Shown here piece by piece: positions 1 through 64,000 of a DNA stretch of 64,000 nt. A program made the position numbers and the translations under genes. The first letter of the stretch is position 1, and each line of letters opens with the position of its first letter. This DNA comes from a virus: the IMG/VR virus record IMGVR_UViG_3300036832_001488, positions 1-64,000 of that record, one strand, 5' to 3'. The notes beneath the pieces are model-generated. The model did no database searches and had not been told where the DNA came from. It saw only the letters and a list, made by a program, of their open reading frames with translations.

Positions 1-550
1 AGCCTTCGTCTACCAACTCAAAGAGGTTCTTGCGGTAGGCCTCGGCCTCGTAGATATCGCGAAGGAGCTTGGCGTCACTTCGGAACGGAGTGGCCGTGAT
101 GCCGCAAACCTTGGCAGACCCAAAATGCCGGAAGATCCGCTGCCAGCTTTCCGCCATCGACATATGGGCCTCGTCCGCGAAGATGTGGGAAAAGTGATCA
201 GGATTGAACTCTTCCAGACGCTTGGTCCGGCTCAGAGTCTGGACGCTTCCGATCACAACCGGCGCGTTATGGGAAGCGCGGGACTCGGCCTTTTCTAGCT
301 CCGGCACAAAGCCCAGCTGCTCAGTGAAGGCCTCGAAAGGCTGCGTACATAACTCGTTCCGGTTAGCCAGGAACAGGACCCTCCCTGGGTTGGGCCGTTC
401 TAGGATCGCCTTAGTGGTTCCGGCGGCGACCAGCGTTTTCCCTGCGCCGGTCGGCATGACCGCTAGGCAGGTCCTATTAACCTGCCACTGGCCCAGGATC
501 GCCTTAATGGCCTCAGTCTGATAGGGCCTGAAGGTCTTGGGAGCTTGCAT
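1..550 (-). CDS. SF2 DEAD/DEAH-box helicase, N-terminal part (runs off window)
   Basis: Not in ORF track; hand translation MQAPKTFRPYQTEAI..MPTGAGKT..IFADEAH..GITATP shows Q motif, Walker A, DEAH and motif III. Confidence 0.92.
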   Translation of the reverse strand, partial: MQAPKTFRPYQTEAIKAILGQWQVNRTCLAVMPTGAGKTLVAAGTTKAILERPNPGRVLFLANRNELCTQPFEAFTEQLGFVPELEKAESRASHNAPVVIGSVQTLSRTKRLEEFNPDHFSHIFADEAHMSMAESWQRIFRHFGSAKVCGITATPFRSDAKLLRDIYEAEAYRKNLFELVDEG

Positions 551-561
551 CGTAAGAGATC

Positions 562-750
562 TTACGATTTCGGCTCAGATTTGTCAATTGCTTTACGCTC
601 TTTCTTTCCCTTCCAGCGGGCTTCTGCCGCGACCTTGCCGCTAGTGGAGCGGCGCTTGGTGACGCCGCCTTTCTTGCCCATTAACCGCGCTCCAATCTGG
701 CGCAGCCACTCATCCGATAAGACCTTGTTGCAATGGTAACATCTAGCCAC
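562..750 (-). CDS. small basic CxxC protein
   Basis: GTG start overlapping upstream stop; RCYHCNK..LMGKKGG..AARWK-like basic tail. Confidence 0.55.
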   Translation of the reverse strand: MARCYHCNKVLSDEWLRQIGARLMGKKGGVTKRRSTSGKVAAEARWKGKKERKAIDKSEPKS

Positions 751-1045
751 CTCCAGAGCCCCCCAGCTCGACTTCGATCCCCTTGGCAGGCTTGGTGGAT
801 TCGGCCAGCTCAGAGAGATCGATTCGCCAGCCTCGGCGCTCGTGATCAGCGTTGCCAACCTCCAGGCCGTTTCGCTTCCAGAAGCGCAAAACTCCGTAGC
901 CGATAACTCGCACAAGCACCTGACTCTGCCGCCAGCCGATGATCTCACCTTGTTCTATTCGCTCAGACGGGGGCTCTGGGACCTTGTCGTACCAATACGC
1001 GTCAATGAGGAGTGGATGGCCGACCTCAAGCTTCTGCTTTTTCAT
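743..1045 (-). CDS. hypothetical protein
   Basis: ORF overlapping both neighbours; ends PAKGIEVELGGSGG. Confidence 0.65.
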   Translation of the reverse strand: MKKQKLEVGHPLLIDAYWYDKVPEPPSERIEQGEIIGWRQSQVLVRVIGYGVLRFWKRNGLEVGNADHERRGWRIDLSELAESTKPAKGIEVELGGSGGG

Positions 1046-1289
1046 AGTGTGTCATCTCGTAAAGCCATGTCCCTTTGAGTGAAATCTCTTCGCGGCGAAC
1101 CAGTCCGTGGTGAGTTTTACAGAGCCAGATTACTTCCAAGGCCCTGCTGTAATCATCATGGTGAGCCTCGACGTTCGGGTTGCCGCATACTTGGCACGGG
1201 CCAGGAGAAATGTGACCCTTTCTCATCCAGTAATGCAGACGCTGACGGGCGTTGTTCCTCAGCCTCTTGTCTTCGTCGGTCAGGAACAT
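1026..1289 (-). CDS. small HNH-like Zn-binding protein
   Basis: CQVCG..EAHHDDY..WLCKTHH. Confidence 0.7.
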   Translation of the reverse strand: MFLTDEDKRLRNNARQRLHYWMRKGHISPGPCQVCGNPNVEAHHDDYSRALEVIWLCKTHHGLVRREEISLKGTWLYEMTHYEKAEA

Positions 1290-1290
1290 T

Positions 1291-1334
1291 CGTTAAGAAT
1301 AATTAACGTGTTTCGGTTGATTTCCAACCACTTA
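1291..1334 (-). repeat. 43-44 bp dispersed motif, copy 1
   Basis: TAAGTGGTTGGAAATCAACCGAAACACGTTAATTATTCTTAACG; fills the intergenic gap; related copies at 10998, 32425, 46281. Confidence 0.8.
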
Positions 1335-2204
1335 CGACGCGATTTCGACCGTAATTCGGACGTCTTCGACCGCAGCAAAGGCTCTCCCGCCCCGGCTTTT
1401 AGCGAGGTCGCGTAAGGTCTCGACCGTGGTTGACATGTTGAAAGCCGTTTCTTCGAAGAGGACCGCTTTGCGATAGGTCCAGCGCTTGATCACAATCCAG
1501 TAGGCGAGGTTTTTAACCATCTCTGGGTCGGCTTTACTCCAGGCGATCAGATCGCGCTCCTGCACCTTCGGGTTACCGGTATTAACGGCATCAGCGATAG
1601 GGTCTCCGCAGAAGCGCCGGATTCGGTTCAGGGCCTTCTCGCCCTCCTCGCTCCAGACTGACTCCCGCACCACTTCTCCGTTAGGCTGGCTTTCCCCTAA
1701 GTCGATCTCGATCCCAGGAGCCGGTGGAGAAGCTTTGCGCGCCCTAGTCTGGCGTTCGCCGCTCTTGGTGCGTTTAGCCTCAACGGCTTGCCGGACCATG
1801 TCGTAGCTGGCGACGGCCTGCTCTTTATCGCAGTAGTCTAAAATGCTGCGCCAGAGACCCGTCATGGTCTCGGTATCTTTGATCTTGATCAGTTCTAAGA
1901 CCTGGGACTGGCTGTAGGGCAGCTGGAGCTTCTGGGCTTTAAGGGCCTCTAAAACGGGGCTGGCGCGCATCCACGTACGCGCCAGTCCATAATCGATTCT
2001 TAAGCAGTGTTCGACGTATTCGCGAAAGTCATTTTTCCCCATGCACTCGAAAAGCTCTTCCTTTTCGATTTTGAGGAGTTCTCTACCGATGATTCGGATC
2101 GATTCAACCGTATCGGTGGAGGCCCGCGCTATCTTGAGTTCGCATTCGGCGAGCGCATCATGCCGGGTTTTGGCATCTTTTTCTACAAGAATAGTGTTAC
2201 TCAT
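1332..2204 (-). CDS. hypothetical, probable DNA-binding protein
   Basis: 290 aa; IGRELLKIEKEELF..F.EY.E..L.I pattern seen in phage DNA-binding proteins. Confidence 0.6.
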   Translation of the reverse strand: MSNTILVEKDAKTRHDALAECELKIARASTDTVESIRIIGRELLKIEKEELFECMGKNDFREYVEHCLRIDYGLARTWMRASPVLEALKAQKLQLPYSQSQVLELIKIKDTETMTGLWRSILDYCDKEQAVASYDMVRQAVEAKRTKSGERQTRARKASPPAPGIEIDLGESQPNGEVVRESVWSEEGEKALNRIRRFCGDPIADAVNTGNPKVQERDLIAWSKADPEMVKNLAYWIVIKRWTYRKAVLFEETAFNMSTTVETLRDLAKSRGGRAFAAVEDVRITVEIAS

Positions 2205-2219
2205 CCTGAAAGGATGAGT

Positions 2220-3281
2220 TTACACAGATGCCCACGGTTTTGCAGTTTTATCGTATTCGATTCGCTCCTCAATCGCTTTGAGGTCGTCTAGCTGCTCCTG
2301 GGTAGCCCTGGCGATCTGTCTGTGGGCTTCTGGCACCCAGCGGCTCTCGATTAACTGCATCTCAGCCACGGTGAGAGAACCCACGGTGCGGACAATTTTT
2401 TCAATCTTGCTATCCGGCAGCTTGCGCTCGGTAAAGCTTTTTATGCCCTTGATGACATGGTCGACCCACCAGGGCTTTTCCGGCGGCTGCTCAGTGGGTG
2501 GGCTCATATCGATGATGTCGTCCGGCAGCTCAGAGGGTGGACGCAATGCAGCCTCTTGCGTTTGTGCAGCTGCGGCCTGCTGAGGAAAGTCTCGTGCGAG
2601 CTGGCTTTCCAGCGGAGTAGCACCGTTGTCTTTGGCCCTCTGCAGCGCCTCTGCTTTAGCATCTTCCAGGGTCTCTTTCTCCGCATCCGCATCCACAAAT
2701 TTAAGCGGGGCCATGGGTTGCTCGACCGGCGTCATTGCCATGTCTTGGAGTTCCTCGCTGGTATAGAGGCCCTTAAGGATGTCACTAAACTCGTCCCGCA
2801 GGCCGAACCCAAGCGCCCGGTAATAGGTCATCCGCTTCGGGTACTGGGGCCAGACCGGATTACGCACAAAGATCCCGGCCTGCTTAGCCTCGCGCACGCT
2901 GAAGGTGTAATCATGGACCTCGGAGCCCTTGCGCTGCAGGGTGACCGTGCAGGTCAAGTCTTCGCCCTGGCCATCCCAGCTTTTCTCATAATGGACCAAC
3001 TCGCCGGTCTGCCTGACCATAGCTAGGGCGAGGTCCCCCATAATGCCAATCCGGTTATTAATGACCGTCAGGCCGTCGATGGCCTGGAGCGGGCGCAGGC
3101 CCAATTCCGCGCCTCTGGCCCAGCAGATCACTAACTGCTGCGCAGTCGTAAAAGCTTTGGGCGCGAAGCCTGATTGTAAATAACAGGCAGCGGCGCGGAA
3201 CATGCCATCGATATCGTCAAACTCAAAGCCGGTGGCTGGGTTGAATTTAACCGGCGCTTTGTATTCTTCTGTTTCGCTCAT
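2220..3281 (-). CDS. RecT-family ssDNA annealing protein
   Basis: GAELGLRPLQAI..VIN, EAKQAG..W..YPKRM..RA..LRD.F.DILKGLYTSEE, acidic disordered tail. Confidence 0.85.
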   Translation of the reverse strand: MSETEEYKAPVKFNPATGFEFDDIDGMFRAAACYLQSGFAPKAFTTAQQLVICWARGAELGLRPLQAIDGLTVINNRIGIMGDLALAMVRQTGELVHYEKSWDGQGEDLTCTVTLQRKGSEVHDYTFSVREAKQAGIFVRNPVWPQYPKRMTYYRALGFGLRDEFSDILKGLYTSEELQDMAMTPVEQPMAPLKFVDADAEKETLEDAKAEALQRAKDNGATPLESQLARDFPQQAAAAQTQEAALRPPSELPDDIIDMSPPTEQPPEKPWWVDHVIKGIKSFTERKLPDSKIEKIVRTVGSLTVAEMQLIESRWVPEAHRQIARATQEQLDDLKAIEERIEYDKTAKPWASV

Positions 3282-4036
3282 GTGATTCGGGAAGCTGCTT
3301 TAATGGTTACGGTAATATCCTGGGTTACTTCAATGCCGGGAAGAGCCGGAGGGTGGTCCGGCGCGATCTCCAGCTGAGCCCTAACAGCATCCTGGCAACT
3401 CAAGATGTCCAATTCAATTTTGAGTAGCCGGATAGAACCGGCTTTAACGGTCGCTTCCGCATCGACTAGTTTAAACTTCCAGGGATGGGCTACCCGGCCA
3501 CCCGGCACTAGCCCCTTCTCCGGCTCCATGGCCATGGCCGCGACTTCCAGCTCGAGCGCGCGGGCCATCTCCGCCTCGTAGATCGCTTGGGGCGATTCGT
3601 GATTAAATTGCATCTCGCGCATCCTTTTCTGGTGCGCAGCTTCCTGGGCGGCTTTCATCTGGCGCTCTACTCGCTCTTGGTCTTTTTTCTTCTGCTCAAG
3701 CTCCTTGACGTAGCCCTTGAGGAGCAAGCCTATGCGGTTCTCTTCGGCCTCGACCTTGCCGATTAGTTCCTTGGCGAGGTCTTCGATTGAGGCGAGCACG
3801 ACCTCAAAGGGCTTTTTCGCGCCGCGCTTGGAGTCGTAGATCTCGCCATGGGCGGCTTTGAGTTCTCCGGCGGCTCGGCGGGCGGCAGTGAAGGAGTCTT
3901 CGTCTTTAACCTCGGTGATATCCTTAGCCGTGCGCTGAGTCAGATCCATTACCCGCTTGCGGTCGCTTGAGCGGACTTTGACAGTGATATCACTGACGGT
4001 GAGAAGCTTCTCTCCGTAATAGGGTGACAATTCCAT
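3278..4036 (-). CDS. coiled-coil hypothetical protein
   Basis: Coupled to RecT gene; long coiled coil ending WKFKLVD..LPGIEV, typical of recombination-module proteins. Confidence 0.65.
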   Translation of the reverse strand: MELSPYYGEKLLTVSDITVKVRSSDRKRVMDLTQRTAKDITEVKDEDSFTAARRAAGELKAAHGEIYDSKRGAKKPFEVVLASIEDLAKELIGKVEAEENRIGLLLKGYVKELEQKKKDQERVERQMKAAQEAAHQKRMREMQFNHESPQAIYEAEMARALELEVAAMAMEPEKGLVPGGRVAHPWKFKLVDAEATVKAGSIRLLKIELDILSCQDAVRAQLEIAPDHPPALPGIEVTQDITVTIKAASRIT

Positions 4037-4037
4037 G

Positions 4038-4376
4038 CTAATGAGTGGGAGTGGTCTGGGTCGCGTCCTGGGTGAAATTGGTCCAGTAAGCAACCAGGGC
4101 GTCTTCGAGCGCCTGGGCTTCCTCCAGGCGGATCTGGCGCATCATGGGGAAGTAGTCCGCGAGATTGGCCTTGGCGTGTTTGACGGCGCGGATCAGCATA
4201 GCGCGCATACCGGTAGCATCTTTGCGGCGGAAGTAGTTGCAGTTAAGAATCCGTCTCATATTTCCGCGCTCGTTGGAGGAGGAGACGGCGACAATGTTAT
4301 CGTGGAGAGGGACGATGGCTTTAGCTAAAGCCTCTACCTCTTCACGAGAATGACGGTAATGGACATGGGCTTCCAA
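4038..4376 (-). CDS. hypothetical protein
   Basis: ORF filling the gap in the minus-strand run. Confidence 0.55.
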   Translation of the reverse strand: MEAHVHYRHSREEVEALAKAIVPLHDNIVAVSSSNERGNMRRILNCNYFRRKDATGMRAMLIRAVKHAKANLADYFPMMRQIRLEEAQALEDALVAYWTNFTQDATQTTPTH

Positions 4377-4388
4377 CTGTTCCTTTTA

Positions 4389-4808
4389 TCATACCTCATT
4401 CTTTCGTTGAAGCCTATAACGACGTTGATGTGCGGCGTGACAGATGGAGCAGCGCCGGTATCGGTTATTTACAAACTTGTCGTAAAGGTGACCTCGAGGG
4501 CACCTCCGTTTTTGCGCATTGATGGCGCTGGGACTTTTGCCCCATAGAATATTGAGCTGGTGAGTTACGGCTCTTAGATGGGCCGGATTCACACAGATCT
4601 TTACCCGGCAAATATGATCGATCTCCCAGCCATCAGGAATAGGGCCAAGCAACCGTTTAAAGACAAAACGATGAATTAATTCGTATTTGCCATCTATGGT
4701 TGCTGCGCCATATCCGCTATTAGTGACATGTCCAGTCCAGAGCCAGCATCCTGAAAGTGGGAGGATTGCAATTTTAGATGAAACGCTTAAGGGTAATTGG
4801 CCAGTCAT
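4389..4808 (-). CDS. HNH homing endonuclease
   Basis: CWLWTG..GYG..HR..IDHIC....CVNPAHL, plus CPRGH..CSIC Zn finger. Confidence 0.92.
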   Translation of the reverse strand: MTGQLPLSVSSKIAILPLSGCWLWTGHVTNSGYGAATIDGKYELIHRFVFKRLLGPIPDGWEIDHICRVKICVNPAHLRAVTHQLNILWGKSPSAINAQKRRCPRGHLYDKFVNNRYRRCSICHAAHQRRYRLQRKNEV

Positions 4809-4839
4809 AACGTGCTTTGTTCACACGTTATAACCACCC

Positions 4840-4912
4840 TCCCCTAATGCGCAACGCTTAAAAAGCATGCTTCTTATCCACAAGCATGCTTAAGCATGCT
4901 TTCCCCTAATGC
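4840..4912. promoter_or_regulatory. DnaA box flanked by three AAGCATGCTT palindromes within 11-bp direct repeats
   Basis: TTATCCACA 4874-4882; AAGCATGCTT at 4863, 4882, 4892; TCCCCTAATGC at 4840 and 4902. Confidence 0.5.
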
Positions 4913-5154
4913 AGATAGCCCATCTCCCTAGCCCAGCGGGGCTCGGAGTGGATTTTCTCATGGCAGGTCCGGCAGACACCCAGCCAGAAATCTTTGTCTA
5001 GGAGGAGCTTGCCTTCTCGGCGGCAGCGGTGATGGACGTCCCAGGCGCGCCGTCTATTGCAGACCTGACAGAGGTGATGCTTAGCCAGGAAGACTTTTTT
5101 CTCCCGTGAATACTCGGCTAGCTGGGCGCGGCGCTTGTCGCTGACTGGTTTCAT
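4906..5154 (-). CDS. small HNH-like protein
   Basis: CQVC..DVHH..VCRTCHEKIH..A..GYL. Confidence 0.75.
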   Translation of the reverse strand: MKPVSDKRRAQLAEYSREKKVFLAKHHLCQVCNRRRAWDVHHRCRREGKLLLDKDFWLGVCRTCHEKIHSEPRWAREMGYLH

Positions 5155-5513
5155 ACCAGAGCCGCATAGGGCACCGGTAGGGGCTCATTTAAAGGCCTCC
5201 AGAGGTGCAGCGTGTAGGGATGGTCATTGACATAGTCGGCCCGCGCTGGATGGAACTGCGCCACCCAGTCGTCGTCGCTAAAGAAAGCCTCTTTAACCCG
5301 GCACATCACGGTCCAACTAGGCAGCAAGCGCCTCTGGGCGTTAGAGATTGAAAGGTGCTGCCAGCCCATCCCGTCCGCTATCAGGATGTGCCACATCTCC
5401 CCTTCTAGGGGCACCAAAAATGCCCCGTTCCAACCGGCGGTTTCGTCTGAGCCATACTTGCCGGTCCTGATGCGCCACCGGTTGGCTCGGGAGAGTTTCT
5501 CTAGGCCGGTCAT
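5151..5513 (-). CDS. conserved phage protein
   Basis: WQHLSIS..PSW..MCRVKEAFF..QFHP....YVN.HPYTLHLWRP, a widespread phage family. Confidence 0.8.
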   Translation of the reverse strand: MTGLEKLSRANRWRIRTGKYGSDETAGWNGAFLVPLEGEMWHILIADGMGWQHLSISNAQRRLLPSWTVMCRVKEAFFSDDDWVAQFHPARADYVNDHPYTLHLWRPLNEPLPVPYAALV

Positions 5514-5902
5514 GCGAGTTGCTCGAGAAATTTGAGAGTGGCTTGGCTTGAGGCGCGCGCTTTGGCGACCCTGGGATGGCGGGCCTGTTTCAGGTTACCG
5601 GCAAAGACCACCGGGATGTTCCGGCGCTTAGGCCCCAGTGTCTTAGTCAGGGGCAAGTTATCGCGCATGGCAATGTACTCCTCGTGGGAAGGCAGCGGGA
5701 AGCGGTCCAGATGGAACTGCAAGAAGCTCCCGAAAAACTTCTGCTTGCCACCGGCCCCAGCCCGCAGCTTTTCCACTGTGTCTTTTCTCAAGACACAAGT
5801 GATTTGGACGAAGTCGTCCGGGTTCACCTTTTTGGGCCTGCCCGCGTTACGCCGGAAACCTCCGCGTCCGCTAGCCTTTTTCCTTTTTCCATTGGTTGAC
5901 AT
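5510..5902 (-). CDS. putative DNA-binding protein
   Basis: RGGFRRNAGRPK AT-hook-like motif followed by a strand-helix segment. Confidence 0.6.
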   Translation of the reverse strand: MSTNGKRKKASGRGGFRRNAGRPKKVNPDDFVQITCVLRKDTVEKLRAGAGGKQKFFGSFLQFHLDRFPLPSHEEYIAMRDNLPLTKTLGPKRRNIPVVFAGNLKQARHPRVAKARASSQATLKFLEQLA

Positions 5903-6087
5903 ATTCTTGTGTAAAAGACCCTCAAAGCCCCTGGGTCTGTAATATTCCCTGATTTGCCACCTCGGAGCAAGTAGCCAATACCGGAGGGGCGCGTGCTTCT
6001 GTCGAAGTGTGGAGTTCCACGGTTTTGACGTCTGGTCATAGCGAGGTTAGGTTCTACTCCTTATCTGGGTTTCCTGTAAGCATACAA

Positions 6088-6117
6088 GCGCCCCTGCTCG
6101 TGATGGAGCAGGGGCGC
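6088..6117. terminator. GC-rich hairpin, probable terminator
   Basis: GCGCCCCTGCTC-gtgatg-GAGCAGGGGCGC just downstream of the 6132 stop. Confidence 0.6.
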
Positions 6118-6131
6118 GCGCGCTTATAGAT

Positions 6132-6596
6132 TTAGTTCCCTAGGCTGCTAGTGCCATCGACATTGACATTCTGAATGTAGGCGAAGTAGCCGATCATCAG
6201 GCCTGTGCTGCCAGTATCTACACTGGCAGCAAAAACGCCATCCTTGGTGCTGAAGACAGTGCTGCCATTCTCCAGCCGGAGGTAGTTCCAATTCGCCGAA
6301 TTCTCTCCACTCATGTTAACGAGGATGTTGCGAACCTGCTCTGGAGAGAACGATGATCCTCGTTGGATCTCGAAATAAGCCCATTGGCAAACTCCGTTAT
6401 CGAATCTGCAGTCCATGAGGTAGTTCTTAAGCAACCATTGGATCAGTCCTTTTTGCGTAGATGCTCCCGACATGCGGTAGTAATTAGCGAAGCTCTTATA
6501 AGGCCAGCCAATTCCAGGCATAGGTTGCTCTTTGGTTCCAGCCTGGGACACGGCTGCGGTCAATGTGAGGATCAGTAGCAATACTAGTTTCTTCAT
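6132..6596 (-). CDS. secreted/periplasmic protein
   Basis: Signal peptide MKKLVLLLILTLTAAVSQA. Confidence 0.7.
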   Translation of the reverse strand: MKKLVLLLILTLTAAVSQAGTKEQPMPGIGWPYKSFANYYRMSGASTQKGLIQWLLKNYLMDCRFDNGVCQWAYFEIQRGSSFSPEQVRNILVNMSGENSANWNYLRLENGSTVFSTKDGVFAASVDTGSTGLMIGYFAYIQNVNVDGTSSLGN

Positions 6597-6625
6597 TTTC
6601 TTATCGTGGGTTTTTGGGTTTGTTG

Positions 6626-6847
6626 TTAGTCCAGGGCCGGGATATCGGCCCCGTAGTGAGTAAATCCGCAGTGTGGGCACGGCCAGTAGTAGACCGGCTT
6701 GGTGCCTTGGTAGACCAGCTCGCGCACGATGACCTCGGCGCAGTTGGGGCAATTGCCGGTCTCCTCAGCGCGCGGCTGATACTGGGGCGGGATGTCTCGG
6801 CCTTCTAGGCCATCAATGAATTCGTCTAGCTCGTGTAGTAGGTTCAT
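6626..6847 (-). CDS. Zn-ribbon protein
   Basis: CPNC..CPHCG. Confidence 0.65.
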   Translation of the reverse strand: MNLLHELDEFIDGLEGRDIPPQYQPRAEETGNCPNCAEVIVRELVYQGTKPVYYWPCPHCGFTHYGADIPALD

Positions 6848-6890
6848 ATGGGTTAGGTAGTTAGGCCGCCTAGGAGGCTCCTAGAGCGTC

Positions 6891-7241
6891 CTAGGGGCAT
6901 CCTGCCGCCTTAGCGGCTTCAACATCGGTAGTATTGGCAGGCCAAGTAGCCTTGTAATAGGCCATGATGAATTCTCGCAACGCTTGGCGAGTCCGCACGC
7001 CGCCACATCGCTTGAACGCAATGGTGTCTGGACGTAAGCCACAATAAAACTGACTGGGGGCTGCTAGGTCGACGTAGTATAGGTCGCCGTCCTGATACCA
7101 GTATCCCATAGGCGAATAATTACCGGAGTGCTTTCCGGTGCCCGGATAATTCGCGGAGGCGCTATCAGAACCACACACTGCGGCCAGCTGACGCGTGCCT
7201 GTTCGTAACACTACTCTTTCTTTGCCGTACATGATGCTCAT
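6891..7241 (-). CDS. hypothetical protein
   Basis: ATG ORF in early cluster. Confidence 0.55.
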   Translation of the reverse strand: MSIMYGKERVVLRTGTRQLAAVCGSDSASANYPGTGKHSGNYSPMGYWYQDGDLYYVDLAAPSQFYCGLRPDTIAFKRCGGVRTRQALREFIMAYYKATWPANTTDVEAAKAAGCP

Positions 7242-7294
7242 AGGTGCTTGCTTTCAGGTTGTGGGGCGGCTCCTAGCGCCGCCCCTGGTTGGAG

Positions 7295-7504
7295 TTAGGC
7301 GAATACGAGTGTGGAAATAGGGAATAAGCCGTAGCGCTTGCCACCCAAAGGAGGAAAAGGCAACCGGCGCACGCGCGCAGGCATTTCAATCCAGACCATA
7401 TCGTCGCCCTGGAGTTTCACGATTGGTGCGGTGAAGGTGATTACAGATCCGTTGCTATTTGAGATTGAGAACCTCGCTCTTCGTCCGATTAGGCTTGCTT
7501 GCAT
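7295..7504 (-). CDS. hypothetical protein (leaderless)
   Basis: ATG 6 nt downstream of a -10 box. Confidence 0.6.
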   Translation of the reverse strand: MQASLIGRRARFSISNSNGSVITFTAPIVKLQGDDMVWIEMPARVRRLPFPPLGGKRYGLFPISTLVFA

Positions 7505-7555
7505 GCCTAGATACTCGTCCGTGCTAACGGATAATGCAAGTACTATTTCCGTTAG
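7505..7555 (-). promoter_or_regulatory. leaderless promoter with inverted-repeat operator
   Basis: TTGCAT-N17-GAGTAT-N6-ATG; CTAACGGA/TCCGTTAG inverted repeat straddling -35. Confidence 0.65.
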
Positions 7556-7688
7556 AGTAAAGAAAAGTGGGGAGCGCCTAGGTAAGGTGACCTATCGCTC
7601 CCCTGCGTGGGTTATCCGAGGAAACAGTCCGTTGAACGTACAAAACCTCGGTTTGTGTCAGCACTCGCACGCTTATCTAGACGCAAAG

Positions 7689-8066
7689 CTATTTGCTGGG
7701 CAGTTTGACTAGTTCCGCGCGCGGCGCATAACCGGCTCGGGCCGGAGGGGCTACATAAGGTGCTGGGACCGGCTGATTGGTTCCGGCATAAGCGCTAGCT
7801 GAGTCATGGTTGGCTCTCCAGCAGAACCATGTGCAGCTTGCAATGAGAGCTAGGACGACCCAGCCCCGGATCTTAGGCGGCAGGCAGGCAATTAAGCCAA
7901 AGAGCGCCCCAATGATAATCCCCAGGATCAGAAGCGGGTGGCTACCGTGAGAGCGAGGCATCGTTTCCACCTTAATCTCAGCAGGCTGCGGATCAGGCAG
8001 TCCTGTGACGTATAGATTCTCAAAGCGTCCCGTGTGAGGGTTCTGGACTTGGAGCATCTTATTCAT
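7689..8066 (-). CDS. membrane protein, 2 TM
   Basis: Two hydrophobic helices; ends APRAELVKLP. Confidence 0.7.
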   Translation of the reverse strand: MNKMLQVQNPHTGRFENLYVTGLPDPQPAEIKVETMPRSHGSHPLLILGIIIGALFGLIACLPPKIRGWVVLALIASCTWFCWRANHDSASAYAGTNQPVPAPYVAPPARAGYAPRAELVKLPSK

Positions 8067-8150
8067 TTAGTTCCTTTTTGCTTGCTGGACCCGGCCCCCC
8101 GCCATTCCACTTGGCGTAGAGGCCGGGTTTGCTGATGCAAGCAGCAATCT

Positions 8151-8516
8151 TTAGAAGGGACAACTGTCGTCGATTACTACCGGTGTGCTTCCTACTGGCC
8201 GTTCGACTTGGAAGACGTAATAGCCGTAATCGCCTTCTTCGCCGCTACCGGGATGGGTTGCGGCCAGGGCATTGGCTCGTGCGCGGCTCTGACACACTGC
8301 CACGATCTGGGTATTGATCTGGACAAAAGCGTCAGTGGCTCGGCAGTAGATATCAACCGGCACACACACAACATGATGGCCTGCCTTGGCGAGGCTATGG
8401 GCTCGGTGAAAGTGGTTGTTGCGGATGGCCAGCCTTTTGGCTTCGGCGTAGCAGTTTTCTAGTTCGGTTGCTGCGCCGTCTTCAAAGTCCCAGTGTTCTT
8501 GTTCTTGCATGTTCAT
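8151..8516 (-). CDS. hypothetical protein
   Basis: ATGA coupling with upstream ORF; ends DDSCPF. Confidence 0.6.
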   Translation of the reverse strand: MNMQEQEHWDFEDGAATELENCYAEAKRLAIRNNHFHRAHSLAKAGHHVVCVPVDIYCRATDAFVQINTQIVAVCQSRARANALAATHPGSGEEGDYGYYVFQVERPVGSTPVVIDDSCPF

Positions 8517-8671
8517 ATCTGCTCGGTTTTGACGATTTGCCAACCAAGTGCCGAGGCGCGTAGCTGAGCATCGGCCAGCGATTGGTGAAGCTCGACGTTA
8601 ATGAAGCTTTTTTTGAGAAGCTTCGAAAAGACAAAGAAGGTCACCTTCAGGTGTTTTTGGGATTCCTGCAT
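8513..8671 (-). CDS. 52-aa hypothetical protein (leaderless; not in ORF track)
   Basis: MQESQKHLKVTFFVFSKLLKKSFINVELH..GWQIVKTEQI; promoter directly upstream, stop overlaps next ATG. Confidence 0.65.
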   Translation of the reverse strand: MQESQKHLKVTFFVFSKLLKKSFINVELHQSLADAQLRASALGWQIVKTEQI

Positions 8672-8721
8672 GCCAAGATCCTCGGCCCTATCGCTTGAAA
8701 CGTCAAGTGATATTTCCGTTT
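8672..8721 (-). promoter_or_regulatory. leaderless promoter
   Basis: AACGGAAATATCAC-TTGACG-N17-GAGGAT-N6-ATG. Confidence 0.7.
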
Positions 8722-8983
8722 ATTTCATGCCTCTAAACAAAGAGCGATGACGCAAATCCAAGCGGCAACCATTAAGACGAGCAGGACTAGGGCGTATTCT
8801 TTCATGTCATCGCCGCTAAGTTTTCATGTAATCATTTCGTGAAATGTCATCAAAAAGATGCCCTTTAAACGCGCGAGGTTGCCCCAGGAAGCGTTGCGCA
8901 CCAAGGCAGGTAGATTATGCCTGTTTTCATCAAAATGCGCTAAATCGCCAAATCGAGGGTTTTTCACGTTGTATTTCAAACAA

Positions 8984-9429
8984 TTACTTGTCAGCCGATT
9001 TCTGATTAGCTGTCAGCTGTTGGAGTGCGGTCAGGAGCGGAATAACGCCTTTTGCGTCAATGATGACGTCGCCACTATAGTCTTGGAAACTGAACAGACT
9101 TTCGTCCCGATGTAAGTACGTAAAGGTCGTTTTCCGATTCTCCGGTTTTATTCCACTGGCCCGATAGAACAACTTTACCAAGTCGGTGCTGGCCTTGTTG
9201 CGCGCGTCCTTTTTGTCTTGAGCCGCTTTCTTCTCAGCCTCGGCTTTTTCCTTGAGTTCTTGAATCTCGGCGTATTCGCCTTGAATGCTGGCTGGGTCGA
9301 GTACCAGACGGTGCGAGCACTGCGGGCACTGACGTGCCAGCTGGCGCGCCACAGTTCCACGCGATGGCCGTGGAACTTCGCCGTAGCGTAGTAAGTGGGC
9401 TCGGGTTCCTGTTGGATAGGTGTTTTCAT
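8984..9429 (-). pseudogene. probable frameshifted gene
   Basis: Coupled ATG at 9429 (MKTPIQQ..VWYST); protein-like coiled-coil continuation lies in another frame from about 9297. Confidence 0.45.
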
Positions 9430-9656
9430 AAAGGAACGTACTCGTCTCCGACTTTGCGGACTGCGGTGAGGATATCATCGAAGCCCTCGCGACTGGAAAA
9501 GTAGCGGCGTCTGCCATCCAGAAATTTGATAGCTACTCCGTTGTAGCCAAACGTCTGGATCACCTCGGCTGCGACCGGCTTTTTGAACGGTGGATCATTC
9601 ACCAGAACAAAGTCGCCAGGGCGCAGTTTTGCATGTAGTTGATCAAGCATTTTCAT
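9426..9656 (-). CDS. hypothetical protein
   Basis: Small SH3-like beta ORF; coupled stop/start. Confidence 0.6.
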   Translation of the reverse strand: MKMLDQLHAKLRPGDFVLVNDPPFKKPVAAEVIQTFGYNGVAIKFLDGRRRYFSSREGFDDILTAVRKVGDEYVPL

Positions 9657-9692
9657 CGTGTATCAACTTCGGTTCTGCTTGCCAAGCTGAGC

Positions 9693-9914
9693 TTAATCGT
9701 AGATCCGGTAGACGGCAGCATAGCGCCGCAACTCTTCAAGAATCTGCTGGCCAATGGGCGTCCAGATATGGTCCTCGCCCTCAAAGGTTTTGAGTTCCTC
9801 AATGGCCTTTTTATCCATCAAGGACATGTTCTGTTCGAAGTGCTGGGCTTCGTAGCGATAGACGGCCCGGAGCTTGCAAAGCAAGCTCTCAAAGTCTTTG
9901 CCGATATTGCTCAT
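9693..9914 (-). CDS. hypothetical protein
   Basis: ATGA overlap with upstream ORF. Confidence 0.6.
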   Translation of the reverse strand: MSNIGKDFESLLCKLRAVYRYEAQHFEQNMSLMDKKAIEELKTFEGEDHIWTPIGQQILEELRRYAAVYRIYD

Positions 9915-10120
9915 TCGGCCACCTCCGAATACCAGCGGCCAGCCTCAAAGGCACTGTTAGAGCGGGCGCGCAGACGTTTGTAAAGGAGCGCATTCTTTTT
10001 GGTTTGGAACTTCTGGCATTCAGTGTCTGGGCCGTTTACGATCCAGCGCAGAGGTTTGTCATGCCAATCGCCCGCATGTTCAGGATGCTCGAGTTTAGAG
10101 ACGGTGATTAGTGCTTGCAT
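9911..10120 (-). CDS. hypothetical protein
   Basis: ORF in tandem early cluster. Confidence 0.6.
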   Translation of the reverse strand: MQALITVSKLEHPEHAGDWHDKPLRWIVNGPDTECQKFQTKKNALLYKRLRARSNSAFEAGRWYSEVAE

Positions 10121-10141
10121 AGGATTAGGTGCTTTCAGCGG

Positions 10142-10357
10142 TTAGTCTGCGACATCAGCCTCGGTGCGAGTGCGAACCTCTTCGAGCGAGAGTGCATTCT
10201 CGATGCCTTGCAAATTATCGAATTGTTCTTGGAAAAGTTGGGCGTCAAGCTGTCGGCTTTTGATTTTGCGAGCCTTGCTGATAGCGACGTCGAGTTCATC
10301 TAATCTTTGAGTGACTAGGTACAGGAGGGTGGCAACTTGGTGATGGGTGAGGTTCAT
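10142..10357 (-). CDS. hypothetical protein
   Basis: Helical ORF in tandem cluster. Confidence 0.55.
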   Translation of the reverse strand: MNLTHHQVATLLYLVTQRLDELDVAISKARKIKSRQLDAQLFQEQFDNLQGIENALSLEEVRTRTEADVAD

Positions 10358-10409
10358 ATCTGGGTTTGCTCTGCAGCGTGAGCGGCTGGAGCGTGCCAGC
10401 CGCCGGACG

Positions 10410-10643
10410 CTAAAGGCAGACCGGGATGTTCTCGGTGCGCTCTGTCAGCTGGCAATAGGCCTTGAAGAGTTGCTGCTCCAATTGATTGGCCCGCTCGACA
10501 TCAGCCTCACGGTAATGATCCGGTATTCCGCTACGCGGATCATTAGCCAACTGGCAGAACGCGCCCAGGCTATAGTCCAGGCTGGCCAGCTCAGTGGCAT
10601 CAACTTCGATTACTACGGTGCTTGCTTTGACGATCACTTGCAT
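10410..10643 (-). CDS. hypothetical protein (leaderless)
   Basis: ATG 6 nt from -10 box. Confidence 0.6.
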   Translation of the reverse strand: MQVIVKASTVVIEVDATELASLDYSLGAFCQLANDPRSGIPDHYREADVERANQLEQQLFKAYCQLTERTENIPVCL

Positions 10644-10678
10644 GCCTGGAGTCTCAGGCCTGCCAACGGATTTGTCAA
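10644..10678 (-). promoter_or_regulatory. leaderless promoter
   Basis: TTGACA-N17-GAGACT-N6-ATG. Confidence 0.7.
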
Positions 10679-10688
10679 GTGCTTATTC

Positions 10689-10892
10689 TTAAGGATTAAG
10701 CAGAATGGCGAACATAGCAACTTCGTTGACTTTGCCGTCGCGATTGGCGTCTCCAACAATCTGAATAGCTTCCTTAAAGGAATAGCGGCCAGCCTCGAGC
10801 ACAGAACGAGTGTAGCCGGAGCTGCCCGGTTTCCACCATGCGCCGTGTTCCTCGGACCAAACTAAGAAAAGCGGATCAGGCGCGCTATACAT
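10689..10892 (-). CDS. conserved phage hypothetical protein
   Basis: LVWSEEHGAWWKP...GYT.....AGRYS..EA..I motif. Confidence 0.7.
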   Translation of the reverse strand: MYSAPDPLFLVWSEEHGAWWKPGSSGYTRSVLEAGRYSFKEAIQIVGDANRDGKVNEVAMFAILLNP

Positions 10893-10997
10893 CTTCGGCT
10901 TTGCGAATTGCGGCCTCGAGAACGGCGATCTGGATGTCGAGCTGGACTTGGGCATCAAGCAGGGCTTGTTCTTGCTCTGGAGTCGGTTCAGCATTCA

Positions 10998-11041
10998 TAA
11001 AGTGTTCAAAATCAACAAAAACACGTTAAGAATTCTTAAGC
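10998..11041 (+). repeat. 43-44 bp dispersed motif, copy 2
   Basis: TAAAGTGTTCAAAATCAACAAAAACACGTTAAGAATTCTTAAGC. Confidence 0.75.
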
Positions 11042-11475
11042 TTTTCCTGGCAATAGATGCGCAGGAGCTGATCGATACACTCATCTGGACTGATGCGCCG
11101 GGTCCAGTGTTCCTCAAAAATGACCGCTGGGATCGTGCTGGGATCGAGATCAAAATCGCCAGGGTGCTCGTAGGTCCAGCCGCCGGTTAGCAGGCCATAG
11201 CCGGTTAAGGGGCAGTCGCCATTGACGCCTCTGATTTTGAATTGCGGATAAACGAATGGTTCGCGCAGAAGCGCGCATTCGTCGACCCAAAGCAGGTGCT
11301 TGCCTTCGACCGGATGAGCCATGACTAGCTCGCAGTCGAGGAGCTTGTGGACGGCCTCTTGATCGGCCCAGTCGACGACCAGGGCAAACATGGCGCATTT
11401 AAAGGGATCTATTAAGACAGCCTGAATCTTGACAGGTGGACTCTCAGCTGGTTTTCTTGGCGTTGTCGTAAGCAT
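11026..11475 (-). CDS. hypothetical protein (DUF3846-like)
   Basis: AVLIDPF..LLDC..LWVDE..L.GYGLLTG. Confidence 0.6.
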   Translation of the reverse strand: MLTTTPRKPAESPPVKIQAVLIDPFKCAMFALVVDWADQEAVHKLLDCELVMAHPVEGKHLLWVDECALLREPFVYPQFKIRGVNGDCPLTGYGLLTGGWTYEHPGDFDLDPSTIPAVIFEEHWTRRISPDECIDQLLRIYCQEKLKNS

Positions 11476-12058
11476 GCCTGAGGATACTGACAACGACCCA
11501 GTTTTGCACGCACTAAATGCGGCGCGCGACCGGCAGCGGACGAGCATAGTTCCTATGCGCCTGCCAGAACGCACAGAATTGGCTCCAGGCGCGCCAGCGC
11601 CACACTTAGGTCAACTTATAGCGGAGCTGGGGCCAAAACGGGTAGAACAGGCGCTCAAGGCCTGGGACATGCGCTTACAGGGCACGCCCATCTATGAGGT
11701 GGCGCACGAGTTTAACCTTTCGATAGAAGCAGCCAAAACTCTAATCAAAGAAGCTCACCATGCCGTCGCCGAAGACCTCAAAGACAACATTGAACAGAAT
11801 CGTGCTTTGGATCTGGCACGAATTGATGGCCTTCTCACCACCTTCTATCCCGCCGCGAAAGCCGGTGACGACAAAGCGGCGACGATTACCTTAAAGTGTA
11901 TTGAGCGCAGAGCGAAGTTGACCGGCACAGAGCCGGACGAGCGCAGGCCCTCTAATGAGCCCCGCAACGTGCTGGTATGGGTTCAGAACCAGTTGCCATC
12001 GATTAACCGGATAGTGGACAGCCTGCCAGTAGAACTCGCGCCAGGAGCACCGCCATGA
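11474..12058 (+). CDS. HTH protein, putative terminase small subunit
   Basis: HTH (A.DMRLQG.PIYEVA..FNLS) then LDLARID.L....A.AGD.KA..LKCIERRAKLTG, as in small-terminase-like proteins. Confidence 0.65.
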   Translation: MPEDTDNDPVLHALNAARDRQRTSIVPMRLPERTELAPGAPAPHLGQLIAELGPKRVEQALKAWDMRLQGTPIYEVAHEFNLSIEAAKTLIKEAHHAVAEDLKDNIEQNRALDLARIDGLLTTFYPAAKAGDDKAATITLKCIERRAKLTGTEPDERRPSNEPRNVLVWVQNQLPSINRIVDSLPVELAPGAPP

Positions 12059-12444
12059 TGACTGAGGAGGAACTAATCAACATCCCCTATTTGAGGTTGC
12101 CAAAAGCAGTGCGGGAGCGAGCTAGTAAACGGTTTAACGAATTCTATGGGGAGCAGGATGGCAGAGATATTGAAACGAACAAATTAAAGCTAGCCCAGCT
12201 CTCTGTGTTCCGGCTAGTTATGCATTTTAACGGAGATGCCCAGGCTGCGATTAATTACGCCAGCCAAGCGGGACGCTATCCGATGGAATTGATAGGCGAT
12301 TGCGCAGAGGAGTGGGAACGGATTGTGGAGGAGCTAGGGGCGGAACTGTTAAATCCCTCCGCTGGGTTGATTGAACGAGGCAAGCGGATTCGGACCCTCC
12401 TTTTAGAGGAGATAAACAAAATTGGTTGGACACCAAAACAGTGA
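12055..12444 (+). CDS. hypothetical protein
   Basis: ATGA coupling. Confidence 0.6.
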   Translation: MMTEEELINIPYLRLPKAVRERASKRFNEFYGEQDGRDIETNKLKLAQLSVFRLVMHFNGDAQAAINYASQAGRYPMELIGDCAEEWERIVEELGAELLNPSAGLIERGKRIRTLLLEEINKIGWTPKQ

Positions 12445-12713
12445 TCACAACTGATACATCCAAGAGAAGTTCGAACATCGCACAGGTAAGCTACGATGCG
12501 GCTAATCAAGCCCTGGAAGTGACCTTCAAAAGTGGTGGCCGCTACCGGTATCACAACGTGGACCCCAACACGCATGCCAAGTTCCTGGCGAGCGAATCCT
12601 TGGGCCGCGCGTTTAACCAGATGTTCTGGGGCAATAAATTGCATCCATCGCAGAAGCTCGAGCCGACTGCGCGCGAGAAGAGCGGCCCGCCAACGGATAC
12701 GCCGGTTGAATGA
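12426..12713 (+). CDS. KTSC domain protein
   Basis: SSNIAQVSYD....LEVTFKSG..Y.Y..V......FL.SES.GR.FN. Confidence 0.9.
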   Translation: MDTKTVITTDTSKRSSNIAQVSYDAANQALEVTFKSGGRYRYHNVDPNTHAKFLASESLGRAFNQMFWGNKLHPSQKLEPTAREKSGPPTDTPVE

Positions 12714-12907
12714 GCCTATACGACATGCGCTGCGACCAGTGTGGGGAAATAGAGCCTGCTCTATTTAGAGCCAAGGCGATGGGTGAACTTAGCCCGACTG
12801 GTTGGTGGTGCGAAGCGTGCTTGCATGAGGCGGGCCAGGACTTGGACGAGGAGACCTTGAGATTAGTGAACATTTTGAAGCGGCGAAACCCACGCGATGA
12901 GCATTGA
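12710..12907 (+). CDS. Zn-finger hypothetical protein
   Basis: CDQC..WWCEAC. Confidence 0.6.
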   Translation: MSLYDMRCDQCGEIEPALFRAKAMGELSPTGWWCEACLHEAGQDLDEETLRLVNILKRRNPRDEH

Positions 12908-13047
12908 TGTTGAGAGCTTCGCGCGAGATGTGCAGGCCTTGGTTGAGAGCTTGGAAGAGCTAGCTTGCCAGGAGCCAGAGAAATACTTTCATACGCCGTA
13001 TCAAACGTTACATGACCGTCTCGCGATGGCCTTAGAAAGCTACAACA

Positions 13048-13314
13048 ATGCCCGCACCAATCGACTTCCCCAGCCACATCAAGAACCTCCGCAAACTGGT
13101 AAAGTCGATAGCGGAGGAAGTGGACGAGACGCATGCTCATCCGGCCTTTGATGAGGAAGTCGGCCTGGAGCCGCACCAGCGAGGCACAGAACCCGACCAC
13201 GATGAGATGCATGCGAACTTGGTGCTCGCTTACCGGCACCTGGAAGACGCGGCGATGCGCCTAGGCAAAGCCATCCAGGCCTATGATGGAGGCAAGAGTG
13301 TATATGACAGCTAG
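13048..13314 (+). CDS. conserved phage hypothetical protein
   Basis: ANLVLAYRHLEDAAMRLGKAIQAYDGGKSVYD. Confidence 0.75.
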   Translation: MPAPIDFPSHIKNLRKLVKSIAEEVDETHAHPAFDEEVGLEPHQRGTEPDHDEMHANLVLAYRHLEDAAMRLGKAIQAYDGGKSVYDS

Positions 13315-13591
13315 CGAGTTCAGCTTAAGCCCAGAACAGCGCGGGCAATTAATCCAGATGTTACGCCGGGTGATTTCGCGGCAGATGCAAGACAACTGGG
13401 AGAGTTTCGAACATTTTGAGCTACTGATGTGTGCGCTAGTGGCCGCGTACAAGGATGGGATGAGGCCGGAACATACGGGAGAGCTATTCGTAAAAGACTG
13501 GGGCATCGACCGGGAAGTAATGATGGTGGCCTTAGCCACAACAGCGGCGCAGGTGATAGAGGTGCAGCGCAAAATGGCAGAGCGAAATTAG
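13304..13591 (+). CDS. hypothetical protein
   Basis: Tandem ORF. Confidence 0.55.
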   Translation: MTASEFSLSPEQRGQLIQMLRRVISRQMQDNWESFEHFELLMCALVAAYKDGMRPEHTGELFVKDWGIDREVMMVALATTAAQVIEVQRKMAERN

Positions 13592-13593
13592 CA

Positions 13594-13791
13594 ATGATCC
13601 CTGAACTGAGTTGGACCTGTCACATCTGTAAGAGAGAGCGGCCCGATGCGCTGATCGCGGTAGTGACCACAGATTTGAGTAGTGAGCGGGGACTCGAGGC
13701 TGGCACCTTAAAGCAGAATGTGCGTTACTGCGCAGGCAGTAAGGCCTGCAAAGAAGCGGCTAAAACCTACCGATTCTTGAAACAAGTATGA
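13594..13791 (+). CDS. Zn-binding hypothetical protein
   Basis: WTCHIC..ERPD..NVRYC....C. Confidence 0.65.
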   Translation: MIPELSWTCHICKRERPDALIAVVTTDLSSERGLEAGTLKQNVRYCAGSKACKEAAKTYRFLKQV

Positions 13792-14090
13792 GCGATGAAC
13801 CAATGAAGAATGCAGTACCGGACGACCCCAGTCACGGTGGGGCGATAGTTCGCGGAGACCCTACAGTGGACACAGTGGAGCTACTAGCCGACATCGGCAG
13901 TCAATGCCGGTTCATGGGTGCGATCCTAAAAGACATCCAGAACCAGTTACTGCGCCTGGAGCGGCTGATCACCCAGGAGCCGAGCCCTTACCAGCATCAG
14001 TATCCCAACCAGAGCCAGGAACAACAGAACCTCTCCGGCCTCAAGGCCCAGCAAGAGGCCCTGCAACAATTCGGCAAATTCAACAAATGA
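13788..14090 (+). CDS. hypothetical protein
   Basis: ATGA coupling. Confidence 0.55.
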   Translation: MSDEPMKNAVPDDPSHGGAIVRGDPTVDTVELLADIGSQCRFMGAILKDIQNQLLRLERLITQEPSPYQHQYPNQSQEQQNLSGLKAQQEALQQFGKFNK

Positions 14091-14293
14091 GCACGACCAT
14101 TGTGTGTGAGCGGGTTAAATCCCACCTCAAGCCAGGGAGTGATTCGAGCTATCGGAAATGTGACGAGTGCGGGGAAATGATCTGGCTCGCCTTAGATAGT
14201 CCCAAGCCGGACCAGCTATTGTGTGTAGAGTGTTTCAAGGAGGCTGAAGAGATGGATAAAGCGATCTTTCACCTCTCAGAAGAGCACTTATGA
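14087..14293 (+). CDS. Zn-finger hypothetical protein
   Basis: CDECG..LCVEC; ATGA coupling. Confidence 0.6.
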   Translation: MSTTIVCERVKSHLKPGSDSSYRKCDECGEMIWLALDSPKPDQLLCVECFKEAEEMDKAIFHLSEEHL

Positions 14294-14502
14294 TCAGTGA
14301 CAGCCAAATCGATCAGTTATTCGAGGAATTCCTAGAGAGCCCAGAGCTCACAAGCTGGCGCAGCGATCTCAGTGGCCGGGAACACTCAGAGGCCACCAGA
14401 CTCTTCCGCGTCGCTGTCCTCAAGGCTATCGCCATCGATCTGGCCCAGCACGTGACCTCAACTGGCAACGTGAGGGTGACAAACTCGCACGCCGCCGAGT
14501 AA
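14290..14502 (+). CDS. hypothetical protein
   Basis: ATGA coupling. Confidence 0.55.
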   Translation: MISDSQIDQLFEEFLESPELTSWRSDLSGREHSEATRLFRVAVLKAIAIDLAQHVTSTGNVRVTNSHAAE

Positions 14503-14509
14503 ACAAGAG

Positions 14510-14719
14510 ATGTACGTCAAAGGACAGCGCAGCTTCTTAAAGCCCTGCCTCATCTGCCGCAAGCCTTTCCGGCGCAGCCCAGGTCGCGGCAATCGCTACT
14601 ACTGCAGCCGCCGCTGTTACAAGATCTTTTGCAAGCTCTGTGCCTTCACGCTTCAGAACGATATTCTTAGGAGCAAGATTCTCGAGCACGCAGCTTCACA
14701 GATCGATCTCGCCGCCTGA
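14510..14719 (+). CDS. Zn-finger protein
   Basis: CLICRKPF..YYCSRRC. Confidence 0.6.
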   Translation: MYVKGQRSFLKPCLICRKPFRRSPGRGNRYYCSRRCYKIFCKLCAFTLQNDILRSKILEHAASQIDLAA

Positions 14720-15001
14720 CTGAGCGGCCCGCAAACGGGCTCTAGCCTCGTCTATGCGTCGCTGGGCAGCGCGGATATCGGCCATCCAGTCCAGAGGGGC
14801 AGGCTTACCGAACTGGCTATGGGTTTGCATGTGGTGCAGGTGGCAGAGCCGCATGACTCTGGCCGGGTCGGCGTAGTCGATGTGGTGCAGCTCGGCAGGC
14901 TTGTCGTCGCAGATCTCGCAGGCGTCTGGCGGATCGATCTCGTCCTGGGCGATGAGCTTGCGTGTGACGTAGCGAGCGTGAGCTTTGGCTTTGCGGTTCA
15001 T
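14696..15001 (-). CDS. small HNH-like Zn protein, related to 1026-1289
   Basis: CEIC..ELHHIDY..V.RLC..HH...H. Confidence 0.65.
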   Translation of the reverse strand: MNRKAKAHARYVTRKLIAQDEIDPPDACEICDDKPAELHHIDYADPARVMRLCHLHHMQTHSQFGKPAPLDWMADIRAAQRRIDEARARLRAAQSGGEIDL

Positions 15002-15286
15002 AAGGTGACAACAATAACAGTCATGTAAAATAGAGTCGCAACTCGTTGTTGTTCAATCACTTAGTGTTTCGAGCTTGTGGAACATTGGCAGCGTTGTTCG
15101 CATGTTATCAAGCGTGGAATGTTCCACAGGCCCTCCCTGCCTAGGGATGGTCACCCTCCTGGCATTGTTTGAGCATTACCGGCCCCCCATTGCCCGCTGC
15201 AAAGAGGGCCAACCCGAACGCGCCACCCACGCTGAAGCTCTGGCACATTTTTTAAAAAGGGTCCCATCTACTGAGGGTGGTCGTAC

Positions 15287-15320
15287 TGGCATTATAATTA
15301 CACATAACGTATAATGTGGT
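15287..15320 (+). promoter_or_regulatory. leaderless sigma70-type promoter
   Basis: TGGCAT-N17-TATAAT-N5-ATG. Confidence 0.65.
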
Positions 15321-15632
15321 ATGAGCAAGAGTGAAGAGGAACTGAGGGCGAAGAATCGGGAGCGGCAGAGGCGGTGGCGAGAGAAGCATAAGTGGTTAGG
15401 GGAGCAGCGGCGGTTACGGAATTATGGGAGTTCGAAGGCGCAGCTAGAAGTTACACATAACGCCATTCCGATCTGGGTAGATGATCCTGAGAGTGGGGAG
15501 CGGATGAAGGTATGGGTAGATGGGAGGACGCGCATTGGGAAGGTGGTGCTTAGTCTTTGGCGGCAGGTGCACGGGCTGGAGCCAGTTACCAATAACGAAT
15601 CCTCGCAGGGGGTGGAGGTGGAGGGGTTCTAG
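15321..15632 (+). CDS. basic hypothetical protein
   Basis: NRERQRRWREK basic helix; ends GVEVEGF. Confidence 0.65.
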   Translation: MSKSEEELRAKNRERQRRWREKHKWLGEQRRLRNYGSSKAQLEVTHNAIPIWVDDPESGERMKVWVDGRTRIGKVVLSLWRQVHGLEPVTNNESSQGVEVEGF

Positions 15633-15858
15633 GATGGACTTTGGCTCTGACCGCTTTGTTTACGCTCCCGCGTAGCCTTCAAACTCCTGGCTGAAGTCTT
15701 GTATCAGTTTTTCTTTTTCTTTCTCGGTCATAAAAAGTTTTTGGGAGCCGGGATTCCACCGGCCAGAGGATCGTTGTCCGTTACGGCGGTAAACTATAGG
15801 GAGAGTTTTCCGCAAGGGTTCTCTGTCAGCTGACAGCTGATCCCAAAAAAGGGTTGTT

Positions 15859-17241
15859 TTATTTGTCGGGATAGGGCGGGTGGGCATCAATCCAACTGTT
15901 CAGATCTCTTTGCCACTCTTCATAGGTGGCACTGGTTGGATCTGGCGGAGTCGGATCTGGCGGAAGAGGTTCTCCTCCTTGCAAGGGATGGGGATAAGGC
16001 GCTGGAGTGTAACTGGTTAGTTGCAGCGATTCATAGGGCGCTGGATAGCTGGAACTCGAGGGTGCCCCTGGTGCCGGATAGCTAGTCTTAGTCGTAGAGT
16101 CCGGCGCTTTAGTCCAATAGTCCCGGCCTTCCTTGATGTAGAAAGGATCGCCGTTGTTAGCATTGGAGTTGCCGAACTTCCCCACCCCTACCTTGTTATT
16201 GGGTTGGCCATTAAGGGTGTTGTTCCAGATAAAGGAGGCATTGATCTGATCCTCGCACGGCCACTGGGTAGAGCTGCGCTGCGGCACTCCCGGCGTGTTA
16301 TTGGGATCGCATTCTTCATCGCGGAAGTCGACGATGTTAGGTGTCGAGCCATCCTTGGTAGTAAAAGTGTTATCATGGATCAGGTGCGAGCCCCCGCGCA
16401 GGTCCATTAACTGGTAGATGTTCCCGCCCAATTTCACCTCGTTCCCGTAGAACTCGAATCGCGAGGTCCCCCGGTAGTTATTCGCACCTTGTTTCCAGAT
16501 CGACTGGTTGCCATGGCAGTCGACCGGCCCCGTAATTCCATTGGGCGCGCCTGTGCCATCGATCTGGCAATGCCGTAAAACTGATCGACCACCCATGTCA
16601 TGATAGGTCACCCAGGGTGAACCAGGGTTAGACTTGATGGCATAGCTGAAAGTACAATCCTCGGTGAAAGGGAAATTGAGCGACCCAGCCTGATAATCTT
16701 TTCTGGCCCAGGCCCCGTCGCCCAGATCCCCAGTGAAGCCGCCGTAAATGATGACGCAGATCCAGATATCCTTAAAATGACAGTGATCGCATAGGCCGTA
16801 TGCCCCGCCTTGCCACCAGACTGTCTGACATCCTTGATCGAAGTAACAGTTATCTATCCTGATCTGTTTCAGAGGCGCGCCGCTCTGCGGCCCCTGTATG
16901 ACGACCGCCGCATGGTTACTCGTACTCCCGTTAGGCTGAACTAGCTTAAACCCGCTTACCCGCACCGGCACATCGCTCTTAGGCTTCAAGGTGAAAAACC
17001 CAGTGTTCCCATCCGACCAGCCCCTGGTGATAATCGAGGAAGAATTCCCCGGCCCTTTGGCAGGACTCGCTGGCGCTGGGCTCGAGGTCCCTTTTATCGT
17101 CAGAGCCTTGTCCACAATCACTCCTTCAGTCCACGTCCAACTTCCTCCAGGGATAACCAGAGTATCACCTGCACTAGCTCTTCCAATCGCATCTTTCACC
17201 GTGGCTTGTTTGCCATCCGGTAAATTTGTAGTGGTGGCCAT
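15859..17241 (-). CDS. right-handed beta-helix (pectin-lyase-fold) protein, copy A
   Basis: A..GDT.VIP.G..TW start, repeated IDNC.F/DHC.F coils; paralog of 23588-25003. Confidence 0.8.
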   Translation of the reverse strand: MATTTNLPDGKQATVKDAIGRASAGDTLVIPGGSWTWTEGVIVDKALTIKGTSSPAPASPAKGPGNSSSIITRGWSDGNTGFFTLKPKSDVPVRVSGFKLVQPNGSTSNHAAVVIQGPQSGAPLKQIRIDNCYFDQGCQTVWWQGGAYGLCDHCHFKDIWICVIIYGGFTGDLGDGAWARKDYQAGSLNFPFTEDCTFSYAIKSNPGSPWVTYHDMGGRSVLRHCQIDGTGAPNGITGPVDCHGNQSIWKQGANNYRGTSRFEFYGNEVKLGGNIYQLMDLRGGSHLIHDNTFTTKDGSTPNIVDFRDEECDPNNTPGVPQRSSTQWPCEDQINASFIWNNTLNGQPNNKVGVGKFGNSNANNGDPFYIKEGRDYWTKAPDSTTKTSYPAPGAPSSSSYPAPYESLQLTSYTPAPYPHPLQGGEPLPPDPTPPDPTSATYEEWQRDLNSWIDAHPPYPDK

Positions 17242-17284
17242 AGTTTGTTCTTCTAAATATTGTTTGAGCTGTTCCTCTTCTTCT

Positions 17285-17971
17285 CTATCCATTTTTATAA
17301 TTCCGGTAAACCTTGAACTCTGTCCCCCCGATCTCAAAGTCTTCGGCGCTAGTGAATAGCCTAGAGTTCTCAATCACCTGAGCGTGCAGCGGCGTGTTAT
17401 ACAGAAACCAAACCTTGCGGGGATGCCGTGCGAGCGACTCACGCAAGTTGGCCATGAATTGCTCCATCACAACCGCGTCAAAGGGATTGAAAGCATAAAA
17501 AACAGAGTGCTCCGCTGGAATCTGAAAAAGGGCGGCGTCTGCTTCTATCACTTCGAACTGGGAAGTAATTTTAGTCAGCTGGCGAGTAAAGAACTCCACG
17601 TTCGCTCGCGCGATCGCACAGAGCTTGGGCGAGAACTCTATCCCCACAACGTTCTGAAACCCAAGCTGGGCGGCTAGCAGTAACACCCGGCCCTTGCCTG
17701 AGCCTAAGTCGATGAATGTGTAGTCGCGGGGCAGATCTAGTTTGCGGATCAGTTTTTGCAACGGCCTAGCCTTGGTCGCCCGGTAGCCGACCGCGTTCGC
17801 ATCGTGTTCGCTGTTTGCACCCAGATCTTCTGTCCAGACCCAGCGCATGGTTTCGGTCCCGTACCAGACATCAAAGCACAGGTCGATCACCGCACTGCCA
17901 GCGACTTTACCGGTTCTGACTAACCCTCGGCTTGAGATGCTTCGACATGCCCACCTAAACAAAGGGAGCAC
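17285..17971 (-). CDS. class I SAM-dependent methyltransferase (DOT1-like bacterial family)
   Basis: FIDLGSGKGRVLLLAA..GIEFS..DA..FYAFNPF. Confidence 0.88.
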   Translation of the reverse strand: MLPLFRWACRSISSRGLVRTGKVAGSAVIDLCFDVWYGTETMRWVWTEDLGANSEHDANAVGYRATKARPLQKLIRKLDLPRDYTFIDLGSGKGRVLLLAAQLGFQNVVGIEFSPKLCAIARANVEFFTRQLTKITSQFEVIEADAALFQIPAEHSVFYAFNPFDAVVMEQFMANLRESLARHPRKVWFLYNTPLHAQVIENSRLFTSAEDFEIGGTEFKVYRNYKNG

Positions 17972-17972
17972 G

Positions 17973-18383
17973 CTAGTTATCCCTCCAGAATCGCTGCAGA
18001 CGCTTCCAAAGGCTTGCCCTGGTAGATTGTACCTCTTTTGGGCTAGGATCGCTGCTAGGGGCCTTTGCGGCGGTCCAGTGGTACTTAAAATCACCGGGCC
18101 ATAGGTCGTAGTAGCCGGATGTGTCCCCTTCAACGTTGAGCCTGATGTTCTGCTCCGGGGCCACCACCGGCTGATGGCCGTCTAGCGGGCCACCCACAAA
18201 CTCTGTCGGCGTCCAGGCGCGCACTTCTGGGTTCTGCCGGTAGCCAGCTGGCATGATGATGCCCTGCACCGCCTCGCCGGTGACGATCGGACAGTTGGTG
18301 TAATGACCATCGGGCCAGGAGCCCCCGCACACCTGACAGTGCGGGCCGGGACCCTCAGGAATGTGCCAGAAAGGATTATCCAT
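17973..18383 (-). CDS. hypothetical protein
   Basis: CQVCG..H...CP and FVGGPLDG motifs. Confidence 0.6.
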   Translation of the reverse strand: MDNPFWHIPEGPGPHCQVCGGSWPDGHYTNCPIVTGEAVQGIIMPAGYRQNPEVRAWTPTEFVGGPLDGHQPVVAPEQNIRLNVEGDTSGYYDLWPGDFKYHWTAAKAPSSDPSPKEVQSTRASLWKRLQRFWRDN

Positions 18384-18549
18384 TGTTCTCCTCCTTTGGC
18401 GTCAGCGCCTCTTCCAGACGGGCCAGTCTTTTCTCTAGCTGCTCCACCTGTACAATGTGGATTTTTAAGAGCTGCTTTACCGTGTCGATGGCTTGGATAG
18501 TTTGTTCCCGCATCTGCCGCACCTCGCGTAAGACTGAGTCGTTACTCAT
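18376..18549 (-). CDS. 57-aa coiled-coil protein (not in ORF track)
   Basis: MSNDSVLREVRQMRE..VEQLEKRLARLEE; overlaps both neighbours. Confidence 0.55.
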   Translation of the reverse strand: MSNDSVLREVRQMREQTIQAIDTVKQLLKIHIVQVEQLEKRLARLEEALTPKEENNG

Positions 18550-19094
18550 GGCCCCATCAGAATGTGAAAATCAATGGCCGCGTTGAGCAGGACGGCAATC
18601 CAGCTCTGTATCCCCGGCTCGCCGTTGACCCCGCTCTCCAGCTTCAGACACTTACTCTCCTCTCCCGCTTCGCGGATAATGTTCCAAGCCCAGAGCTTGA
18701 CCGGATGCTCGCTGCCGAAACCGACCATGCAGAAGACCGTCTCTCTGCGGTCAGGCCGGTCCGCGGGCCGCACATTGACTTTGTGCGCCTTGCGCTCTTC
18801 CGGTGTCGCTGTTGCCGTCCAGGCCTCGGAGAGAAAGCTCCAGGCCCGCGCCCCATTGGACGCAATGCGCTTGCCCACCTTCATCACCATCTCCTTTTTC
18901 TCCTGGTCATTGGCCCAGGGACAGACAATCACATCGACCGGCATATCGCCCGAGGGCCGGATCTCCTCATCTCCGATCACACAGATGGTGGGCGGCATCG
19001 CTTTGGTTGTGCCTGCCAAAGTGGCGGCGGCGTAGTCATGGGAGGCCGTCGCTAAGAAATTAACTAGCTTCTCGTCTACGGGTTGCGTGCTCAT
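18546..19094 (-). CDS. conserved hypothetical protein
   Basis: W.ND.EK..FLSEAW..RP..RPDRRE motif. Confidence 0.7.
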   Translation of the reverse strand: MSTQPVDEKLVNFLATASHDYAAATLAGTTKAMPPTICVIGDEEIRPSGDMPVDVIVCPWANDQEKKEMVMKVGKRIASNGARAWSFLSEAWTATATPEERKAHKVNVRPADRPDRRETVFCMVGFGSEHPVKLWAWNIIREAGEESKCLKLESGVNGEPGIQSWIAVLLNAAIDFHILMGP

Positions 19095-19121
19095 TCAACC
19101 CTTGGTATATCATACCCACCC

Positions 19122-19625
19122 ATGGGCCGTCCACCAATAGGAAAAGAAAAGCTCGCCGCGCATAATCGCGCCCAGGTCAAACGCTGGAAAGAGAAGAACC
19201 CTGAACGGGTCAGAGCCCAGAAGCAAAGAGCCACGACCCGCAAACGGATTGAGCGGGCTCAAGAGAAAAGAAGAATGGACCCGACCGGCGAGCTTGCATA
19301 TGGCCCGATTGAAGGTGTAGACACGGCCCCGGATGCAAAAGAACCCGATCTCCCTGACTCTGGCCCTGACCCAGTTGCTAGAACTGGAGAAGGACATTCA
19401 ACACGTACGCCCGATAGGACCTCTGAGCGCCCACCTCCTATGGACCATCCACAAGTATCTGCGAGTACTCATCATCCTCTATCGGGACGCCCTGGTATCA
19501 TCGAACCGGCTGGATTTGCCGATGAAGTCCAAAGACTGGGCGACTTCTACGCCCTCAAAAGTCTCCATGATATCAGGGCCCGACTTGAGGGAAAAACTCC
19601 GCCGGGGATCGAAGTAGAGCTTTAG
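19122..19625 (+). CDS. basic hypothetical protein
   Basis: MGRPPIG..VKRWKEKNPE; ends PPGIEVEL. Confidence 0.6.
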   Translation: MGRPPIGKEKLAAHNRAQVKRWKEKNPERVRAQKQRATTRKRIERAQEKRRMDPTGELAYGPIEGVDTAPDAKEPDLPDSGPDPVARTGEGHSTRTPDRTSERPPPMDHPQVSASTHHPLSGRPGIIEPAGFADEVQRLGDFYALKSLHDIRARLEGKTPPGIEVEL

Positions 19626-20077
19626 CTCAAGCCCATGTTGTGCTGGCTGGACATGCCCATGGAACCGATCACCGTGTCAGGCAAGTTATCGCTGATGCCG
19701 CTCGTGATACGAATGTTGTAGGGCCCGGAGGTCGAGGGGAAGCTCATTGCCCTCAAGTTGTAAGGCGGCTGACCCACCCTCTGGGTCCAGGCCGAAGGCA
19801 TCGGCTTCATTGGCTCGCCACCGGGCCCCCGCACGAAACTAGGATAGGGCTGGGAAGGCCGGAAATGGACTGGCTGGACGTTCTGAGGGGCAGGCCTGGG
19901 TCTTTGTACCCGATCGACGCACATCGTGGCTCCTGGGGCATTGTAGGGGCTTGGCCAAGTCGTCTGAAAGGGAGCCGGTTTGCAGGGGCTCGCCTTCCAG
20001 CCACTGAACTTCGCGCAGCCGGAGTAGGGACTTTGGTAGAGGACCGACTGGATCAGGTTAATTGGCATCTTCGGCAA
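19622..20077 (-). CDS. Pro-rich hypothetical protein
   Basis: ORF overlapping upstream gene end. Confidence 0.5.
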   Translation of the reverse strand: MPKMPINLIQSVLYQSPYSGCAKFSGWKASPCKPAPFQTTWPSPYNAPGATMCVDRVQRPRPAPQNVQPVHFRPSQPYPSFVRGPGGEPMKPMPSAWTQRVGQPPYNLRAMSFPSTSGPYNIRITSGISDNLPDTVIGSMGMSSQHNMGLS

Positions 20078-20234
20078 GGGCCCGGACTAGGGCTTTAAGG
20101 TGATCTTCTTGGAGTGTGAGCCGCTTGCCCATCACCCGCATGATCTTGTTCATCGTCTCCTGGGCTTCGAACAAAGTCTCCACCTTCTTTTCCAGCGATT
20201 CAATCCTCGCCAGTATTTCATCTTCATTCGGCAT
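20058..20234 (-). CDS. 58-aa coiled-coil protein (not in ORF track)
   Basis: MPNEDEILARIESLEKKVETL.. Confidence 0.5.
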   Translation of the reverse strand: MPNEDEILARIESLEKKVETLFEAQETMNKIMRVMGKRLTLQEDHLKALVRALAEDAN

Positions 20235-20754
20235 TTACAGGCTCCGCTCTTTTAACGGTGACGTGTTTTTTCTCTTTGTCGTGGGGACCGTACTTTTCGT
20301 AGTACCATTTCTTCTGGCCGTCCACGATGTGCCAAAGCTTCTTTCCCTCTTGGCTCTCAGCCTTGGGGCGATGATGCGGCTTCGTTGGGACCGGTGTGGG
20401 GCTGGGCGCTGCGGGAGTTGGTGTCGCAGCGTCCAGGCGTAAGTAGCGGCTGGCTGTCCAGTAGGTCGTAGGGTTATCTAGGAAAGTAAATTCTGCCGGG
20501 TTATCATTGTTGCCCGGAGTGATTATCCACACCGGACGCTCCGCTGTGGTGGCCGCACTGACGTGGCCCACCTTTACCAATTGATCCAGCGAGTCATCTT
20601 CCTTTAGTATTCGGAAAGAGCGCGCCTGCTCGAAGGTGATCTCTGAGTCGTAATAAACTGCGCCCTCTAACAACGTTCCGGCCTGGGTACCATCCTCCTC
20701 CTTCGCCAAGACCGGCAATGCTAAAGCCAAGAGAAAAGCGAAAACCTTGACCAT
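20224..20754 (-). CDS. secreted protein
   Basis: Signal peptide, PT linker, ends VKRAEPV. Confidence 0.7.
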   Translation of the reverse strand: MVKVFAFLLALALPVLAKEEDGTQAGTLLEGAVYYDSEITFEQARSFRILKEDDSLDQLVKVGHVSAATTAERPVWIITPGNNDNPAEFTFLDNPTTYWTASRYLRLDAATPTPAAPSPTPVPTKPHHRPKAESQEGKKLWHIVDGQKKWYYEKYGPHDKEKKHVTVKRAEPVNAE

Positions 20755-20958
20755 AATTTCCTTGCTTTAAGCCCAGCATTTGCCTTATTCAAGGCTAGAA
20801 GCGAAAACGAGCGATTGTTAGCGATTAAGGTCAAGAGGCGAGCCACGCAAGGCTCGCCTCTCTTTTTCCTGTCAAGTGCTCATTTTCTCCGAGGGGGCTC
20901 GCGCACCTCTCCCAGGGCAACTTGGAAAACTAACATTTTCATTATGGTAAACTATAGG

Positions 20959-21186
20959 ATGACAATCTTAGATAAGCCCATTGTTAGGAAGACCCGGCGC
21001 AACCTGATGCATTACAAACATCCCTTAGTTGTAACGCTAGAACCGGGCGATCTCCTAACCATCCGCGAACATAGATGCAAGCGGTTAGTTTATATTGACC
21101 TGCACGCCCTTTACGTTGAGGCCCTGCGCAGAACTATCGCCGCCGAAAAGCGGGAGAAGAAAAAGCAGAGGAAGAGAAAAAGTTAG
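20959..21186 (+). CDS. hypothetical protein
   Basis: LDKPIVRK..LVVTLEPGDLLTIRE; basic tail. Confidence 0.65.
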   Translation: MTILDKPIVRKTRRNLMHYKHPLVVTLEPGDLLTIREHRCKRLVYIDLHALYVEALRRTIAAEKREKKKQRKRKS

Positions 21187-21210
21187 GGCCCTGCGGTTAA
21201 CAGGGCCCTA
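21184..21210. terminator. hairpin between convergent genes
   Basis: TAGGGCCCTG-cggttaa-CAGGGCCCTA. Confidence 0.65.
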
Positions 21211-21286
21211 AGTGCTCAATTATGCCTACAAAGAAGTTCCTTAGCCTAACAAACTTTAAGGCATAGGCTCAGAGTGTCAAGCTTGG

Positions 21287-21820
21287 TTAGGAACTCGGCG
21301 TGGGAGTCGGCACGTTCGGAACCCCGACTACAATCCAGCCAGTGGTGGGACTCCACGCACTCTTCCACTCGATTAGCTTTTCCCGTTCTGGCGTTTCTCC
21401 AGGCGGATTGGGCCAGACGGTGGGTGGGATCGGATGCGATACCCAAGGTGGTGCGCCTGGAGGCACCTGTTCAGGCGGAATGACGATCGGAGGCATAGCC
21501 ACCGGAGGCCAGCCTGGGATTGGCTGTGGTCCCGGCCCGCCAATGTCTGGATAGGGCGGCGAACCACCATTTCCTGGCGGCGTTGGCCAGATCCCTGGCG
21601 GGATAGGATGCTCAGGACGAGGCGGTGGTCCTCCAGGGGCAATCGGATGAGCCGGATGCCCAGGGCTAGGCCAAATCCCCGGAGGTTGCCCCGGTTGCCC
21701 CGGCGGCTGTGGCCAGATCCCCGGTGGGATTGGATGTTCAGGATGGCCAGGAGCCCACGGTGGTTGAACCGGCGGCGCACCGCCGGTCAGCGGAGTAATT
21801 AGAGCAAGGAACGGTTCCAT
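21287..21820 (-). CDS. Pro-rich repeat protein (PxHPI / PPGIWP)
   Basis: Repeats PEHPIPPGIWP, PAHPI, SHPI; ends WSP.TGWIVVG.P..P.PTPS. Confidence 0.75.
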   Translation of the reverse strand: MEPFLALITPLTGGAPPVQPPWAPGHPEHPIPPGIWPQPPGQPGQPPGIWPSPGHPAHPIAPGGPPPRPEHPIPPGIWPTPPGNGGSPPYPDIGGPGPQPIPGWPPVAMPPIVIPPEQVPPGAPPWVSHPIPPTVWPNPPGETPEREKLIEWKSAWSPTTGWIVVGVPNVPTPTPSS

Positions 21821-21875
21821 ATAAGAGTTAGCTCTCCCGATCCCTCTCCTCATGTCAAGCGCTATCTCCTATTTT

Positions 21876-22562
21876 TTAGGCAACGATAGCCAAAGGCTTA
21901 ACTCCGTTCATGGCGATCAGGGAATATCCATCTAACTCCCAGTCGTTATTGGCAATTAGTTGCTTGTAATACTTGGTCCGGTAAACCGTCGCGTGCAGAA
22001 TCGTGTTCGAATGGTTAGCTAACCAGTCCTGGCGCGCATTGGTGTACTGGCTGATCCATTTCTTTTCGTCGCCCCCATTAGCCGGTGTCTTTTCGGGGAA
22101 CCGGTTGCGGATAGTGGATAGGATCGAGCCCGAATGCAGGTAACTGTCACAGATTACTAGAAAGGAGAGCGGCAAAGTAAAGCCCTGGTCCGTGCCCCAC
22201 TTGATGCCAGGAGCTAGATAGAACTTATCGAACATTTCTTCCTGCACCTTCTGCATCACCGGGTCAGCGCCCGCCTCTTTTAAGAGGTTAATAAACTCGG
22301 CATTATTAACCAGCGTTGCCTCCCGCATCCTGCCGACAAACTTACTTATGTTAGCGCTGAACCTGCCGGTGCGCTCCGCGTAAGACGCCACCACCGGCCC
22401 CAGGTTGCCATACTGGGTGAAGCCGATAGAGAGCGTGATCTGCCGGACGTTGTTAGGGCCGTCCGCATAGATATAGACGGCCCCGTAGGCTATCTCTTGC
22501 CTGCCCTGTTCGGCCACGATCAGCACATTGCGGATCTTGGCTACTTCGTTTGATGGGATCAT
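21876..22562 (-). CDS. endolysin, chitosanase (GH46)-like lysozyme fold
   Basis: EQG....YG.VYIYADG..QITLS.GFTQ.GNL..Q...FD..Y..P..L.LS.LVI.DS.LHSG..EK.W..Y..AR. Confidence 0.8.
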   Translation of the reverse strand: MIPSNEVAKIRNVLIVAEQGRQEIAYGAVYIYADGPNNVRQITLSIGFTQYGNLGPVVASYAERTGRFSANISKFVGRMREATLVNNAEFINLLKEAGADPVMQKVQEEMFDKFYLAPGIKWGTDQGFTLPLSFLVICDSYLHSGSILSTIRNRFPEKTPANGGDEKKWISQYTNARQDWLANHSNTILHATVYRTKYYKQLIANNDWELDGYSLIAMNGVKPLAIVA

Positions 22563-22888
22563 AGATCGCCCGGCGGCAGGTTCTTGCGGTTCACCCAGCG
22601 CATCATCCATTCCTGATTGGCTTTTAATTCAGCAATAGCCTCTGCATTCTTGCGGTTCTGTTCGGTGTCATTGCTCTCGTGTTCCACGATCTTATCCAGC
22701 TGGGCCAAGACCTTATCGACTTCGTGACGGGTCGCCCCGGTGCCGCTTTTAGTGGCAAAGAAGTTGCCTACTCCAGATAATAGGACCAGAGCCAGCGTGC
22801 CCAGCTTAACTACATTGTCGCCGCCAGCGGCAATGGAGGTTAGGAGGGCAAGTTTACCGTTTTTCTTTTCGGTCTCAGGATTATCCAC
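22559..22888 (-). CDS. holin-like membrane protein
   Basis: Single TM plus coiled coil, coupled to endolysin. Confidence 0.55.
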   Translation of the reverse strand: MDNPETEKKNGKLALLTSIAAGGDNVVKLGTLALVLLSGVGNFFATKSGTGATRHEVDKVLAQLDKIVEHESNDTEQNRKNAEAIAELKANQEWMMRWVNRKNLPPGDL

Positions 22889-23111
22889 TTTGCGGCAAGG
22901 GCCATGTTTGCTGGGCACTAAAAATGTCAGTCATGTAGACCGGAGGAGGCAGATAATCGACCTGCGGGCCTGGAGGATAGATGGACAAGTAAGGTGGCAT
23001 AGCCCAGGGGCCTTCCTCTGGGCTGTAAGCATAGCTTTGATAGACGATGCGGCGAGGCACGTTAATCGCCTGTTGTTGGTTCTGCCCGCAATATGGATCG
23101 ACTGGACTCAT
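22881..23111 (-). CDS. Pro/Tyr-rich small protein
   Basis: Overlaps both neighbours. Confidence 0.55.
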   Translation of the reverse strand: MSPVDPYCGQNQQQAINVPRRIVYQSYAYSPEEGPWAMPPYLSIYPPGPQVDYLPPPVYMTDIFSAQQTWPLPQSG

Positions 23112-23281
23112 TTAAACTTCTTTAAGGTCTCAGCTAACCTTGCCCGCTGGCCGACCTTGCCTCCTTTTTCTGCCGCTTTAGCTAACTTTTTCGCCGGGAT
23201 CTTCTGACCCTGTTTAACTCCTAAGTCTTTATGCAAAGCCCCTGGTTTCTTAATCGCACCCTTGATCCAATTCTTAGCCAT
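23108..23281 (-). CDS. 57-aa Lys-rich phage protein (not in ORF track)
   Basis: MAKNWIKGAIKKPGALHKDLGVKQGQKIPAKKLAKAA..GQRARLAETLKKFK, a recurrent phage family. Confidence 0.8.
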   Translation of the reverse strand: MAKNWIKGAIKKPGALHKDLGVKQGQKIPAKKLAKAAEKGGKVGQRARLAETLKKFK

Positions 23282-23289
23282 AGTGTCTC

Positions 23290-23583
23290 CTACTTGGTTG
23301 GTGAATAGATCGGCGGTTGCGTGAGACCCACGGCCAGGGGCACCGCATAGGCGTTGCCGGTGTTGTTATCCAGAATGATCAGGTTGTTGCCCTGGATATA
23401 CATTCGCGCCTGAGCCGGAGGAGGCCCTGGTGTCACCGGAGTATTAACTCCGGCATTGATCGTGCCGACCTCGCCCGTGCCTTTGGGGCCGTAGCCTGTT
23501 CCGGCATAGGTACTGAAGGATCGGGAAAGCGCCGGGTCAGCGGCACCGCATCCGCCTTCCCATGGAACTGGAACTGATGGCAT
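23290..23583 (-). CDS. hypothetical virion-associated protein
   Basis: ATG 5 nt after upstream stop. Confidence 0.55.
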   Translation of the reverse strand: MPSVPVPWEGGCGAADPALSRSFSTYAGTGYGPKGTGEVGTINAGVNTPVTPGPPPAQARMYIQGNNLIILDNNTGNAYAVPLAVGLTQPPIYSPTK

Positions 23584-23587
23584 AATT

Positions 23588-25003
23588 TTAGGGACGAAAT
23601 GTCTGGTTAATTTGGCTTGTCTGAGTTTGTCCGTTGTACCTAGGAGGATAGAGCCCTGGCCCGTCTTCAAAGACTGGAGCCGGAGCTGGCGGGCTAGCCG
23701 GGAACTTGATCGGCGTAAAGGGTGGATTGATTCCGCCTCCGCCCCCCGGTGGATTTGGAGGCGTCACCGGAATTAACGGATGAGGATAAACGTAAGGCGT
23801 GTAGCTGGTCAGCTGCAGATTAGCGAATGGAGCCGGATAGCTGGCATTCGATTGGCCAGTCGGTGCGGGATAAACCGTGGTCGTTCCAGCGGCAGGAGCC
23901 TGGGTCCAGAAATCCCGGTTCTTCTGGATATAGAAAGGATCTCCGGTCGAAGCATTACTGTTGCCAAAGGTGCCGACTCCGATGTCAGTATCCTGCTGCG
24001 CACGTCCTTTGTAGGTGTTGTTGTAGATAAAACTCCCCGTCACTTGGTCTTCGCAAGGCCAGTGGACCGGGCTCCTGACATTAGTGCTGAACGGGACCGA
24101 GGTTGAGTCATCCTCTTCGTCTCTGAAATCGATTATATGCGGGCTCGACCCATCACAGATATAGGTGTTGTCATGGATTAGGAAAGAGCCGCCGCGCGCA
24201 TCGATTAGCCGGAAGCTGTTATTGACGTGAATGAGGTTGTTGTAGAACTCAAACCTGATCGTCCCCCTGTAATCGTTAGAGATGTTAGCCCAGTAGCTCT
24301 GGTTGCCGTGAGCATCGACCGGCCCTTCCATTGAAGCCGAGAATGCGCTCGAATCGATGGTGCAATGGCGCAGCACACTTCTGCCGCCATACTCATGGTA
24401 AGTGACCCAGGGTGAGCCTGGAGCCGCGCCGAATGCATTATTCAAGGTGAAGGTGCAATCCTCGGTAAAGACAAAGTGAGACCCACCGGCCTGATAATCA
24501 TTTCTGCCCCAGGCAATGTCGCCGAAGTCGCCGTTGCCGCCGAAGATGTGGACTCCGACCCAGCAATTGGTGAAGGTATTGTGATCATTGACTCCGTAGG
24601 CGCGGCCTTGCCAGTTGATAACATACTGCCCTCCATTAAAGGAGCAGTGATCGATCCTGATCTGGCTCCAGAGAGGGGCGGCATTACCGGCGTTGGTGAT
24701 ATCGATGTCGCTCGTGATGTTAGATGGCTGCATCACCACGTTGTCAAAGAAGATGCCTGTCACCCTGACCGGCACATCGCCGGGAAGCCCCGTGATATTA
24801 ATCAGGTCCCCGTTAAAGCCGGTTTGCCGGACGATCTTAGTGGAAGTCCCGTTTCCTTGCAGGGTCAGGGACTTATTGATAGTCAGTGTGGAACCCCAGG
24901 TTGCTGTCCCCGGAGGGATAACAATAGTGTCGCCGGGATTGGCTGCGCCTACCGCAGCATTAACGTCTGCGTAGGCAGGAGAATTTGCAACGGTTGTGCT
25001 CAT
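23588..25003 (-). CDS. right-handed beta-helix protein, copy B (tailspike/depolymerase-like)
   Basis: DVNAAV..A.PGDTIVIPPGTATW; RIDHCSF coils; in fibre cluster. Confidence 0.82.
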   Translation of the reverse strand: MSTTVANSPAYADVNAAVGAANPGDTIVIPPGTATWGSTLTINKSLTLQGNGTSTKIVRQTGFNGDLINITGLPGDVPVRVTGIFFDNVVMQPSNITSDIDITNAGNAAPLWSQIRIDHCSFNGGQYVINWQGRAYGVNDHNTFTNCWVGVHIFGGNGDFGDIAWGRNDYQAGGSHFVFTEDCTFTLNNAFGAAPGSPWVTYHEYGGRSVLRHCTIDSSAFSASMEGPVDAHGNQSYWANISNDYRGTIRFEFYNNLIHVNNSFRLIDARGGSFLIHDNTYICDGSSPHIIDFRDEEDDSTSVPFSTNVRSPVHWPCEDQVTGSFIYNNTYKGRAQQDTDIGVGTFGNSNASTGDPFYIQKNRDFWTQAPAAGTTTVYPAPTGQSNASYPAPFANLQLTSYTPYVYPHPLIPVTPPNPPGGGGGINPPFTPIKFPASPPAPAPVFEDGPGLYPPRYNGQTQTSQINQTFRP

Positions 25004-25004
25004 A

Positions 25005-25802
25005 CTATCCTTGGAAAACGAGGTCAACCATGTAGTTGACGCCCGCCTGTTGGTTAGCAGGATAGCCCAGGACTCCTGCCGTTGTATCAAACTGGCCTGC
25101 ACCGGCTGGAGCCTGGAGCACTCCGGTTGTGATCGGCGGGTTAGTGGAATTGTAAACAAAGGCCCCGTCTGGGATAAACATCGAGATGAGATACTGGGTG
25201 TTGGCCAAGATCGCGATGGGGCTTGCGAAATTCATTTGCTGCCAGCCACTGGCCGACTGGCCGCTAAAATTGACCTGACCCAGCTTTGAATGGTTGCTAA
25301 CCAGCCAGAGTGCTCCAATTTGAGTTTGGAGGGTTGAAGCCGGTGCCCGGTAATAGCGCACCGCAATCACGTTCCCAGGTATTGTTGTCTGGAAGATGAT
25401 CCCCACGTTAATGTTGGCCTGGGTGTTAGTGGGATGATCCGGCGTCAGGCTGGGTAGGAACAGCGAATAGTTCTGTACTGGCCCTCCGCCCCCTCCTACG
25501 CTACTGAATCTGTAAGCAGGACCCGCGTGACTTAAATCCAGTTTCCCGTCCACTCCGTTTAAGAAGATGGCGTCCTGGCCGACTCCTAAGCTCCCGATCC
25601 AAGCTGGTGAAAGGAGAATGTTAGGAGCCCCCGGCTGATTGGTCATGCCGGGAAGCGGGTTAGAGGTCAGCGTGAAAGGATCGAATCCTTGTTTAAGAGC
25701 CCTCACTGTGTCATGGGCACTACCGTTGCCTGCTGGAGTCAGGTAACCGGCGGCGAGCTGCTGGCCACCCAGAATAGTTAGCAAGTCCTGCAGTGTGTTC
25801 AT
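25005..25802 (-). CDS. DUF4082-domain fibre/decoration protein
   Basis: VGIIF...PG.V.AVRYY..SASGWQQMNFASPIAI.ANT.Y.IS..NYMVDLVF. Confidence 0.85.
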   Translation of the reverse strand: MNTLQDLLTILGGQQLAAGYLTPAGNGSAHDTVRALKQGFDPFTLTSNPLPGMTNQPGAPNILLSPAWIGSLGVGQDAIFLNGVDGKLDLSHAGPAYRFSSVGGGGGPVQNYSLFLPSLTPDHPTNTQANINVGIIFQTTIPGNVIAVRYYRAPASTLQTQIGALWLVSNHSKLGQVNFSGQSASGWQQMNFASPIAILANTQYLISMFIPDGAFVYNSTNPPITTGVLQAPAGAGQFDTTAGVLGYPANQQAGVNYMVDLVFQG

Positions 25803-26017
25803 TAGTTTCCTAGGCCTCCAATAACTCGGGTTGGCGTAACCACGGTGCCTAACCCGTCGATATAACTTCCAGCCGGGAAAGTGCGCCCCGGCGCGGGTGT
25901 CCCGGCAATTGGCCCGACTTCCCATCTGGTCACTGGATAGCCCCCGCTAGGTGGTGGCCAGACAGGAAAAGGCGGCAGGCCGGGTTGACCGGCTGCTGGC
26001 GTAATTTGACTAGACAT
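25802..26017 (-). CDS. small Pro-rich protein
   Basis: PPFPVWPPPSGG motif shared with 26022-26372. Confidence 0.65.
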   Translation of the reverse strand: MSSQITPAAGQPGLPPFPVWPPPSGGYPVTRWEVGPIAGTPAPGRTFPAGSYIDGLGTVVTPTRVIGGLGN

Positions 26018-26021
26018 AAGT

Positions 26022-26372
26022 TTAACTCCCGGTTGATCCCGGCCCCATGATCGGCGGAGGCTGGATCTGGCTGATTGAAGGCGAAGCTTTTAAGGGGCCC
26101 GTCTCCCAGGGCCGGTTGTCCGGCGGCAGATGCTGAGGCTGGTTCTGGCCGTTTTTACCGATCCCGGCGCTCTGCGGATACTTGATCCCGTTAAAAGGCG
26201 GGGGCGGCTGCACCGTCGAGATGTTAGCCGGTTGTGGGCTCCCGTAGGGATAAGGGTTAGTGATCGGGCCTAGTTCAGTGCCCGGAAAGGGCGCACCGCC
26301 GCTGGGTGGAGGCCATACCGGAAAAGGGGGGGGCACAAAGGTCGTTGCCTCGATTGTAGGATCTTCATTCAT
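26022..26372 (-). CDS. small Pro-rich protein
   Basis: PPFPVWPPPSGG..ELGPI..WETGPL. Confidence 0.65.
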   Translation of the reverse strand: MNEDPTIEATTFVPPPFPVWPPPSGGAPFPGTELGPITNPYPYGSPQPANISTVQPPPPFNGIKYPQSAGIGKNGQNQPQHLPPDNRPWETGPLKASPSISQIQPPPIMGPGSTGS

Positions 26373-26375
26373 AAA

Positions 26376-26416
26376 GAAAAAGCCCCCACGACGGCACGCT
26401 CGTGCTATCGTGGGGG
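26376..26416 (-). terminator. hairpin with T-tract on minus strand, covering the upstream region of the + HNH gene
   Basis: CCCCCACGA..GCACG-ct-CGTGC..TCGTGGGGG; AAAAA on + side. Confidence 0.6.
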
Positions 26417-26424
26417 TGAATAAT

Positions 26425-26880
26425 ATGCGGGTTGAACTTAGCGCTCTTCCTGAGCGTTTTCGAGAGAAAATTTCTGTCCAAAGTGATTGTTGGATTTGGA
26501 TCGCCGCGTTGGATCGCGGCTACGGTGCGTATGGTGTGCCCAAGCCCAACCAGCAGTATTGGAGAAAGGTTAAAGCCCATAAATACTGTTGGGAATTTTT
26601 CTTTGGTCCAGTTCCAGATGGATTCGAGCTTGATCATGTTTGTAGGAAACGAGCCTGTATTAACCCACAACACCTGGAGGTTGTGACGCATCAAGAAAAT
26701 TGCATACGTGGTGAAGCAGGTAACCAAGAAAGAAGCAAGACGCATTGCCCAAAAGGACATGCTTACACGCCTAACAACACCCGGCTTAAGAAAAGATCTG
26801 GCAGTGAGCGACGATACCGTCAGTGTCGAGCATGTTATAATGAAGCTAGGCGTCAGCATAGGTCTGGCTGGGTTTCATAG
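26425..26880 (+). CDS. HNH homing endonuclease, antisense to fibre cluster
   Basis: CWIW..GYG..AHK..LDHVCR.RACINPQHL..THCPKGH..CRAC. Confidence 0.92.
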   Translation: MRVELSALPERFREKISVQSDCWIWIAALDRGYGAYGVPKPNQQYWRKVKAHKYCWEFFFGPVPDGFELDHVCRKRACINPQHLEVVTHQENCIRGEAGNQERSKTHCPKGHAYTPNNTRLKKRSGSERRYRQCRACYNEARRQHRSGWVS

Positions 26881-26884
26881 TGTT

Positions 26885-27079
26885 TTAGTGGCGGAATTTT
26901 TGCATTGCTTCCGGGTACATCGCACAGAGGACCCGGAACACATCGCGGAAAAAGCTTTCGGTTCTGCCAAAATAATCCAGGCTCACGTCTGAGTCCGAAC
27001 TCGCGGCCCAGTTGGTCCAGAACTGGGCGAAATCATCGTCAACCCCAGAGAACTTTTTTAGTGGCACTCTGCTTCTCAT
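26885..27079 (-). CDS. hypothetical protein
   Basis: 64 aa ORF in operon. Confidence 0.5.
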   Translation of the reverse strand: MRSRVPLKKFSGVDDDFAQFWTNWAASSDSDVSLDYFGRTESFFRDVFRVLCAMYPEAMQKFRH

Positions 27080-27101
27080 AGGTTACCAGCCGGTCTCGTT
27101 T

Positions 27102-27974
27102 TTAGGAATAATGTTCAATGACCCAGATGCCACCGGAACCGCCATTAGAACCACCTGCACCGTTAGTACCCGCAGCTCCTGCGGGACCAGCAGCACCTAC
27201 TGAATATGCATAAGTCGCTAACGGCGCACTGATGATAGCCATGACGCCACCACCAGCTCCACCAGAGGCACCACTTGCTGTACCAGCGGCATTACTCGCT
27301 CCAGGACCACCTCCTCCGCCACCGGTATTGGGTGCGCCAGCACCCCCTGAACTATTTGCACCACCGCCCAAACCGGCACCACCCAAGAATGATGATCCGC
27401 CGTGACTGGCTGGTGGATAGTCACCACCGCTAGAAAAAGACCCACAGCCACCCCCGCCCGTAATAGCAGTTCCAGCAGTACCCGCACCTAAAGATGCCGT
27501 GCCGCCGCTGCCACCCGTTGAAAATCCGGCACTTGCCGGTGGGTTGCCGCCACCACAAGTAATCAGTGATGTACCAAACGTCGTAGTGCCACCCGCACCG
27601 CCATTAGTCGAACCGCTGGACCCTGAACCCGCTGATCCTGCACCACCACCGACCGCACGGACTTCCAGCCATTTCACTCCGGCGGGCGTAGTGTAGGTGC
27701 CGCTAACAAAACCCCCGGTGCCGGTTGCTGTCCCGGCATTCAATGCGGTACTGACAGTCGGAGACTTAGGTGCAGGCACCAGAATCTTACTATCGCTCCC
27801 GAGCGTAGCCAGATTCCCGGCATCGGTGCTGACGGCAGTGGGACCAGGAGGACCGGTAGGACCGGCACCACCAGTGGCACCCGTTCCTCCGGTTGCCCCC
27901 GGTGTGCCGATATCGCCGCCGGGTCCGACTCCGGCTCCGGTGTTAACTATTGTGCCTGGAACAGCTGCTGGCAT
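27102..27974 (-). CDS. Gly-rich tail fibre protein
   Basis: Short collagen run, AVSTDAGN.A.LGSD, YTTPAGVK.LEV..VGGG..GGSG.IWVIEH glycine-rich domain. Confidence 0.8.
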   Translation of the reverse strand: MPAAVPGTIVNTGAGVGPGGDIGTPGATGGTGATGGAGPTGPPGPTAVSTDAGNLATLGSDSKILVPAPKSPTVSTALNAGTATGTGGFVSGTYTTPAGVKWLEVRAVGGGAGSAGSGSSGSTNGGAGGTTTFGTSLITCGGGNPPASAGFSTGGSGGTASLGAGTAGTAITGGGGCGSFSSGGDYPPASHGGSSFLGGAGLGGGANSSGGAGAPNTGGGGGGPGASNAAGTASGASGGAGGGVMAIISAPLATYAYSVGAAGPAGAAGTNGAGGSNGGSGGIWVIEHYS

Positions 27975-30361
27975 TAGACAATTCCTCTCACAACGATTGA
28001 ACCGATTGCGATGTTGCCGCTAGAGAAGATAATCTGCATGGCATTAACTAGCGTTAAGCTGAAATCTTGACCTGCGAATGCCCACCGAGTAATTCTCCCG
28101 TTTGTGGTTGCGTAACCTTCCGCTTCGCCTAGCCAAGAAGCTGGCTTGGTCCCATCCGAGGGGAAAAGTCTCATACTAATTTGTCCTGAGTGATTCGCAT
28201 TTCTCATTCCAGACGAAATACGCATGTAAGTTCCGGGAGCGGCAGCAGAAAAGCCTACCGTAGTGGCCGCATTATCAAAGATTGTACTGTCCCAATAAGA
28301 CGCAATAAAAGTTGAGCCTCCATCACCGGAGAGCTTCATCTGTAAAGATGCCGCATCGGTAACCGGCATAAATCCGTAAAGATCAATGTCGAAAAGGCGG
28401 TAGCCGCTAGGTAAGAGAACCAGCTGAGTTGCTACAGCCGAAGAGATATCAATCGCGCCGATGATCACACTTCTGCTTCGCCCAAGGGTGCGCCAGTTAG
28501 CACCATCAGAAATGATCGTGCATTCTTGGCCTGGGAGAAGGAACTGGCTGGTTAATCCGTCAATCGTACCCGAGGGCGGCGTTAAGGTAATTGTTCCGGT
28601 TGTGCCGCTGATTCCCTGGTCATTACGGACTCGAACAAAGAATCCATTGGTCGGAGCGGGTAGGGTTAAGGTCCATGAGCCTCCAGTGCAAATGAAGTAT
28701 TTGCCGATATCGCCAGCAACGACGGTGTAAGCAGTATTCTGGTTTACAAAGCCAGCTGGCCCAGCTGGTATTACCAGTGGATGACAAGCATTATCCCCAC
28801 CCACATAATCGCTGATGTTGCCGCTGACCTGGGCGAGTAAGCCTGCTGCTGTGTTGTTAGCTAAGGCTAGAGAAGGAATCGAGGGATTAAGCAGGGTGAC
28901 TTGGTTACCGCTGATATTGGTGACTTGGAGGGTGCCTGAGAGCGAGACGCCTCCGGCAGTCTTTACTTCCACGTATTGCCCCAGCACCAGCCAACTCGCA
29001 TTTTGGAAGGTGACGACTACTGTTCCTCCAACTGGCGGCACGGTAAATTGAGCGCTGGTGATGGTATAAGCGTTAATTCCGGCTGCACCGGATGGCCCTT
29101 GGCTTCCCGTGGCTCCTGCTGGACCTTGGCTCCCGGTAGCGCCTGTAGCGCCAGGAGTGCCCTGTGGGCCTTGAGCGCCGACTGCCCCGGTCTGGCCAGC
29201 GGGAATAGTAAAATTAAAGACCGCCGCTGAAGGAGTGCCAGCGTTAGTGACATTGGCGTTGGTGCCGGGTGCGCCCGTACTGGTCGTTCCGGGTGCTATA
29301 GTAGCTGCGCTGCCAGCTGGGCCAGCCGCGCCAGCGGGGCCAGTGCTGCCTGTAGCGCCAGCTGGCCCCGTGCCAGTCAGAGTATTACCGCTAGGTGCAG
29401 TGGAACCCGGCGCTTGGTTTACGCCATAGCCAAGATTTTGCAGGGTCAGTTGGTTAGCACCTGAGTTAACAGCGGTGATAGCCAAGTAACCAATGGGCGA
29501 GATATAGACAATGCCGCCGACGCTGAATTGGGCCGCACCACCAGAAGCGACGTTGGCTACTGCCGTAGAATTGACGGCAGGCATCGTAAAAACCGCACTT
29601 AAGGTAGTAAAAGCACTAGCGCCCCCAGGAGGACCGGGAGGACCGGTAGCGCCAGCAGTCCCCGGAGTTCCCTGGGGGCCTTGAACCCCTTGGCTACCAG
29701 TAGCCCCGCTTGGGCCTTGATTTCCTTGAGGCCCAGAAACGCCTTGATTTCCTTGGGCCCCTTGAACCCCTTGAACCCCTTGGGCACCTTGCGCTCCCGG
29801 TGGCCCTTGATAGGGACCAGTGTCGATCCAATTAGCCCCGTTCCAAGCCCAGCCATGCCCGGTATCGCTTGTGATCCAGAGGTCACTTTCAGCGTTACCG
29901 CTAGCCGGTAGGGCGCTGCTGGTCGCAACAGTGCCTTTAGGATTCAGCGGTGGTCCCGGTGGTCCCAGTGGCCCGACTGGTCCCTGGGGCCCGATTCCGC
30001 CCGGTGGGCCGGGAAGAGAAGTCGTCGTGACTTTGTCAGGGCCAAAGCCGGTACCGGGAGGCTGATTATAATCAGTCCCGAAATTCATCACCACCATCTG
30101 GCCGACAGTGGGAGTCGAGACTACTTGATAGTACCCGGCACTGCCTCCATTGCCGTCTCCGATGACAATAGTCATCCCCGGCACAAAGCCTTGAGAGTTA
30201 ACCACCGATAAGCCGACATTCCCGTTTACTGGCGGCTGGGTCCAGGGAACTAAGACGTTAGTCGTAACGTAAACAAAGGTGATCCCGTCATAGTCAGGAT
30301 CGTCCTTTGGCCTGACTCCAGGCTGCATCGGACTAACAAAATATTGGGTGCCGCTGCTCAC
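27974..30361 (-). CDS. collagen-repeat tail fibre protein
   Basis: Long GXY runs alternating with repeated FT.P.V..T domains; C-terminal beta domain. Confidence 0.85.
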   Translation of the reverse strand: MSSGTQYFVSPMQPGVRPKDDPDYDGITFVYVTTNVLVPWTQPPVNGNVGLSVVNSQGFVPGMTIVIGDGNGGSAGYYQVVSTPTVGQMVVMNFGTDYNQPPGTGFGPDKVTTTSLPGPPGGIGPQGPVGPLGPPGPPLNPKGTVATSSALPASGNAESDLWITSDTGHGWAWNGANWIDTGPYQGPPGAQGAQGVQGVQGAQGNQGVSGPQGNQGPSGATGSQGVQGPQGTPGTAGATGPPGPPGGASAFTTLSAVFTMPAVNSTAVANVASGGAAQFSVGGIVYISPIGYLAITAVNSGANQLTLQNLGYGVNQAPGSTAPSGNTLTGTGPAGATGSTGPAGAAGPAGSAATIAPGTTSTGAPGTNANVTNAGTPSAAVFNFTIPAGQTGAVGAQGPQGTPGATGATGSQGPAGATGSQGPSGAAGINAYTITSAQFTVPPVGGTVVVTFQNASWLVLGQYVEVKTAGGVSLSGTLQVTNISGNQVTLLNPSIPSLALANNTAAGLLAQVSGNISDYVGGDNACHPLVIPAGPAGFVNQNTAYTVVAGDIGKYFICTGGSWTLTLPAPTNGFFVRVRNDQGISGTTGTITLTPPSGTIDGLTSQFLLPGQECTIISDGANWRTLGRSRSVIIGAIDISSAVATQLVLLPSGYRLFDIDLYGFMPVTDAASLQMKLSGDGGSTFIASYWDSTIFDNAATTVGFSAAAPGTYMRISSGMRNANHSGQISMRLFPSDGTKPASWLGEAEGYATTNGRITRWAFAGQDFSLTLVNAMQIIFSSGNIAIGSIVVRGIV

Positions 30362-31842
30362 GTTTTAATAATAAAATTGATGGCTAAGTAAGGCGGGCGA
30401 TTCTCATGTGCGCCTCCCCCTCCGGTATTATTCTGAGTAGTAGTAAGGCCGGTCCCGCTTGCACTGATACCAACAGTAAGATTGGTTTTAGCGGCACCAG
30501 TATTAGCCGTAAGAGGTGCCCCTGGATCGGATACATTAGTGCCGCCGCCCGATTCAATTAACTGGGTATTCGACTTATAGGGAACTGTGTGAGTATGGGG
30601 CGACTCGTTGACAGTAGCAGTGTGACTATGCGCTAGATCGGTGATCGGATGTGGGTGCGCAGGGATCTGCGCCGCTGTGAGAGTGACCGTGGCTGCGCCC
30701 GCTTTACTGGCTAACGGATAGCTAGCTCCAGCACCGGTCGGGAAGACGCCATTACTGAAGGGCGGCAGGTTGAAATGCGCTCCATCGACTGCCCCGAAGG
30801 TGTTTGAAATAACCGCATAAAGATTCGGAAAGGCGCTGATCGCAACGGAGCTGCCGTCACACACAAGATAGCCGCCCGGTGCTGTGGGTGTCGGCCACAT
30901 GAAGATTGCGCCGGTCGGAGCCACTCCCATAAGACCCTGCGGGCCCGCCGGACCAGCGGGCCCCACGTTTCCCATTGGACCTTGGGGGCCAGTAGCAGAG
31001 ACGTTGTTGCCGACCGGCAAAACGGTGCCTTGAGGTGCGCCGCCGGGATAACCCTGATTAACCAGGGTCAGAGAATTGTTAGTGTCGTTGGTACTCTGGA
31101 CCGAGAAGTAATCGCCCGCTTCGACATAGACGATCTGCCCTGCGCTAAAGGGACTTGAGTCCTGCACAAAGGCCGTGGCGACTGCACCTACTGCCGGAAC
31201 CGTAAAAGGTTGAGCCAGGACCGAGAAAACACTCGCCCCGGCGACTCCCTGCGGGCCCGGGGGACCACTGGGTCCCGCGATCCCTTGAGCGCCAGCGGGC
31301 CCCCGCAGGTTTGCCGCGCTGACGCTCGTCCCAGCCCCCAGCATCGTGCCGCAGGGCGTGTTAGCCGGGTCGCCGCTGTTCTGGATCTGGACCGTATTCA
31401 GATCCAGCGGCGCGCCGATCACGGTGAAGGTTCCGGCTCCGGGGAGAAAGATCAGCATCCCGGCACTCATCCAAGAGGTGTCAGTGACATGGATCGTGTA
31501 AGGCGGATCTCCAACGCACGGGATCTGGATTGCCTGCGATAAATTGCTGATCGAATTCTTGCCCGCAGGACCTTGCGGCCCTCTCCCGCCCATTAAACCC
31601 GGAGGACCGATCTGACCTTGGGGTCCGGGTAAGCCAACGCCCGCTTCGCCTTGTGGGCCAGGAGGCCCGCGCAAGACGTCCACAAAACTCCAGACAGGAG
31701 TTGCACCGGGAGGGGCCGAAGGTTGCGCTGCGTCCCAAAAGCCTCCGTCATCGAGCGTGTAGCCTAAATCGCCAACAAAGACGCTGACGCCATCGATGGG
31801 CGGCAAGAGGGAGCTGGAAGCGACCTTAAAGAAGTTGGACAC
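30358..31842 (-). CDS. collagen-repeat fibre with phage tail-collar domain
   Basis: GXY runs; PTGAIFMW....P.GYL.CDG..FPNLYAVI..FNLP..HEN.PPYLAINFIIK. Confidence 0.9.
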   Translation of the reverse strand: MSNFFKVASSSLLPPIDGVSVFVGDLGYTLDDGGFWDAAQPSAPPGATPVWSFVDVLRGPPGPQGEAGVGLPGPQGQIGPPGLMGGRGPQGPAGKNSISNLSQAIQIPCVGDPPYTIHVTDTSWMSAGMLIFLPGAGTFTVIGAPLDLNTVQIQNSGDPANTPCGTMLGAGTSVSAANLRGPAGAQGIAGPSGPPGPQGVAGASVFSVLAQPFTVPAVGAVATAFVQDSSPFSAGQIVYVEAGDYFSVQSTNDTNNSLTLVNQGYPGGAPQGTVLPVGNNVSATGPQGPMGNVGPAGPAGPQGLMGVAPTGAIFMWPTPTAPGGYLVCDGSSVAISAFPNLYAVISNTFGAVDGAHFNLPPFSNGVFPTGAGASYPLASKAGAATVTLTAAQIPAHPHPITDLAHSHTATVNESPHTHTVPYKSNTQLIESGGGTNVSDPGAPLTANTGAAKTNLTVGISASGTGLTTTQNNTGGGGAHENRPPYLAINFIIKT

Positions 31843-31975
31843 TTTTCTCTACTCGAGGGAGAGGAAATGCCAGCTAGTTCTTCAAGAGCCTCACTTTAGG
31901 CGCGGAGTCGGCCAAAAGTCCAGTATGTGATTGCTTTTTTAAAATGGAGGAGCACTCTCTCGAAAGAGTTGACAA

Positions 31976-32176
31976 ATGCCAAACAAGCCTGCCGGAAGTA
32001 TTAAGGGACACAAGATTACATCTGCGCAACAACGTCTGTTCGGCGCGGCCCGTGGTGTCCAAGAAAGTGGTAAAAAAGCTTTTCCAGCTGCAAATAAGAT
32101 CGCAAAGTCAATTGAACCGAGCGATCTCCACAAAATAGCAAAAAAGCCCAAGTCGGGATATAGAAAGAAGAAGTAA
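31976..32176 (+). CDS. DUF3008-like small basic protein
   Basis: SAQQRLFGAARG..L.KIA.K. Confidence 0.65.
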   Translation: MPNKPAGSIKGHKITSAQQRLFGAARGVQESGKKAFPAANKIAKSIEPSDLHKIAKKPKSGYRKKK

Positions 32177-32178
32177 GC

Positions 32179-32343
32179 ATGGCCAAGAAAGCACCTCCGA
32201 AGCGTAAAGCCGCGAAATCTAAAGCTCCGCCCGCACGCAAAGCCCCACCGGCTTTTGGCGGCAAGAAAAAGGCGAAAATGCCGACTCTGGGCGCAGGCTT
32301 AATGGGCCTGGGCGGCACCGGCGGCACCGGCATGATTCCTTGA
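32179..32343 (+). CDS. 54-aa Lys/Ala/Pro-rich protein (not in ORF track)
   Basis: MAKKAPPKRKAAKSKAPPARKAPPAFGGKKK..; histone-H1-like composition. Confidence 0.6.
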   Translation: MAKKAPPKRKAAKSKAPPARKAPPAFGGKKKAKMPTLGAGLMGLGGTGGTGMIP

Positions 32344-32424
32344 GAATTTATTTAGCCATTGGAAGTGGCCTAAATAAGAGCTCTGGCCACGAGGCTCCTT
32401 AATCTTTCGTGGCATTTTCTTTTG

Positions 32425-32467
32425 TAAGTGGTTGGAAATCAGCAAAAACCTCTAAAAATTCTTAAGG
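32425..32467 (+). repeat. 43-44 bp dispersed motif, copy 3
   Basis: TAAGTGGTTGGAAATCAGCAAAAACCTCTAAAAATTCTTAAGG. Confidence 0.8.
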
Positions 32468-32477
32468 ATTTCTCCAC

Positions 32478-32514
32478 TTGACGCCACTCTGCCCCACTTC
32501 TAGGGTGGCGTTCG
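32478..32514 (+). promoter_or_regulatory. near-leaderless promoter
   Basis: TTGACG-N17-TAGGGT-N8-ATG. Confidence 0.65.
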
Positions 32515-32793
32515 ATGCATTCTGATTCTTTTACGAACGTCTCTTTTCCACGCGAGAAAAGAGACCTTCTCCGAAGTGCCGTAGCACACTACGAATTCGG
32601 TAATCCGACCAATTTCTTTCGGATTTGCGGCGAGATGCTAATCGCGCATTATCTGCGCGCCGACAGGCTCGAACGGCCTCTCGAATTCAGCACGAATGGC
32701 TATGCCATCCCCGGTTTATCCGAGGCCGCGCGACCTTATGCCAAAGACAAAACCCAGAAAACAACCATCCATCCCAATGAAACGGAGGACTAG
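32515..32793 (+). CDS. possible ribbon-helix-helix regulator
   Basis: TNVSFP.EK..LL..A......T.FFR strand-helix-helix pattern. Confidence 0.5.
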   Translation: MHSDSFTNVSFPREKRDLLRSAVAHYEFGNPTNFFRICGEMLIAHYLRADRLERPLEFSTNGYAIPGLSEAARPYAKDKTQKTTIHPNETED

Positions 32794-33301
32794 GCCTTCG
32801 CGGAACCAAGTCCGCATGTTTAAAGGCATCCCGGTCAGGGAAGCGCGAGCCTCAATCCATGTTCAGCCTAACCAGAAAGACATTGACGCTGCGACCCAGG
32901 AGTCGCCGGTTAACTGCGCTTACGCTCGTTGCCTCAAGCGGGTCCTCGACGCCCCCAATGTCTTCGTATTTCGCACCATTGCTTACATCCAGACATTGGA
33001 TGAAGCAGGTAAGCCACTGATGGAGCGTTACGCCGTCAAGAAGTACGCCCGCGAGTACTTACTGCGCTTCGATCATGGTGAGAAAGTGCCGCCGGGAGGT
33101 TTTGTGTTTCACCGGCCTAACCGGTCCCAGACCTTATCCTATAAACAGAAGGAAGGAGCTAAGCTATACGCGGCGGGCAAATATTCTCCCAGAGTGAGTC
33201 AGGGCACTAAACTCAAGCAGCGACATTTCAATTTGCGTAACGGCAAAGGCTGCGTCCACCTTTTCGGAACCGAGGACCAGATTAAAATCTGGGCAACATG
33301 A
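32738..33301 (+). CDS. hypothetical protein
   Basis: DID.A....P.NCAYARC..FD.G motif. Confidence 0.65.
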   Translation: MPKTKPRKQPSIPMKRRTRPSRNQVRMFKGIPVREARASIHVQPNQKDIDAATQESPVNCAYARCLKRVLDAPNVFVFRTIAYIQTLDEAGKPLMERYAVKKYAREYLLRFDHGEKVPPGGFVFHRPNRSQTLSYKQKEGAKLYAAGKYSPRVSQGTKLKQRHFNLRNGKGCVHLFGTEDQIKIWAT

Positions 33302-33618
33302 GCGCTAAAAAATCTCCTTTCGATGATCTAAGTGACGAGATGAAAAAGGTGACGATTGATATTGCCTTTCTTATGACTTCGCTGGCCCAGCGCCTTCCTC
33401 CGGCCAGTGAAAAGCTTCAGGAACTCGTGAGTGAACATTTCACGAGGACCTACAGCCTTCCTAACAGCGCGAAGTATGCGTTGCGCCATGCACTGGATCA
33501 GCTATGGACTTCTGACTGGGAAGCCACCGTCACAAAACGGGGCTTGCGCTTAATCACTAGATTTGAGCCGATGCAAGGTGGAAACGGAGAAGCCAGGATC
33601 AAGACATCCTCTCAATGA
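33298..33618 (+). CDS. hypothetical protein
   Basis: ATGA coupling. Confidence 0.6.
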   Translation: MSAKKSPFDDLSDEMKKVTIDIAFLMTSLAQRLPPASEKLQELVSEHFTRTYSLPNSAKYALRHALDQLWTSDWEATVTKRGLRLITRFEPMQGGNGEARIKTSSQ

Positions 33619-33974
33619 ATGCGCCGCTCGAGAGCGTAACGCGGATGTGCGAAGGCCTGAAACTCACTGTCGACTTGGTAATAAAGGGAGAGGAGCAATG
33701 GCTAAGTCTAAAGCTAGAGGACGAGCTGAACCTGACCGAAGCAAAGATGGATTGTCCGATCCTGTGCACCACGCTGGATCGGGCTTATCACCTGAGGGAG
33801 GCGCTGGTGATCGGAATGCGCCGCCTGATACAGGAGGCCTTCACCCAAAAGCTGATCTCCGACTACCCTGGCGCGTTGATGACAGTCTGGAGGTCAGCGC
33901 AAGAGTCAGCAGCCCCTACGCCCAGCTCTTTGGAAGAGTCTACGCTATCCTCGACCGATCTAACATTCCCGTAG
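33615..33974 (+). CDS. hypothetical protein
   Basis: ATGA coupling. Confidence 0.55.
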   Translation: MNAPLESVTRMCEGLKLTVDLVIKGEEQWLSLKLEDELNLTEAKMDCPILCTTLDRAYHLREALVIGMRRLIQEAFTQKLISDYPGALMTVWRSAQESAAPTPSSLEESTLSSTDLTFP

Positions 33975-34022
33975 CGGTTTTTTCTGATCTGAAAATCGCT
34001 CGCTTCGTGGTAGAACTGGCCA

Positions 34023-35834
34023 ATGGATTTGGTGCAGTTTCGTCGCGAGTGTGGTGAGGGAACTGATGAAGAGCTAGTCCGGGCCGTCTATCACATAGAC
34101 CAAACAGTCGAAAGCCCAGATCAAGCCAAGAGCTGGATCTGGGCGCTCGTTAAACGGCTCCTTGAGACTGAACGCTATGGGGCTGCGGGCCTTGTCCTTT
34201 GGGGCGAGGCCCTTTTTAATTACGGGCCCCAGGCCGTCAGGCAGGTCATCCAGAAAGTCCGCACCACTCAGAATTTGATTGTCTTAGGCGGGGCGGCTCT
34301 GGGCAAGACCTACACCATCATTTGTTACCTTTTACTGGATTGGATTCGTGACTGTGAATTCACTGAAATCAAGATCATCTCGACAACCGGTGGCCATGCG
34401 AAGTCGCAGAGTTTTTCCACCCTCCAACGCCTCTACCAAAACGCCATTATCCCACTTCCGGGGCTGGCGATGGATATGTTTGTCGGCCTTAACCCTAAGG
34501 ACCGGCACTCGGCCATCACTCTGGTGGCAATCCCACAGGGTGAGGATGGCAAAGGTGTACTCCAGGGTTTTCACCCAGTACCCAGAGCGCGCCCTCATCC
34601 CGTTTTCGGTTCTATGTCGCGCGTCCGAGCCTTTCTGGACGAGGCGGAAGAAATTCCTGCGGGCGTATGGGAAGGCGTTGCAAATCTTCTCGCGTCTGCC
34701 TGGGGTGCTGAAGCAGTCAAAGTCTGCTGTGCTACCAACCCGCGAGATGTCACGAGCAAGCTTGCGCAGCTCGCTGAACCGATGTGCGGGTGGACGCAGA
34801 TCGATCTCGATAAGGACAAAGAATGGTATTCGGCGGAGCGTTGGAACGTACTTAGACTTGATGGGGCTGATAGCGAAAACGTCCACCAACGACAGTTAGT
34901 TTTTCCGGGTTTCCTGACCTGGGACGGTTACCAGATTTACGCTCTGGAGTTAGGAGGCCAGTCCAGCCGCTACCTGACTTTCGGGCGCGGCATGTATCCC
35001 TTAAGCGCCCTCCAGAACACTCTCATCCCCTATTCACTGCTCGAACCGGTCATCGGCCAGTTCATCTTCGACGGGCGCACGGTGGGAGCCGCCGGAATCG
35101 ATCTGGCCAGTGAAGGTGGGGACCGCATCATTCTGGTAGTCGGCAAATACGGCAAAGCCATCGGCTTTCAGCCACTGCGCGGCGTGCCCATCCTTTTCAA
35201 GAAGCCGCGCTACTGTGTGCAGGTCGATCAGTACTATGATATGCCAAAGGAGAAAACGATAGCACTTGCTACCAGCCTGGAAGTGAAGTGCAAAGGCCTC
35301 AATATCCATCCTGACTGGGTGACTTGCGACCGTACCGGAGTGGGCACCGGCACCCATGATGCCATGTGCGAACAATGGAGTGGCTCAATCCGGGGAGTCA
35401 TGTGGGGCGCAGAATCGGGGCCGCGCAAGCTCCTGGCTGATGACCACGATTACGCAGTCGAGGTCTATGACGGCGTCACTACCGAGATGCACATGCGGGT
35501 GCGCAAGTTTCTGGAATTCGGGCTGCTCTGTATCCATCCCCAGGTACAGACCACCCAGCTCTTTAAGGAGCTTTCCAGCCGCCGCTTCCAGCCCTCCAGT
35601 AAAGGCCCCAGCGGCAAACCGCGCATTCGCCTGGAGCCCAAGAAAGAGTTTAAAAAGCGCCTGGGCTGGTCGCCGGATATCGGGGATGGGCTGGTGATGT
35701 TAGTTCACGGCTGCGCGCTCAACGGGCCGGAGAAAGCCTCTATGATTGGCGCTAAGCGAGCCAATCTTTTGCCCGATTCGAATATCGGCCCGCGCGAACG
35801 CACCCAATACATTGACTTCACCCAGGATCTCTAG
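34023..35834 (+). CDS. terL: terminase large subunit
   Basis: Walker A GGAALGKT, Walker B FLDEAEE, ATNP, nuclease GIDLASEGGD, D.TGVG, SPD.GD. Confidence 0.9.
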   Translation: MDLVQFRRECGEGTDEELVRAVYHIDQTVESPDQAKSWIWALVKRLLETERYGAAGLVLWGEALFNYGPQAVRQVIQKVRTTQNLIVLGGAALGKTYTIICYLLLDWIRDCEFTEIKIISTTGGHAKSQSFSTLQRLYQNAIIPLPGLAMDMFVGLNPKDRHSAITLVAIPQGEDGKGVLQGFHPVPRARPHPVFGSMSRVRAFLDEAEEIPAGVWEGVANLLASAWGAEAVKVCCATNPRDVTSKLAQLAEPMCGWTQIDLDKDKEWYSAERWNVLRLDGADSENVHQRQLVFPGFLTWDGYQIYALELGGQSSRYLTFGRGMYPLSALQNTLIPYSLLEPVIGQFIFDGRTVGAAGIDLASEGGDRIILVVGKYGKAIGFQPLRGVPILFKKPRYCVQVDQYYDMPKEKTIALATSLEVKCKGLNIHPDWVTCDRTGVGTGTHDAMCEQWSGSIRGVMWGAESGPRKLLADDHDYAVEVYDGVTTEMHMRVRKFLEFGLLCIHPQVQTTQLFKELSSRRFQPSSKGPSGKPRIRLEPKKEFKKRLGWSPDIGDGLVMLVHGCALNGPEKASMIGAKRANLLPDSNIGPRERTQYIDFTQDL

Positions 35835-35896
35835 TCTAGACTTGCGCGCCTACTTAGGCGTATAGATCCAACTGGCGTTTCCAGTTTACAGAGAGC

Positions 35897-36187
35897 ATGA
35901 GATCTATACCAGCCTTCAGTAAGAAGTCGTCTCCAGGCCCCATGGTCGGCGGCAATGGCCAGCGCAGCGGCTTTACCGATCACGTCAAAACAACCAACGC
36001 GGGCAAAGGCAGAGCGGTCCCGCACATGGCGGCAACCTATCCAACGGCCTCGACCTTGAACCGGACTAGCGGGCGCTCGAAAGCTCCTGCCTTTAATAAT
36101 TCAGGTTCCGGCAACGCGGCTAAGAGCGTCGCGGCCTTCTCCAAAAAGTCAGTGAAAGGAAGTCCCAAAAGAACTCCCGGCCATTAA
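35897..36187 (+). CDS. small basic protein
   Basis: Internal repeat AFSKKS..P. Confidence 0.55.
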   Translation: MRSIPAFSKKSSPGPMVGGNGQRSGFTDHVKTTNAGKGRAVPHMAATYPTASTLNRTSGRSKAPAFNNSGSGNAAKSVAAFSKKSVKGSPKRTPGH

Positions 36188-36188
36188 C

Positions 36189-36632
36189 GTGGAATTTGAT
36201 GCGATACCCAAAAGGTTTCGCGAGAGAATCATTTGCTTAGATGGGTGCTGGTTATGGCAGGGATGTACCCAGAAGAAGGGCGGCTATGGGCAGCTAAGAT
36301 TCTCTGGTAAGATCCTTCTCGTTCACCGTTTTGTCTTTGAACTTTTAGTCGGCCCGATTCCTGAAGGATTAGAGCTGCATCATAAGTGCAAGGTCCGTCA
36401 CTGCTGCAACCCCGATCATCTTAAAATCATTGCTGTCACTGAACACCGGCAGCTCTCACAGAGAACCCATTGTTTCCGAGGACATGAGCTTACACCGGAG
36501 AATACCTTCTATTTTCCAGCAAAATATCGGGGCCAGCGACGACGACGCTTTGGTGGCCGTTGCTGCTTAATCTGCAAGCGAGAAGCCTGCAGAAAGGCGA
36601 CTCAACGTTGGCGAGAAAAACAGCGCACATGA
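36189..36632 (+). CDS. HNH homing endonuclease
   Basis: CWLWQG..GYG..HR..LHHKC....CCNPDHL..THC.RGH..C.IC. Confidence 0.9.
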   Translation: MEFDAIPKRFRERIICLDGCWLWQGCTQKKGGYGQLRFSGKILLVHRFVFELLVGPIPEGLELHHKCKVRHCCNPDHLKIIAVTEHRQLSQRTHCFRGHELTPENTFYFPAKYRGQRRRRFGGRCCLICKREACRKATQRWREKQRT

Positions 36633-37276
36633 GCGTGCAGTTTGGTATAATTACTTCGGTCGTGCCTCCCCAAGGTTGGCATTACATTCAAAAGCTTTCC
36701 AGCGGTCAGGATCACAAGATCATAGGATTCAGTTTTGAGCAGTTAATCGACAACATCCTCGACTTCCGCAGACGTCATCTCGATCTGTGCGGAGCGGAGA
36801 ATGCCTACATCGAGGCTGTCCGGGCTGATTTAAAAGCCTATTACTGCGCTAATTTCCGGCAAAACTGCGCCGACTCGAGTCCTGCTCCGCACAAAGTCCA
36901 GGGAATAGGCTTTATCCGGCGCGACTACAGTGCGCCCATCGACCGGGCCGGGAATTGGTTAGGCCAATTTGCTAGTTTCAAGCCTGAGTTCGTCGATACG
37001 GGGCTGGCTGGACATCGCGCCCAGATTTGCGCTCAGTGCCAGAGTAACATTCGCTGGCAAACGCCCTGCGCCCCTTGCAATGACGTTATTGAAGTCAGGA
37101 TTCAGAATTTCCTGGGCAATCTTCGTACCCAATACGATAATCGGCTCTTCGGTTGCCGGGTATATGGCCATATCAATCGAGCGGCGATCTGGCTAGTCAA
37201 TACTCAGTCGACCGCGATTCATCCTCCCCCCACCCACTGCTGGGTATCCCAAAATGAAACAGCTTCTACTCCATAG
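36629..37276 (+). CDS. Cys-rich hypothetical protein
   Basis: VPP.GWHY, RAQICAQC..N, C..C, C..YGH, P..CW. Confidence 0.7.
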   Translation: MSVQFGIITSVVPPQGWHYIQKLSSGQDHKIIGFSFEQLIDNILDFRRRHLDLCGAENAYIEAVRADLKAYYCANFRQNCADSSPAPHKVQGIGFIRRDYSAPIDRAGNWLGQFASFKPEFVDTGLAGHRAQICAQCQSNIRWQTPCAPCNDVIEVRIQNFLGNLRTQYDNRLFGCRVYGHINRAAIWLVNTQSTAIHPPPTHCWVSQNETASTP

Positions 37277-37715
37277 TGGTCAGCCGACTTTTATCGACGA
37301 CGAAGATTTCGAAAAACTTAGTCAGCACAAATGGTACTTACACCCCCATGGGTACGCATATCGAGGGTTATGTAAGGGCCATAAAGTGCAGCAGGTGCTG
37401 ATGCATACAGACATTCTTGGTAAAGCCCCTGCCGGATTTTTTACTGATCACAAAAGTGGGAACAAACTCGATAATCAACGAGGGAACTTGCGTTTCGTAA
37501 ATCGGTCGGTCAATCGACGCAATACTCAGAAAACTAAGGGCGTCTATTGGCATAAGAGAATGCAGAAATGGCACGTCTCTATTTCCTGCGAGAATAAACT
37601 GATCGCCTGCGGTTACTTCGACAGTGAAGAAGAAGCACGAAGTGTGGCAGCTCTTCTCAAAGGGGCAATGATCTACCACGAATTAACGAAAGGACAAGAG
37701 AGTGGCCTCAGATAA
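37254..37715 (+). CDS. HNH + AP2 endonuclease
   Basis: IDDEDF..W..GYA..MH..DH..GNKLDN.R.NLR..N..N; KGVYW..KW...I..GYF..EEEA. Confidence 0.9.
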   Translation: MKQLLLHSGQPTFIDDEDFEKLSQHKWYLHPHGYAYRGLCKGHKVQQVLMHTDILGKAPAGFFTDHKSGNKLDNQRGNLRFVNRSVNRRNTQKTKGVYWHKRMQKWHVSISCENKLIACGYFDSEEEARSVAALLKGAMIYHELTKGQESGLR

Positions 37716-40179
37716 CGTCACTGATTCATTTGGCGGTGAGCAACTCGGCAGATTTAATACCGTTCGCTTTGCAGAGGACTCCACGCGTGTCGTAAATAAA
37801 CCGATCTCGACCGCTCAGCAAGCCTTCGAGGTCTTCCAGCGCTTGCAACGCGACAATCAGGCGCGGGCCAATCGCAACAAGCTTATCAGTGACTCCTACA
37901 ACGGAGGCAGTCCTTTTGATCAGAAAAAGCTGGACTCCAATGCACAAGGCTGGCGAGCTAATTTTTCCACCCTGGTACTGGCGACATTCGTGGACCGTGT
38001 CACGCCACGGCTCACCGATGCTGTGCATGGTATGAAATACCTGACCGCGAGTGAATTGCCCGACTCCTTCATCAATGCGACCAACAAAACAGAGAAATTC
38101 AGGGAACGGACGACCGAACAGCTCAGGAGCTGGAACGGGTGGGTGGATTACGTTGAACAGATAGCGACCGAGAATGTGCTCTACGGTTACACCGCAGGCA
38201 TTCAGATGGACGAATTCGAGTGGAGGCCGCAGACTTTCAGACAAGAGGATACGCTCTTCGATGAGCAAGCGCCGCAGCTCGCGGAAAAGCTGCCGGTCGT
38301 GGTCATTAAAGCTAATTATTACATCCACGAGGCGTGTGCGATAATCGAGGACCCCGATGCGGCTGAGAAAGCCGGATACCACGTCCAGAATATTAAGGCC
38401 GCTGTGGAGAAAGCGGCCCCACCGTACGATTCGTTTGTCTACAACCCCCGGCAGCTCTCCGATATGGTCCGTGAAGGAAATTTGTATTACTCCTTTCACC
38501 GATCATCCAAGATGATCGAAACGGCACACGTTTTCGTTAAGTGTTATGATAATACGGTCGATCATTGGTGGGTTAATCGCAATGGCAGTAAGCGCTCCAA
38601 CTCTAACCGTAGTCGGCCCATGGAAAAGAGTCCATCGCAGACTGCGGAGCCGGTGCCGGGTGAGCCCAGGCCGATGGAGCAGGACCCTTATGAGCTAGGC
38701 TATTTCGAGCGAGTAGCCGAGGCCATGGACGATGTAATTACCTTGTTCAGCTTCCAGGCGGGCAACTGTCGGCTGTTCGGATCAAAGGGGATCGGACGCC
38801 TGCTCTATAACATAAGTTTAGCAATGGAGAAGGCCCGCATGTGCTTTATCGATGCGATGTACATCTCCGGCCTGTTGGTAGGGCAGGCCGAGGAATCGAT
38901 TATCGGGCGTCTGCAGCCAACCGTGCGTTCCCCCTTCATGGTAATACCGGAAGGGTTTACGCTGCTGATGCAGCAGTTCAAAGTCGATATCAATAATTGG
39001 TTAGGCTTAGATCAAAAACTATCTAACACGGCTGAAATCATTGCCGGAGCTTTCCTGCCGGATCAACAGCAGATCTCTAACAACGGCCAGCAGATCCAGA
39101 CTGCGACCAAGGAGTCAATTGACACGGTAAAGGAGGAAGAGGTTAAGGCGGGGATGATGAACAGATGGTGGGTCCAGTTCACGCGCGGCATCTCTTCCAT
39201 GCAGCGCCGGATCTATTCCAAGGTCAACCTGCGCGCCGCCATGAAACAGCGTAAGGCGCGCTTGAAAGCTGCCGATGGCGGCAAGACCATCATCTTTGCC
39301 GACCTCTACGACGCCATGATGGAGGTCGATGACGATACGCAGAAACAGTTTACGCGCGCGCCGGACTTAGGGGATGCCGACCAAGCAAGTGTCGAGACCA
39401 TTATGCGCTTGCTTGATGATGGGCTTTCCATCCAAGAGATCATTATCCTGGCGCACGAACCGGCTACCCAATTCACCCAGCACGCTGGCCGGGACGACGA
39501 CATGATGTTTTTGCAGTTTTACCAACTCGCGAAAGGTAATCCTAACTTTGATCAGTCGAAGTTAGACGAGCAGGCCGCGAACCGGATGGTTGGTTTCCAA
39601 GTCGCCAAAGAACTCTATGTACCGCAACCCGGTCAAACGACGGATATCGAGGCCCAGCGTAACCAGCAAATGGAATGGGCCACCATGCTGGGGTCGGGGA
39701 TTGGCGTTCAGGTCAGCCAACGTGATCCGCACATGCAGCATTTTCAAACCATTGTTCCGGCAGTTGCCGACCACCTCAAAATCGCTTCTCAGATGCCGCC
39801 CGTACAAGTACCCAAAGACCTGCTCAATGCCTGCAAACTGGGCGTCACGCATGCGGAAGCGCATGTCCAGGCCATGCTGCAGGGTGGCTCCAACGAGCGC
39901 CAGCTCAAGCCCCAGATTCTGCAGCTCAAGGATCTCGAGAAGATGTATGGCGAGTTAAACCAGAAAATCCAGCAGGCTGAAATGATGGCGGCACAGATGC
40001 AGGCGATGGCGCAACAAAACGCCGGAGTGGCCGGAATGGGAGGGCCCCCACAACAGCCGCCAATGGGTCCTAGCGGGCCGATGGGCATCCCCATGGGCAA
40101 TAATGCTGCCCATATGGGATTAGGCGTTGGAGGAGGCGCTAATGGAGGCGGACCTATGGCGGCAGGAGGCATGCAATGA
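37702..40179 (+). CDS. portal protein
   Basis: 825 aa helical protein between terL and scaffold; TATKE (TATE-like) motif; Gln/Met/Gly tail. Confidence 0.78.
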   Translation: MASDNVTDSFGGEQLGRFNTVRFAEDSTRVVNKPISTAQQAFEVFQRLQRDNQARANRNKLISDSYNGGSPFDQKKLDSNAQGWRANFSTLVLATFVDRVTPRLTDAVHGMKYLTASELPDSFINATNKTEKFRERTTEQLRSWNGWVDYVEQIATENVLYGYTAGIQMDEFEWRPQTFRQEDTLFDEQAPQLAEKLPVVVIKANYYIHEACAIIEDPDAAEKAGYHVQNIKAAVEKAAPPYDSFVYNPRQLSDMVREGNLYYSFHRSSKMIETAHVFVKCYDNTVDHWWVNRNGSKRSNSNRSRPMEKSPSQTAEPVPGEPRPMEQDPYELGYFERVAEAMDDVITLFSFQAGNCRLFGSKGIGRLLYNISLAMEKARMCFIDAMYISGLLVGQAEESIIGRLQPTVRSPFMVIPEGFTLLMQQFKVDINNWLGLDQKLSNTAEIIAGAFLPDQQQISNNGQQIQTATKESIDTVKEEEVKAGMMNRWWVQFTRGISSMQRRIYSKVNLRAAMKQRKARLKAADGGKTIIFADLYDAMMEVDDDTQKQFTRAPDLGDADQASVETIMRLLDDGLSIQEIIILAHEPATQFTQHAGRDDDMMFLQFYQLAKGNPNFDQSKLDEQAANRMVGFQVAKELYVPQPGQTTDIEAQRNQQMEWATMLGSGIGVQVSQRDPHMQHFQTIVPAVADHLKIASQMPPVQVPKDLLNACKLGVTHAEAHVQAMLQGGSNERQLKPQILQLKDLEKMYGELNQKIQQAEMMAAQMQAMAQQNAGVAGMGGPPQQPPMGPSGPMGIPMGNNAAHMGLGVGGGANGGGPMAAGGMQ

Positions 40180-40439
40180 TGGTCCCCCAGATGTGGACGC
40201 CCAGCGATGCTGCCGCCATTAACGATTTTCTGAATTCAAAACAGGGAATCCGCTGGATAACCGCCCTGATGACGATGAAGCCTAAGATCGACATCGCGAA
40301 AGGGAGCGAGGTGGCAGGCTTAAGCGGGGCTTACGTCGCCGGGTACGAGCATCTCTTAAACGAAGTGATCCCCGCTACCCGCACGGTGAGAACTGAGGAA
40401 ACGGTGAGTTTAAAACCAATCGATATGACGAAAGACTAA
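40176..40439 (+). CDS. hypothetical protein
   Basis: Coupled to portal; FL.S..G motif typical of post-portal small genes. Confidence 0.65.
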   Translation: MMVPQMWTPSDAAAINDFLNSKQGIRWITALMTMKPKIDIAKGSEVAGLSGAYVAGYEHLLNEVIPATRTVRTEETVSLKPIDMTKD

Positions 40440-40443
40440 GACA

Positions 40444-41757
40444 ATGGCTGATGATGTACCTCTGTCTACCACGGTCCCAGAGACTACGACTATCGATCTT
40501 GGGGTCGATAAGGCGCAGGTCGGAGACCTGAATAAATCGTTCGAAGACTTCTGGAAGGACACCGACAAGGGCACCGAGGCTGCGGCACCGGCTAAAGAAG
40601 CTCCTCCAGAGGCTCCTTCAGCGCCGGAAACGCCCAAGGAGGCTCCCAAAGAAACAGAAACGCCGAAGGAGACTGTACCGGCCACAGGAACAGCCCCAGA
40701 ACCGGTGGATATCGATAAGCTCGAACTGACCGCTGGGACTTACACGCCCAGGCCCGAGCATGTTGAGCAATTTAAGAAGATTAAGGACCTCTGGAAAGCC
40801 GACCAGCGCAGGGCCAATGAGGCCGCACAGAAGGCACAGGCCCTAGAGCAGGAGTTAACCCAGGCGCGGCAGAACGCCTGGACGCCAGAGACTCGAGCGG
40901 ATTACGAGCAGGCCGTCCAAGTCCGTCGCCGGTTCGACTTCATGTCTGACCCGGATTTTCTCAAACAGTACCACCATCCGGTCAGGAGCCAGTTTGAGCG
41001 GATTTTAGACGAAGCCGTTCAGGTATTGCCCGACCGGCAGGCCGCGCACAACTGGGCCCAGCACATCAAGCAGAACTATGGACCGGACGCAGTCAACCGG
41101 GACTGGTGGCTCAACAGTGTAGTGGCCAAGGTGCCCAATGAGCTCGACCGAGCAACGCTACTTAATTCTGTTAGCAAGCTCCTGGAATTGCAGCAGAACC
41201 GGGATGGCGAGATCACCCGCCGGACCAATGACAAGGCCAGCTTCGATAACTGGATAAATGAAAAGGCTAATATGACCAGCCAACGGGTCCAGGCCGAACT
41301 CATGGCTGAGATTGGAGAACAGGAAAAGAAGATCTCCCAGGTGATGCCGGTGGATGTCGCCCAAGCTAAGACCACTGAAGAACGCGCCGCCATGGAGGCG
41401 CATAATGCCCGCTTCCAAAGGCTCAACGACTTCTTTGTTTCCCAGGTTAAAGACATTTCCGCGAACGGCCCGCGCGCCTGGGTGCGAGTGGCTGTCGAGG
41501 CGACCCGCTCCCAGATAATGAATGAGCAGATCATTAATCTGGAGAAGGAGCTTAAGGATACAAAAGCAGAGCGCGATCAGCTTAAAGGCGATCTAGAAAA
41601 GATCACGGGAGCCCGCCGGAAGTTAGCGCACACTACCGGTACGCAGCCTTCTATGGAGAGTAAGAAAAACGGCCAGGGCCTTAGCATTAAAGACCTGGGA
41701 GACCCTCGCAAATCCATGCAGTCGATTTGGGACGACATCGATAAAGGCACCCAATAA
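40444..41757 (+). CDS. capsid scaffolding protein
   Basis: Acidic Pro/Glu N-terminus, coiled coils, post-portal position. Confidence 0.7.
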   Translation: MADDVPLSTTVPETTTIDLGVDKAQVGDLNKSFEDFWKDTDKGTEAAAPAKEAPPEAPSAPETPKEAPKETETPKETVPATGTAPEPVDIDKLELTAGTYTPRPEHVEQFKKIKDLWKADQRRANEAAQKAQALEQELTQARQNAWTPETRADYEQAVQVRRRFDFMSDPDFLKQYHHPVRSQFERILDEAVQVLPDRQAAHNWAQHIKQNYGPDAVNRDWWLNSVVAKVPNELDRATLLNSVSKLLELQQNRDGEITRRTNDKASFDNWINEKANMTSQRVQAELMAEIGEQEKKISQVMPVDVAQAKTTEERAAMEAHNARFQRLNDFFVSQVKDISANGPRAWVRVAVEATRSQIMNEQIINLEKELKDTKAERDQLKGDLEKITGARRKLAHTTGTQPSMESKKNGQGLSIKDLGDPRKSMQSIWDDIDKGTQ

Positions 41758-41759
41758 TT

Positions 41760-43166
41760 ATGGCAATCAAAACTGATGCGGCGGCGCTGGAAGCTAAGTA
41801 TGGCGGCAAAAGCGGCGGAGCCCAGCCTCCTCCCACCGCAGAGTTTTATTATCCTGGCAGCGGTAAGCCGCCTCCAGGCACAAGCGGGCCTCACCAGATC
41901 CCGCAAGGAAAGCCGGTCGAGCCCGGCCAATTTATCAGCCAAGTGGTGGGCCGGGGCGAAGCGGTTACTCCACAGATGGCGGTTGTTCCGCCTCAGGCCC
42001 ATGTCCCTAACCAGCCCCAGATGGCGGTGATGCCGCCCCAGGGCGGTAGTCGCACTTCGATTGGCACCATTGTCGAGCCGACTAAATCCAATCCCTTGGA
42101 TCAGGCTCAGCAAGCCCCACCGCAACCACCTGCGGTAGCGCCGGAAGACAATCATGAACTCAAGAACTCTGAGCCTAAGCCCGAGCGCAAGCTGGATCTG
42201 GCCAAGCTGATCTGCGATCACGTCTGGGAGATGGGCGGTGAGAAGAGTGAGGAGGCCCAGAAGTTCTACGAACGCAGCGGTGCGACCCTCAAGAACTGGA
42301 TGGCGAATCCGGGCAACATCCCGCTCGCTGCCGTCCTCAAGTTCATGCACCGCACTCCTGGCATTAAAGACATGATCCTTGAGGAGTTAGAGCCCCATTT
42401 TGAGGCCAATGGCCAGGAAGGCTGGGTGACCAGCGCCCCTAACCGCACGAAGACCAACGTGATGATCTGCTCTGCGGTCCTAGACCGGCCTACGCTCCCC
42501 TTTACGACTGTTCTTGGCTATCTCACAAAGAAGTACGAGCTGGGTTTCACATTCCAGGCCGACACGATGATTCACCGGTCGCGGAACATGCTCGCAAAAC
42601 GTTTTTTAGAATCGGGTTGCCTATGGAGTCTCTGGCTAGACGCGGATATGGCTCCCCCAATCGCTAATCCTGATTGGTATCGGTACATAACTAACTGCAC
42701 GAATGTTCCCCAGGAGTATTGCAGTTACGATGTCCTGGCGCGGATGCTGGGCCAATCCAAAGCCATGATTGGCGGAGTTTACGCCAGCCGCAAATGGCAC
42801 GGCTCCCTGGTAATCCAGCCTGAAATCAACCCGCGCAGTCACGAAGATAAACTCTTGTGTAACGAGATCCGGCGCGGCACGGCGCGAGGCTTAAGTGAAG
42901 TTGATTGGATAGGATTTGGATGCGCGCTGGTTCATCGGGAAGTGTTCCTCGAAGTGCAGCGTAACTTTCCGCAGCTGGCTCCGCAAACCGAGATAGGCGC
43001 ATGGCGCTTCTTTCAACCAGAGGGAGACCTCGGTGAAGACGAAGCATTCTGTCAGCGGGTTAAGGCCTGCAATATCCCGATCTGGTTAGACACCCAGCTC
43101 ATTTGCGGGCACATCGGTTCTATGGCGTTTCTCCCCGAACATTCAGTCGGAGCTTCTGCTATTTGA
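41760..43166 (+). CDS. GT-A fold glycosyltransferase with Pro/Gln-rich N-terminus
   Basis: IHRSRN.LA..FL..LWLDADM..IGGVY..GFGC.LVHR.VF..GED..FC.R....IW.D....CGHIG. Confidence 0.85.
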   Translation: MAIKTDAAALEAKYGGKSGGAQPPPTAEFYYPGSGKPPPGTSGPHQIPQGKPVEPGQFISQVVGRGEAVTPQMAVVPPQAHVPNQPQMAVMPPQGGSRTSIGTIVEPTKSNPLDQAQQAPPQPPAVAPEDNHELKNSEPKPERKLDLAKLICDHVWEMGGEKSEEAQKFYERSGATLKNWMANPGNIPLAAVLKFMHRTPGIKDMILEELEPHFEANGQEGWVTSAPNRTKTNVMICSAVLDRPTLPFTTVLGYLTKKYELGFTFQADTMIHRSRNMLAKRFLESGCLWSLWLDADMAPPIANPDWYRYITNCTNVPQEYCSYDVLARMLGQSKAMIGGVYASRKWHGSLVIQPEINPRSHEDKLLCNEIRRGTARGLSEVDWIGFGCALVHREVFLEVQRNFPQLAPQTEIGAWRFFQPEGDLGEDEAFCQRVKACNIPIWLDTQLICGHIGSMAFLPEHSVGASAI

Positions 43167-43168
43167 AT

Positions 43169-43642
43169 ATGGCCGGACGAGTTAAAGCCGACGCAGTGAC
43201 ACGTTTCGAAGAGAAGTTTCAACGTGGAGCACCAAACGAATGCTGGATATGGTCAGCTGGACGCGCCGGACCTAAGTGGAACCAGTACGGGCACTTCAAA
43301 GCAGAGGGCCAAATAAAGGCTCATCGATTCTCTTATCAGCTCTATGTGGGTCCAATTCCAGAAGAGACCTGTGTCTGCCACCGATGCGATAATCCGCTTT
43401 GTGTAAGTCCCGCCCATCTTTTTCTTGGGACCTATCTGGACAACAACAGGGATGCGATAGCCAAAGGCCGTCATTCTTTTAACACTCGGTTCCAACCGAC
43501 TATCAGCACTGAAGTGGTCACTGAGGTCAGAAAGCTTTATGAACCGGGCAAAGTCGGCTACCTGAAACTCGCAAAGCGATTCGGCATTTCTCACAGTCAC
43601 GTCCGCCAACTCATTAAAAGGACCAGACGCCTTGAAGCTTGA
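43169..43642 (+). CDS. HNH homing endonuclease with C-terminal HTH
   Basis: CWIW..YG..AHRFSY..VCHRCDNP.CV.P.HLFLGT..DN..D...KGR. Confidence 0.92.
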   Translation: MAGRVKADAVTRFEEKFQRGAPNECWIWSAGRAGPKWNQYGHFKAEGQIKAHRFSYQLYVGPIPEETCVCHRCDNPLCVSPAHLFLGTYLDNNRDAIAKGRHSFNTRFQPTISTEVVTEVRKLYEPGKVGYLKLAKRFGISHSHVRQLIKRTRRLEA

Positions 43643-44924
43643 TGTTTTCTACGTGACCTATCGGAAGGATCTTTGCTGGATCGTCTATTCGGCCCAGCTC
43701 CTCTTTAAATACCTGAAAACTGATTTCAGGCTCCACATCGTAGCGGAGCCCGACTGCGAAGAGATCTGTTCGACCTGGGGCCTGCCCTCGACGACCTATC
43801 ATTACGTGACTCCCTGGCGGGATGGCTACGCCTTCGCCATGTATCAGAAGTCGATTGCGGACACTTACTCTGATGCCGACTACATCATGGTACTGGACTC
43901 AGACCACATGCTGACGCGTCCGGTCCAGCTCGAAACCTTCATGGACGGCCCCAAACCGATTATCCGCTACAGAGACTGGGATGAAGACCCCAATGACTAC
44001 AATTTAGTCGAAGGTAAGAAGCAATGGGGGCCTCCAACCGAGCGCACGCTGGGAATTCCGCTGGACCGGGATTATATGCGCGGACCTCCCTTCATCTTCG
44101 CGCGTAAGACTTTCGCGCGGGTGCGGGAGCGGGTTGAAGATGTGACCGGGTTGCCATTCCATGATGCCGTCTACTCGGATAGACCCTACGATTATCGGAG
44201 CTTCCTCCACCATCCCAAAGTCTACTGCGATTATGAGGCGCTGGGGCTCTATGCGGCCAAGTTCGAATCTCACAGTTACACCTTAGTGCATCAGCCACCC
44301 GATGAGAACTGGCCATTCCGGGTCTACTGGAGTCACGGCGATTGGTCTCAAGGAACGCGGGACCAATTGGAGGCTTTATTGCACCGGCCAGAGCCATTTA
44401 ATGGTGATATCTATGTCCAGACTCGAGTGGCCAGCCTTGTCAGTAAGCACGCGATCTCGACCATTGTAGAGACCGGCACCTGCCGGGGCGACAGTACCAA
44501 GGTGATGTCCCAGATGGCTCCCGTGGTCACGATGGAGCTTGATCCTGAGTCCTACAAGGCCACTAAAGACATGCCCAATGTGACGCGGCTGCAGGGCGAT
44601 TCGGCCCAGCTCTTACCGAAGCTTTTACCGGGAATCGCGGAGCCGATCCTCTTCTATCTGGATGCCCATTGGGGCTCCCACAGCCCGCTCTTAGAAGAGC
44701 TGCAGGCTATCCGCAAATGCCAGAAGCCTCCAGTCATCGTCATTCACGATTTCCAGAACCCTTACCGGGACGACTTGGGATACGACACCTGGGACATCGG
44801 CCCCTACACCATGGAGCTGATTGAACCAGTACTGGAGCAGATCTACCCAGGCGGCTATCTGCACCATCACAACATCGAAGCCTGCGGCCAGAGACGAGGA
44901 GTCGTCTACATCGAACCATGTTAG
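43632..44924 (+). CDS. glycosyltransferase-like (DUF6492-type) + SAM methyltransferase fusion
   Basis: N: VTY.KD..GY..MYQK..AD.Y.DAD....DSD; C: VETGTC.GDS..E.D..GDS..LFYLDAH...PL.EEL..I.IHD. Confidence 0.8.
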   Translation: MKLDVFYVTYRKDLCWIVYSAQLLFKYLKTDFRLHIVAEPDCEEICSTWGLPSTTYHYVTPWRDGYAFAMYQKSIADTYSDADYIMVLDSDHMLTRPVQLETFMDGPKPIIRYRDWDEDPNDYNLVEGKKQWGPPTERTLGIPLDRDYMRGPPFIFARKTFARVRERVEDVTGLPFHDAVYSDRPYDYRSFLHHPKVYCDYEALGLYAAKFESHSYTLVHQPPDENWPFRVYWSHGDWSQGTRDQLEALLHRPEPFNGDIYVQTRVASLVSKHAISTIVETGTCRGDSTKVMSQMAPVVTMELDPESYKATKDMPNVTRLQGDSAQLLPKLLPGIAEPILFYLDAHWGSHSPLLEELQAIRKCQKPPVIVIHDFQNPYRDDLGYDTWDIGPYTMELIEPVLEQIYPGGYLHHHNIEACGQRRGVVYIEPC

Positions 44925-45121
44925 CCAGCCTTCTTTACCTTGTTATTGCAGCCATTATTCTGGGACTCATTTGGTGGGTCTGCACCCAGCTTCCGTTCAT
45001 GGCCCCATTCGCGCACATCATCCAAGTGTTGTGTGTGGTCGTTTTTGTTATCTACGTCATTTACATTTTAATCGGCTTTATCGGAGGAGGAGGAGGTCAC
45101 CTCGCTGCACCACCTAGATGA
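44918..45121 (+). CDS. small 2-TM membrane protein
   Basis: Two hydrophobic helices linked by LP..APF. Confidence 0.7.
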   Translation: MLASLLYLVIAAIILGLIWWVCTQLPFMAPFAHIIQVLCVVVFVIYVIYILIGFIGGGGGHLAAPPR

Positions 45122-45555
45122 GACGTTTTTGGGATAAGGTTCGCGTTCCAGCTGACATTTCCAAATGTTGGGAGTGGCAGGCAGCAAGCCAGAATGATGG
45201 TTATGGAGTTTTTCAGACCGGAACATTCAGATCGCCTCGCCTAGAGAGAGCGCACAGAGTCGCATTTAGACTAACTTTTGGTGAGCCTCCTTCAGGATTA
45301 TGCGTTCTTCATAGGTGTGATAAGCCTTCCTGTTGCAATCCCAATCATCTGTTCTTGGGAACCAAAGCTGATAATAACGCCGACATGGACAATAAGGGGC
45401 GGCGGAGACACGCCAGCATCCTGACAAGGCAGCAGGTGGAACGGATTCGAAAAGAATACGCTCCCGGTCAGAACGGCTACAAAAAGCTCGCTCGCTGCTA
45501 TGGGTTGACGGAGTTCCATATTCGCAGCCTGATCAAAAGGAGGACCTGGGCGTGA
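45118..45555 (+). CDS. HNH homing endonuclease with C-terminal HTH
   Basis: RFW.KV..CWEW..GYG..AHRV..VLHRCD.P.CCNP.HLFLGT.ADN..DM..KGR. Confidence 0.92.
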   Translation: MRRFWDKVRVPADISKCWEWQAASQNDGYGVFQTGTFRSPRLERAHRVAFRLTFGEPPSGLCVLHRCDKPSCCNPNHLFLGTKADNNADMDNKGRRRHASILTRQQVERIRKEYAPGQNGYKKLARCYGLTEFHIRSLIKRRTWA

Positions 45556-46364
45556 TCTCCTTGACGTTGCAATGTTGTCCCTACGATTTGGATGCAGCGT
45601 TCGAGTTGACGCAACTAATCGTCAAGATCCAGAAGCAGAAGTTGGAGAATGGTGAGTTTTTTCTGATTTATCGCAAGGACTGCCCATCTTGGGTTACAAA
45701 GGAGTTTCAAAAGCTGGCCGGGTCGAGGTTTGCTCGCGCTCTCGCATGTGTGGCGCGCAACCATGACACCGGCTGGCCGTAGCTGGGCGGCTCCAACATG
45801 CTCGCGGCCAGCGCCTTTATCGAGATGGAGATCCTGCGGCGGGCCGATATCGCCAAAAACGAGGCTTTTCTGCTCTTTGAGCCTGATTGTATTCCCTTAT
45901 CCAGCGACTGGATCGCACAGCTCTCGAGCGAATGGGAGTACGCCAAAGCCCTAGGCAAAGAGGCGACCGGCCACTGGCACCAGCAAGGGGATGAGTCGAC
46001 CCTGCACATGAACGGTAACGCGATCTTCCGGTTCGACTACTTCGAGCGCCACCCGACCACCATTGTCGGCTGCGGTACCCAAGGCTGGGACTACTGGTTC
46101 CGCGACCGGATTATCCCGATCTCCTGCGACACCTATGCGATCTTCCAGCTTTATCAGCGCCAATCGATCTCTTTAGAGGAACTGTCCACCATCACCAAGC
46201 ACGGGCGGCGACCGGCCCTCCTTCACGGGATCAAAGATTCCAGTGGCCGCAGAGCCGCCGAGGCGCTGATTTCCGGTGTGCAAGTGCCTCTAAATCAGCA
46301 AAATCCTTTAGAAATTCTTAAGGACGAGAACAAAGTGCTTGCGCTGGGAGCGGCTGAGGAGTAA
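45552..46364 (+). pseudogene. glycosyltransferase-like gene interrupted by an in-frame TAG at 45780
   Basis: HDTGWP*LGGSNML in one frame; downstream EPDCIPL..W..H.NGNA..WD..L.HG.KD. Confidence 0.6.
46281..46323 (+). repeat. 43-44 bp dispersed motif, copy 4 (inside CDS)
   Basis: CAAGTGCCTCTAAATCAGCAAAATCCTTTAGAAATTCTTAAGG; followed by TTGCGC-N17-TAAGCC upstream of capsid gene. Confidence 0.75.
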
Positions 46365-46531
46365 GCCAAAAACTGCAGTTCGGCAGAGTCTGCTCTCTTT
46401 CTTCTGCCAAGGCCTGTCACCGGGGCCTCTAGAGTTGTTCGGGGTGCGCTGGGATCAAGCTGGCTGGGTAAGCCAGGAAACCGCACCCCAATTCTGCCTT
46501 TCAATAGGCAATATCTCTAGATCATAACGTT

Positions 46532-47773
46532 ATGGGCGATTGTATCGTCACCCCGGTTCAGGCCGTGGACTTTGCCAACCGAGACAACAACCGTCTCGTT
46601 GGCCAGATCACCACTCTCATTATGCGGCGCGCGCCGTACAATGACACTTTAGATGGCGGCGTTTTCGAGAATGCCATTTCCGATCAACAGCGCAACGTAG
46701 TCGTTGAGCGACCGATTCTGGGCCAGTCCCTGGTTCTGCCAGAATACATCAACGACACCGATTCCTGCGGAACCTTTGGTCAGATCGCGCAAGTAGGCAC
46801 GACGGAGTATGTAACTAGGCTTGGCACGCTCAGAGGAAGAGGACCAAAAGTTTGCGTTAAGCAAATGCGCAGTGCCTTCCAAAATTCCTATGTTGCAGTT
46901 CAAGACTCACTCCAAAAACAGTTACTCTATCTGGCTAACTGCGATGTGCGTTCTCAGTTGTTTTTACATAGTGGCGTTAAGGTTAAGATTAACCAGGGCC
47001 GCACCTTTGAACAAATGGTCAATGGCGACGTTCAAATGATCGATGTTCCTGTGAACGATTCGACGCCACCGGACGCGAACCTCACCTTCAGTTTCCTGCA
47101 GTATTTGTTAGTTTTCGCGCATGAAACCTTACTCTGCGAGAGCTTCGAATCCGAGAAAGGCACGGTTGCTAAGTTCATTGGTAGTCAGACTCAGCTGAAT
47201 GTCTTCCGCGATGAGCTGAATGTTCACCAAGACTTGCAGTACCTGACCACAGGCCGCTACGAGTTAGGTAACGAATCTATAACAGGTTATACATGGGAGG
47301 GTCCATACAGAGGCATTGCGTTTGGCATAGATCAGCAGCCTCTGCGTTTTAACCAGTTTACCGTCCTCAACGGTCAGCTGATCCCGCAGTTTATCGAGCC
47401 AGAAATTGCGGTTCCGGTGACCACTGGCTTTGGCGCGCGGACTAACCCGGCTTGGCTCTATGCCCAGTACGAGGTTGGCTTCCTCATGTTTGCCAACTCG
47501 TTCCGCCGGTTAGTTCCTGAGCAATACTTAGGCGTTGGCGACTGGAAATTTCCAGCCCAGTTCGCCCAAGGAGAATTGGAATTCACGGTCATTAGAGATA
47601 ATGACTGCAACACTTACGGCGACTACGGCTATCACATCTACCAAATGATCAGGGCCTATCGGCCGGAGAGGCCTCATGCCGTGATTCCGATCATGTACAA
47701 GAGGTGCAACCCGACCTTTAACTTCCTAACCTGCCCGAGCTATCCTGGCTCTGCCAGCGGTTACGCGATGTAA
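46532..47773 (+). CDS. major capsid protein
   Basis: 413 aa, long 5' leader, terminator downstream, position between scaffold and adaptor genes. Confidence 0.75.
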   Translation: MGDCIVTPVQAVDFANRDNNRLVGQITTLIMRRAPYNDTLDGGVFENAISDQQRNVVVERPILGQSLVLPEYINDTDSCGTFGQIAQVGTTEYVTRLGTLRGRGPKVCVKQMRSAFQNSYVAVQDSLQKQLLYLANCDVRSQLFLHSGVKVKINQGRTFEQMVNGDVQMIDVPVNDSTPPDANLTFSFLQYLLVFAHETLLCESFESEKGTVAKFIGSQTQLNVFRDELNVHQDLQYLTTGRYELGNESITGYTWEGPYRGIAFGIDQQPLRFNQFTVLNGQLIPQFIEPEIAVPVTTGFGARTNPAWLYAQYEVGFLMFANSFRRLVPEQYLGVGDWKFPAQFAQGELEFTVIRDNDCNTYGDYGYHIYQMIRAYRPERPHAVIPIMYKRCNPTFNFLTCPSYPGSASGYAM

Positions 47774-47779
47774 TCAAAT

Positions 47780-47810
47780 CAGGGCGGCGAATAGCCGCCC
47801 TGTTAGTTTT
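47780..47810 (+). terminator. rho-independent terminator after capsid gene
   Basis: CAGGGCGGC-gaata-GCCGCCCTG then TTAGTTTT. Confidence 0.75.
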
Positions 47811-47931
47811 CCACCGGGAGGGGCCGGGGCTGCAACCTAAGTCTTTAACAGAAAGGAAACGCCAAGCTAGGTTACTTCAAGAACCACCTAAAAGAGAGAA
47901 ACAACGGCGGTTTCCGGCCCCTCATTTTTCT

Positions 47932-48264
47932 ATGAGTAAAACAATCGATCTCGGCAAACGTCCTTCTGATCTAGAAGACTCTATCCGGCCCAATAACAGC
48001 AAGGATGAGCCCTACTATCCTGATATCTATATCGATAGTGACGACCCGAAATTAGCTGATATCCCTGATAAAGGGGAATGCACAATCAAGTACCGGGTCT
48101 GCAGCCGGACGCACCGGGAAGAGGGAAAAGACAAGGATAAGAAGCATTCCTGTTCAGTGCGCATGGAGATCCTCTCAATCACGCCGCCTGAGAAAGACAA
48201 AAAGAAAAATGGCAGTTACGGCGATGATGCCCGCAAGAGCTTTAAAGACTACTTCAAAAACTAG
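47932..48264 (+). CDS. hypothetical protein
   Basis: Charged 110 aa post-capsid ORF. Confidence 0.65.
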   Translation: MSKTIDLGKRPSDLEDSIRPNNSKDEPYYPDIYIDSDDPKLADIPDKGECTIKYRVCSRTHREEGKDKDKKHSCSVRMEILSITPPEKDKKKNGSYGDDARKSFKDYFKN

Positions 48265-50628
48265 ATGATTATCGCCAGTCAAGTTTTCAATCAGGTGGGG
48301 CGGGTGCTAGGCACCTGCGATAGCGACTATGTCTACGATGTTTTGACCCGCGCCGTCGAGCTTTTAGCCAATAAACCCACCAAAACTAACATTCTGTGGG
48401 ACCCGATGCTGATTTACGTCGATATCCCCATAGTCGATAATTACTACGTCTGTCTGCCGCCACACGTCCAAAAGCCGGTCAAGGTCAACATCAATAAGCA
48501 GCCATCCTTCACTCGAAACCAGTTTTTTGAGTTCAGCATTAATGGCCCTGGTAGTCAGGACCCGGAGGCCAATTACAGTTGGCAAGACCGAGGCTGGAAC
48601 GCTCTGCAGAAGCCCTGGCCTGCCAGCGGCGACTTTCTTTTCATCAATTCGACTGACGCGAACGACAACAATACCCAGGTCCTAGTTAATATCATTAACG
48701 AAGACCGTTCCACCCAGTGGTTGCCAGTCTTTGTCGGCCAAGCCACCACCGTCAAAGCCTATGGGATTCAGGAAGTTTCTAAGCCGGTCACTCAAGGCAC
48801 TCTCCAGCTCTTTAGCGGGCCCTACATCATTCAATCGAAGTTAATAGCTAACTGGGGCCCCCCGGTACTCTATCCCCAGTTTGAATGGATTAAACTTTCC
48901 CAGGCCGGAGTCAGCTGCAAAATCTTAGCGCGCCGCCGGACCTATGTAATCAGCGCACCTACCGATGTCATCCCTCTCTCCAATCGCCAAGCCGTTATCA
49001 CTGCCTGTATCGCCATCAAGGCGTATGACACCCTCAACTGGGATGATGGCGGCACCGCAGAACAGAATGCGTTTCGATTTCTGGATGAGGACCAAGCAGC
49101 CCGCAACCTCTTCCAGAGAGTTTCCAATATTGCCGAAACCACTCCGACACTTAATCTCACGATCAACACCCGCGATGCCATCATTGTGGCCGACATCTAC
49201 GACTTCGCCTGCGATGTCTTCGGCCCCATAGGCCAGCAGAAAGTTTTCGACCGGATCACTGAAGCGATTGAGTTACTCTCTAACCTCGGTCCCGCCTGGG
49301 ACCCTTTGATTGGCTACGTCGATATCCAGACTTGGGATTCCTTCTACGTGACCTTGCCTTATTACGTTGATCAAGTTTTAGCGATCAATGTGAATAAGTC
49401 GACCGGCACCTTCCGAAACCAGTGGTTTGAATTCCATATGAACGGGTTAGGCCAGGACAACGATTTCGCCGACGCCGTGGGAAGCAATCGGCCCTGCGGT
49501 GGCTGGGAAGAAGTAGGGGAGTTTCCCTGCGCCTTTCCTTTATCTAGCCCTGGCTATCTCGTGGCGCAGCCGGTGAACGCGGGCGACAACGGCACCGCTA
49601 TACGGGTCTTCGGGATCGACCAGAACGATCTGCCTATCATGTCAGCTAGCGATGGTCGCCCAGGAGCCAGGATAAGTTGTGAGCAAACCGGCTACGATAT
49701 CACTGATCAGACCTATCCCTACAAGCGCGTCGACCGGGTCGTCATCGAGGGAAGTGCCCAAAGTTTCATTATGTTGTATGCAACCGACGGGACCCAGCTC
49801 TTACAGAATTTAGGGACGTTCTGGCCGGGAGTCTGTGAGCCTAGGTTCCGCGTTATCAGGATTGGCCAAAAGGCCGTGACGATCCGGCTGCGCTATAAGA
49901 AACGCTGGCTCAAAATTACCAGCTTGACTGATCCAATTCACATGCGCAGCCGCTCGGCCATGTTTAACGCCCTGCGCTCGATCCAGACGGCCACCACCGA
50001 CCCAATGAGCGCCCAGCAATTGATGATGGCCGCAAAACAGCAGCTCAACCAAGAATGGCGGGCCTCGCACCCACAGGAAGGCCTGGACCTGCAATTCGAT
50101 CCAAGCATATGGGGCGGCAGCATGATAAGCATGCCAGCTTTAGCTTTGCCTCTTGCGGCGGTTCAAGGCTTGTTCTCGCCAAGTCGCCCATTTCACATTT
50201 CCTGGCTCGTAACCGCGATTATTATCTATGCGCTCTATCGTATGGGCTGGGCTCGGCGGCTCACCAATATATTTGTAAAAAGCTTCAAAAGATTTCTGCC
50301 ATTCTGGACAAACGGTAATTCCCCTCGATTGATAGTTGCGAATCCATTTTGGTCTCGTTGGATTAAGGGCCCGTTTTTTCATATTCTGCCACGCGGAATA
50401 GACCTTGGTCTTGGATTTGCCATGCGTCTTAGAGATTTTGCTAGTCAACTCTCGGTGAAAGCATCCACAACTGCGGGTCCTACCTTCACAGAGCATGGAT
50501 CTGTAGCAAACGACCTTATTTCCGCAGTCGCAGAGACAGTTCCAGCGGACCCTTCCGAGCGCACCCCCATTTTTAGCTCGCGATTTCACGATCAAGCGTC
50601 CGAAACGTTCACCGGTCAAATCACGTAG
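48265..50628 (+). CDS. putative head-tail adaptor with two tandem homologous domains; last ~165 codons antisense to HNH gene
   Basis: Halves align (RAVELLANK/EAIELLSNL; WDPMLIYVDI/WDPLIGYVDI; RNQFFEF..NG.G/RNQWFEF..NG.G). Confidence 0.65.
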   Translation: MIIASQVFNQVGRVLGTCDSDYVYDVLTRAVELLANKPTKTNILWDPMLIYVDIPIVDNYYVCLPPHVQKPVKVNINKQPSFTRNQFFEFSINGPGSQDPEANYSWQDRGWNALQKPWPASGDFLFINSTDANDNNTQVLVNIINEDRSTQWLPVFVGQATTVKAYGIQEVSKPVTQGTLQLFSGPYIIQSKLIANWGPPVLYPQFEWIKLSQAGVSCKILARRRTYVISAPTDVIPLSNRQAVITACIAIKAYDTLNWDDGGTAEQNAFRFLDEDQAARNLFQRVSNIAETTPTLNLTINTRDAIIVADIYDFACDVFGPIGQQKVFDRITEAIELLSNLGPAWDPLIGYVDIQTWDSFYVTLPYYVDQVLAINVNKSTGTFRNQWFEFHMNGLGQDNDFADAVGSNRPCGGWEEVGEFPCAFPLSSPGYLVAQPVNAGDNGTAIRVFGIDQNDLPIMSASDGRPGARISCEQTGYDITDQTYPYKRVDRVVIEGSAQSFIMLYATDGTQLLQNLGTFWPGVCEPRFRVIRIGQKAVTIRLRYKKRWLKITSLTDPIHMRSRSAMFNALRSIQTATTDPMSAQQLMMAAKQQLNQEWRASHPQEGLDLQFDPSIWGGSMISMPALALPLAAVQGLFSPSRPFHISWLVTAIIIYALYRMGWARRLTNIFVKSFKRFLPFWTNGNSPRLIVANPFWSRWIKGPFFHILPRGIDLGLGFAMRLRDFASQLSVKASTTAGPTFTEHGSVANDLISAVAETVPADPSERTPIFSSRFHDQASETFTGQIT

Positions 50629-50637
50629 GGAGGGCAT
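50140..50637 (-). CDS. HNH endonuclease with N-terminal repeat domain
   Basis: DLTGERFGRL.V..W.C.CDCG..SCGC..HG.S....Y..W..MK.R..RGI.VC.EW..SF..F..IER.DNN.GYEP.N.KWAT..EQ..N. Confidence 0.92.
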   Translation of the reverse strand: MPSLRDLTGERFGRLIVKSRAKNGGALGRVRWNCLCDCGNKVVCYRSMLCEGRTRSCGCFHRELTSKISKTHGKSKTKVYSAWQNMKKRALNPTRPKWIRNYQSRGITVCPEWQKSFEAFYKYIGEPPSPAHTIERIDNNRGYEPGNVKWATWREQALNRRKRQS

Positions 50638-50668
50638 ATCTATCGCTGCTCAGAATTATCAGATAATT

Positions 50669-52489
50669 TTGGACGGAAATTACGTAGGTGGCGTTGATAG
50701 CTTGTTGTATCCTACGGATCTCGCGCCGTCAACTTATGCCTGGGCGGTTAATTTAGTTAACCGGGGCGGCATCGTCCAGACCCGGCCCGGTAAACGCAAA
50801 GTAGTTTCTTTCTGTGGCCGTAAAGGCCAGGGCCACTATTGGGTCCGCACCATCGGTGACCTGAATTACGAGATGGTGGCCATTGATGGGAAAATCTATT
50901 GGTCAGCTCTTCCCTTTGGCGGCGGCTGGACTCAGTTAGCCGGAGTTGCCTTTAACCCTGATGCCGCTTGGATTTATTTCCAGAACACGGTCCAGGCCCT
51001 CAAGTATGACGACTCTAACAATATCGTGCTTCTGCCTAACCCGAAGAATGTGGTCTTCATGCAGGATGGGACCAGCCAGCCTTGCTACTGGGACTTATCC
51101 GACTTTTCGAGCGGCATAGTTAATGGGAATTACGTCACGGGGAACCCGCGTAAACCCATGCCGATTGGGACAGCCATGCTCTGGCAGGATAACCGGATGT
51201 GGTTAGTGCAAGGTGAGTTAGTTTTTGCCTCTGATCTGCTTTATGCAGCCAGCTTCACTGAGGAAGAATATCTAGCCACTCAGACCGGTTTCCGCTTTCC
51301 GCGTAAGGTCATTAACCTCTTTCCCTCCCCGGTCCAGGGAGTGCAGGTTTTTACCGAAAGCTCCATGCATTCCTTGTCGAGCTTCATTCAGGACCGCACC
51401 CAGTGGCAGACCACTCCTAACTTTCAGGCCGATGTTAACTTGGAGATCGGACTAGTCGGGCCCTTTTCTTATGGGCTCTTACACGGGATGCCGTGGTTTA
51501 TGACCCACCGGGGCTTGATCAGCTATGATCGGGCCCTCACCCAGAACCTGACCACGGTGATTCTGACCGTGGACGGCGAAATGGTGCGCTCTAAGGATCT
51601 ATTCGCGCCGGATACAAGCGGCATAGTCATTGGCACCTGGGAGAACATCTTGCTTGTCGCCGTCCCGGCTAGCGCCATCCAGAACCGGCATACTTGGATC
51701 ATGGATGCGGGAATCGCGGAAAAATTAAATAACACGGCTGGCCTTTGCTGGAGCGGCATTTGGGTAGGGACTTTCCCTATCCAGTTTACCAGCCCCATTT
51801 TTAACGGCACCCAGCATCAGTACGAATTGGCCTATTCTGGCGGTTTCCTGGCGCTTAATGAGGGTGATAGCCCTAGCCCACAGCCCGAGACCGATCTGGC
51901 GCTCCAGGCTAACATCCATTTGTGGGAAAACTTCATTCCTAACCAGATAGATAATTCCGAGACGGCAGTGGCCTGCAGCTTCGAGACCAAAGCTTTCACG
52001 CTCACCACCGACGACTATTACCGGTTTGTTTTTGCCGAGTTCATGCTGGTTAACCTGAAAGGAGTGGTGCCGCTGCAGGTCTATGTGACGGGCTTAGCCG
52101 GAAACTATCAGCCGCTCTTTTCGACGACCTTGCGCGCGGATATCGGGCCCTGGGGCAATCCGGCGAATGCCACCCTCTATTACGTCAGTAAAGGCCGTAC
52201 GACCGAGTTTGAAAACTACCGCAAACAGGTCCGGCATATGCGGACTAAGGAATTTGTGGTGAAAGAAGACGGGGTCACTAGTGACGGCGCGGCCTGCTTA
52301 GAGATTAATCGTCCCGATGGGATCGATAAAGCTTTTCAACTGATGATTCAATGGCAGGGCCGCTTGGGAATCCGCATGATCAAATTCTTCTACGACCGGC
52401 AGTTGCAATCGCCCCAGGGCGTTTGCCCGCTCGACGAATCCACCACTCCAAAAATCATCTTGGAGGCAACCTATGAGCCAGTCACCTAA
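50669..52489 (+). CDS. putative tail nozzle / DNA-stabilisation protein
   Basis: GGVDS..N....G.VQTRPG, beta-propeller-like, ~600 aa, follows adaptor; true start uncertain. Confidence 0.65.
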   Translation: MDGNYVGGVDSLLYPTDLAPSTYAWAVNLVNRGGIVQTRPGKRKVVSFCGRKGQGHYWVRTIGDLNYEMVAIDGKIYWSALPFGGGWTQLAGVAFNPDAAWIYFQNTVQALKYDDSNNIVLLPNPKNVVFMQDGTSQPCYWDLSDFSSGIVNGNYVTGNPRKPMPIGTAMLWQDNRMWLVQGELVFASDLLYAASFTEEEYLATQTGFRFPRKVINLFPSPVQGVQVFTESSMHSLSSFIQDRTQWQTTPNFQADVNLEIGLVGPFSYGLLHGMPWFMTHRGLISYDRALTQNLTTVILTVDGEMVRSKDLFAPDTSGIVIGTWENILLVAVPASAIQNRHTWIMDAGIAEKLNNTAGLCWSGIWVGTFPIQFTSPIFNGTQHQYELAYSGGFLALNEGDSPSPQPETDLALQANIHLWENFIPNQIDNSETAVACSFETKAFTLTTDDYYRFVFAEFMLVNLKGVVPLQVYVTGLAGNYQPLFSTTLRADIGPWGNPANATLYYVSKGRTTEFENYRKQVRHMRTKEFVVKEDGVTSDGAACLEINRPDGIDKAFQLMIQWQGRLGIRMIKFFYDRQLQSPQGVCPLDESTTPKIILEATYEPVT

Positions 52490-52667
52490 GAATCCTAGTG
52501 ATAGCGGGGGCCCGGTCCAGGTCATCCCCCAGACCGGGATGCCGACAATCTACCAGAAACGGTCTAGGGAAGTGATCTACGACGCTTTGGGGGGTGAACT
52601 TAAATTTGTCAAAAACCCTTTTGGCCCGCAGCTCCTGATTCTATCCCGACCTAACCATCGTTGGTAA
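52473..52667 (+). CDS. hypothetical protein
   Basis: Overlapping start in tail operon. Confidence 0.5.
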   Translation: MSQSPKNPSDSGGPVQVIPQTGMPTIYQKRSREVIYDALGGELKFVKNPFGPQLLILSRPNHRW

Positions 52668-52670
52668 GCC

Positions 52671-53963
52671 ATGCCTACTTTCCAAGGTTATATCGCTTAT
52701 GCGCCGTTTCCCGAAGGGTTTGAGGGAGACATGGATGAGACGTTCCAGCAGAGCGGCCAGCTCGCGATTATCTACATCAGCGGGAACTTCCTGACCGGCT
52801 TTTATTACCCGATTGGGACAATACCTGCCCCCACCTTGCCTACCAGTGACCAGGGCCCTATTGCCCTAAATGGCCAATGGTATTTCTGGGACCCGGTGAG
52901 CGGCCAGTACTTGCCGCAGTCTAGCTCGATCAAGCCTGCGCGCAATTATGCCAAGAACGCCATCTATCAGGTTCAGCAGTTGGGAAGCGCCTTTAATTCG
53001 CTGCCCGCCGGAGTCAATAGAACCTATGACATGGTCTTGAGCCGGGTCACCCAGTCCAATGTTTTATCGGTCGCCCTGGATGTAGGCCCAGCGGCCAGTG
53101 TCGACACAGATTATATCGGCAGCGCCATCAAATACACGGTCGGCACCACCCTGGTCCCGACTCTGGGTGCAACCGATCTTTTTGCGCACGAGCACCTGAT
53201 TGAGGGCAGTGATATTGCCGGAATTCAAGGCGAGATATTAAGCCTCTCCTTCAGTGTCAAGGTTAATCAGCCGGGGAATTATTCGGCTTACCTGACCTCT
53301 AATGGCCGGGATGCGAGCTACGTTTCCCCTTTCACGATTGCGACCGCCAATACTTATGCCCGGATCAAGATTAATAATATCCCGGCGTTACCGACCGGCA
53401 CGGGCACTTGGAACTTCGGGGAAGGCCAGACCGGGCTTTATCTAGGCGTCGTGATGGGAGTCGGTGCCCAGTATCAGACGGCGACTCCCAAGCAATGGGT
53501 GGCAGGGTTCTTTGCGGGAACGGCGGCTAACTCCAACATGCTGACCGTTACTACCAACCAAATTACGGTGACGGCGATCAAGCTCGAGTCCAGCCCCAGT
53601 GCCAGCTATTTCACCGCCAATTCTTTAGAGACCGATCTTCACGATGCAATCCGGTACTATTTTACGAGCTACGACTACCAATCGCTTACTAGCGGGGTCC
53701 AGATACCTACGGTCAGTCAAGGGACCAACCTTCAGTATTGGCGTTTCATTTTCCCGCGCCGGATGTGCAAGGTGCCAACGGTTATTCCTTACGGGGCCAT
53801 CTCCAACACGGCTGCTTTTGTCACCAACATAAGCACCTCGACCGATGTTGCCCAGGCCACGTTAGTAGCTCATCAGAAAGGTATCGTCGCTAACACTACA
53901 GCCACCAGTGCCAAGGGAGATGTATTTGGAGCAAATTTCACCGCCGATGCAAGACTCGCCTAA
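52671..53963 (+). CDS. tail fibre / tail structural protein
   Basis: LPTSDQGP..W.FWD; H.IEG..I..LSLSF.VK...G; C-terminal MCKVPTV..ADARL. Confidence 0.7.
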   Translation: MPTFQGYIAYAPFPEGFEGDMDETFQQSGQLAIIYISGNFLTGFYYPIGTIPAPTLPTSDQGPIALNGQWYFWDPVSGQYLPQSSSIKPARNYAKNAIYQVQQLGSAFNSLPAGVNRTYDMVLSRVTQSNVLSVALDVGPAASVDTDYIGSAIKYTVGTTLVPTLGATDLFAHEHLIEGSDIAGIQGEILSLSFSVKVNQPGNYSAYLTSNGRDASYVSPFTIATANTYARIKINNIPALPTGTGTWNFGEGQTGLYLGVVMGVGAQYQTATPKQWVAGFFAGTAANSNMLTVTTNQITVTAIKLESSPSASYFTANSLETDLHDAIRYYFTSYDYQSLTSGVQIPTVSQGTNLQYWRFIFPRRMCKVPTVIPYGAISNTAAFVTNISTSTDVAQATLVAHQKGIVANTTATSAKGDVFGANFTADARLA

Positions 53964-53964
53964 A

Positions 53965-54357
53965 ATGCCTGATAAAGAGGGGATGTCCCTGATCCGCATC
54001 AACAATGAAAAAGAGATGCGTAACTGGGGAGTCGACCTTCTTTCCCGCGACCTCTGGGGCGGTGATTGTCCGCGCCAGTACCCGGTTTACATCGTCTTCT
54101 ATCACGGCCAGCCGGTAGGCTATTTCCTAACTGTTCAGCAGTTTGTGGTTTACCCGGCGCTGCACCCGGAGCGGATAAGTCCACGGGAGTTTCTGAAGAT
54201 TACCCGCAGTCTGGTGAGCGAATTTAAGCGCATGGTGGGCAATCCGATCTTTATGATGTGCAAAAAAGATCAGGAGTTCGGAGCTAACAATTTTAGGCGG
54301 ATTCGGCTCAAGCGAGCCGACGAAACGGCTTATATCTACGACGAAGAGGCCCCATGA
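53965..54357 (+). CDS. possible GNAT-fold virion assembly protein
   Basis: G.PVGY..F.RI.L pattern; precedes ejection-type genes as T7 gp13-like genes do. Confidence 0.45.
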   Translation: MPDKEGMSLIRINNEKEMRNWGVDLLSRDLWGGDCPRQYPVYIVFYHGQPVGYFLTVQQFVVYPALHPERISPREFLKITRSLVSEFKRMVGNPIFMMCKKDQEFGANNFRRIRLKRADETAYIYDEEAP

Positions 54358-55814
54358 GATTGTTTGATTTCATAGTATGGCTATTTGGTCCCCGCTACTT
54401 TGGTGGCGGCGGGGGCGGTGGTTCTAGTCAATTTAAGGCTCAAGGCACTCCTCCTGGCTTTGATTACCAAGCCGCCCAGGGCCTTAACCAGATGGCTATT
54501 GGCGGCGATATCCAAAGTTATGCTTTAAGTGACGCCGACTTTGCTAACCGTTATCCGGCGCTGCAGAATGCGTACAACCAGTGGCAAGCTAATCTAGGTA
54601 ACCAAGTTAACGCTGCCGGAACGGCTACCGCAGGCCTCCAGAATGTAATGGGTGGATTAGGTAACCAGATCGCGGGCCGTAACGCCACTCCGACAACGAC
54701 TGACATCAATGCGATCCGTAATGCGGCTTCGACTGCCGCTGGCGCAGTAAAGCCAATTATGGGCCTGGGAGCCCAGCAGGCCGGACTTGCTCAACCCATT
54801 GCGAACGCAGGCGCACAGATCGGCCAGATGGGCGGGCAGCTCGCCGGGATGGCTGCGACTCCTTACGCTCTGGGCCAGCAGCTGTTGCAGGAGCCGATTG
54901 ATCCTAACACCCAGCAGCAGATGATGCGGGCCGGGTTAGGAACCACCTTGGGCGCTGGGTTAGGTGCCGCCTCACTTGGCCAGGGCATGGCCGGACAAAG
55001 CGCAGCCGCGCGCCAGCTAGGCTTAAACACCGTGCAGTATGGACAAGCCATGCGGGGCGAGGCCATGGGCGACATCTCCCAAGCCGCATCGATTTTGGGC
55101 CAGGGTGGGCAGCTCTCCGGCCTTGGCGCGCAGACTCTGGGGCTAGGCTCGACGACTCTAGGCCAAGGGGCCCAGACCTTAGGGCTAGGAGCCCAGACCG
55201 CAGGTCAGGCTGGCCAACTTTCGGGTGCTGCCCAACAAGCCCAGGAACAATACGGGATGGATACAGCCCAGATGGCGAACATCTACGGCAATTTGCAGAA
55301 CCAGCAGGCCACCAATCTGATGCTCAATATGCAGACTGCCGGGAACATGTTCCAGAAGCGGCCCTTCGGGTTAGGCGGAACTAACATGGCCCAGACCGAG
55401 CTGGGGCAGGCTGGGGCTTATAATTCGTTCCAGCAGGCCAATTACGCCACCATGAATGGCATCGCCTTTAACCAAGCTCAGCTCAATGCTCAGAACCAGC
55501 AGATGGCGGCTCAGCAGCAATCGGCTACGACTGGAGCCTTGGTTTCAGCCGGTTCGACTGCAGCCATGGTTGGAGCCACTGCCGCAGGCGCGTGTTGGAT
55601 AGCGCGCGCCGCCTTTGGGGAGAATTCGCCTAAATGGCGAATATTCCGGCACTGGCTGATGAATAAAGCCCCCAGGATCGTCCGCAGAACCTACCTAGTG
55701 TATGGACCCTCCTTTGCCCCGAAAGTGCGTGCAAACAGGCTGCTAGGGGCCTTAGTGAGGGGATTTATGACCCTCGCCATTAACCGGACCACCTATGTAT
55801 GTCTACCCGCTTAG
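54354..55814 (+). CDS. Gly/Gln/Ala-rich ejection (pilot)-type protein with C-terminal CFI-box-like domain
   Basis: N-terminal FGGGGGGG; QTLGLG heptads; C-terminal CWIARAAFG..W..FR.WL..AP..Y..YG. Confidence 0.7.
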   Translation: MRLFDFIVWLFGPRYFGGGGGGGSSQFKAQGTPPGFDYQAAQGLNQMAIGGDIQSYALSDADFANRYPALQNAYNQWQANLGNQVNAAGTATAGLQNVMGGLGNQIAGRNATPTTTDINAIRNAASTAAGAVKPIMGLGAQQAGLAQPIANAGAQIGQMGGQLAGMAATPYALGQQLLQEPIDPNTQQQMMRAGLGTTLGAGLGAASLGQGMAGQSAAARQLGLNTVQYGQAMRGEAMGDISQAASILGQGGQLSGLGAQTLGLGSTTLGQGAQTLGLGAQTAGQAGQLSGAAQQAQEQYGMDTAQMANIYGNLQNQQATNLMLNMQTAGNMFQKRPFGLGGTNMAQTELGQAGAYNSFQQANYATMNGIAFNQAQLNAQNQQMAAQQQSATTGALVSAGSTAAMVGATAAGACWIARAAFGENSPKWRIFRHWLMNKAPRIVRRTYLVYGPSFAPKVRANRLLGALVRGFMTLAINRTTYVCLPA

Positions 55815-57019
55815 AGTTGCGTGAAGCTTGTGCGGAGGCCCTTAACCGGCTCTCCAGAGAAGAGCTGTTAGAGAAGTTTGCGATCTCGCGGGTGGCCGAC
55901 GTGACCGGCCTGGATACTATCGGAGTGCCGGTCTTCACCACTACCAGGGCGCTTTCCCAGACCCTGTCTATCCATGCCGGTAAAGGCCTGGAGCGCAAGT
56001 TGGCACGCGCCGGAGCTATTGCCGAAGCCATTGAGTTTGAGGTGGCTGAACATCCTTTTGGGGACTTTAAACTGGCCAATAGTCTACAGTTGCCAGAGGA
56101 AGATCATCTGCCGGTAGAGGATTGTTTCCCGATCCGTGCTTCGATTGTTAACGAGATGACACCGATTGCCTGGGAAGAGGCAACTAACGTCCAGAATGGG
56201 GCCGTTAAGTTTGTTCCTAGTGATCTGATCTGGATAGCGCCCCGGTTAAAAGAGCAACCCTTCATGTATTTTCAGGTCGGCTCTAATGGGCTGGCCAGCG
56301 GTGCGACCCTGGAAGATGCCATCCTTTCTGGCCTCTATGAGATCGTGGAACGCGATGGCTGGACCATCCACACCTACATGATGGAGAACTTAGGCATTTT
56401 AGCTAACCGGATGCCGTTAGTTAGTTTGTGTCCCGAGATCGAGGAAATTGTCCGGCGCTTAGATGAGCAGAAGCTCAAACTGCATCTCTTTGACTGCACC
56501 ACCGATTATCAGGTGCCGGTCTTTGCTGCGACCATTCTGGATTTAAGCGGCAACTGTGCCGGAACCTTTGCCGGTTACGGGTGCCATCTGAATGCGGAGA
56601 GCGCCGCTCTGCGGGCGATCACTGAGGCCATCCAAGGCCGCGCCTGCTATATCTCCGGCGCGCGCGATGACATGCTTCGCCGCCAGTTTCTTCTGATGAA
56701 GCGGATGGATCAGGCGAGGCTCGACCAGATGTTTAACGAGTTGGAGCGAGGCTCTTCCATCAGCGAGTATCGCAAGGTCGAGTTCCCTGACATCAAAAGC
56801 GAATTACGTTATTTACTGAAGTTACTTAAATCCAGAGGCGTCAGCGAAGTCTTTGTCAAAGACCTGGGACAACATGCCGATTGCCTGCATGTAGTCCGGG
56901 TCTTTTCGCCCCAATGCGAGCCGCACCGGTTCGACTACTGGACTCCAGGCTTACGTTGTCTTTCCTATGCGCAGCGCAAGCTGGAAGAACTTAAGGAGGA
57001 TAAAGAATGTCCGACCTGA
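55799..57019 (+). CDS. ycaO: YcaO-family protein, TfuA-associated (thioamide-forming) type
   Basis: ISRVADVTGLD.IGVPV, HAGKG..A..EAIE, SNGLASG....AI..GLYEIVERDG, G.GCH....A.LRAITEA.Q.R...ISGARDD; no C-terminal PxP. Confidence 0.93.
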   Translation: MSTRLELREACAEALNRLSREELLEKFAISRVADVTGLDTIGVPVFTTTRALSQTLSIHAGKGLERKLARAGAIAEAIEFEVAEHPFGDFKLANSLQLPEEDHLPVEDCFPIRASIVNEMTPIAWEEATNVQNGAVKFVPSDLIWIAPRLKEQPFMYFQVGSNGLASGATLEDAILSGLYEIVERDGWTIHTYMMENLGILANRMPLVSLCPEIEEIVRRLDEQKLKLHLFDCTTDYQVPVFAATILDLSGNCAGTFAGYGCHLNAESAALRAITEAIQGRACYISGARDDMLRRQFLLMKRMDQARLDQMFNELERGSSISEYRKVEFPDIKSELRYLLKLLKSRGVSEVFVKDLGQHADCLHVVRVFSPQCEPHRFDYWTPGLRCLSYAQRKLEELKEDKECPT

Positions 57020-58350
57020 TCCTTGTTTACCTGGGCCCGAGTCTGGAGCTGGAAAAGGCTAAAAAGATTATACCGGAGGCGATCTATCGGCCACCGGCTA
57101 GGCAAGGCGATATTGCGAGCGACGTCATTAATCTTAATCCCAACATCATTATCCTGATCGATGGGGAGTTTCGCCAGAACTTGAGCCCCTGGCACAAGGA
57201 GATCGTGTATGCGCTCCAGCATCCAGGCGTTAGATCTATTTACGGAGCCGCCTCTATTGGCGCTCTGCGTGCGGTTGAGCTGGAGTACTTGGGGATGATC
57301 GGGATCGGCAAGATCTATGAATGGTTCAGAGACGGTGTGACCGAAGACGACTCAGAGGTGGCACTTAACTATGTGCGGCAAATACGGATTAAAGACAATG
57401 ACCCGGCCTATACGGCGCTGAGTGTGCCCCTGGTTAACATTCGGGCCGGAGTCGAGCATTATCGGAAGGAATTTGCGGATAATCCTGCCGTAACCGAGTC
57501 GGTAGAGCAGTTCTTTAAAGTGATGCAGGCCACTCACTACAGCGAGCGCACGGTCGAGCTTTGTGAAGAGATGTGGGCCGGTGCCTTGGGTGTTAGTTTT
57601 CCTTGCATCCCGCAAAAAGAGTTAGACGCGGTTGAGGCCCTCTCCAACTTCTGGAACTATCTGCCGCAGGTAAAGGTCAAGCCCAGGCCCGACCATCTCT
57701 CGCACGCTTTCCAGTCTCTCTATGACCGGGACCGGCGTATCAAGGTTAACGGCCAGGCTGTCGCTCAGCAGCATATTGATAGCTACGTCCTACTTCATAA
57801 CCCTGAGTACGAACGGATTTGCTGGGACAGTGCCAACCAAGAGCTGGCCTTGATTTTGTGTAACGCCCTTTTTGTGATGGTCGATTTAAGCGAGGTCGAG
57901 ATGGAGTCGGCCCGATTCCAGAGCCGGTGCGAGATTAAATCCATTGAAGATTTTAACCATATGCTGGCTAACAACGGCTGGAGCCGAGGCGAATACGACC
58001 GGCTGATGGTGCAGAACGCGCGCATCCGCAAGCTGCAGCACACTTTGAGTTCTGCCAAGCATTCCCGGCGTAACACCTGCGCCATCCTCGACTATCTGCG
58101 CACCCACCAGGGCTTCGACTACTGGGCGGTTAAGGCGGCACAGAAAGAAGCCCAGATTGAACGGATGGGGATCGACGAGTGGCCGCTGGATTTAGAAACT
58201 TCGGCCTGGAAACTCTTAGAGGACCAGTTTGAGGCCGAAGGCCTGGAGCTGAAATCCTCCCAGGAAGCTTACCTGTTAGAAACCGGATTTAGTAATAAAC
58301 GCGAGCTGGCAGTGGCCTTAAATCGGCTCCTGGCCCTTAAGGAGGCATAA
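57007..58350 (+). CDS. tfuA: TfuA-like protein with ~220 aa C-terminal extension
   Basis: YLGPSL..PPA.QGD..LIDG.F....PWHKEI..AL..GAAS.GALRA.EL..GM.G.G.IY..DD.EVA..LS.PLVNIR..Y.ERT..QK.LDA. Confidence 0.92.
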   Translation: MSDLILVYLGPSLELEKAKKIIPEAIYRPPARQGDIASDVINLNPNIIILIDGEFRQNLSPWHKEIVYALQHPGVRSIYGAASIGALRAVELEYLGMIGIGKIYEWFRDGVTEDDSEVALNYVRQIRIKDNDPAYTALSVPLVNIRAGVEHYRKEFADNPAVTESVEQFFKVMQATHYSERTVELCEEMWAGALGVSFPCIPQKELDAVEALSNFWNYLPQVKVKPRPDHLSHAFQSLYDRDRRIKVNGQAVAQQHIDSYVLLHNPEYERICWDSANQELALILCNALFVMVDLSEVEMESARFQSRCEIKSIEDFNHMLANNGWSRGEYDRLMVQNARIRKLQHTLSSAKHSRRNTCAILDYLRTHQGFDYWAVKAAQKEAQIERMGIDEWPLDLETSAWKLLEDQFEAEGLELKSSQEAYLLETGFSNKRELAVALNRLLALKEA

Positions 58351-58352
58351 TT

Positions 58353-60380
58353 ATGGCGGCGACGACGAATGCCTTTAATAACACGAATCAGAATCAATTC
58401 GGCGGCATGAATTTTACTGACTGGAGCCAAGTAGCTGACATGTTCGGCACTTCGGTCGTTCAAGCCCTCCAGCAGAATAATGTGGCCCTTAATCAGGTAG
58501 GCTCAGTCATCGGCAAGCTGGGCATAGCTCAGCAAACTAGTTCGGGCACCTCAGGCCAGTTCGGCGCGTCTAATCCGCAAAATATTTCTTCCGGTTTCAC
58601 CTTAGCCGATGCGATTAACCAGCAGCAAGGCGGCAGCGGCAGCGCTCAGCAAAGCAATTCGGGCACCATCAATATGACCGGCTGGCAGAACCCGGACTAC
58701 GCAACTAACCTGTTAGGCGCGCAAGCTCTGGAGGCCGTGGGGCTTAATCCCAGTAAGACCATGACGGTTAATCCACAGCCCTCGGCGGTTACTTCCAGTC
58801 AAGATTTTGCTAAAAGCGGCGTATCTAGTGTTGCCGGGCCGCAAACCTTCGACATCAGCCAAGCGCCCATGCCGAATCCCAATCCGAGTATCGGGAGCGT
58901 CTTTGGTGCGGTCAAGCCGCTTAACCCAACGGTCAGTGGCCCGATGACACAACAGCCCGCCAACACCAATCCTAATTGGGCGAATTGGAGTACGGCGCAG
59001 CAGAACGCCTACATGAGGCAGCAGGGCATGCATCCCGCTGAGAGAGCCACCTATTCGCAGGAGCAGAATCAAATCCAACAGAATATAAAACAGGGCAATT
59101 ACCTTAACCCGACTGTCCAGGCGACCGGAGCCCAGGCGACCCAGCCTCAGGCGTTTGCGACTCCTCCACCAATTCCGACTATCCAGACACCTCAGGTTTC
59201 TTCTCAGGTTCCGGCTAGCACTGGGACTCTTCCGCAGCCTCCGGCAGCGCCAGGAAATGCTATTGCTGGATCGCCTTTTGGGCCGATCTCTAGTCTTTCA
59301 CCGAGTGCAACACCTCCAGGGCCATCCAGTATGCCCCCTGGATACGGGACGGCGATTAAACATATGGCGGGAGGCGGCTCGGTAGGCGGCACCGACACGA
59401 TCCCAGCGATGCTGACTCCAGGCGAATACGTGATTAACCGGGATGCGGCCCAACAGATCGGGCGCGGACGTTTAGACCAGCTTAATGCCGAAGGTGGTCG
59501 CCTTCATATGCAGGATGGCGGCTCAATTCCTGGCGCTAGTCCTTCCTATGGCTATTCACCAGGGGCAGATGCCCAGAGCTTTGCTTTCCAGCAGCTCTCA
59601 CCACAAGAACAAGTTGTCCTTCAAGGAGGCGGGGCGGCGGGACAACGGGTTCAGCAGAAATTTAATCAACTGGTTAACAACTATCAGGGCAGTTCTGGAA
59701 CTCCTACTCCGATGTCGGCACAGATGGGCATGAACAACCCCGCTGCTACTACTGCCCAGGTTCATCCCACGGCACCGGCTGCGCCTGCAGGCCAGCCGCA
59801 GCAGCAGAAACCAGCCGGTTATTCCGGCTCGCTCGACCAATGGTTAGCTCAATATGGACATACGCCGCAGGGCCAAGCCTATATTGCGCAGAATGGGAAT
59901 GTTAATGAGGTGCAGCGCTATCTGCAAAATCTAACCACTCCTCAGACGACCCCGGCGACCTCCCCGGCGACCTCCATGCCTGCTTACACCGACACTGCCC
60001 CGCGAGCTAGCCTCGTCTCGGCTCCGGCAGGCTACGGTGCAGCTCCGCGAGCTGAACTAGTTGGCTTACCGGCAGGCCAAGGCGAAGCCTATGACCCGAA
60101 GACCTACGGCATCAATACTGGAGCCAGTGGGGCGGCAGGAATGGCCGGTAACATCGCTGGCGCTATTGGGCAAATCGCCCAAGCTTTTACGAAAGGTGCC
60201 GGGGCTAGCCAGCCATACAAGTGGATTCAGAGCGCGATTCCCAATCCTGCCGATCTTAAAAGCCAGACTCCTGATATCGTCTTGCAGGGCCATCAAGTTG
60301 GTAAACCTAATACACCGGGAGGCTATGTCCTTATGGCCCAGCCAAATGATCAGCCCAGGGAAGACACCTATCTGAGTTAA
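58353..60380 (+). CDS. putative internal virion / ejection protein
   Basis: Q/P/G-rich; MAGGGSV.GTDTIPAMLTPGEYVINR.A.QQIG module known from phage virion proteins. Confidence 0.7.
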   Translation: MAATTNAFNNTNQNQFGGMNFTDWSQVADMFGTSVVQALQQNNVALNQVGSVIGKLGIAQQTSSGTSGQFGASNPQNISSGFTLADAINQQQGGSGSAQQSNSGTINMTGWQNPDYATNLLGAQALEAVGLNPSKTMTVNPQPSAVTSSQDFAKSGVSSVAGPQTFDISQAPMPNPNPSIGSVFGAVKPLNPTVSGPMTQQPANTNPNWANWSTAQQNAYMRQQGMHPAERATYSQEQNQIQQNIKQGNYLNPTVQATGAQATQPQAFATPPPIPTIQTPQVSSQVPASTGTLPQPPAAPGNAIAGSPFGPISSLSPSATPPGPSSMPPGYGTAIKHMAGGGSVGGTDTIPAMLTPGEYVINRDAAQQIGRGRLDQLNAEGGRLHMQDGGSIPGASPSYGYSPGADAQSFAFQQLSPQEQVVLQGGGAAGQRVQQKFNQLVNNYQGSSGTPTPMSAQMGMNNPAATTAQVHPTAPAAPAGQPQQQKPAGYSGSLDQWLAQYGHTPQGQAYIAQNGNVNEVQRYLQNLTTPQTTPATSPATSMPAYTDTAPRASLVSAPAGYGAAPRAELVGLPAGQGEAYDPKTYGINTGASGAAGMAGNIAGAIGQIAQAFTKGAGASQPYKWIQSAIPNPADLKSQTPDIVLQGHQVGKPNTPGGYVLMAQPNDQPREDTYLS

Positions 60381-60393
60381 CATCCTTACGCAT

Positions 60394-63120
60394 ATGCCAG
60401 GAGAAGAAACTAAACACGAACCGGCTGGAATACAGACCCAAGGTCTTTATAACCCTTCTGTTACCCAGCTTCATTTTACTCCGGTGCAGTATGCCAACTA
60501 TGGACCGATGCTCCAGGCAATCGAGTCAGCTGGGTCCAACATTCTGCATTACATGAATCCATCGACTATCGCCAAGATGAAGATGGATGTGGCCAGCTCT
60601 GCTGCTGGTAGACAGTTCTTGGCTCAGGCCACCAAGAACCAATATCTTATGGCAAGCCAGGGCTATGTGCAGGGAGGACAGTTTGGGCTGCAGCCCGCTT
60701 ATGAGAACCCACTCTTGCGTCAAAAGCTGGCTGGCCCATTTATTAAACAAAACGCCAATGACGGCAAGACTGAGGTTGATCCGAATTCCGTCAACCCTCC
60801 CCAGCAGAGCGGAAATACTAATAACACTTCCAACACAGCCAATAATCCTAACCCTCCGGCCTCTAACGTGCAGCCATGGTGGGGGGGGCAGGTTAGGACG
60901 GGAGACGTCAATACTGATGCCTTGACCAATCCTGACTATTCTCAAATCGTGCCTCGCCCAGGCTATGCCACCGGTTACCAATCTGGCGGCGAAGTGGAAG
61001 CTCAAGATCAGTCAACGGTGCAGCAGCAGCCTACGAATTATTTCTCTTCCGCTAATGCCATTCCGCCCCCGCCGATTCCAGCTGTTCAGCAATCGCCTCA
61101 AGATCAGAGATTGTCTTCCACTCTCCCTGCCCATATCCCGTATTCGCCCGAAGCCCAGGCTGGGGCTTTTGCTCCGCAGCAGGGTGTTGGCGAGCTGAGT
61201 CCAGAGGTGTTAGCCCGTCAGCAGGCTCAGCGCCAGCTTGAACAACAGAATTTAATCAGTTGGCAGAATCAGAATGTGGGGAGCCCCTTGAGCGCCGAGG
61301 AAGCGAGGAATTGGGCGCGCACTAGTCTCGATACCGATATTAACCGCGCGGTTTACCTGCCGCAGGGTGGCCCGCCTGGACAGGGTGGCCAGCGCGAACC
61401 GGCTTATGCTTTCTATGGGAAAAAAGGTGGCACTAACATCGTGCCCATTAGCCAGATGATAAAAGCTGGGGCTGGCCCCTTGATCGCAGCCCAAAACGCC
61501 AGCCAAACCCTAAATCACAACGAGCAAAACCAGCCACAGCAAAACCAACCGCAACCCGGCCAGCCTGCCGGAGCAACGCCTCCCTGGACCTCTTCAGGAC
61601 AAAACCCTCCCACAAGTCCAATGCAGCCGGTGCCTGGGACTAATCCTAATGGCGTTCAACCCATACCGAATGCACAGCCTCCTGGGAATGGTCCGCTCAC
61701 GGCTGGGATGCCCCCAGCGGCTCCCGGCGGGACGACGCCCGGTGCTCAAGTGCCCCAACTACCGGGCGGCGGAACTAACTGGGGCGCAATACCGGGGCAA
61801 TTACCGAATGACGTGTTTAACCAGCGGGTGGCAGCGGCAACTAACACCGCTCAGACCGGGGGCCCATCACTTGGCCAGCTCTACGCCAGCACTAACAATC
61901 CAGCTGCCGCTGTAAGCCAGGACTTTGTCAAGGCTAACACCGGAGCAACCGCAGAAGATATCGCCCAGGCTAAAGCCAATCTTCAATCTAGACTCTCTAG
62001 CGGAGATTCTACAGTAAATCGGGACGCCGATGGCAACCCGTCCCTAGGCAGGCTCGGTGATTTTCAGTATTACCAATCCGATAATGGTAAGGGATTAGCC
62101 TATGCTGATCGCGATGGTGAGGGCGGTTTTTACCGGGAGCGGCTCTGGGAAGGCGACACTCAGTGGAAACCTATCCTGCCCAATGCCAATCAAGCCCGCC
62201 AGGATTTATTAAACACACAGTACGGCAAGACGCTTGGCATTCAGAAAATCAGTCAGATGAACGCGCAGCAGCTCTCTGATGCGCTCTACAGTGATTACTA
62301 CATACACAGCATCTTGCCAAGCATGCCCAACTTGGAGCCTGGGCAAGCCACCAAGATAGAAAATTCCTATTATAAGATCTTGAGCGGCAACCGGTTGATC
62401 CATGCTTTAGAGGGCCAAGATCCAGGGGATTTCAACTATTCCGCGCAGGGCGTCAACTTAGCCAATCGCGCTGGGCAAGGTCTTTTTTCAAAAAACCCGC
62501 AGGGGCCGATCCAGCAGGTCGGAAATGCTCTGTCCTCACTACTGGGACTTGCAGCTGGCCCCAAGAAGGAAAACGACCGGCTAACCTTTGTCCAACAACA
62601 GGAAGCTAGCTTAATCAACCGGATGCATAATAAACCGGAAGGTTCCGAGATAAATCCTTTGGACTGGGTAGCTGGCGACAACGAGCTAGGTGGGATCGGC
62701 ACCGGCAGTGCTAATGCTCTGGATGCTTTAAAGAGGAAAGTTAGCGGGTGGCAGACAGAGTGGAATAACGACATGTTCGCAGCCAGGGCTAATAAGTCGC
62801 GCATGCCCGGTGCCTGGAACGATCTCATGAACGATTTCAATGCTGGGAAACCTTGGTATGATCCGCAGGATACCTATGGTCCCGGCAGGAAACAGCCCAA
62901 CGAGATCGGTCCATTAGCAGCGGCGGATGCTGCCCATACAACGCTGGCTCCGCGTGTAACCAATAGTCCTGCGCCTCCAGCTCCTGGCGCAGGCAGACCT
63001 ACTCAGGGCGCGGGTTCCAGCCGCGACAATCCGATAGTTGTGCATAGCGATGATCAATTTAACAGTCTGCCACAAGGCACGCACTGGAGGGATGAACAAG
63101 GCAACGAGGGACAAAAGTGA
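60394..63120 (+). CDS. putative internal virion / ejection protein
   Basis: Q/P/N-rich, YQSGGEV; C-terminal SDDQFNSLPQGTHWRD..G motif. Confidence 0.65.
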   Translation: MPGEETKHEPAGIQTQGLYNPSVTQLHFTPVQYANYGPMLQAIESAGSNILHYMNPSTIAKMKMDVASSAAGRQFLAQATKNQYLMASQGYVQGGQFGLQPAYENPLLRQKLAGPFIKQNANDGKTEVDPNSVNPPQQSGNTNNTSNTANNPNPPASNVQPWWGGQVRTGDVNTDALTNPDYSQIVPRPGYATGYQSGGEVEAQDQSTVQQQPTNYFSSANAIPPPPIPAVQQSPQDQRLSSTLPAHIPYSPEAQAGAFAPQQGVGELSPEVLARQQAQRQLEQQNLISWQNQNVGSPLSAEEARNWARTSLDTDINRAVYLPQGGPPGQGGQREPAYAFYGKKGGTNIVPISQMIKAGAGPLIAAQNASQTLNHNEQNQPQQNQPQPGQPAGATPPWTSSGQNPPTSPMQPVPGTNPNGVQPIPNAQPPGNGPLTAGMPPAAPGGTTPGAQVPQLPGGGTNWGAIPGQLPNDVFNQRVAAATNTAQTGGPSLGQLYASTNNPAAAVSQDFVKANTGATAEDIAQAKANLQSRLSSGDSTVNRDADGNPSLGRLGDFQYYQSDNGKGLAYADRDGEGGFYRERLWEGDTQWKPILPNANQARQDLLNTQYGKTLGIQKISQMNAQQLSDALYSDYYIHSILPSMPNLEPGQATKIENSYYKILSGNRLIHALEGQDPGDFNYSAQGVNLANRAGQGLFSKNPQGPIQQVGNALSSLLGLAAGPKKENDRLTFVQQQEASLINRMHNKPEGSEINPLDWVAGDNELGGIGTGSANALDALKRKVSGWQTEWNNDMFAARANKSRMPGAWNDLMNDFNAGKPWYDPQDTYGPGRKQPNEIGPLAAADAAHTTLAPRVTNSPAPPAPGAGRPTQGAGSSRDNPIVVHSDDQFNSLPQGTHWRDEQGNEGQK

Positions 63121-64000
63121 ATGGCCGCTCTCACTCAAGACCAGCTCGATCAGCTGAAGGCTGCTGCTGAAAAAGAAAAGGCGCGTGCCCCCGGCGCATC
63201 CACTCCTGGCTATGCTCTGCCGACTGCGCCCGCTGCCCCTGACGGGGCGCAGCCTCAGCCGCCGCCAGACCAAGGTCAGCAGATAGGGCGAGCTAATGCT
63301 GCAGCCGCTGGCATTACGACCCCGGCTGGTCCGCGTTCGCTTGAGAGCGCATCCACTCCTGGCTATGGCATAACCACACTCCCAGCGCCAGCTGCGCCTG
63401 ATGGCAACGCCCCTCCTAGCCAGACGCCTCAAGCTCAAACCCCGGCGCAGACACCTCAGGACAATGAGTTTAGTAATCCCGGCACTAACATCCCGGCTGG
63501 TTACCGGGCACCGGCAGTCAAGGCTGAGCCGACCGACGATGAGTTAAATCAGAAAAGCGCTGACGATCTGTTCCCTTATTTCTCTACCTCAAATGACGTT
63601 AACCCAGACCGGGCTGCAGCCTTCTGGCAAAATAAGAAGAATCAGGAACTCAGTAATCAGAGCTTCGATAACAACAAAGCGGTGCTGTGGAACGATCTAT
63701 CCAACGTATGGAATAAAATCGTTCAGACAAAGGGCGTCGTTCCCAACACAATTAACTATTTTAAGAGCATCGTTAACTCTCTTGGCGGAAGTGGCGATGA
63801 TGTCTTACAAGCTTTCGGCAACCAAAACGCGATTGATTATCGCCAGGATCTAGATGGCAAACTGGCGAACAACACTATCAGCCAGCAAACTCACGACCAG
63901 AGTATGGCGTTAGTAGATCAGGCTCAAAAGCTGCAAGACAAACTGGCCTTCGAGAAGCTAAGCCCCCAGGAACAGCAAGATATTAAAGTTCAGATTGCTG
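63121..64000 (+). CDS. putative large internal virion protein, N-terminal part (runs off window)
   Basis: Not in track; MAALTQDQLDQLK..; internal repeat ASTPGY....APAAPDG twice. Confidence 0.65.
   Translation, partial: MAALTQDQLDQLKAAAEKEKARAPGASTPGYALPTAPAAPDGAQPQPPPDQGQQIGRANAAAAGITTPAGPRSLESASTPGYGITTLPAPAAPDGNAPPSQTPQAQTPAQTPQDNEFSNPGTNIPAGYRAPAVKAEPTDDELNQKSADDLFPYFSTSNDVNPDRAAAFWQNKKNQELSNQSFDNNKAVLWNDLSNVWNKIVQTKGVVPNTINYFKSIVNSLGGSGDDVLQAFGNQNAIDYRQDLDGKLANNTISQQTHDQSMALVDQAQKLQDKLAFEKLSPQEQQDIKVQIA

Follow-up and report, generated by a model that had tools for sequence, protein, structure and literature searches.

The window analyzed here, the first 64,000 nucleotides of a linear IMG/VR virus contig of 76.9 kb (IMGVR_UViG_3300036832_001488; CheckV completeness 77%), carries two adjoining genes that, as read from the sequence, are an intact, phage-borne YcaO-TfuA pair of the thioamidation type. 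The explanation that we favor, at about an even chance, is phage-encoded backbone thioamidation whose likeliest substrate is the phage's own product of the gene just upstream (UP), modified at an Ala-rich segment. Comparisons drew on about 150 phage loci. The initial annotation of this DNA knew of no characterized phage example, and no publication on a phage YcaO-TfuA was found.

In the ORF list for the window, YcaO occupies 55799-57019 (406 aa) and TfuA 57007-58350 (447 aa), in the same orientation; all features described here lie on the + strand. UP (54354..55814, 486 aa) ends with a TAG at 55812-55814 and overlaps by 16 nt with YcaO, whose ATG is at 55799. The YcaO stop codon at 57017-57019 lies within a 13-nt overlap with TfuA, whose ATG at 57007 is preceded by AAGGAGG. 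TfuA ends at 58350, and the next ATG follows 2 nt later at 58353, again preceded by AAGGAGG. Between 49530 and 64000, no terminator-like site was found on the + strand, and promoter-like sites are rarer than in shuffles. A strong hairpin terminator is located at 47780-47802, just after the gene for a probable major capsid protein (46532..47773), for which every one of the nearest named clusters in Atlas is a phage capsid family (no more than a lead), and which is 93-100% identical across relatives. Because this gene marks it so, the late operon is taken as structural. YcaO and TfuA are overlapped genes, by their layout translationally coupled, within a long same-strand late operon. The initial annotation had read the same junctions as overlaps of TfuA with YcaO and of the pair with the upstream gene, with the pair ending 2 nt ahead of the next gene, and had predicted late co-expression; this arrangement holds throughout.

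The claim of a full-length YcaO originally rested on a few quoted blocks of sequence. Those blocks are present, with motif residues aligned to M. jannaschii YcaO MJ1094 (PDB 6PE3; E 3.2e-32), and the protein matches Pfam model PF02624 at 200.7 bits (E 4.9e-59, cut-off 25.7) over profile positions 1-324 of 325, as a predicted amide-activating, ATP-dependent enzyme. Its best NCBIfam match is TIGR03266, at 184.6 bits, under the cut-off of 365; NF040716, the E. coli type, gives 49 bits (cut-off 700). Across 39 viral homologues of 26-100% identity, the invariant residues are K62, E76, E79, E84, N163, G164, E181, E184, R185, D186, R272, E276, Q279, R281, G287, R289, D290, and D291. Of these, E76, E79, E181, E184, R185, D186, E276, Q279, and R281, among others, presumably correspond to ATP/Mg ligand contacts of published structures. 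Far from being degenerate, the catalytic motifs are invariant over deep divergence, and therefore appear to be under selection.

TfuA likewise matches its Pfam model, PF07812, above cut-off (100.9 bits, E 5e-29, cut-off 30), and scores 141.5 bits against NF033432, under the cut-off of 235.2. Neither protein, then, reaches the McrA-type equivalog cut-offs (TIGR03266, NF033432), and no ORF of the record scanned with Pfam matched the MCR family. The core domain, residues 1 to about 222 of 447 (57007..57672), gave an AF2 model with pLDDT 93 that superimposes on M. acetivorans TfuA 6XP8 (Z 24.8, rmsd 2.5 A over 202 residues; Foldseek E 8.4e-12). Residues from about 225 to 447 (57679..58350) form a helical C-terminal extension with no Pfam match, modeled as a domain at pLDDT 87.8, and may bind polypeptides. 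Its top structural matches are all chaperone modules of SurA, PEB4, trigger factor, or PrsA, at weak scores (Z 6.9-5.0; Foldseek E 0.48 or worse). The long form is common, with the majority of the best 150 representatives at 420-480 aa and aligned end to end, and it occurs in 40 of 80 cellular loci. O-methyltransferase fusions are seen on some long TfuAs.

TfuA is known to supply its YcaO by hydrolysing thiocarboxylated ThiS (PMC13063428, PMC8153245). Neither ThiS nor ThiF is found in the whole 76.9-kb record (77% complete), so the initial statement that none is adjacent stands for the window phage. It does not extend to the family, since at least 12 distant viral relatives have a ThiS-family ORF (PF02597, 34.3 bits, cut-off 22.5) between YcaO and TfuA. 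An Azospirillum relative encodes YcaO, long TfuA, ThiS, and ThiF-rhodanese together. That the YcaO performs some other chemistry (azoline, amidine, or proteolysis), or that the pair is a non-functional passenger, we regard as highly improbable. The YcaO superfamily is chemically diverse (PMC13063428), and both phage proteins fall under the thioglycine equivalog cut-offs. Against this, the pairing with TfuA is strict and is joined by ThiS in relatives, cyclodehydratase partner domains are absent, the best structural relatives (6PE3, 6XP8) form thioamides, and the invariant motifs argue selection.

UP has a poly-Gly N-terminus and a body rich in Gly, Ala, and Gln. It has no Pfam, PHROG, or PDB sequence match; Pfam finds nothing among 24 UP homologues either, and these Pfam and PDB sequence searches returned no homology to internal proteins of T7 or P22. 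An Atlas lead to P22_gp7 (score 0.84, 13% of cluster members) is weak and unconfirmed by Pfam. The C-terminus of UP matches gp25 of the cultured phage HMO-2011 (E 1e-8). Residues 414 to about 475 (55593..55778) make up a conserved module, here called the CW-module for its motif CW[VI]AR..[FY]G...W..[FY]R, in which C414, R418, G422, R432, and Y447 are invariant over 38 sequences. Its HMM matched 70 viral loci and none of 80 cellular YcaO loci. Model NF041770 (CFI_box_CTERM) scores it at 16.6 and 20.6 bits, under the cut-off of 40, though positions 1-66 of 69 align. Environmental podovirus-like phages very often carry a UP-family gene, and the abundant marine HMO-2011 type is among them.

The UP family lives mostly without the enzymes. 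The majority of 561 confirmed CW-module relatives in IMG/VR lack YcaO, as 76 of 80 further UP-family loci lack YcaO-TfuA, and modification is therefore dispensable for the basic function of UP. Loci with and without YcaO cannot be told apart by any residue of the CW-module. The region that does differ is an Ala-rich hydrophobic segment just ahead of the module, residues 398-413 (55545..55592), which we propose as the thioamidation core. The fraction of Ala, scored over the 16 residues ahead of the conserved CW motif, has a mean of 0.50 in loci with YcaO-TfuA vs. 0.19 in homologues without, and the two ranges barely overlap (minimum 0.31, maximum 0.375), among related sequences that hold few truly independent contrasts (two or three). 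In the window itself the segment reaches 0.44 Ala, and in two members of the window phage's clade only 0.31-0.375. In one mixed clade of a CW-module tree, built on 61 columns only, the segment has 0.56-0.69 Ala with the enzymes and 0.06-0.31 without. Ala-richness follows the enzymes even at a distance: in one complete genome, with about 16 kb between them and UP, the segment keeps an Ala fraction of 0.56. None of 15 records scored as lacking the enzymes, 8 of them at least 94% complete, has a YcaO anywhere. The contrast is not a GC effect, because the remainder of UP is near-equal in Ala (0.17 with the enzymes, 0.16 without) and GC-matched sets keep the difference (0.49 vs. 0.19). The initial annotation had pointed to Gly-rich neighbors of the pair as substrate; the comparative evidence narrows this to UP, and within UP to a segment that is Ala-rich and hydrophobic.

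YcaO-TfuA is conserved in hundreds of uncultured phage contigs and is not an assembly chimera. YcaO lies beside TfuA in nearly all of 76 viral loci; about 70 of the 76 have the pair within the late structural operon, coupled to UP, and, in keeping with the synteny proposed at the outset as a check on related contigs, a UP-family gene is immediately 5' of YcaO in 72 loci. The phylogeny, also proposed then, places viral YcaO proteins in two purely viral clades (support 99 and 100), a single viral clade not being rejected (AU p 0.165), and the nearest cellular YcaOs are 29-36% identical to viral ones. A recent host insertion is ruled out by the purely viral clades, by cellular copies no more than 36% identical, and by the motifs invariant in 39 viral sequences.

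An action of the enzymes on a host protein, for takeover or evasion of defence, in the manner of E. coli YcaO on uL16, would fit the capacity of YcaOs to act on full-size proteins of the cell, MCR and uL16 among them (PMC13063428), the placement of the pair among opposite-strand, non-structural genes in some phages, and the lack of a sulfur carrier in the window phage. The late structural setting and coupling to UP in about 70 of 76 loci, the lack of TfuA alongside uL16-type YcaOs (PMC13063428), and the weak E. coli-type match to NF040716 noted above make it quite unlikely. It also leaves the Ala-rich correlation unexplained.

The genes around UP suggest where in the particle it might belong. 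Upstream, 52671..53963 encodes a structural-module protein that matches phrog_6427 weakly and whose family HMM finds the gp28 region of HMO-2011 (E 5.3e-15). In HMO-2011, gp28 is annotated as a tail fiber protein. Downstream come two candidate internal virion proteins, so named by position: a 675-aa product (58353..60380, starting 2 nt past the TfuA stop), conserved in the 75-kb clade and with a short tape-measure-like PHROG match (E 3.6e-4), and a 908-aa product (60394..63120), syntenic in close relatives and with no family match in Pfam and PHROG searches. At 63121..64000 begins a giant protein of 2810 aa (ORF L005:1122-9554) that continues past the window, matches Pfam DUF7178 (E 1.4e-8), and takes the same slot as giant proteins of 1250-2270 aa in the 41-kb phage group; giant ORFs lie downstream of YcaO-TfuA in 27 other loci. 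In the window, in its relatives, and in the HMO-2011 gene order, UP sits at the distal end of the structural operon with very large proteins after it. From HMO-2011 synteny and the weak P22 gp7 lead, this neighborhood may be an ejection or internal virion module; the HMO-2011 counterparts of these neighbors are annotated as hypothetical.

One of those other virion proteins (58353, 60394, the 2810-aa giant, or the capsid) could instead be the substrate, with adjacency to UP an inherited insertion site. All share one late operon with the pair, giant proteins follow it in the 27 loci, conservation of the putative capsid protein is unusually high (93-100% identity), and the pair has left the operon in loci L055 and L072, so that adjacency is not obligatory. 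We consider this substrate choice rather unlikely: no downstream gene family is common to the 75-kb and 41-kb groups, unlike UP, which is present in both, and in none of these proteins, examined less thoroughly than UP, does a feature track the enzymes as the UP segment does.

The UP segment has a parallel in cells. Among cellular relatives, the gene just 5' of YcaO encodes a Nif11-type precursor with an Ala-rich, uncharged tail in 5 of 74 loci, compared with 8 of 13552 background ORFs, and the UP segment resembles these tails; Nif11-related precursors have been predicted for such bacterial clusters (PMC8120280). UP variants that lack the CW-module, which stop precisely at the Ala/Gly tail, likewise speak for UP as substrate. 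Those nearest cellular relatives being RiPP-type clusters with Nif11-type leaders (PMC8120280), the phage pair might make a small thioamidated peptide that is secreted or otherwise released and serves in competition or in a lysis-related role; its source would be a short ORF that escaped recognition, or the Ala-rich C-terminal part of UP after cleavage. The O-methyltransferase fusions would suit such a product, as would UP variants without the CW-module, which end exactly at the Ala/Gly tail, as RiPP cores do. Yet the window has no short conserved ORF beside the pair, just as the initial annotation saw no short precursor there, and the recurring 61-aa ORFs of relatives are off-frame products rich in Pro, Ser, and Thr. 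UP, at 486 aa, matches neither Nif11 nor any other leader, the window UP has no Gly-Gly leader cleavage motif ahead of the segment, and neither a protease nor an exporter is present, all of which makes a released peptide distinctly improbable.

Modification of UP itself, with the chemistry, substrate, site, virion location, and benefit that we infer for it, would proceed as follows. The structural operon, pair included, would be expressed late in infection. YcaO, with ATP, would activate one or several backbone amides at about residues 398-413 of UP, and TfuA would deliver sulfide from a thiocarboxylated ThiS-type carrier, supplied by the host for the window phage and phage-encoded in some relatives. 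Sulfur would then substitute for oxygen in the UP backbone. The modified UP would be a gp25-like component of a distal virion or internal-protein module, as synteny suggests, and its Ala-rich segment probably forms a helix that acts on membranes or matters for assembly. Protease resistance and evasion of defence, both put forward in the initial annotation, would be possible benefits. In its general form, to which we give slightly less than an even chance, the proposal is that many uncultured tailed phages use a captured YcaO-TfuA(-ThiS) to thioamidate an Ala-rich hydrophobic segment of one of their own virion or ejection-module proteins, with several positions probably modified.

Thioamitide RiPPs such as thioviridamide and thiostreptamide S4 have an Ala-rich core as well. 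They share the YcaO and TfuA pair (TsaH/TsaI), which works iteratively to place several thioamides along a hydrophobic stretch (PMC8153245), but the products are small and secreted, and their pathways include many additional tailoring enzymes, all absent from the phage locus. The archaeal McrA-thioglycine system (TIGR03266/NF033432; 6PE3/6PEU, 6XP8) shares the two-enzyme set, offers the closest solved structures and the same predicted ATP- and ThiS/TfuA-dependent O-to-S exchange, and acts on a full-size protein, not on a short peptide. The phage proteins differ in scoring far under its equivalog cut-offs, in having no MCR match among the scanned ORFs, in a TfuA extended by a helical domain of about 220 aa, in being viral and within a structural operon, and in a proposed site that is an Ala-rich segment instead of a single Gly. 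The bacterial YcaO/long-TfuA/ThiS/ThiF clusters (Azospirillum L081, Sphingomonas L121; PMC8120280), nearest among cellular relatives at 29-36% identity, share the long TfuA, a linked ThiS, and an Ala-rich uncharged tail on the product 5' of YcaO, but are chromosomal and predicted, lack the CW-module (0/80), and have precursors that are either leader-bearing short peptides or repeat proteins rich in Ala. E. coli YcaO is a precedent for thioamidating an intact protein, uL16 (PMC13063428), although it has no TfuA partner, belongs to another YcaO subfamily, and serves a host housekeeping target. Among phages, a podovirus internal-virion-protein operon also places an enzyme-like, probably non-structural gene, the acetyltransferase-like IVP-A, among distal tail and internal protein genes (PMC4819975), from another enzyme family than YcaO or TfuA. 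HMO-2011 itself, whose gp28 to gp22 region pairs gp25 with UP and gp28 with the 52671 product, has no YcaO-TfuA.

MCR and ribosomal uL16 are the only two known cases of backbone thioamides in proteins (PMC13063428). If true, the proposal would add the first viral protein thioamidation and a third natural class of thioamidated proteins, and would be a case in which a structural protein has become the target of RiPP-type machinery. Substrate, YcaO, and TfuA would together form a compact three-gene system, and uncharacterised bacterial Nif11/Ala-rich precursor clusters would be tied to a substrate rule. The natural contrast between UP proteins with and without modification could help reveal the role of the hydrophobic segment during infection, and a virus that thioamidates a protein of its own particle module would extend what is known of the biology of such thioamides.

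The YcaO gene occupies 55799-57019 on the plus strand and encodes a full-length protein of 406 aa that matches Pfam model PF02624 (E-value 4.9e-59; 200.7 bits, against a cut-off of 25.7). The TfuA gene at 57007-58350, also on the plus strand, encodes 447 aa with a PF07812 domain (E-value 5e-29; 100.9 bits, against a cut-off of 30), so that HMM searches support both of the family assignments first made by eye. The top-scoring NCBIfam models are those for the pair responsible for McrA-glycine thioamidation, TIGR03266 for YcaO (184.6 bits) and NF033432 for TfuA (141.5 bits), with both scores well under the respective equivalog cut-offs of 365 and 235.2. The closest solved relatives of both enzymes are archaeal thioamidation proteins, M. 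jannaschii MJ1094 for YcaO (6PE3, E-value 3.2e-32) and M. acetivorans TfuA (6XP8, E-value 6e-24); an AlphaFold2 model of the phage TfuA (pLDDT 93) superposes on the latter over 202 residues with Z 24.8 and rmsd 2.5 Å. Invariant residues across 39 viral YcaO sequences (26-100% identity) are the acidic and basic motif residues: K62, E76, E79, E84, N163, G164, E181, E184, R185, D186, R272, E276, Q279, R281, G287, R289, D290, and D291. The initial annotation had raised catalytic degeneracy as an objection, and these motif residues prove unchanged; judged from sequence, both phage enzymes appear functional. Apparent stops in some YcaO homologs are natural stop codons that fall within tblastn ranges, and their reading as pseudogenes was rejected. 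Thioamide chemistry as such is quite probable for this pair, the rival reading being that the pair performs other YcaO chemistry.

Residues from about 225 to 447 of TfuA form a helical domain that is modeled with confidence (pLDDT 87.8) and has no match in Pfam. Structure comparison brings up only polypeptide-binding modules as its neighbors, from SurA, PEB4, trigger factor, and PrsA (Z 6.9-5.0), with non-significant Foldseek E-values. These chaperone-type matches agree in kind, yet Z scores of 6.9 or less lie within helical-fold noise, so a SurA-like or trigger-factor-like identity was not accepted, and the suggestion that the modeled domain may hold unfolded or hydrophobic substrate is a lead only. 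A long TfuA occurs in 40 of 80 cellular YcaO loci. Three database proteins (P0246, P0256, and P0257), about 800-850 aa in total, show it fused to a C-terminal O-methyltransferase with a dimerisation domain.

Searching a large protein database with the window YcaO returns 409 matches. Of the best 120 among these 409, virtually all show 60% identity or more, and many of them sit on contigs of 74-79 kb, which indicates a phage clade of considerable extent with genomes of this length; the window's own record is a linear IMG/VR virus of 76,914 bp, 77% complete by CheckV estimate. IMG/VR contains 76 distinct YcaO loci, and TfuA directly follows YcaO in nearly all of those that are long enough, so the gene order is kept in related phage contigs. 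The nearest cellular YcaO proteins (Azospirillum, Dongiaceae, Actinomycetota, and others) reach only 29-36% identity, and a maximum-likelihood tree separates viral from cellular sequences in two purely viral clades, one of 13 rows that include the window (support 99) and one of 50 rows (support 100). By the AU test, one common viral clade is still compatible with the data (p 0.165). The low cellular identity and the viral-only clades exclude the recent host insertion or assembly chimera that had been a concern; on these sequences, YcaO-TfuA pairs are old in phages. The cultured phages searched with YcaO gave no match, and a literature search found no paper describing a phage YcaO-TfuA, in agreement with the initial annotation, which knew of no characterised phage example; phage are not mentioned in PMC8120280.

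The gene for the upstream protein, UP (54354-55814, plus strand), lies directly upstream of YcaO and overlaps it by 16 nt. YcaO overlaps TfuA by 13 nt, with AAGGAGG ahead of the TfuA start, and 2 nt separate the TfuA stop from the following ATG, junctions that match their initial description. No terminator-like site was seen on the plus strand from 49530 to 64000. The operon begins after the gene for a probable major capsid protein (46532-47773, plus strand; an Atlas lead only), and directly after that gene a perfect 9-bp GC-rich stem followed by a T-rich tract forms a hairpin (47780-47802, plus strand), the strongest terminator-like site on that strand within 46-64 kb. Proteins of 675, 908, and 2810 aa close the operon. 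The last of these ORFs (window 63121 onward; 1122-9554 of viral locus L005) shows only DUF7178 near its C-terminus (E-value 1.4e-8) and a weak DUF2934 match in Pfam, and nearly all window neighbors are without a named family in PHROGs and Pfam. An HNH endonuclease gene (45118-45555; phrog_1872, E-value 7.9e-28) lies within the head/structural gene block. The gene at 48265-50628 encodes 787 aa in the window and matches most relatives over residues 1-624 only; an antisense ORF of 165 aa (50140-50637, minus strand) overlaps the additional 3' portion. Across relatives, identity in the putative capsid protein, for which the cultured phages searched gave no match, is 93-100%, compared to only 45-70% in YcaO, TfuA, and the tail-module proteins, a sign either of unusually strong conservation or of recent exchange of that single gene.

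UP consists of a poly-Gly N-terminus, a Gly/Ala/Gln-rich body, a hydrophobic Ala/Gly segment, and, at the C-terminal end, a conserved module (about 70 aa, motif CW[VI]AR..[FY]G), here called the CW-module. Clustering of all plus-strand ORFs finds a UP family member immediately before YcaO in 72 loci from both viral clades, and a CW-module HMM matches 70 viral loci, compared to 0 of 80 cellular YcaO loci. IMG/VR has at least 561 CW-module genes. YcaO occurs in only 4 of the best 80 further CW-module loci, and 52 whose sequence extends 2.5 kb or more downstream lack it; UP is thus widespread among phages, with YcaO-TfuA as an accessory insert beside it. The CW-module is not supported as a recognition or target site, because no residue separates loci with YcaO from those without, and because in three lineages that keep YcaO-TfuA, UP ends right after the Ala/Gly tail and the module is missing. 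Membership of the module in CFI-box-CTERM was rejected on a score under cut-off, and no paper was found on "CFI-box". A CW-module protein also occurs in a record classed as provirus by IMG/VR (IMGVR_UViG_3300036817_000497); this record shares its metagenome series with close relatives of the window and might help in finding a host.

One cultured phage, Puniceispirillum phage HMO-2011, has a CW-module, in gp25, a 706-aa protein annotated as hypothetical. The gp25 gene is distal in the structural operon; those for coat, tail, and fibre precede it, and gp24, gp23, and the 1128-aa gp22 follow. The window gene starting at 52671 encodes a homolog of gp28 (E-value 5.3e-15). HMO-2011 has proteins of both types but, unlike the window's phage, lacks YcaO-TfuA. 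This synteny bears out a distal structural position for what the initial annotation called an ejection-protein operon; no direct homology between UP and the internal proteins of T7 or P22 was seen, and ejection is thus inferred from position. A lead linking UP to P22 gp7 was not confirmed. Enzyme genes in such a module have a precedent: the internal-virion-protein operon of podoviruses includes a non-structural acetyltransferase-like gene (PMC4819975).

The proposed thioamidation site is the Ala-rich hydrophobic segment of UP (residues 398-413; nt 55545-55592, plus strand), measured as the 16 residues before the CW motif. Among related sequences that offer few contrasts, this segment averages 50% Ala, 17% Gly, and 1% polar residues in 30 distinct sequences with YcaO-TfuA, compared to 19% Ala, 28% Gly, and 11% polar in 67 without. 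Ten sub-lineages with the enzymes show 38-56% Ala, and the ranges barely overlap (minimum 0.31 with, maximum 0.375 without); the window's own segment, at 0.44, falls toward the bottom of the Ala-rich values. A short tree of the CW-module, from which the segment was left out, forces at least two changes of label, and in its mixed clade the Ala fraction is 0.56-0.69 in YcaO-linked members versus 0.06-0.31 in the others. YcaO is absent throughout 15 records classed as lacking the enzymes (0/15), 8 of them at least 94% complete. GC content was rejected as the cause by three comparisons: Ala in the 300 residues ahead of the segment is equal (0.17 with, 0.16 without), regression assigns YcaO an effect of +0.32 and GC a negligible slope, and sets matched for GC still differ (0.49 versus 0.19). 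In one complete viral genome of 40.6 kb, the enzymes lie about 16 kb from UP, whose CW-module is of the YcaO-less type. Since phages of this type carry UP as a core gene, co-occurrence there is weak evidence alone, and only the Ala-richness of the segment is informative; it is still 0.56 despite the relocation.

The substrate had first been sought among the Gly-rich neighbors, and this choice narrows to UP as the most likely candidate, whose segment is Ala-rich where YcaO-TfuA is present; rival substrates are another virion protein or a host protein. In a third rival the product is a released peptide. In 5 of 74 cellular loci, spread over three unrelated phyla, the slot upstream of YcaO holds Nif11-type precursors with Ala-rich, uncharged C-termini, compared to 8 of 13,552 background ORFs; Nif11-related precursors have been predicted for such clusters (PMC8120280). 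In the phages, recurring ORFs of 61 and 52 aa were rejected as precursors, being Pro/Ser/Thr-rich off-frame products, and the earlier statement that no short precursor peptide is adjacent holds.

Neither ThiS nor ThiF was found in the window's record, as initially reported for the genes adjacent to the pair, so far as this phage is concerned; at least 12 loci of a second viral group, with genomes of about 41 kb, do encode ThiS, as an 88-aa ORF between YcaO and TfuA (e.g. L027:11110-11376) with a Gly-Gly C-terminus (PF02597, 34.3 bits against 22.5). Some loci (L043, L078) have an additional 72-aa ORF there. A ThiS-like gene adjoins the pair in 22 of 80 cellular loci, and the gene order in Azospirillum is YcaO, long TfuA, ThiS, and a ThiF-rhodanese fusion. 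In the chromosomal cluster of Azospirillum sp. B21 (L081:6498-12046), a type kept in 22 Azospirillum-type loci, these genes follow an ORF of 418 aa whose N-terminus weakly resembles the Nif11 type and is succeeded by long Ala/Ser-rich repeats. The linkage in viral and cellular loci agrees with the mechanism published for TfuA, which supplies its partner YcaO by hydrolysing thiocarboxylated ThiS (PMC8153245; PMC13063428). For sulfur, the window's phage would need a carrier supplied by the host.

The best-supported mechanism, to which we give about an even chance, is that the Ala-rich hydrophobic segment of UP undergoes ATP-dependent thioamidation with the help of TfuA and ThiS. YcaO and TfuA would use ATP and a ThiS-type carrier to install one or more thioamides within residues 398-413. 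Modification may occur at several positions, much as one YcaO/TfuA pair installs four thioamides in thioamitides (PMC8153245). By analogy to the protease resistance suggested for thioamitide intermediates (PMC8153245), a possible benefit is protease resistance of UP; another is altered hydrogen bonding of a membrane-active helix. The enzymes and their chemistry are known; what is new is the viral setting and the type of substrate proposed.
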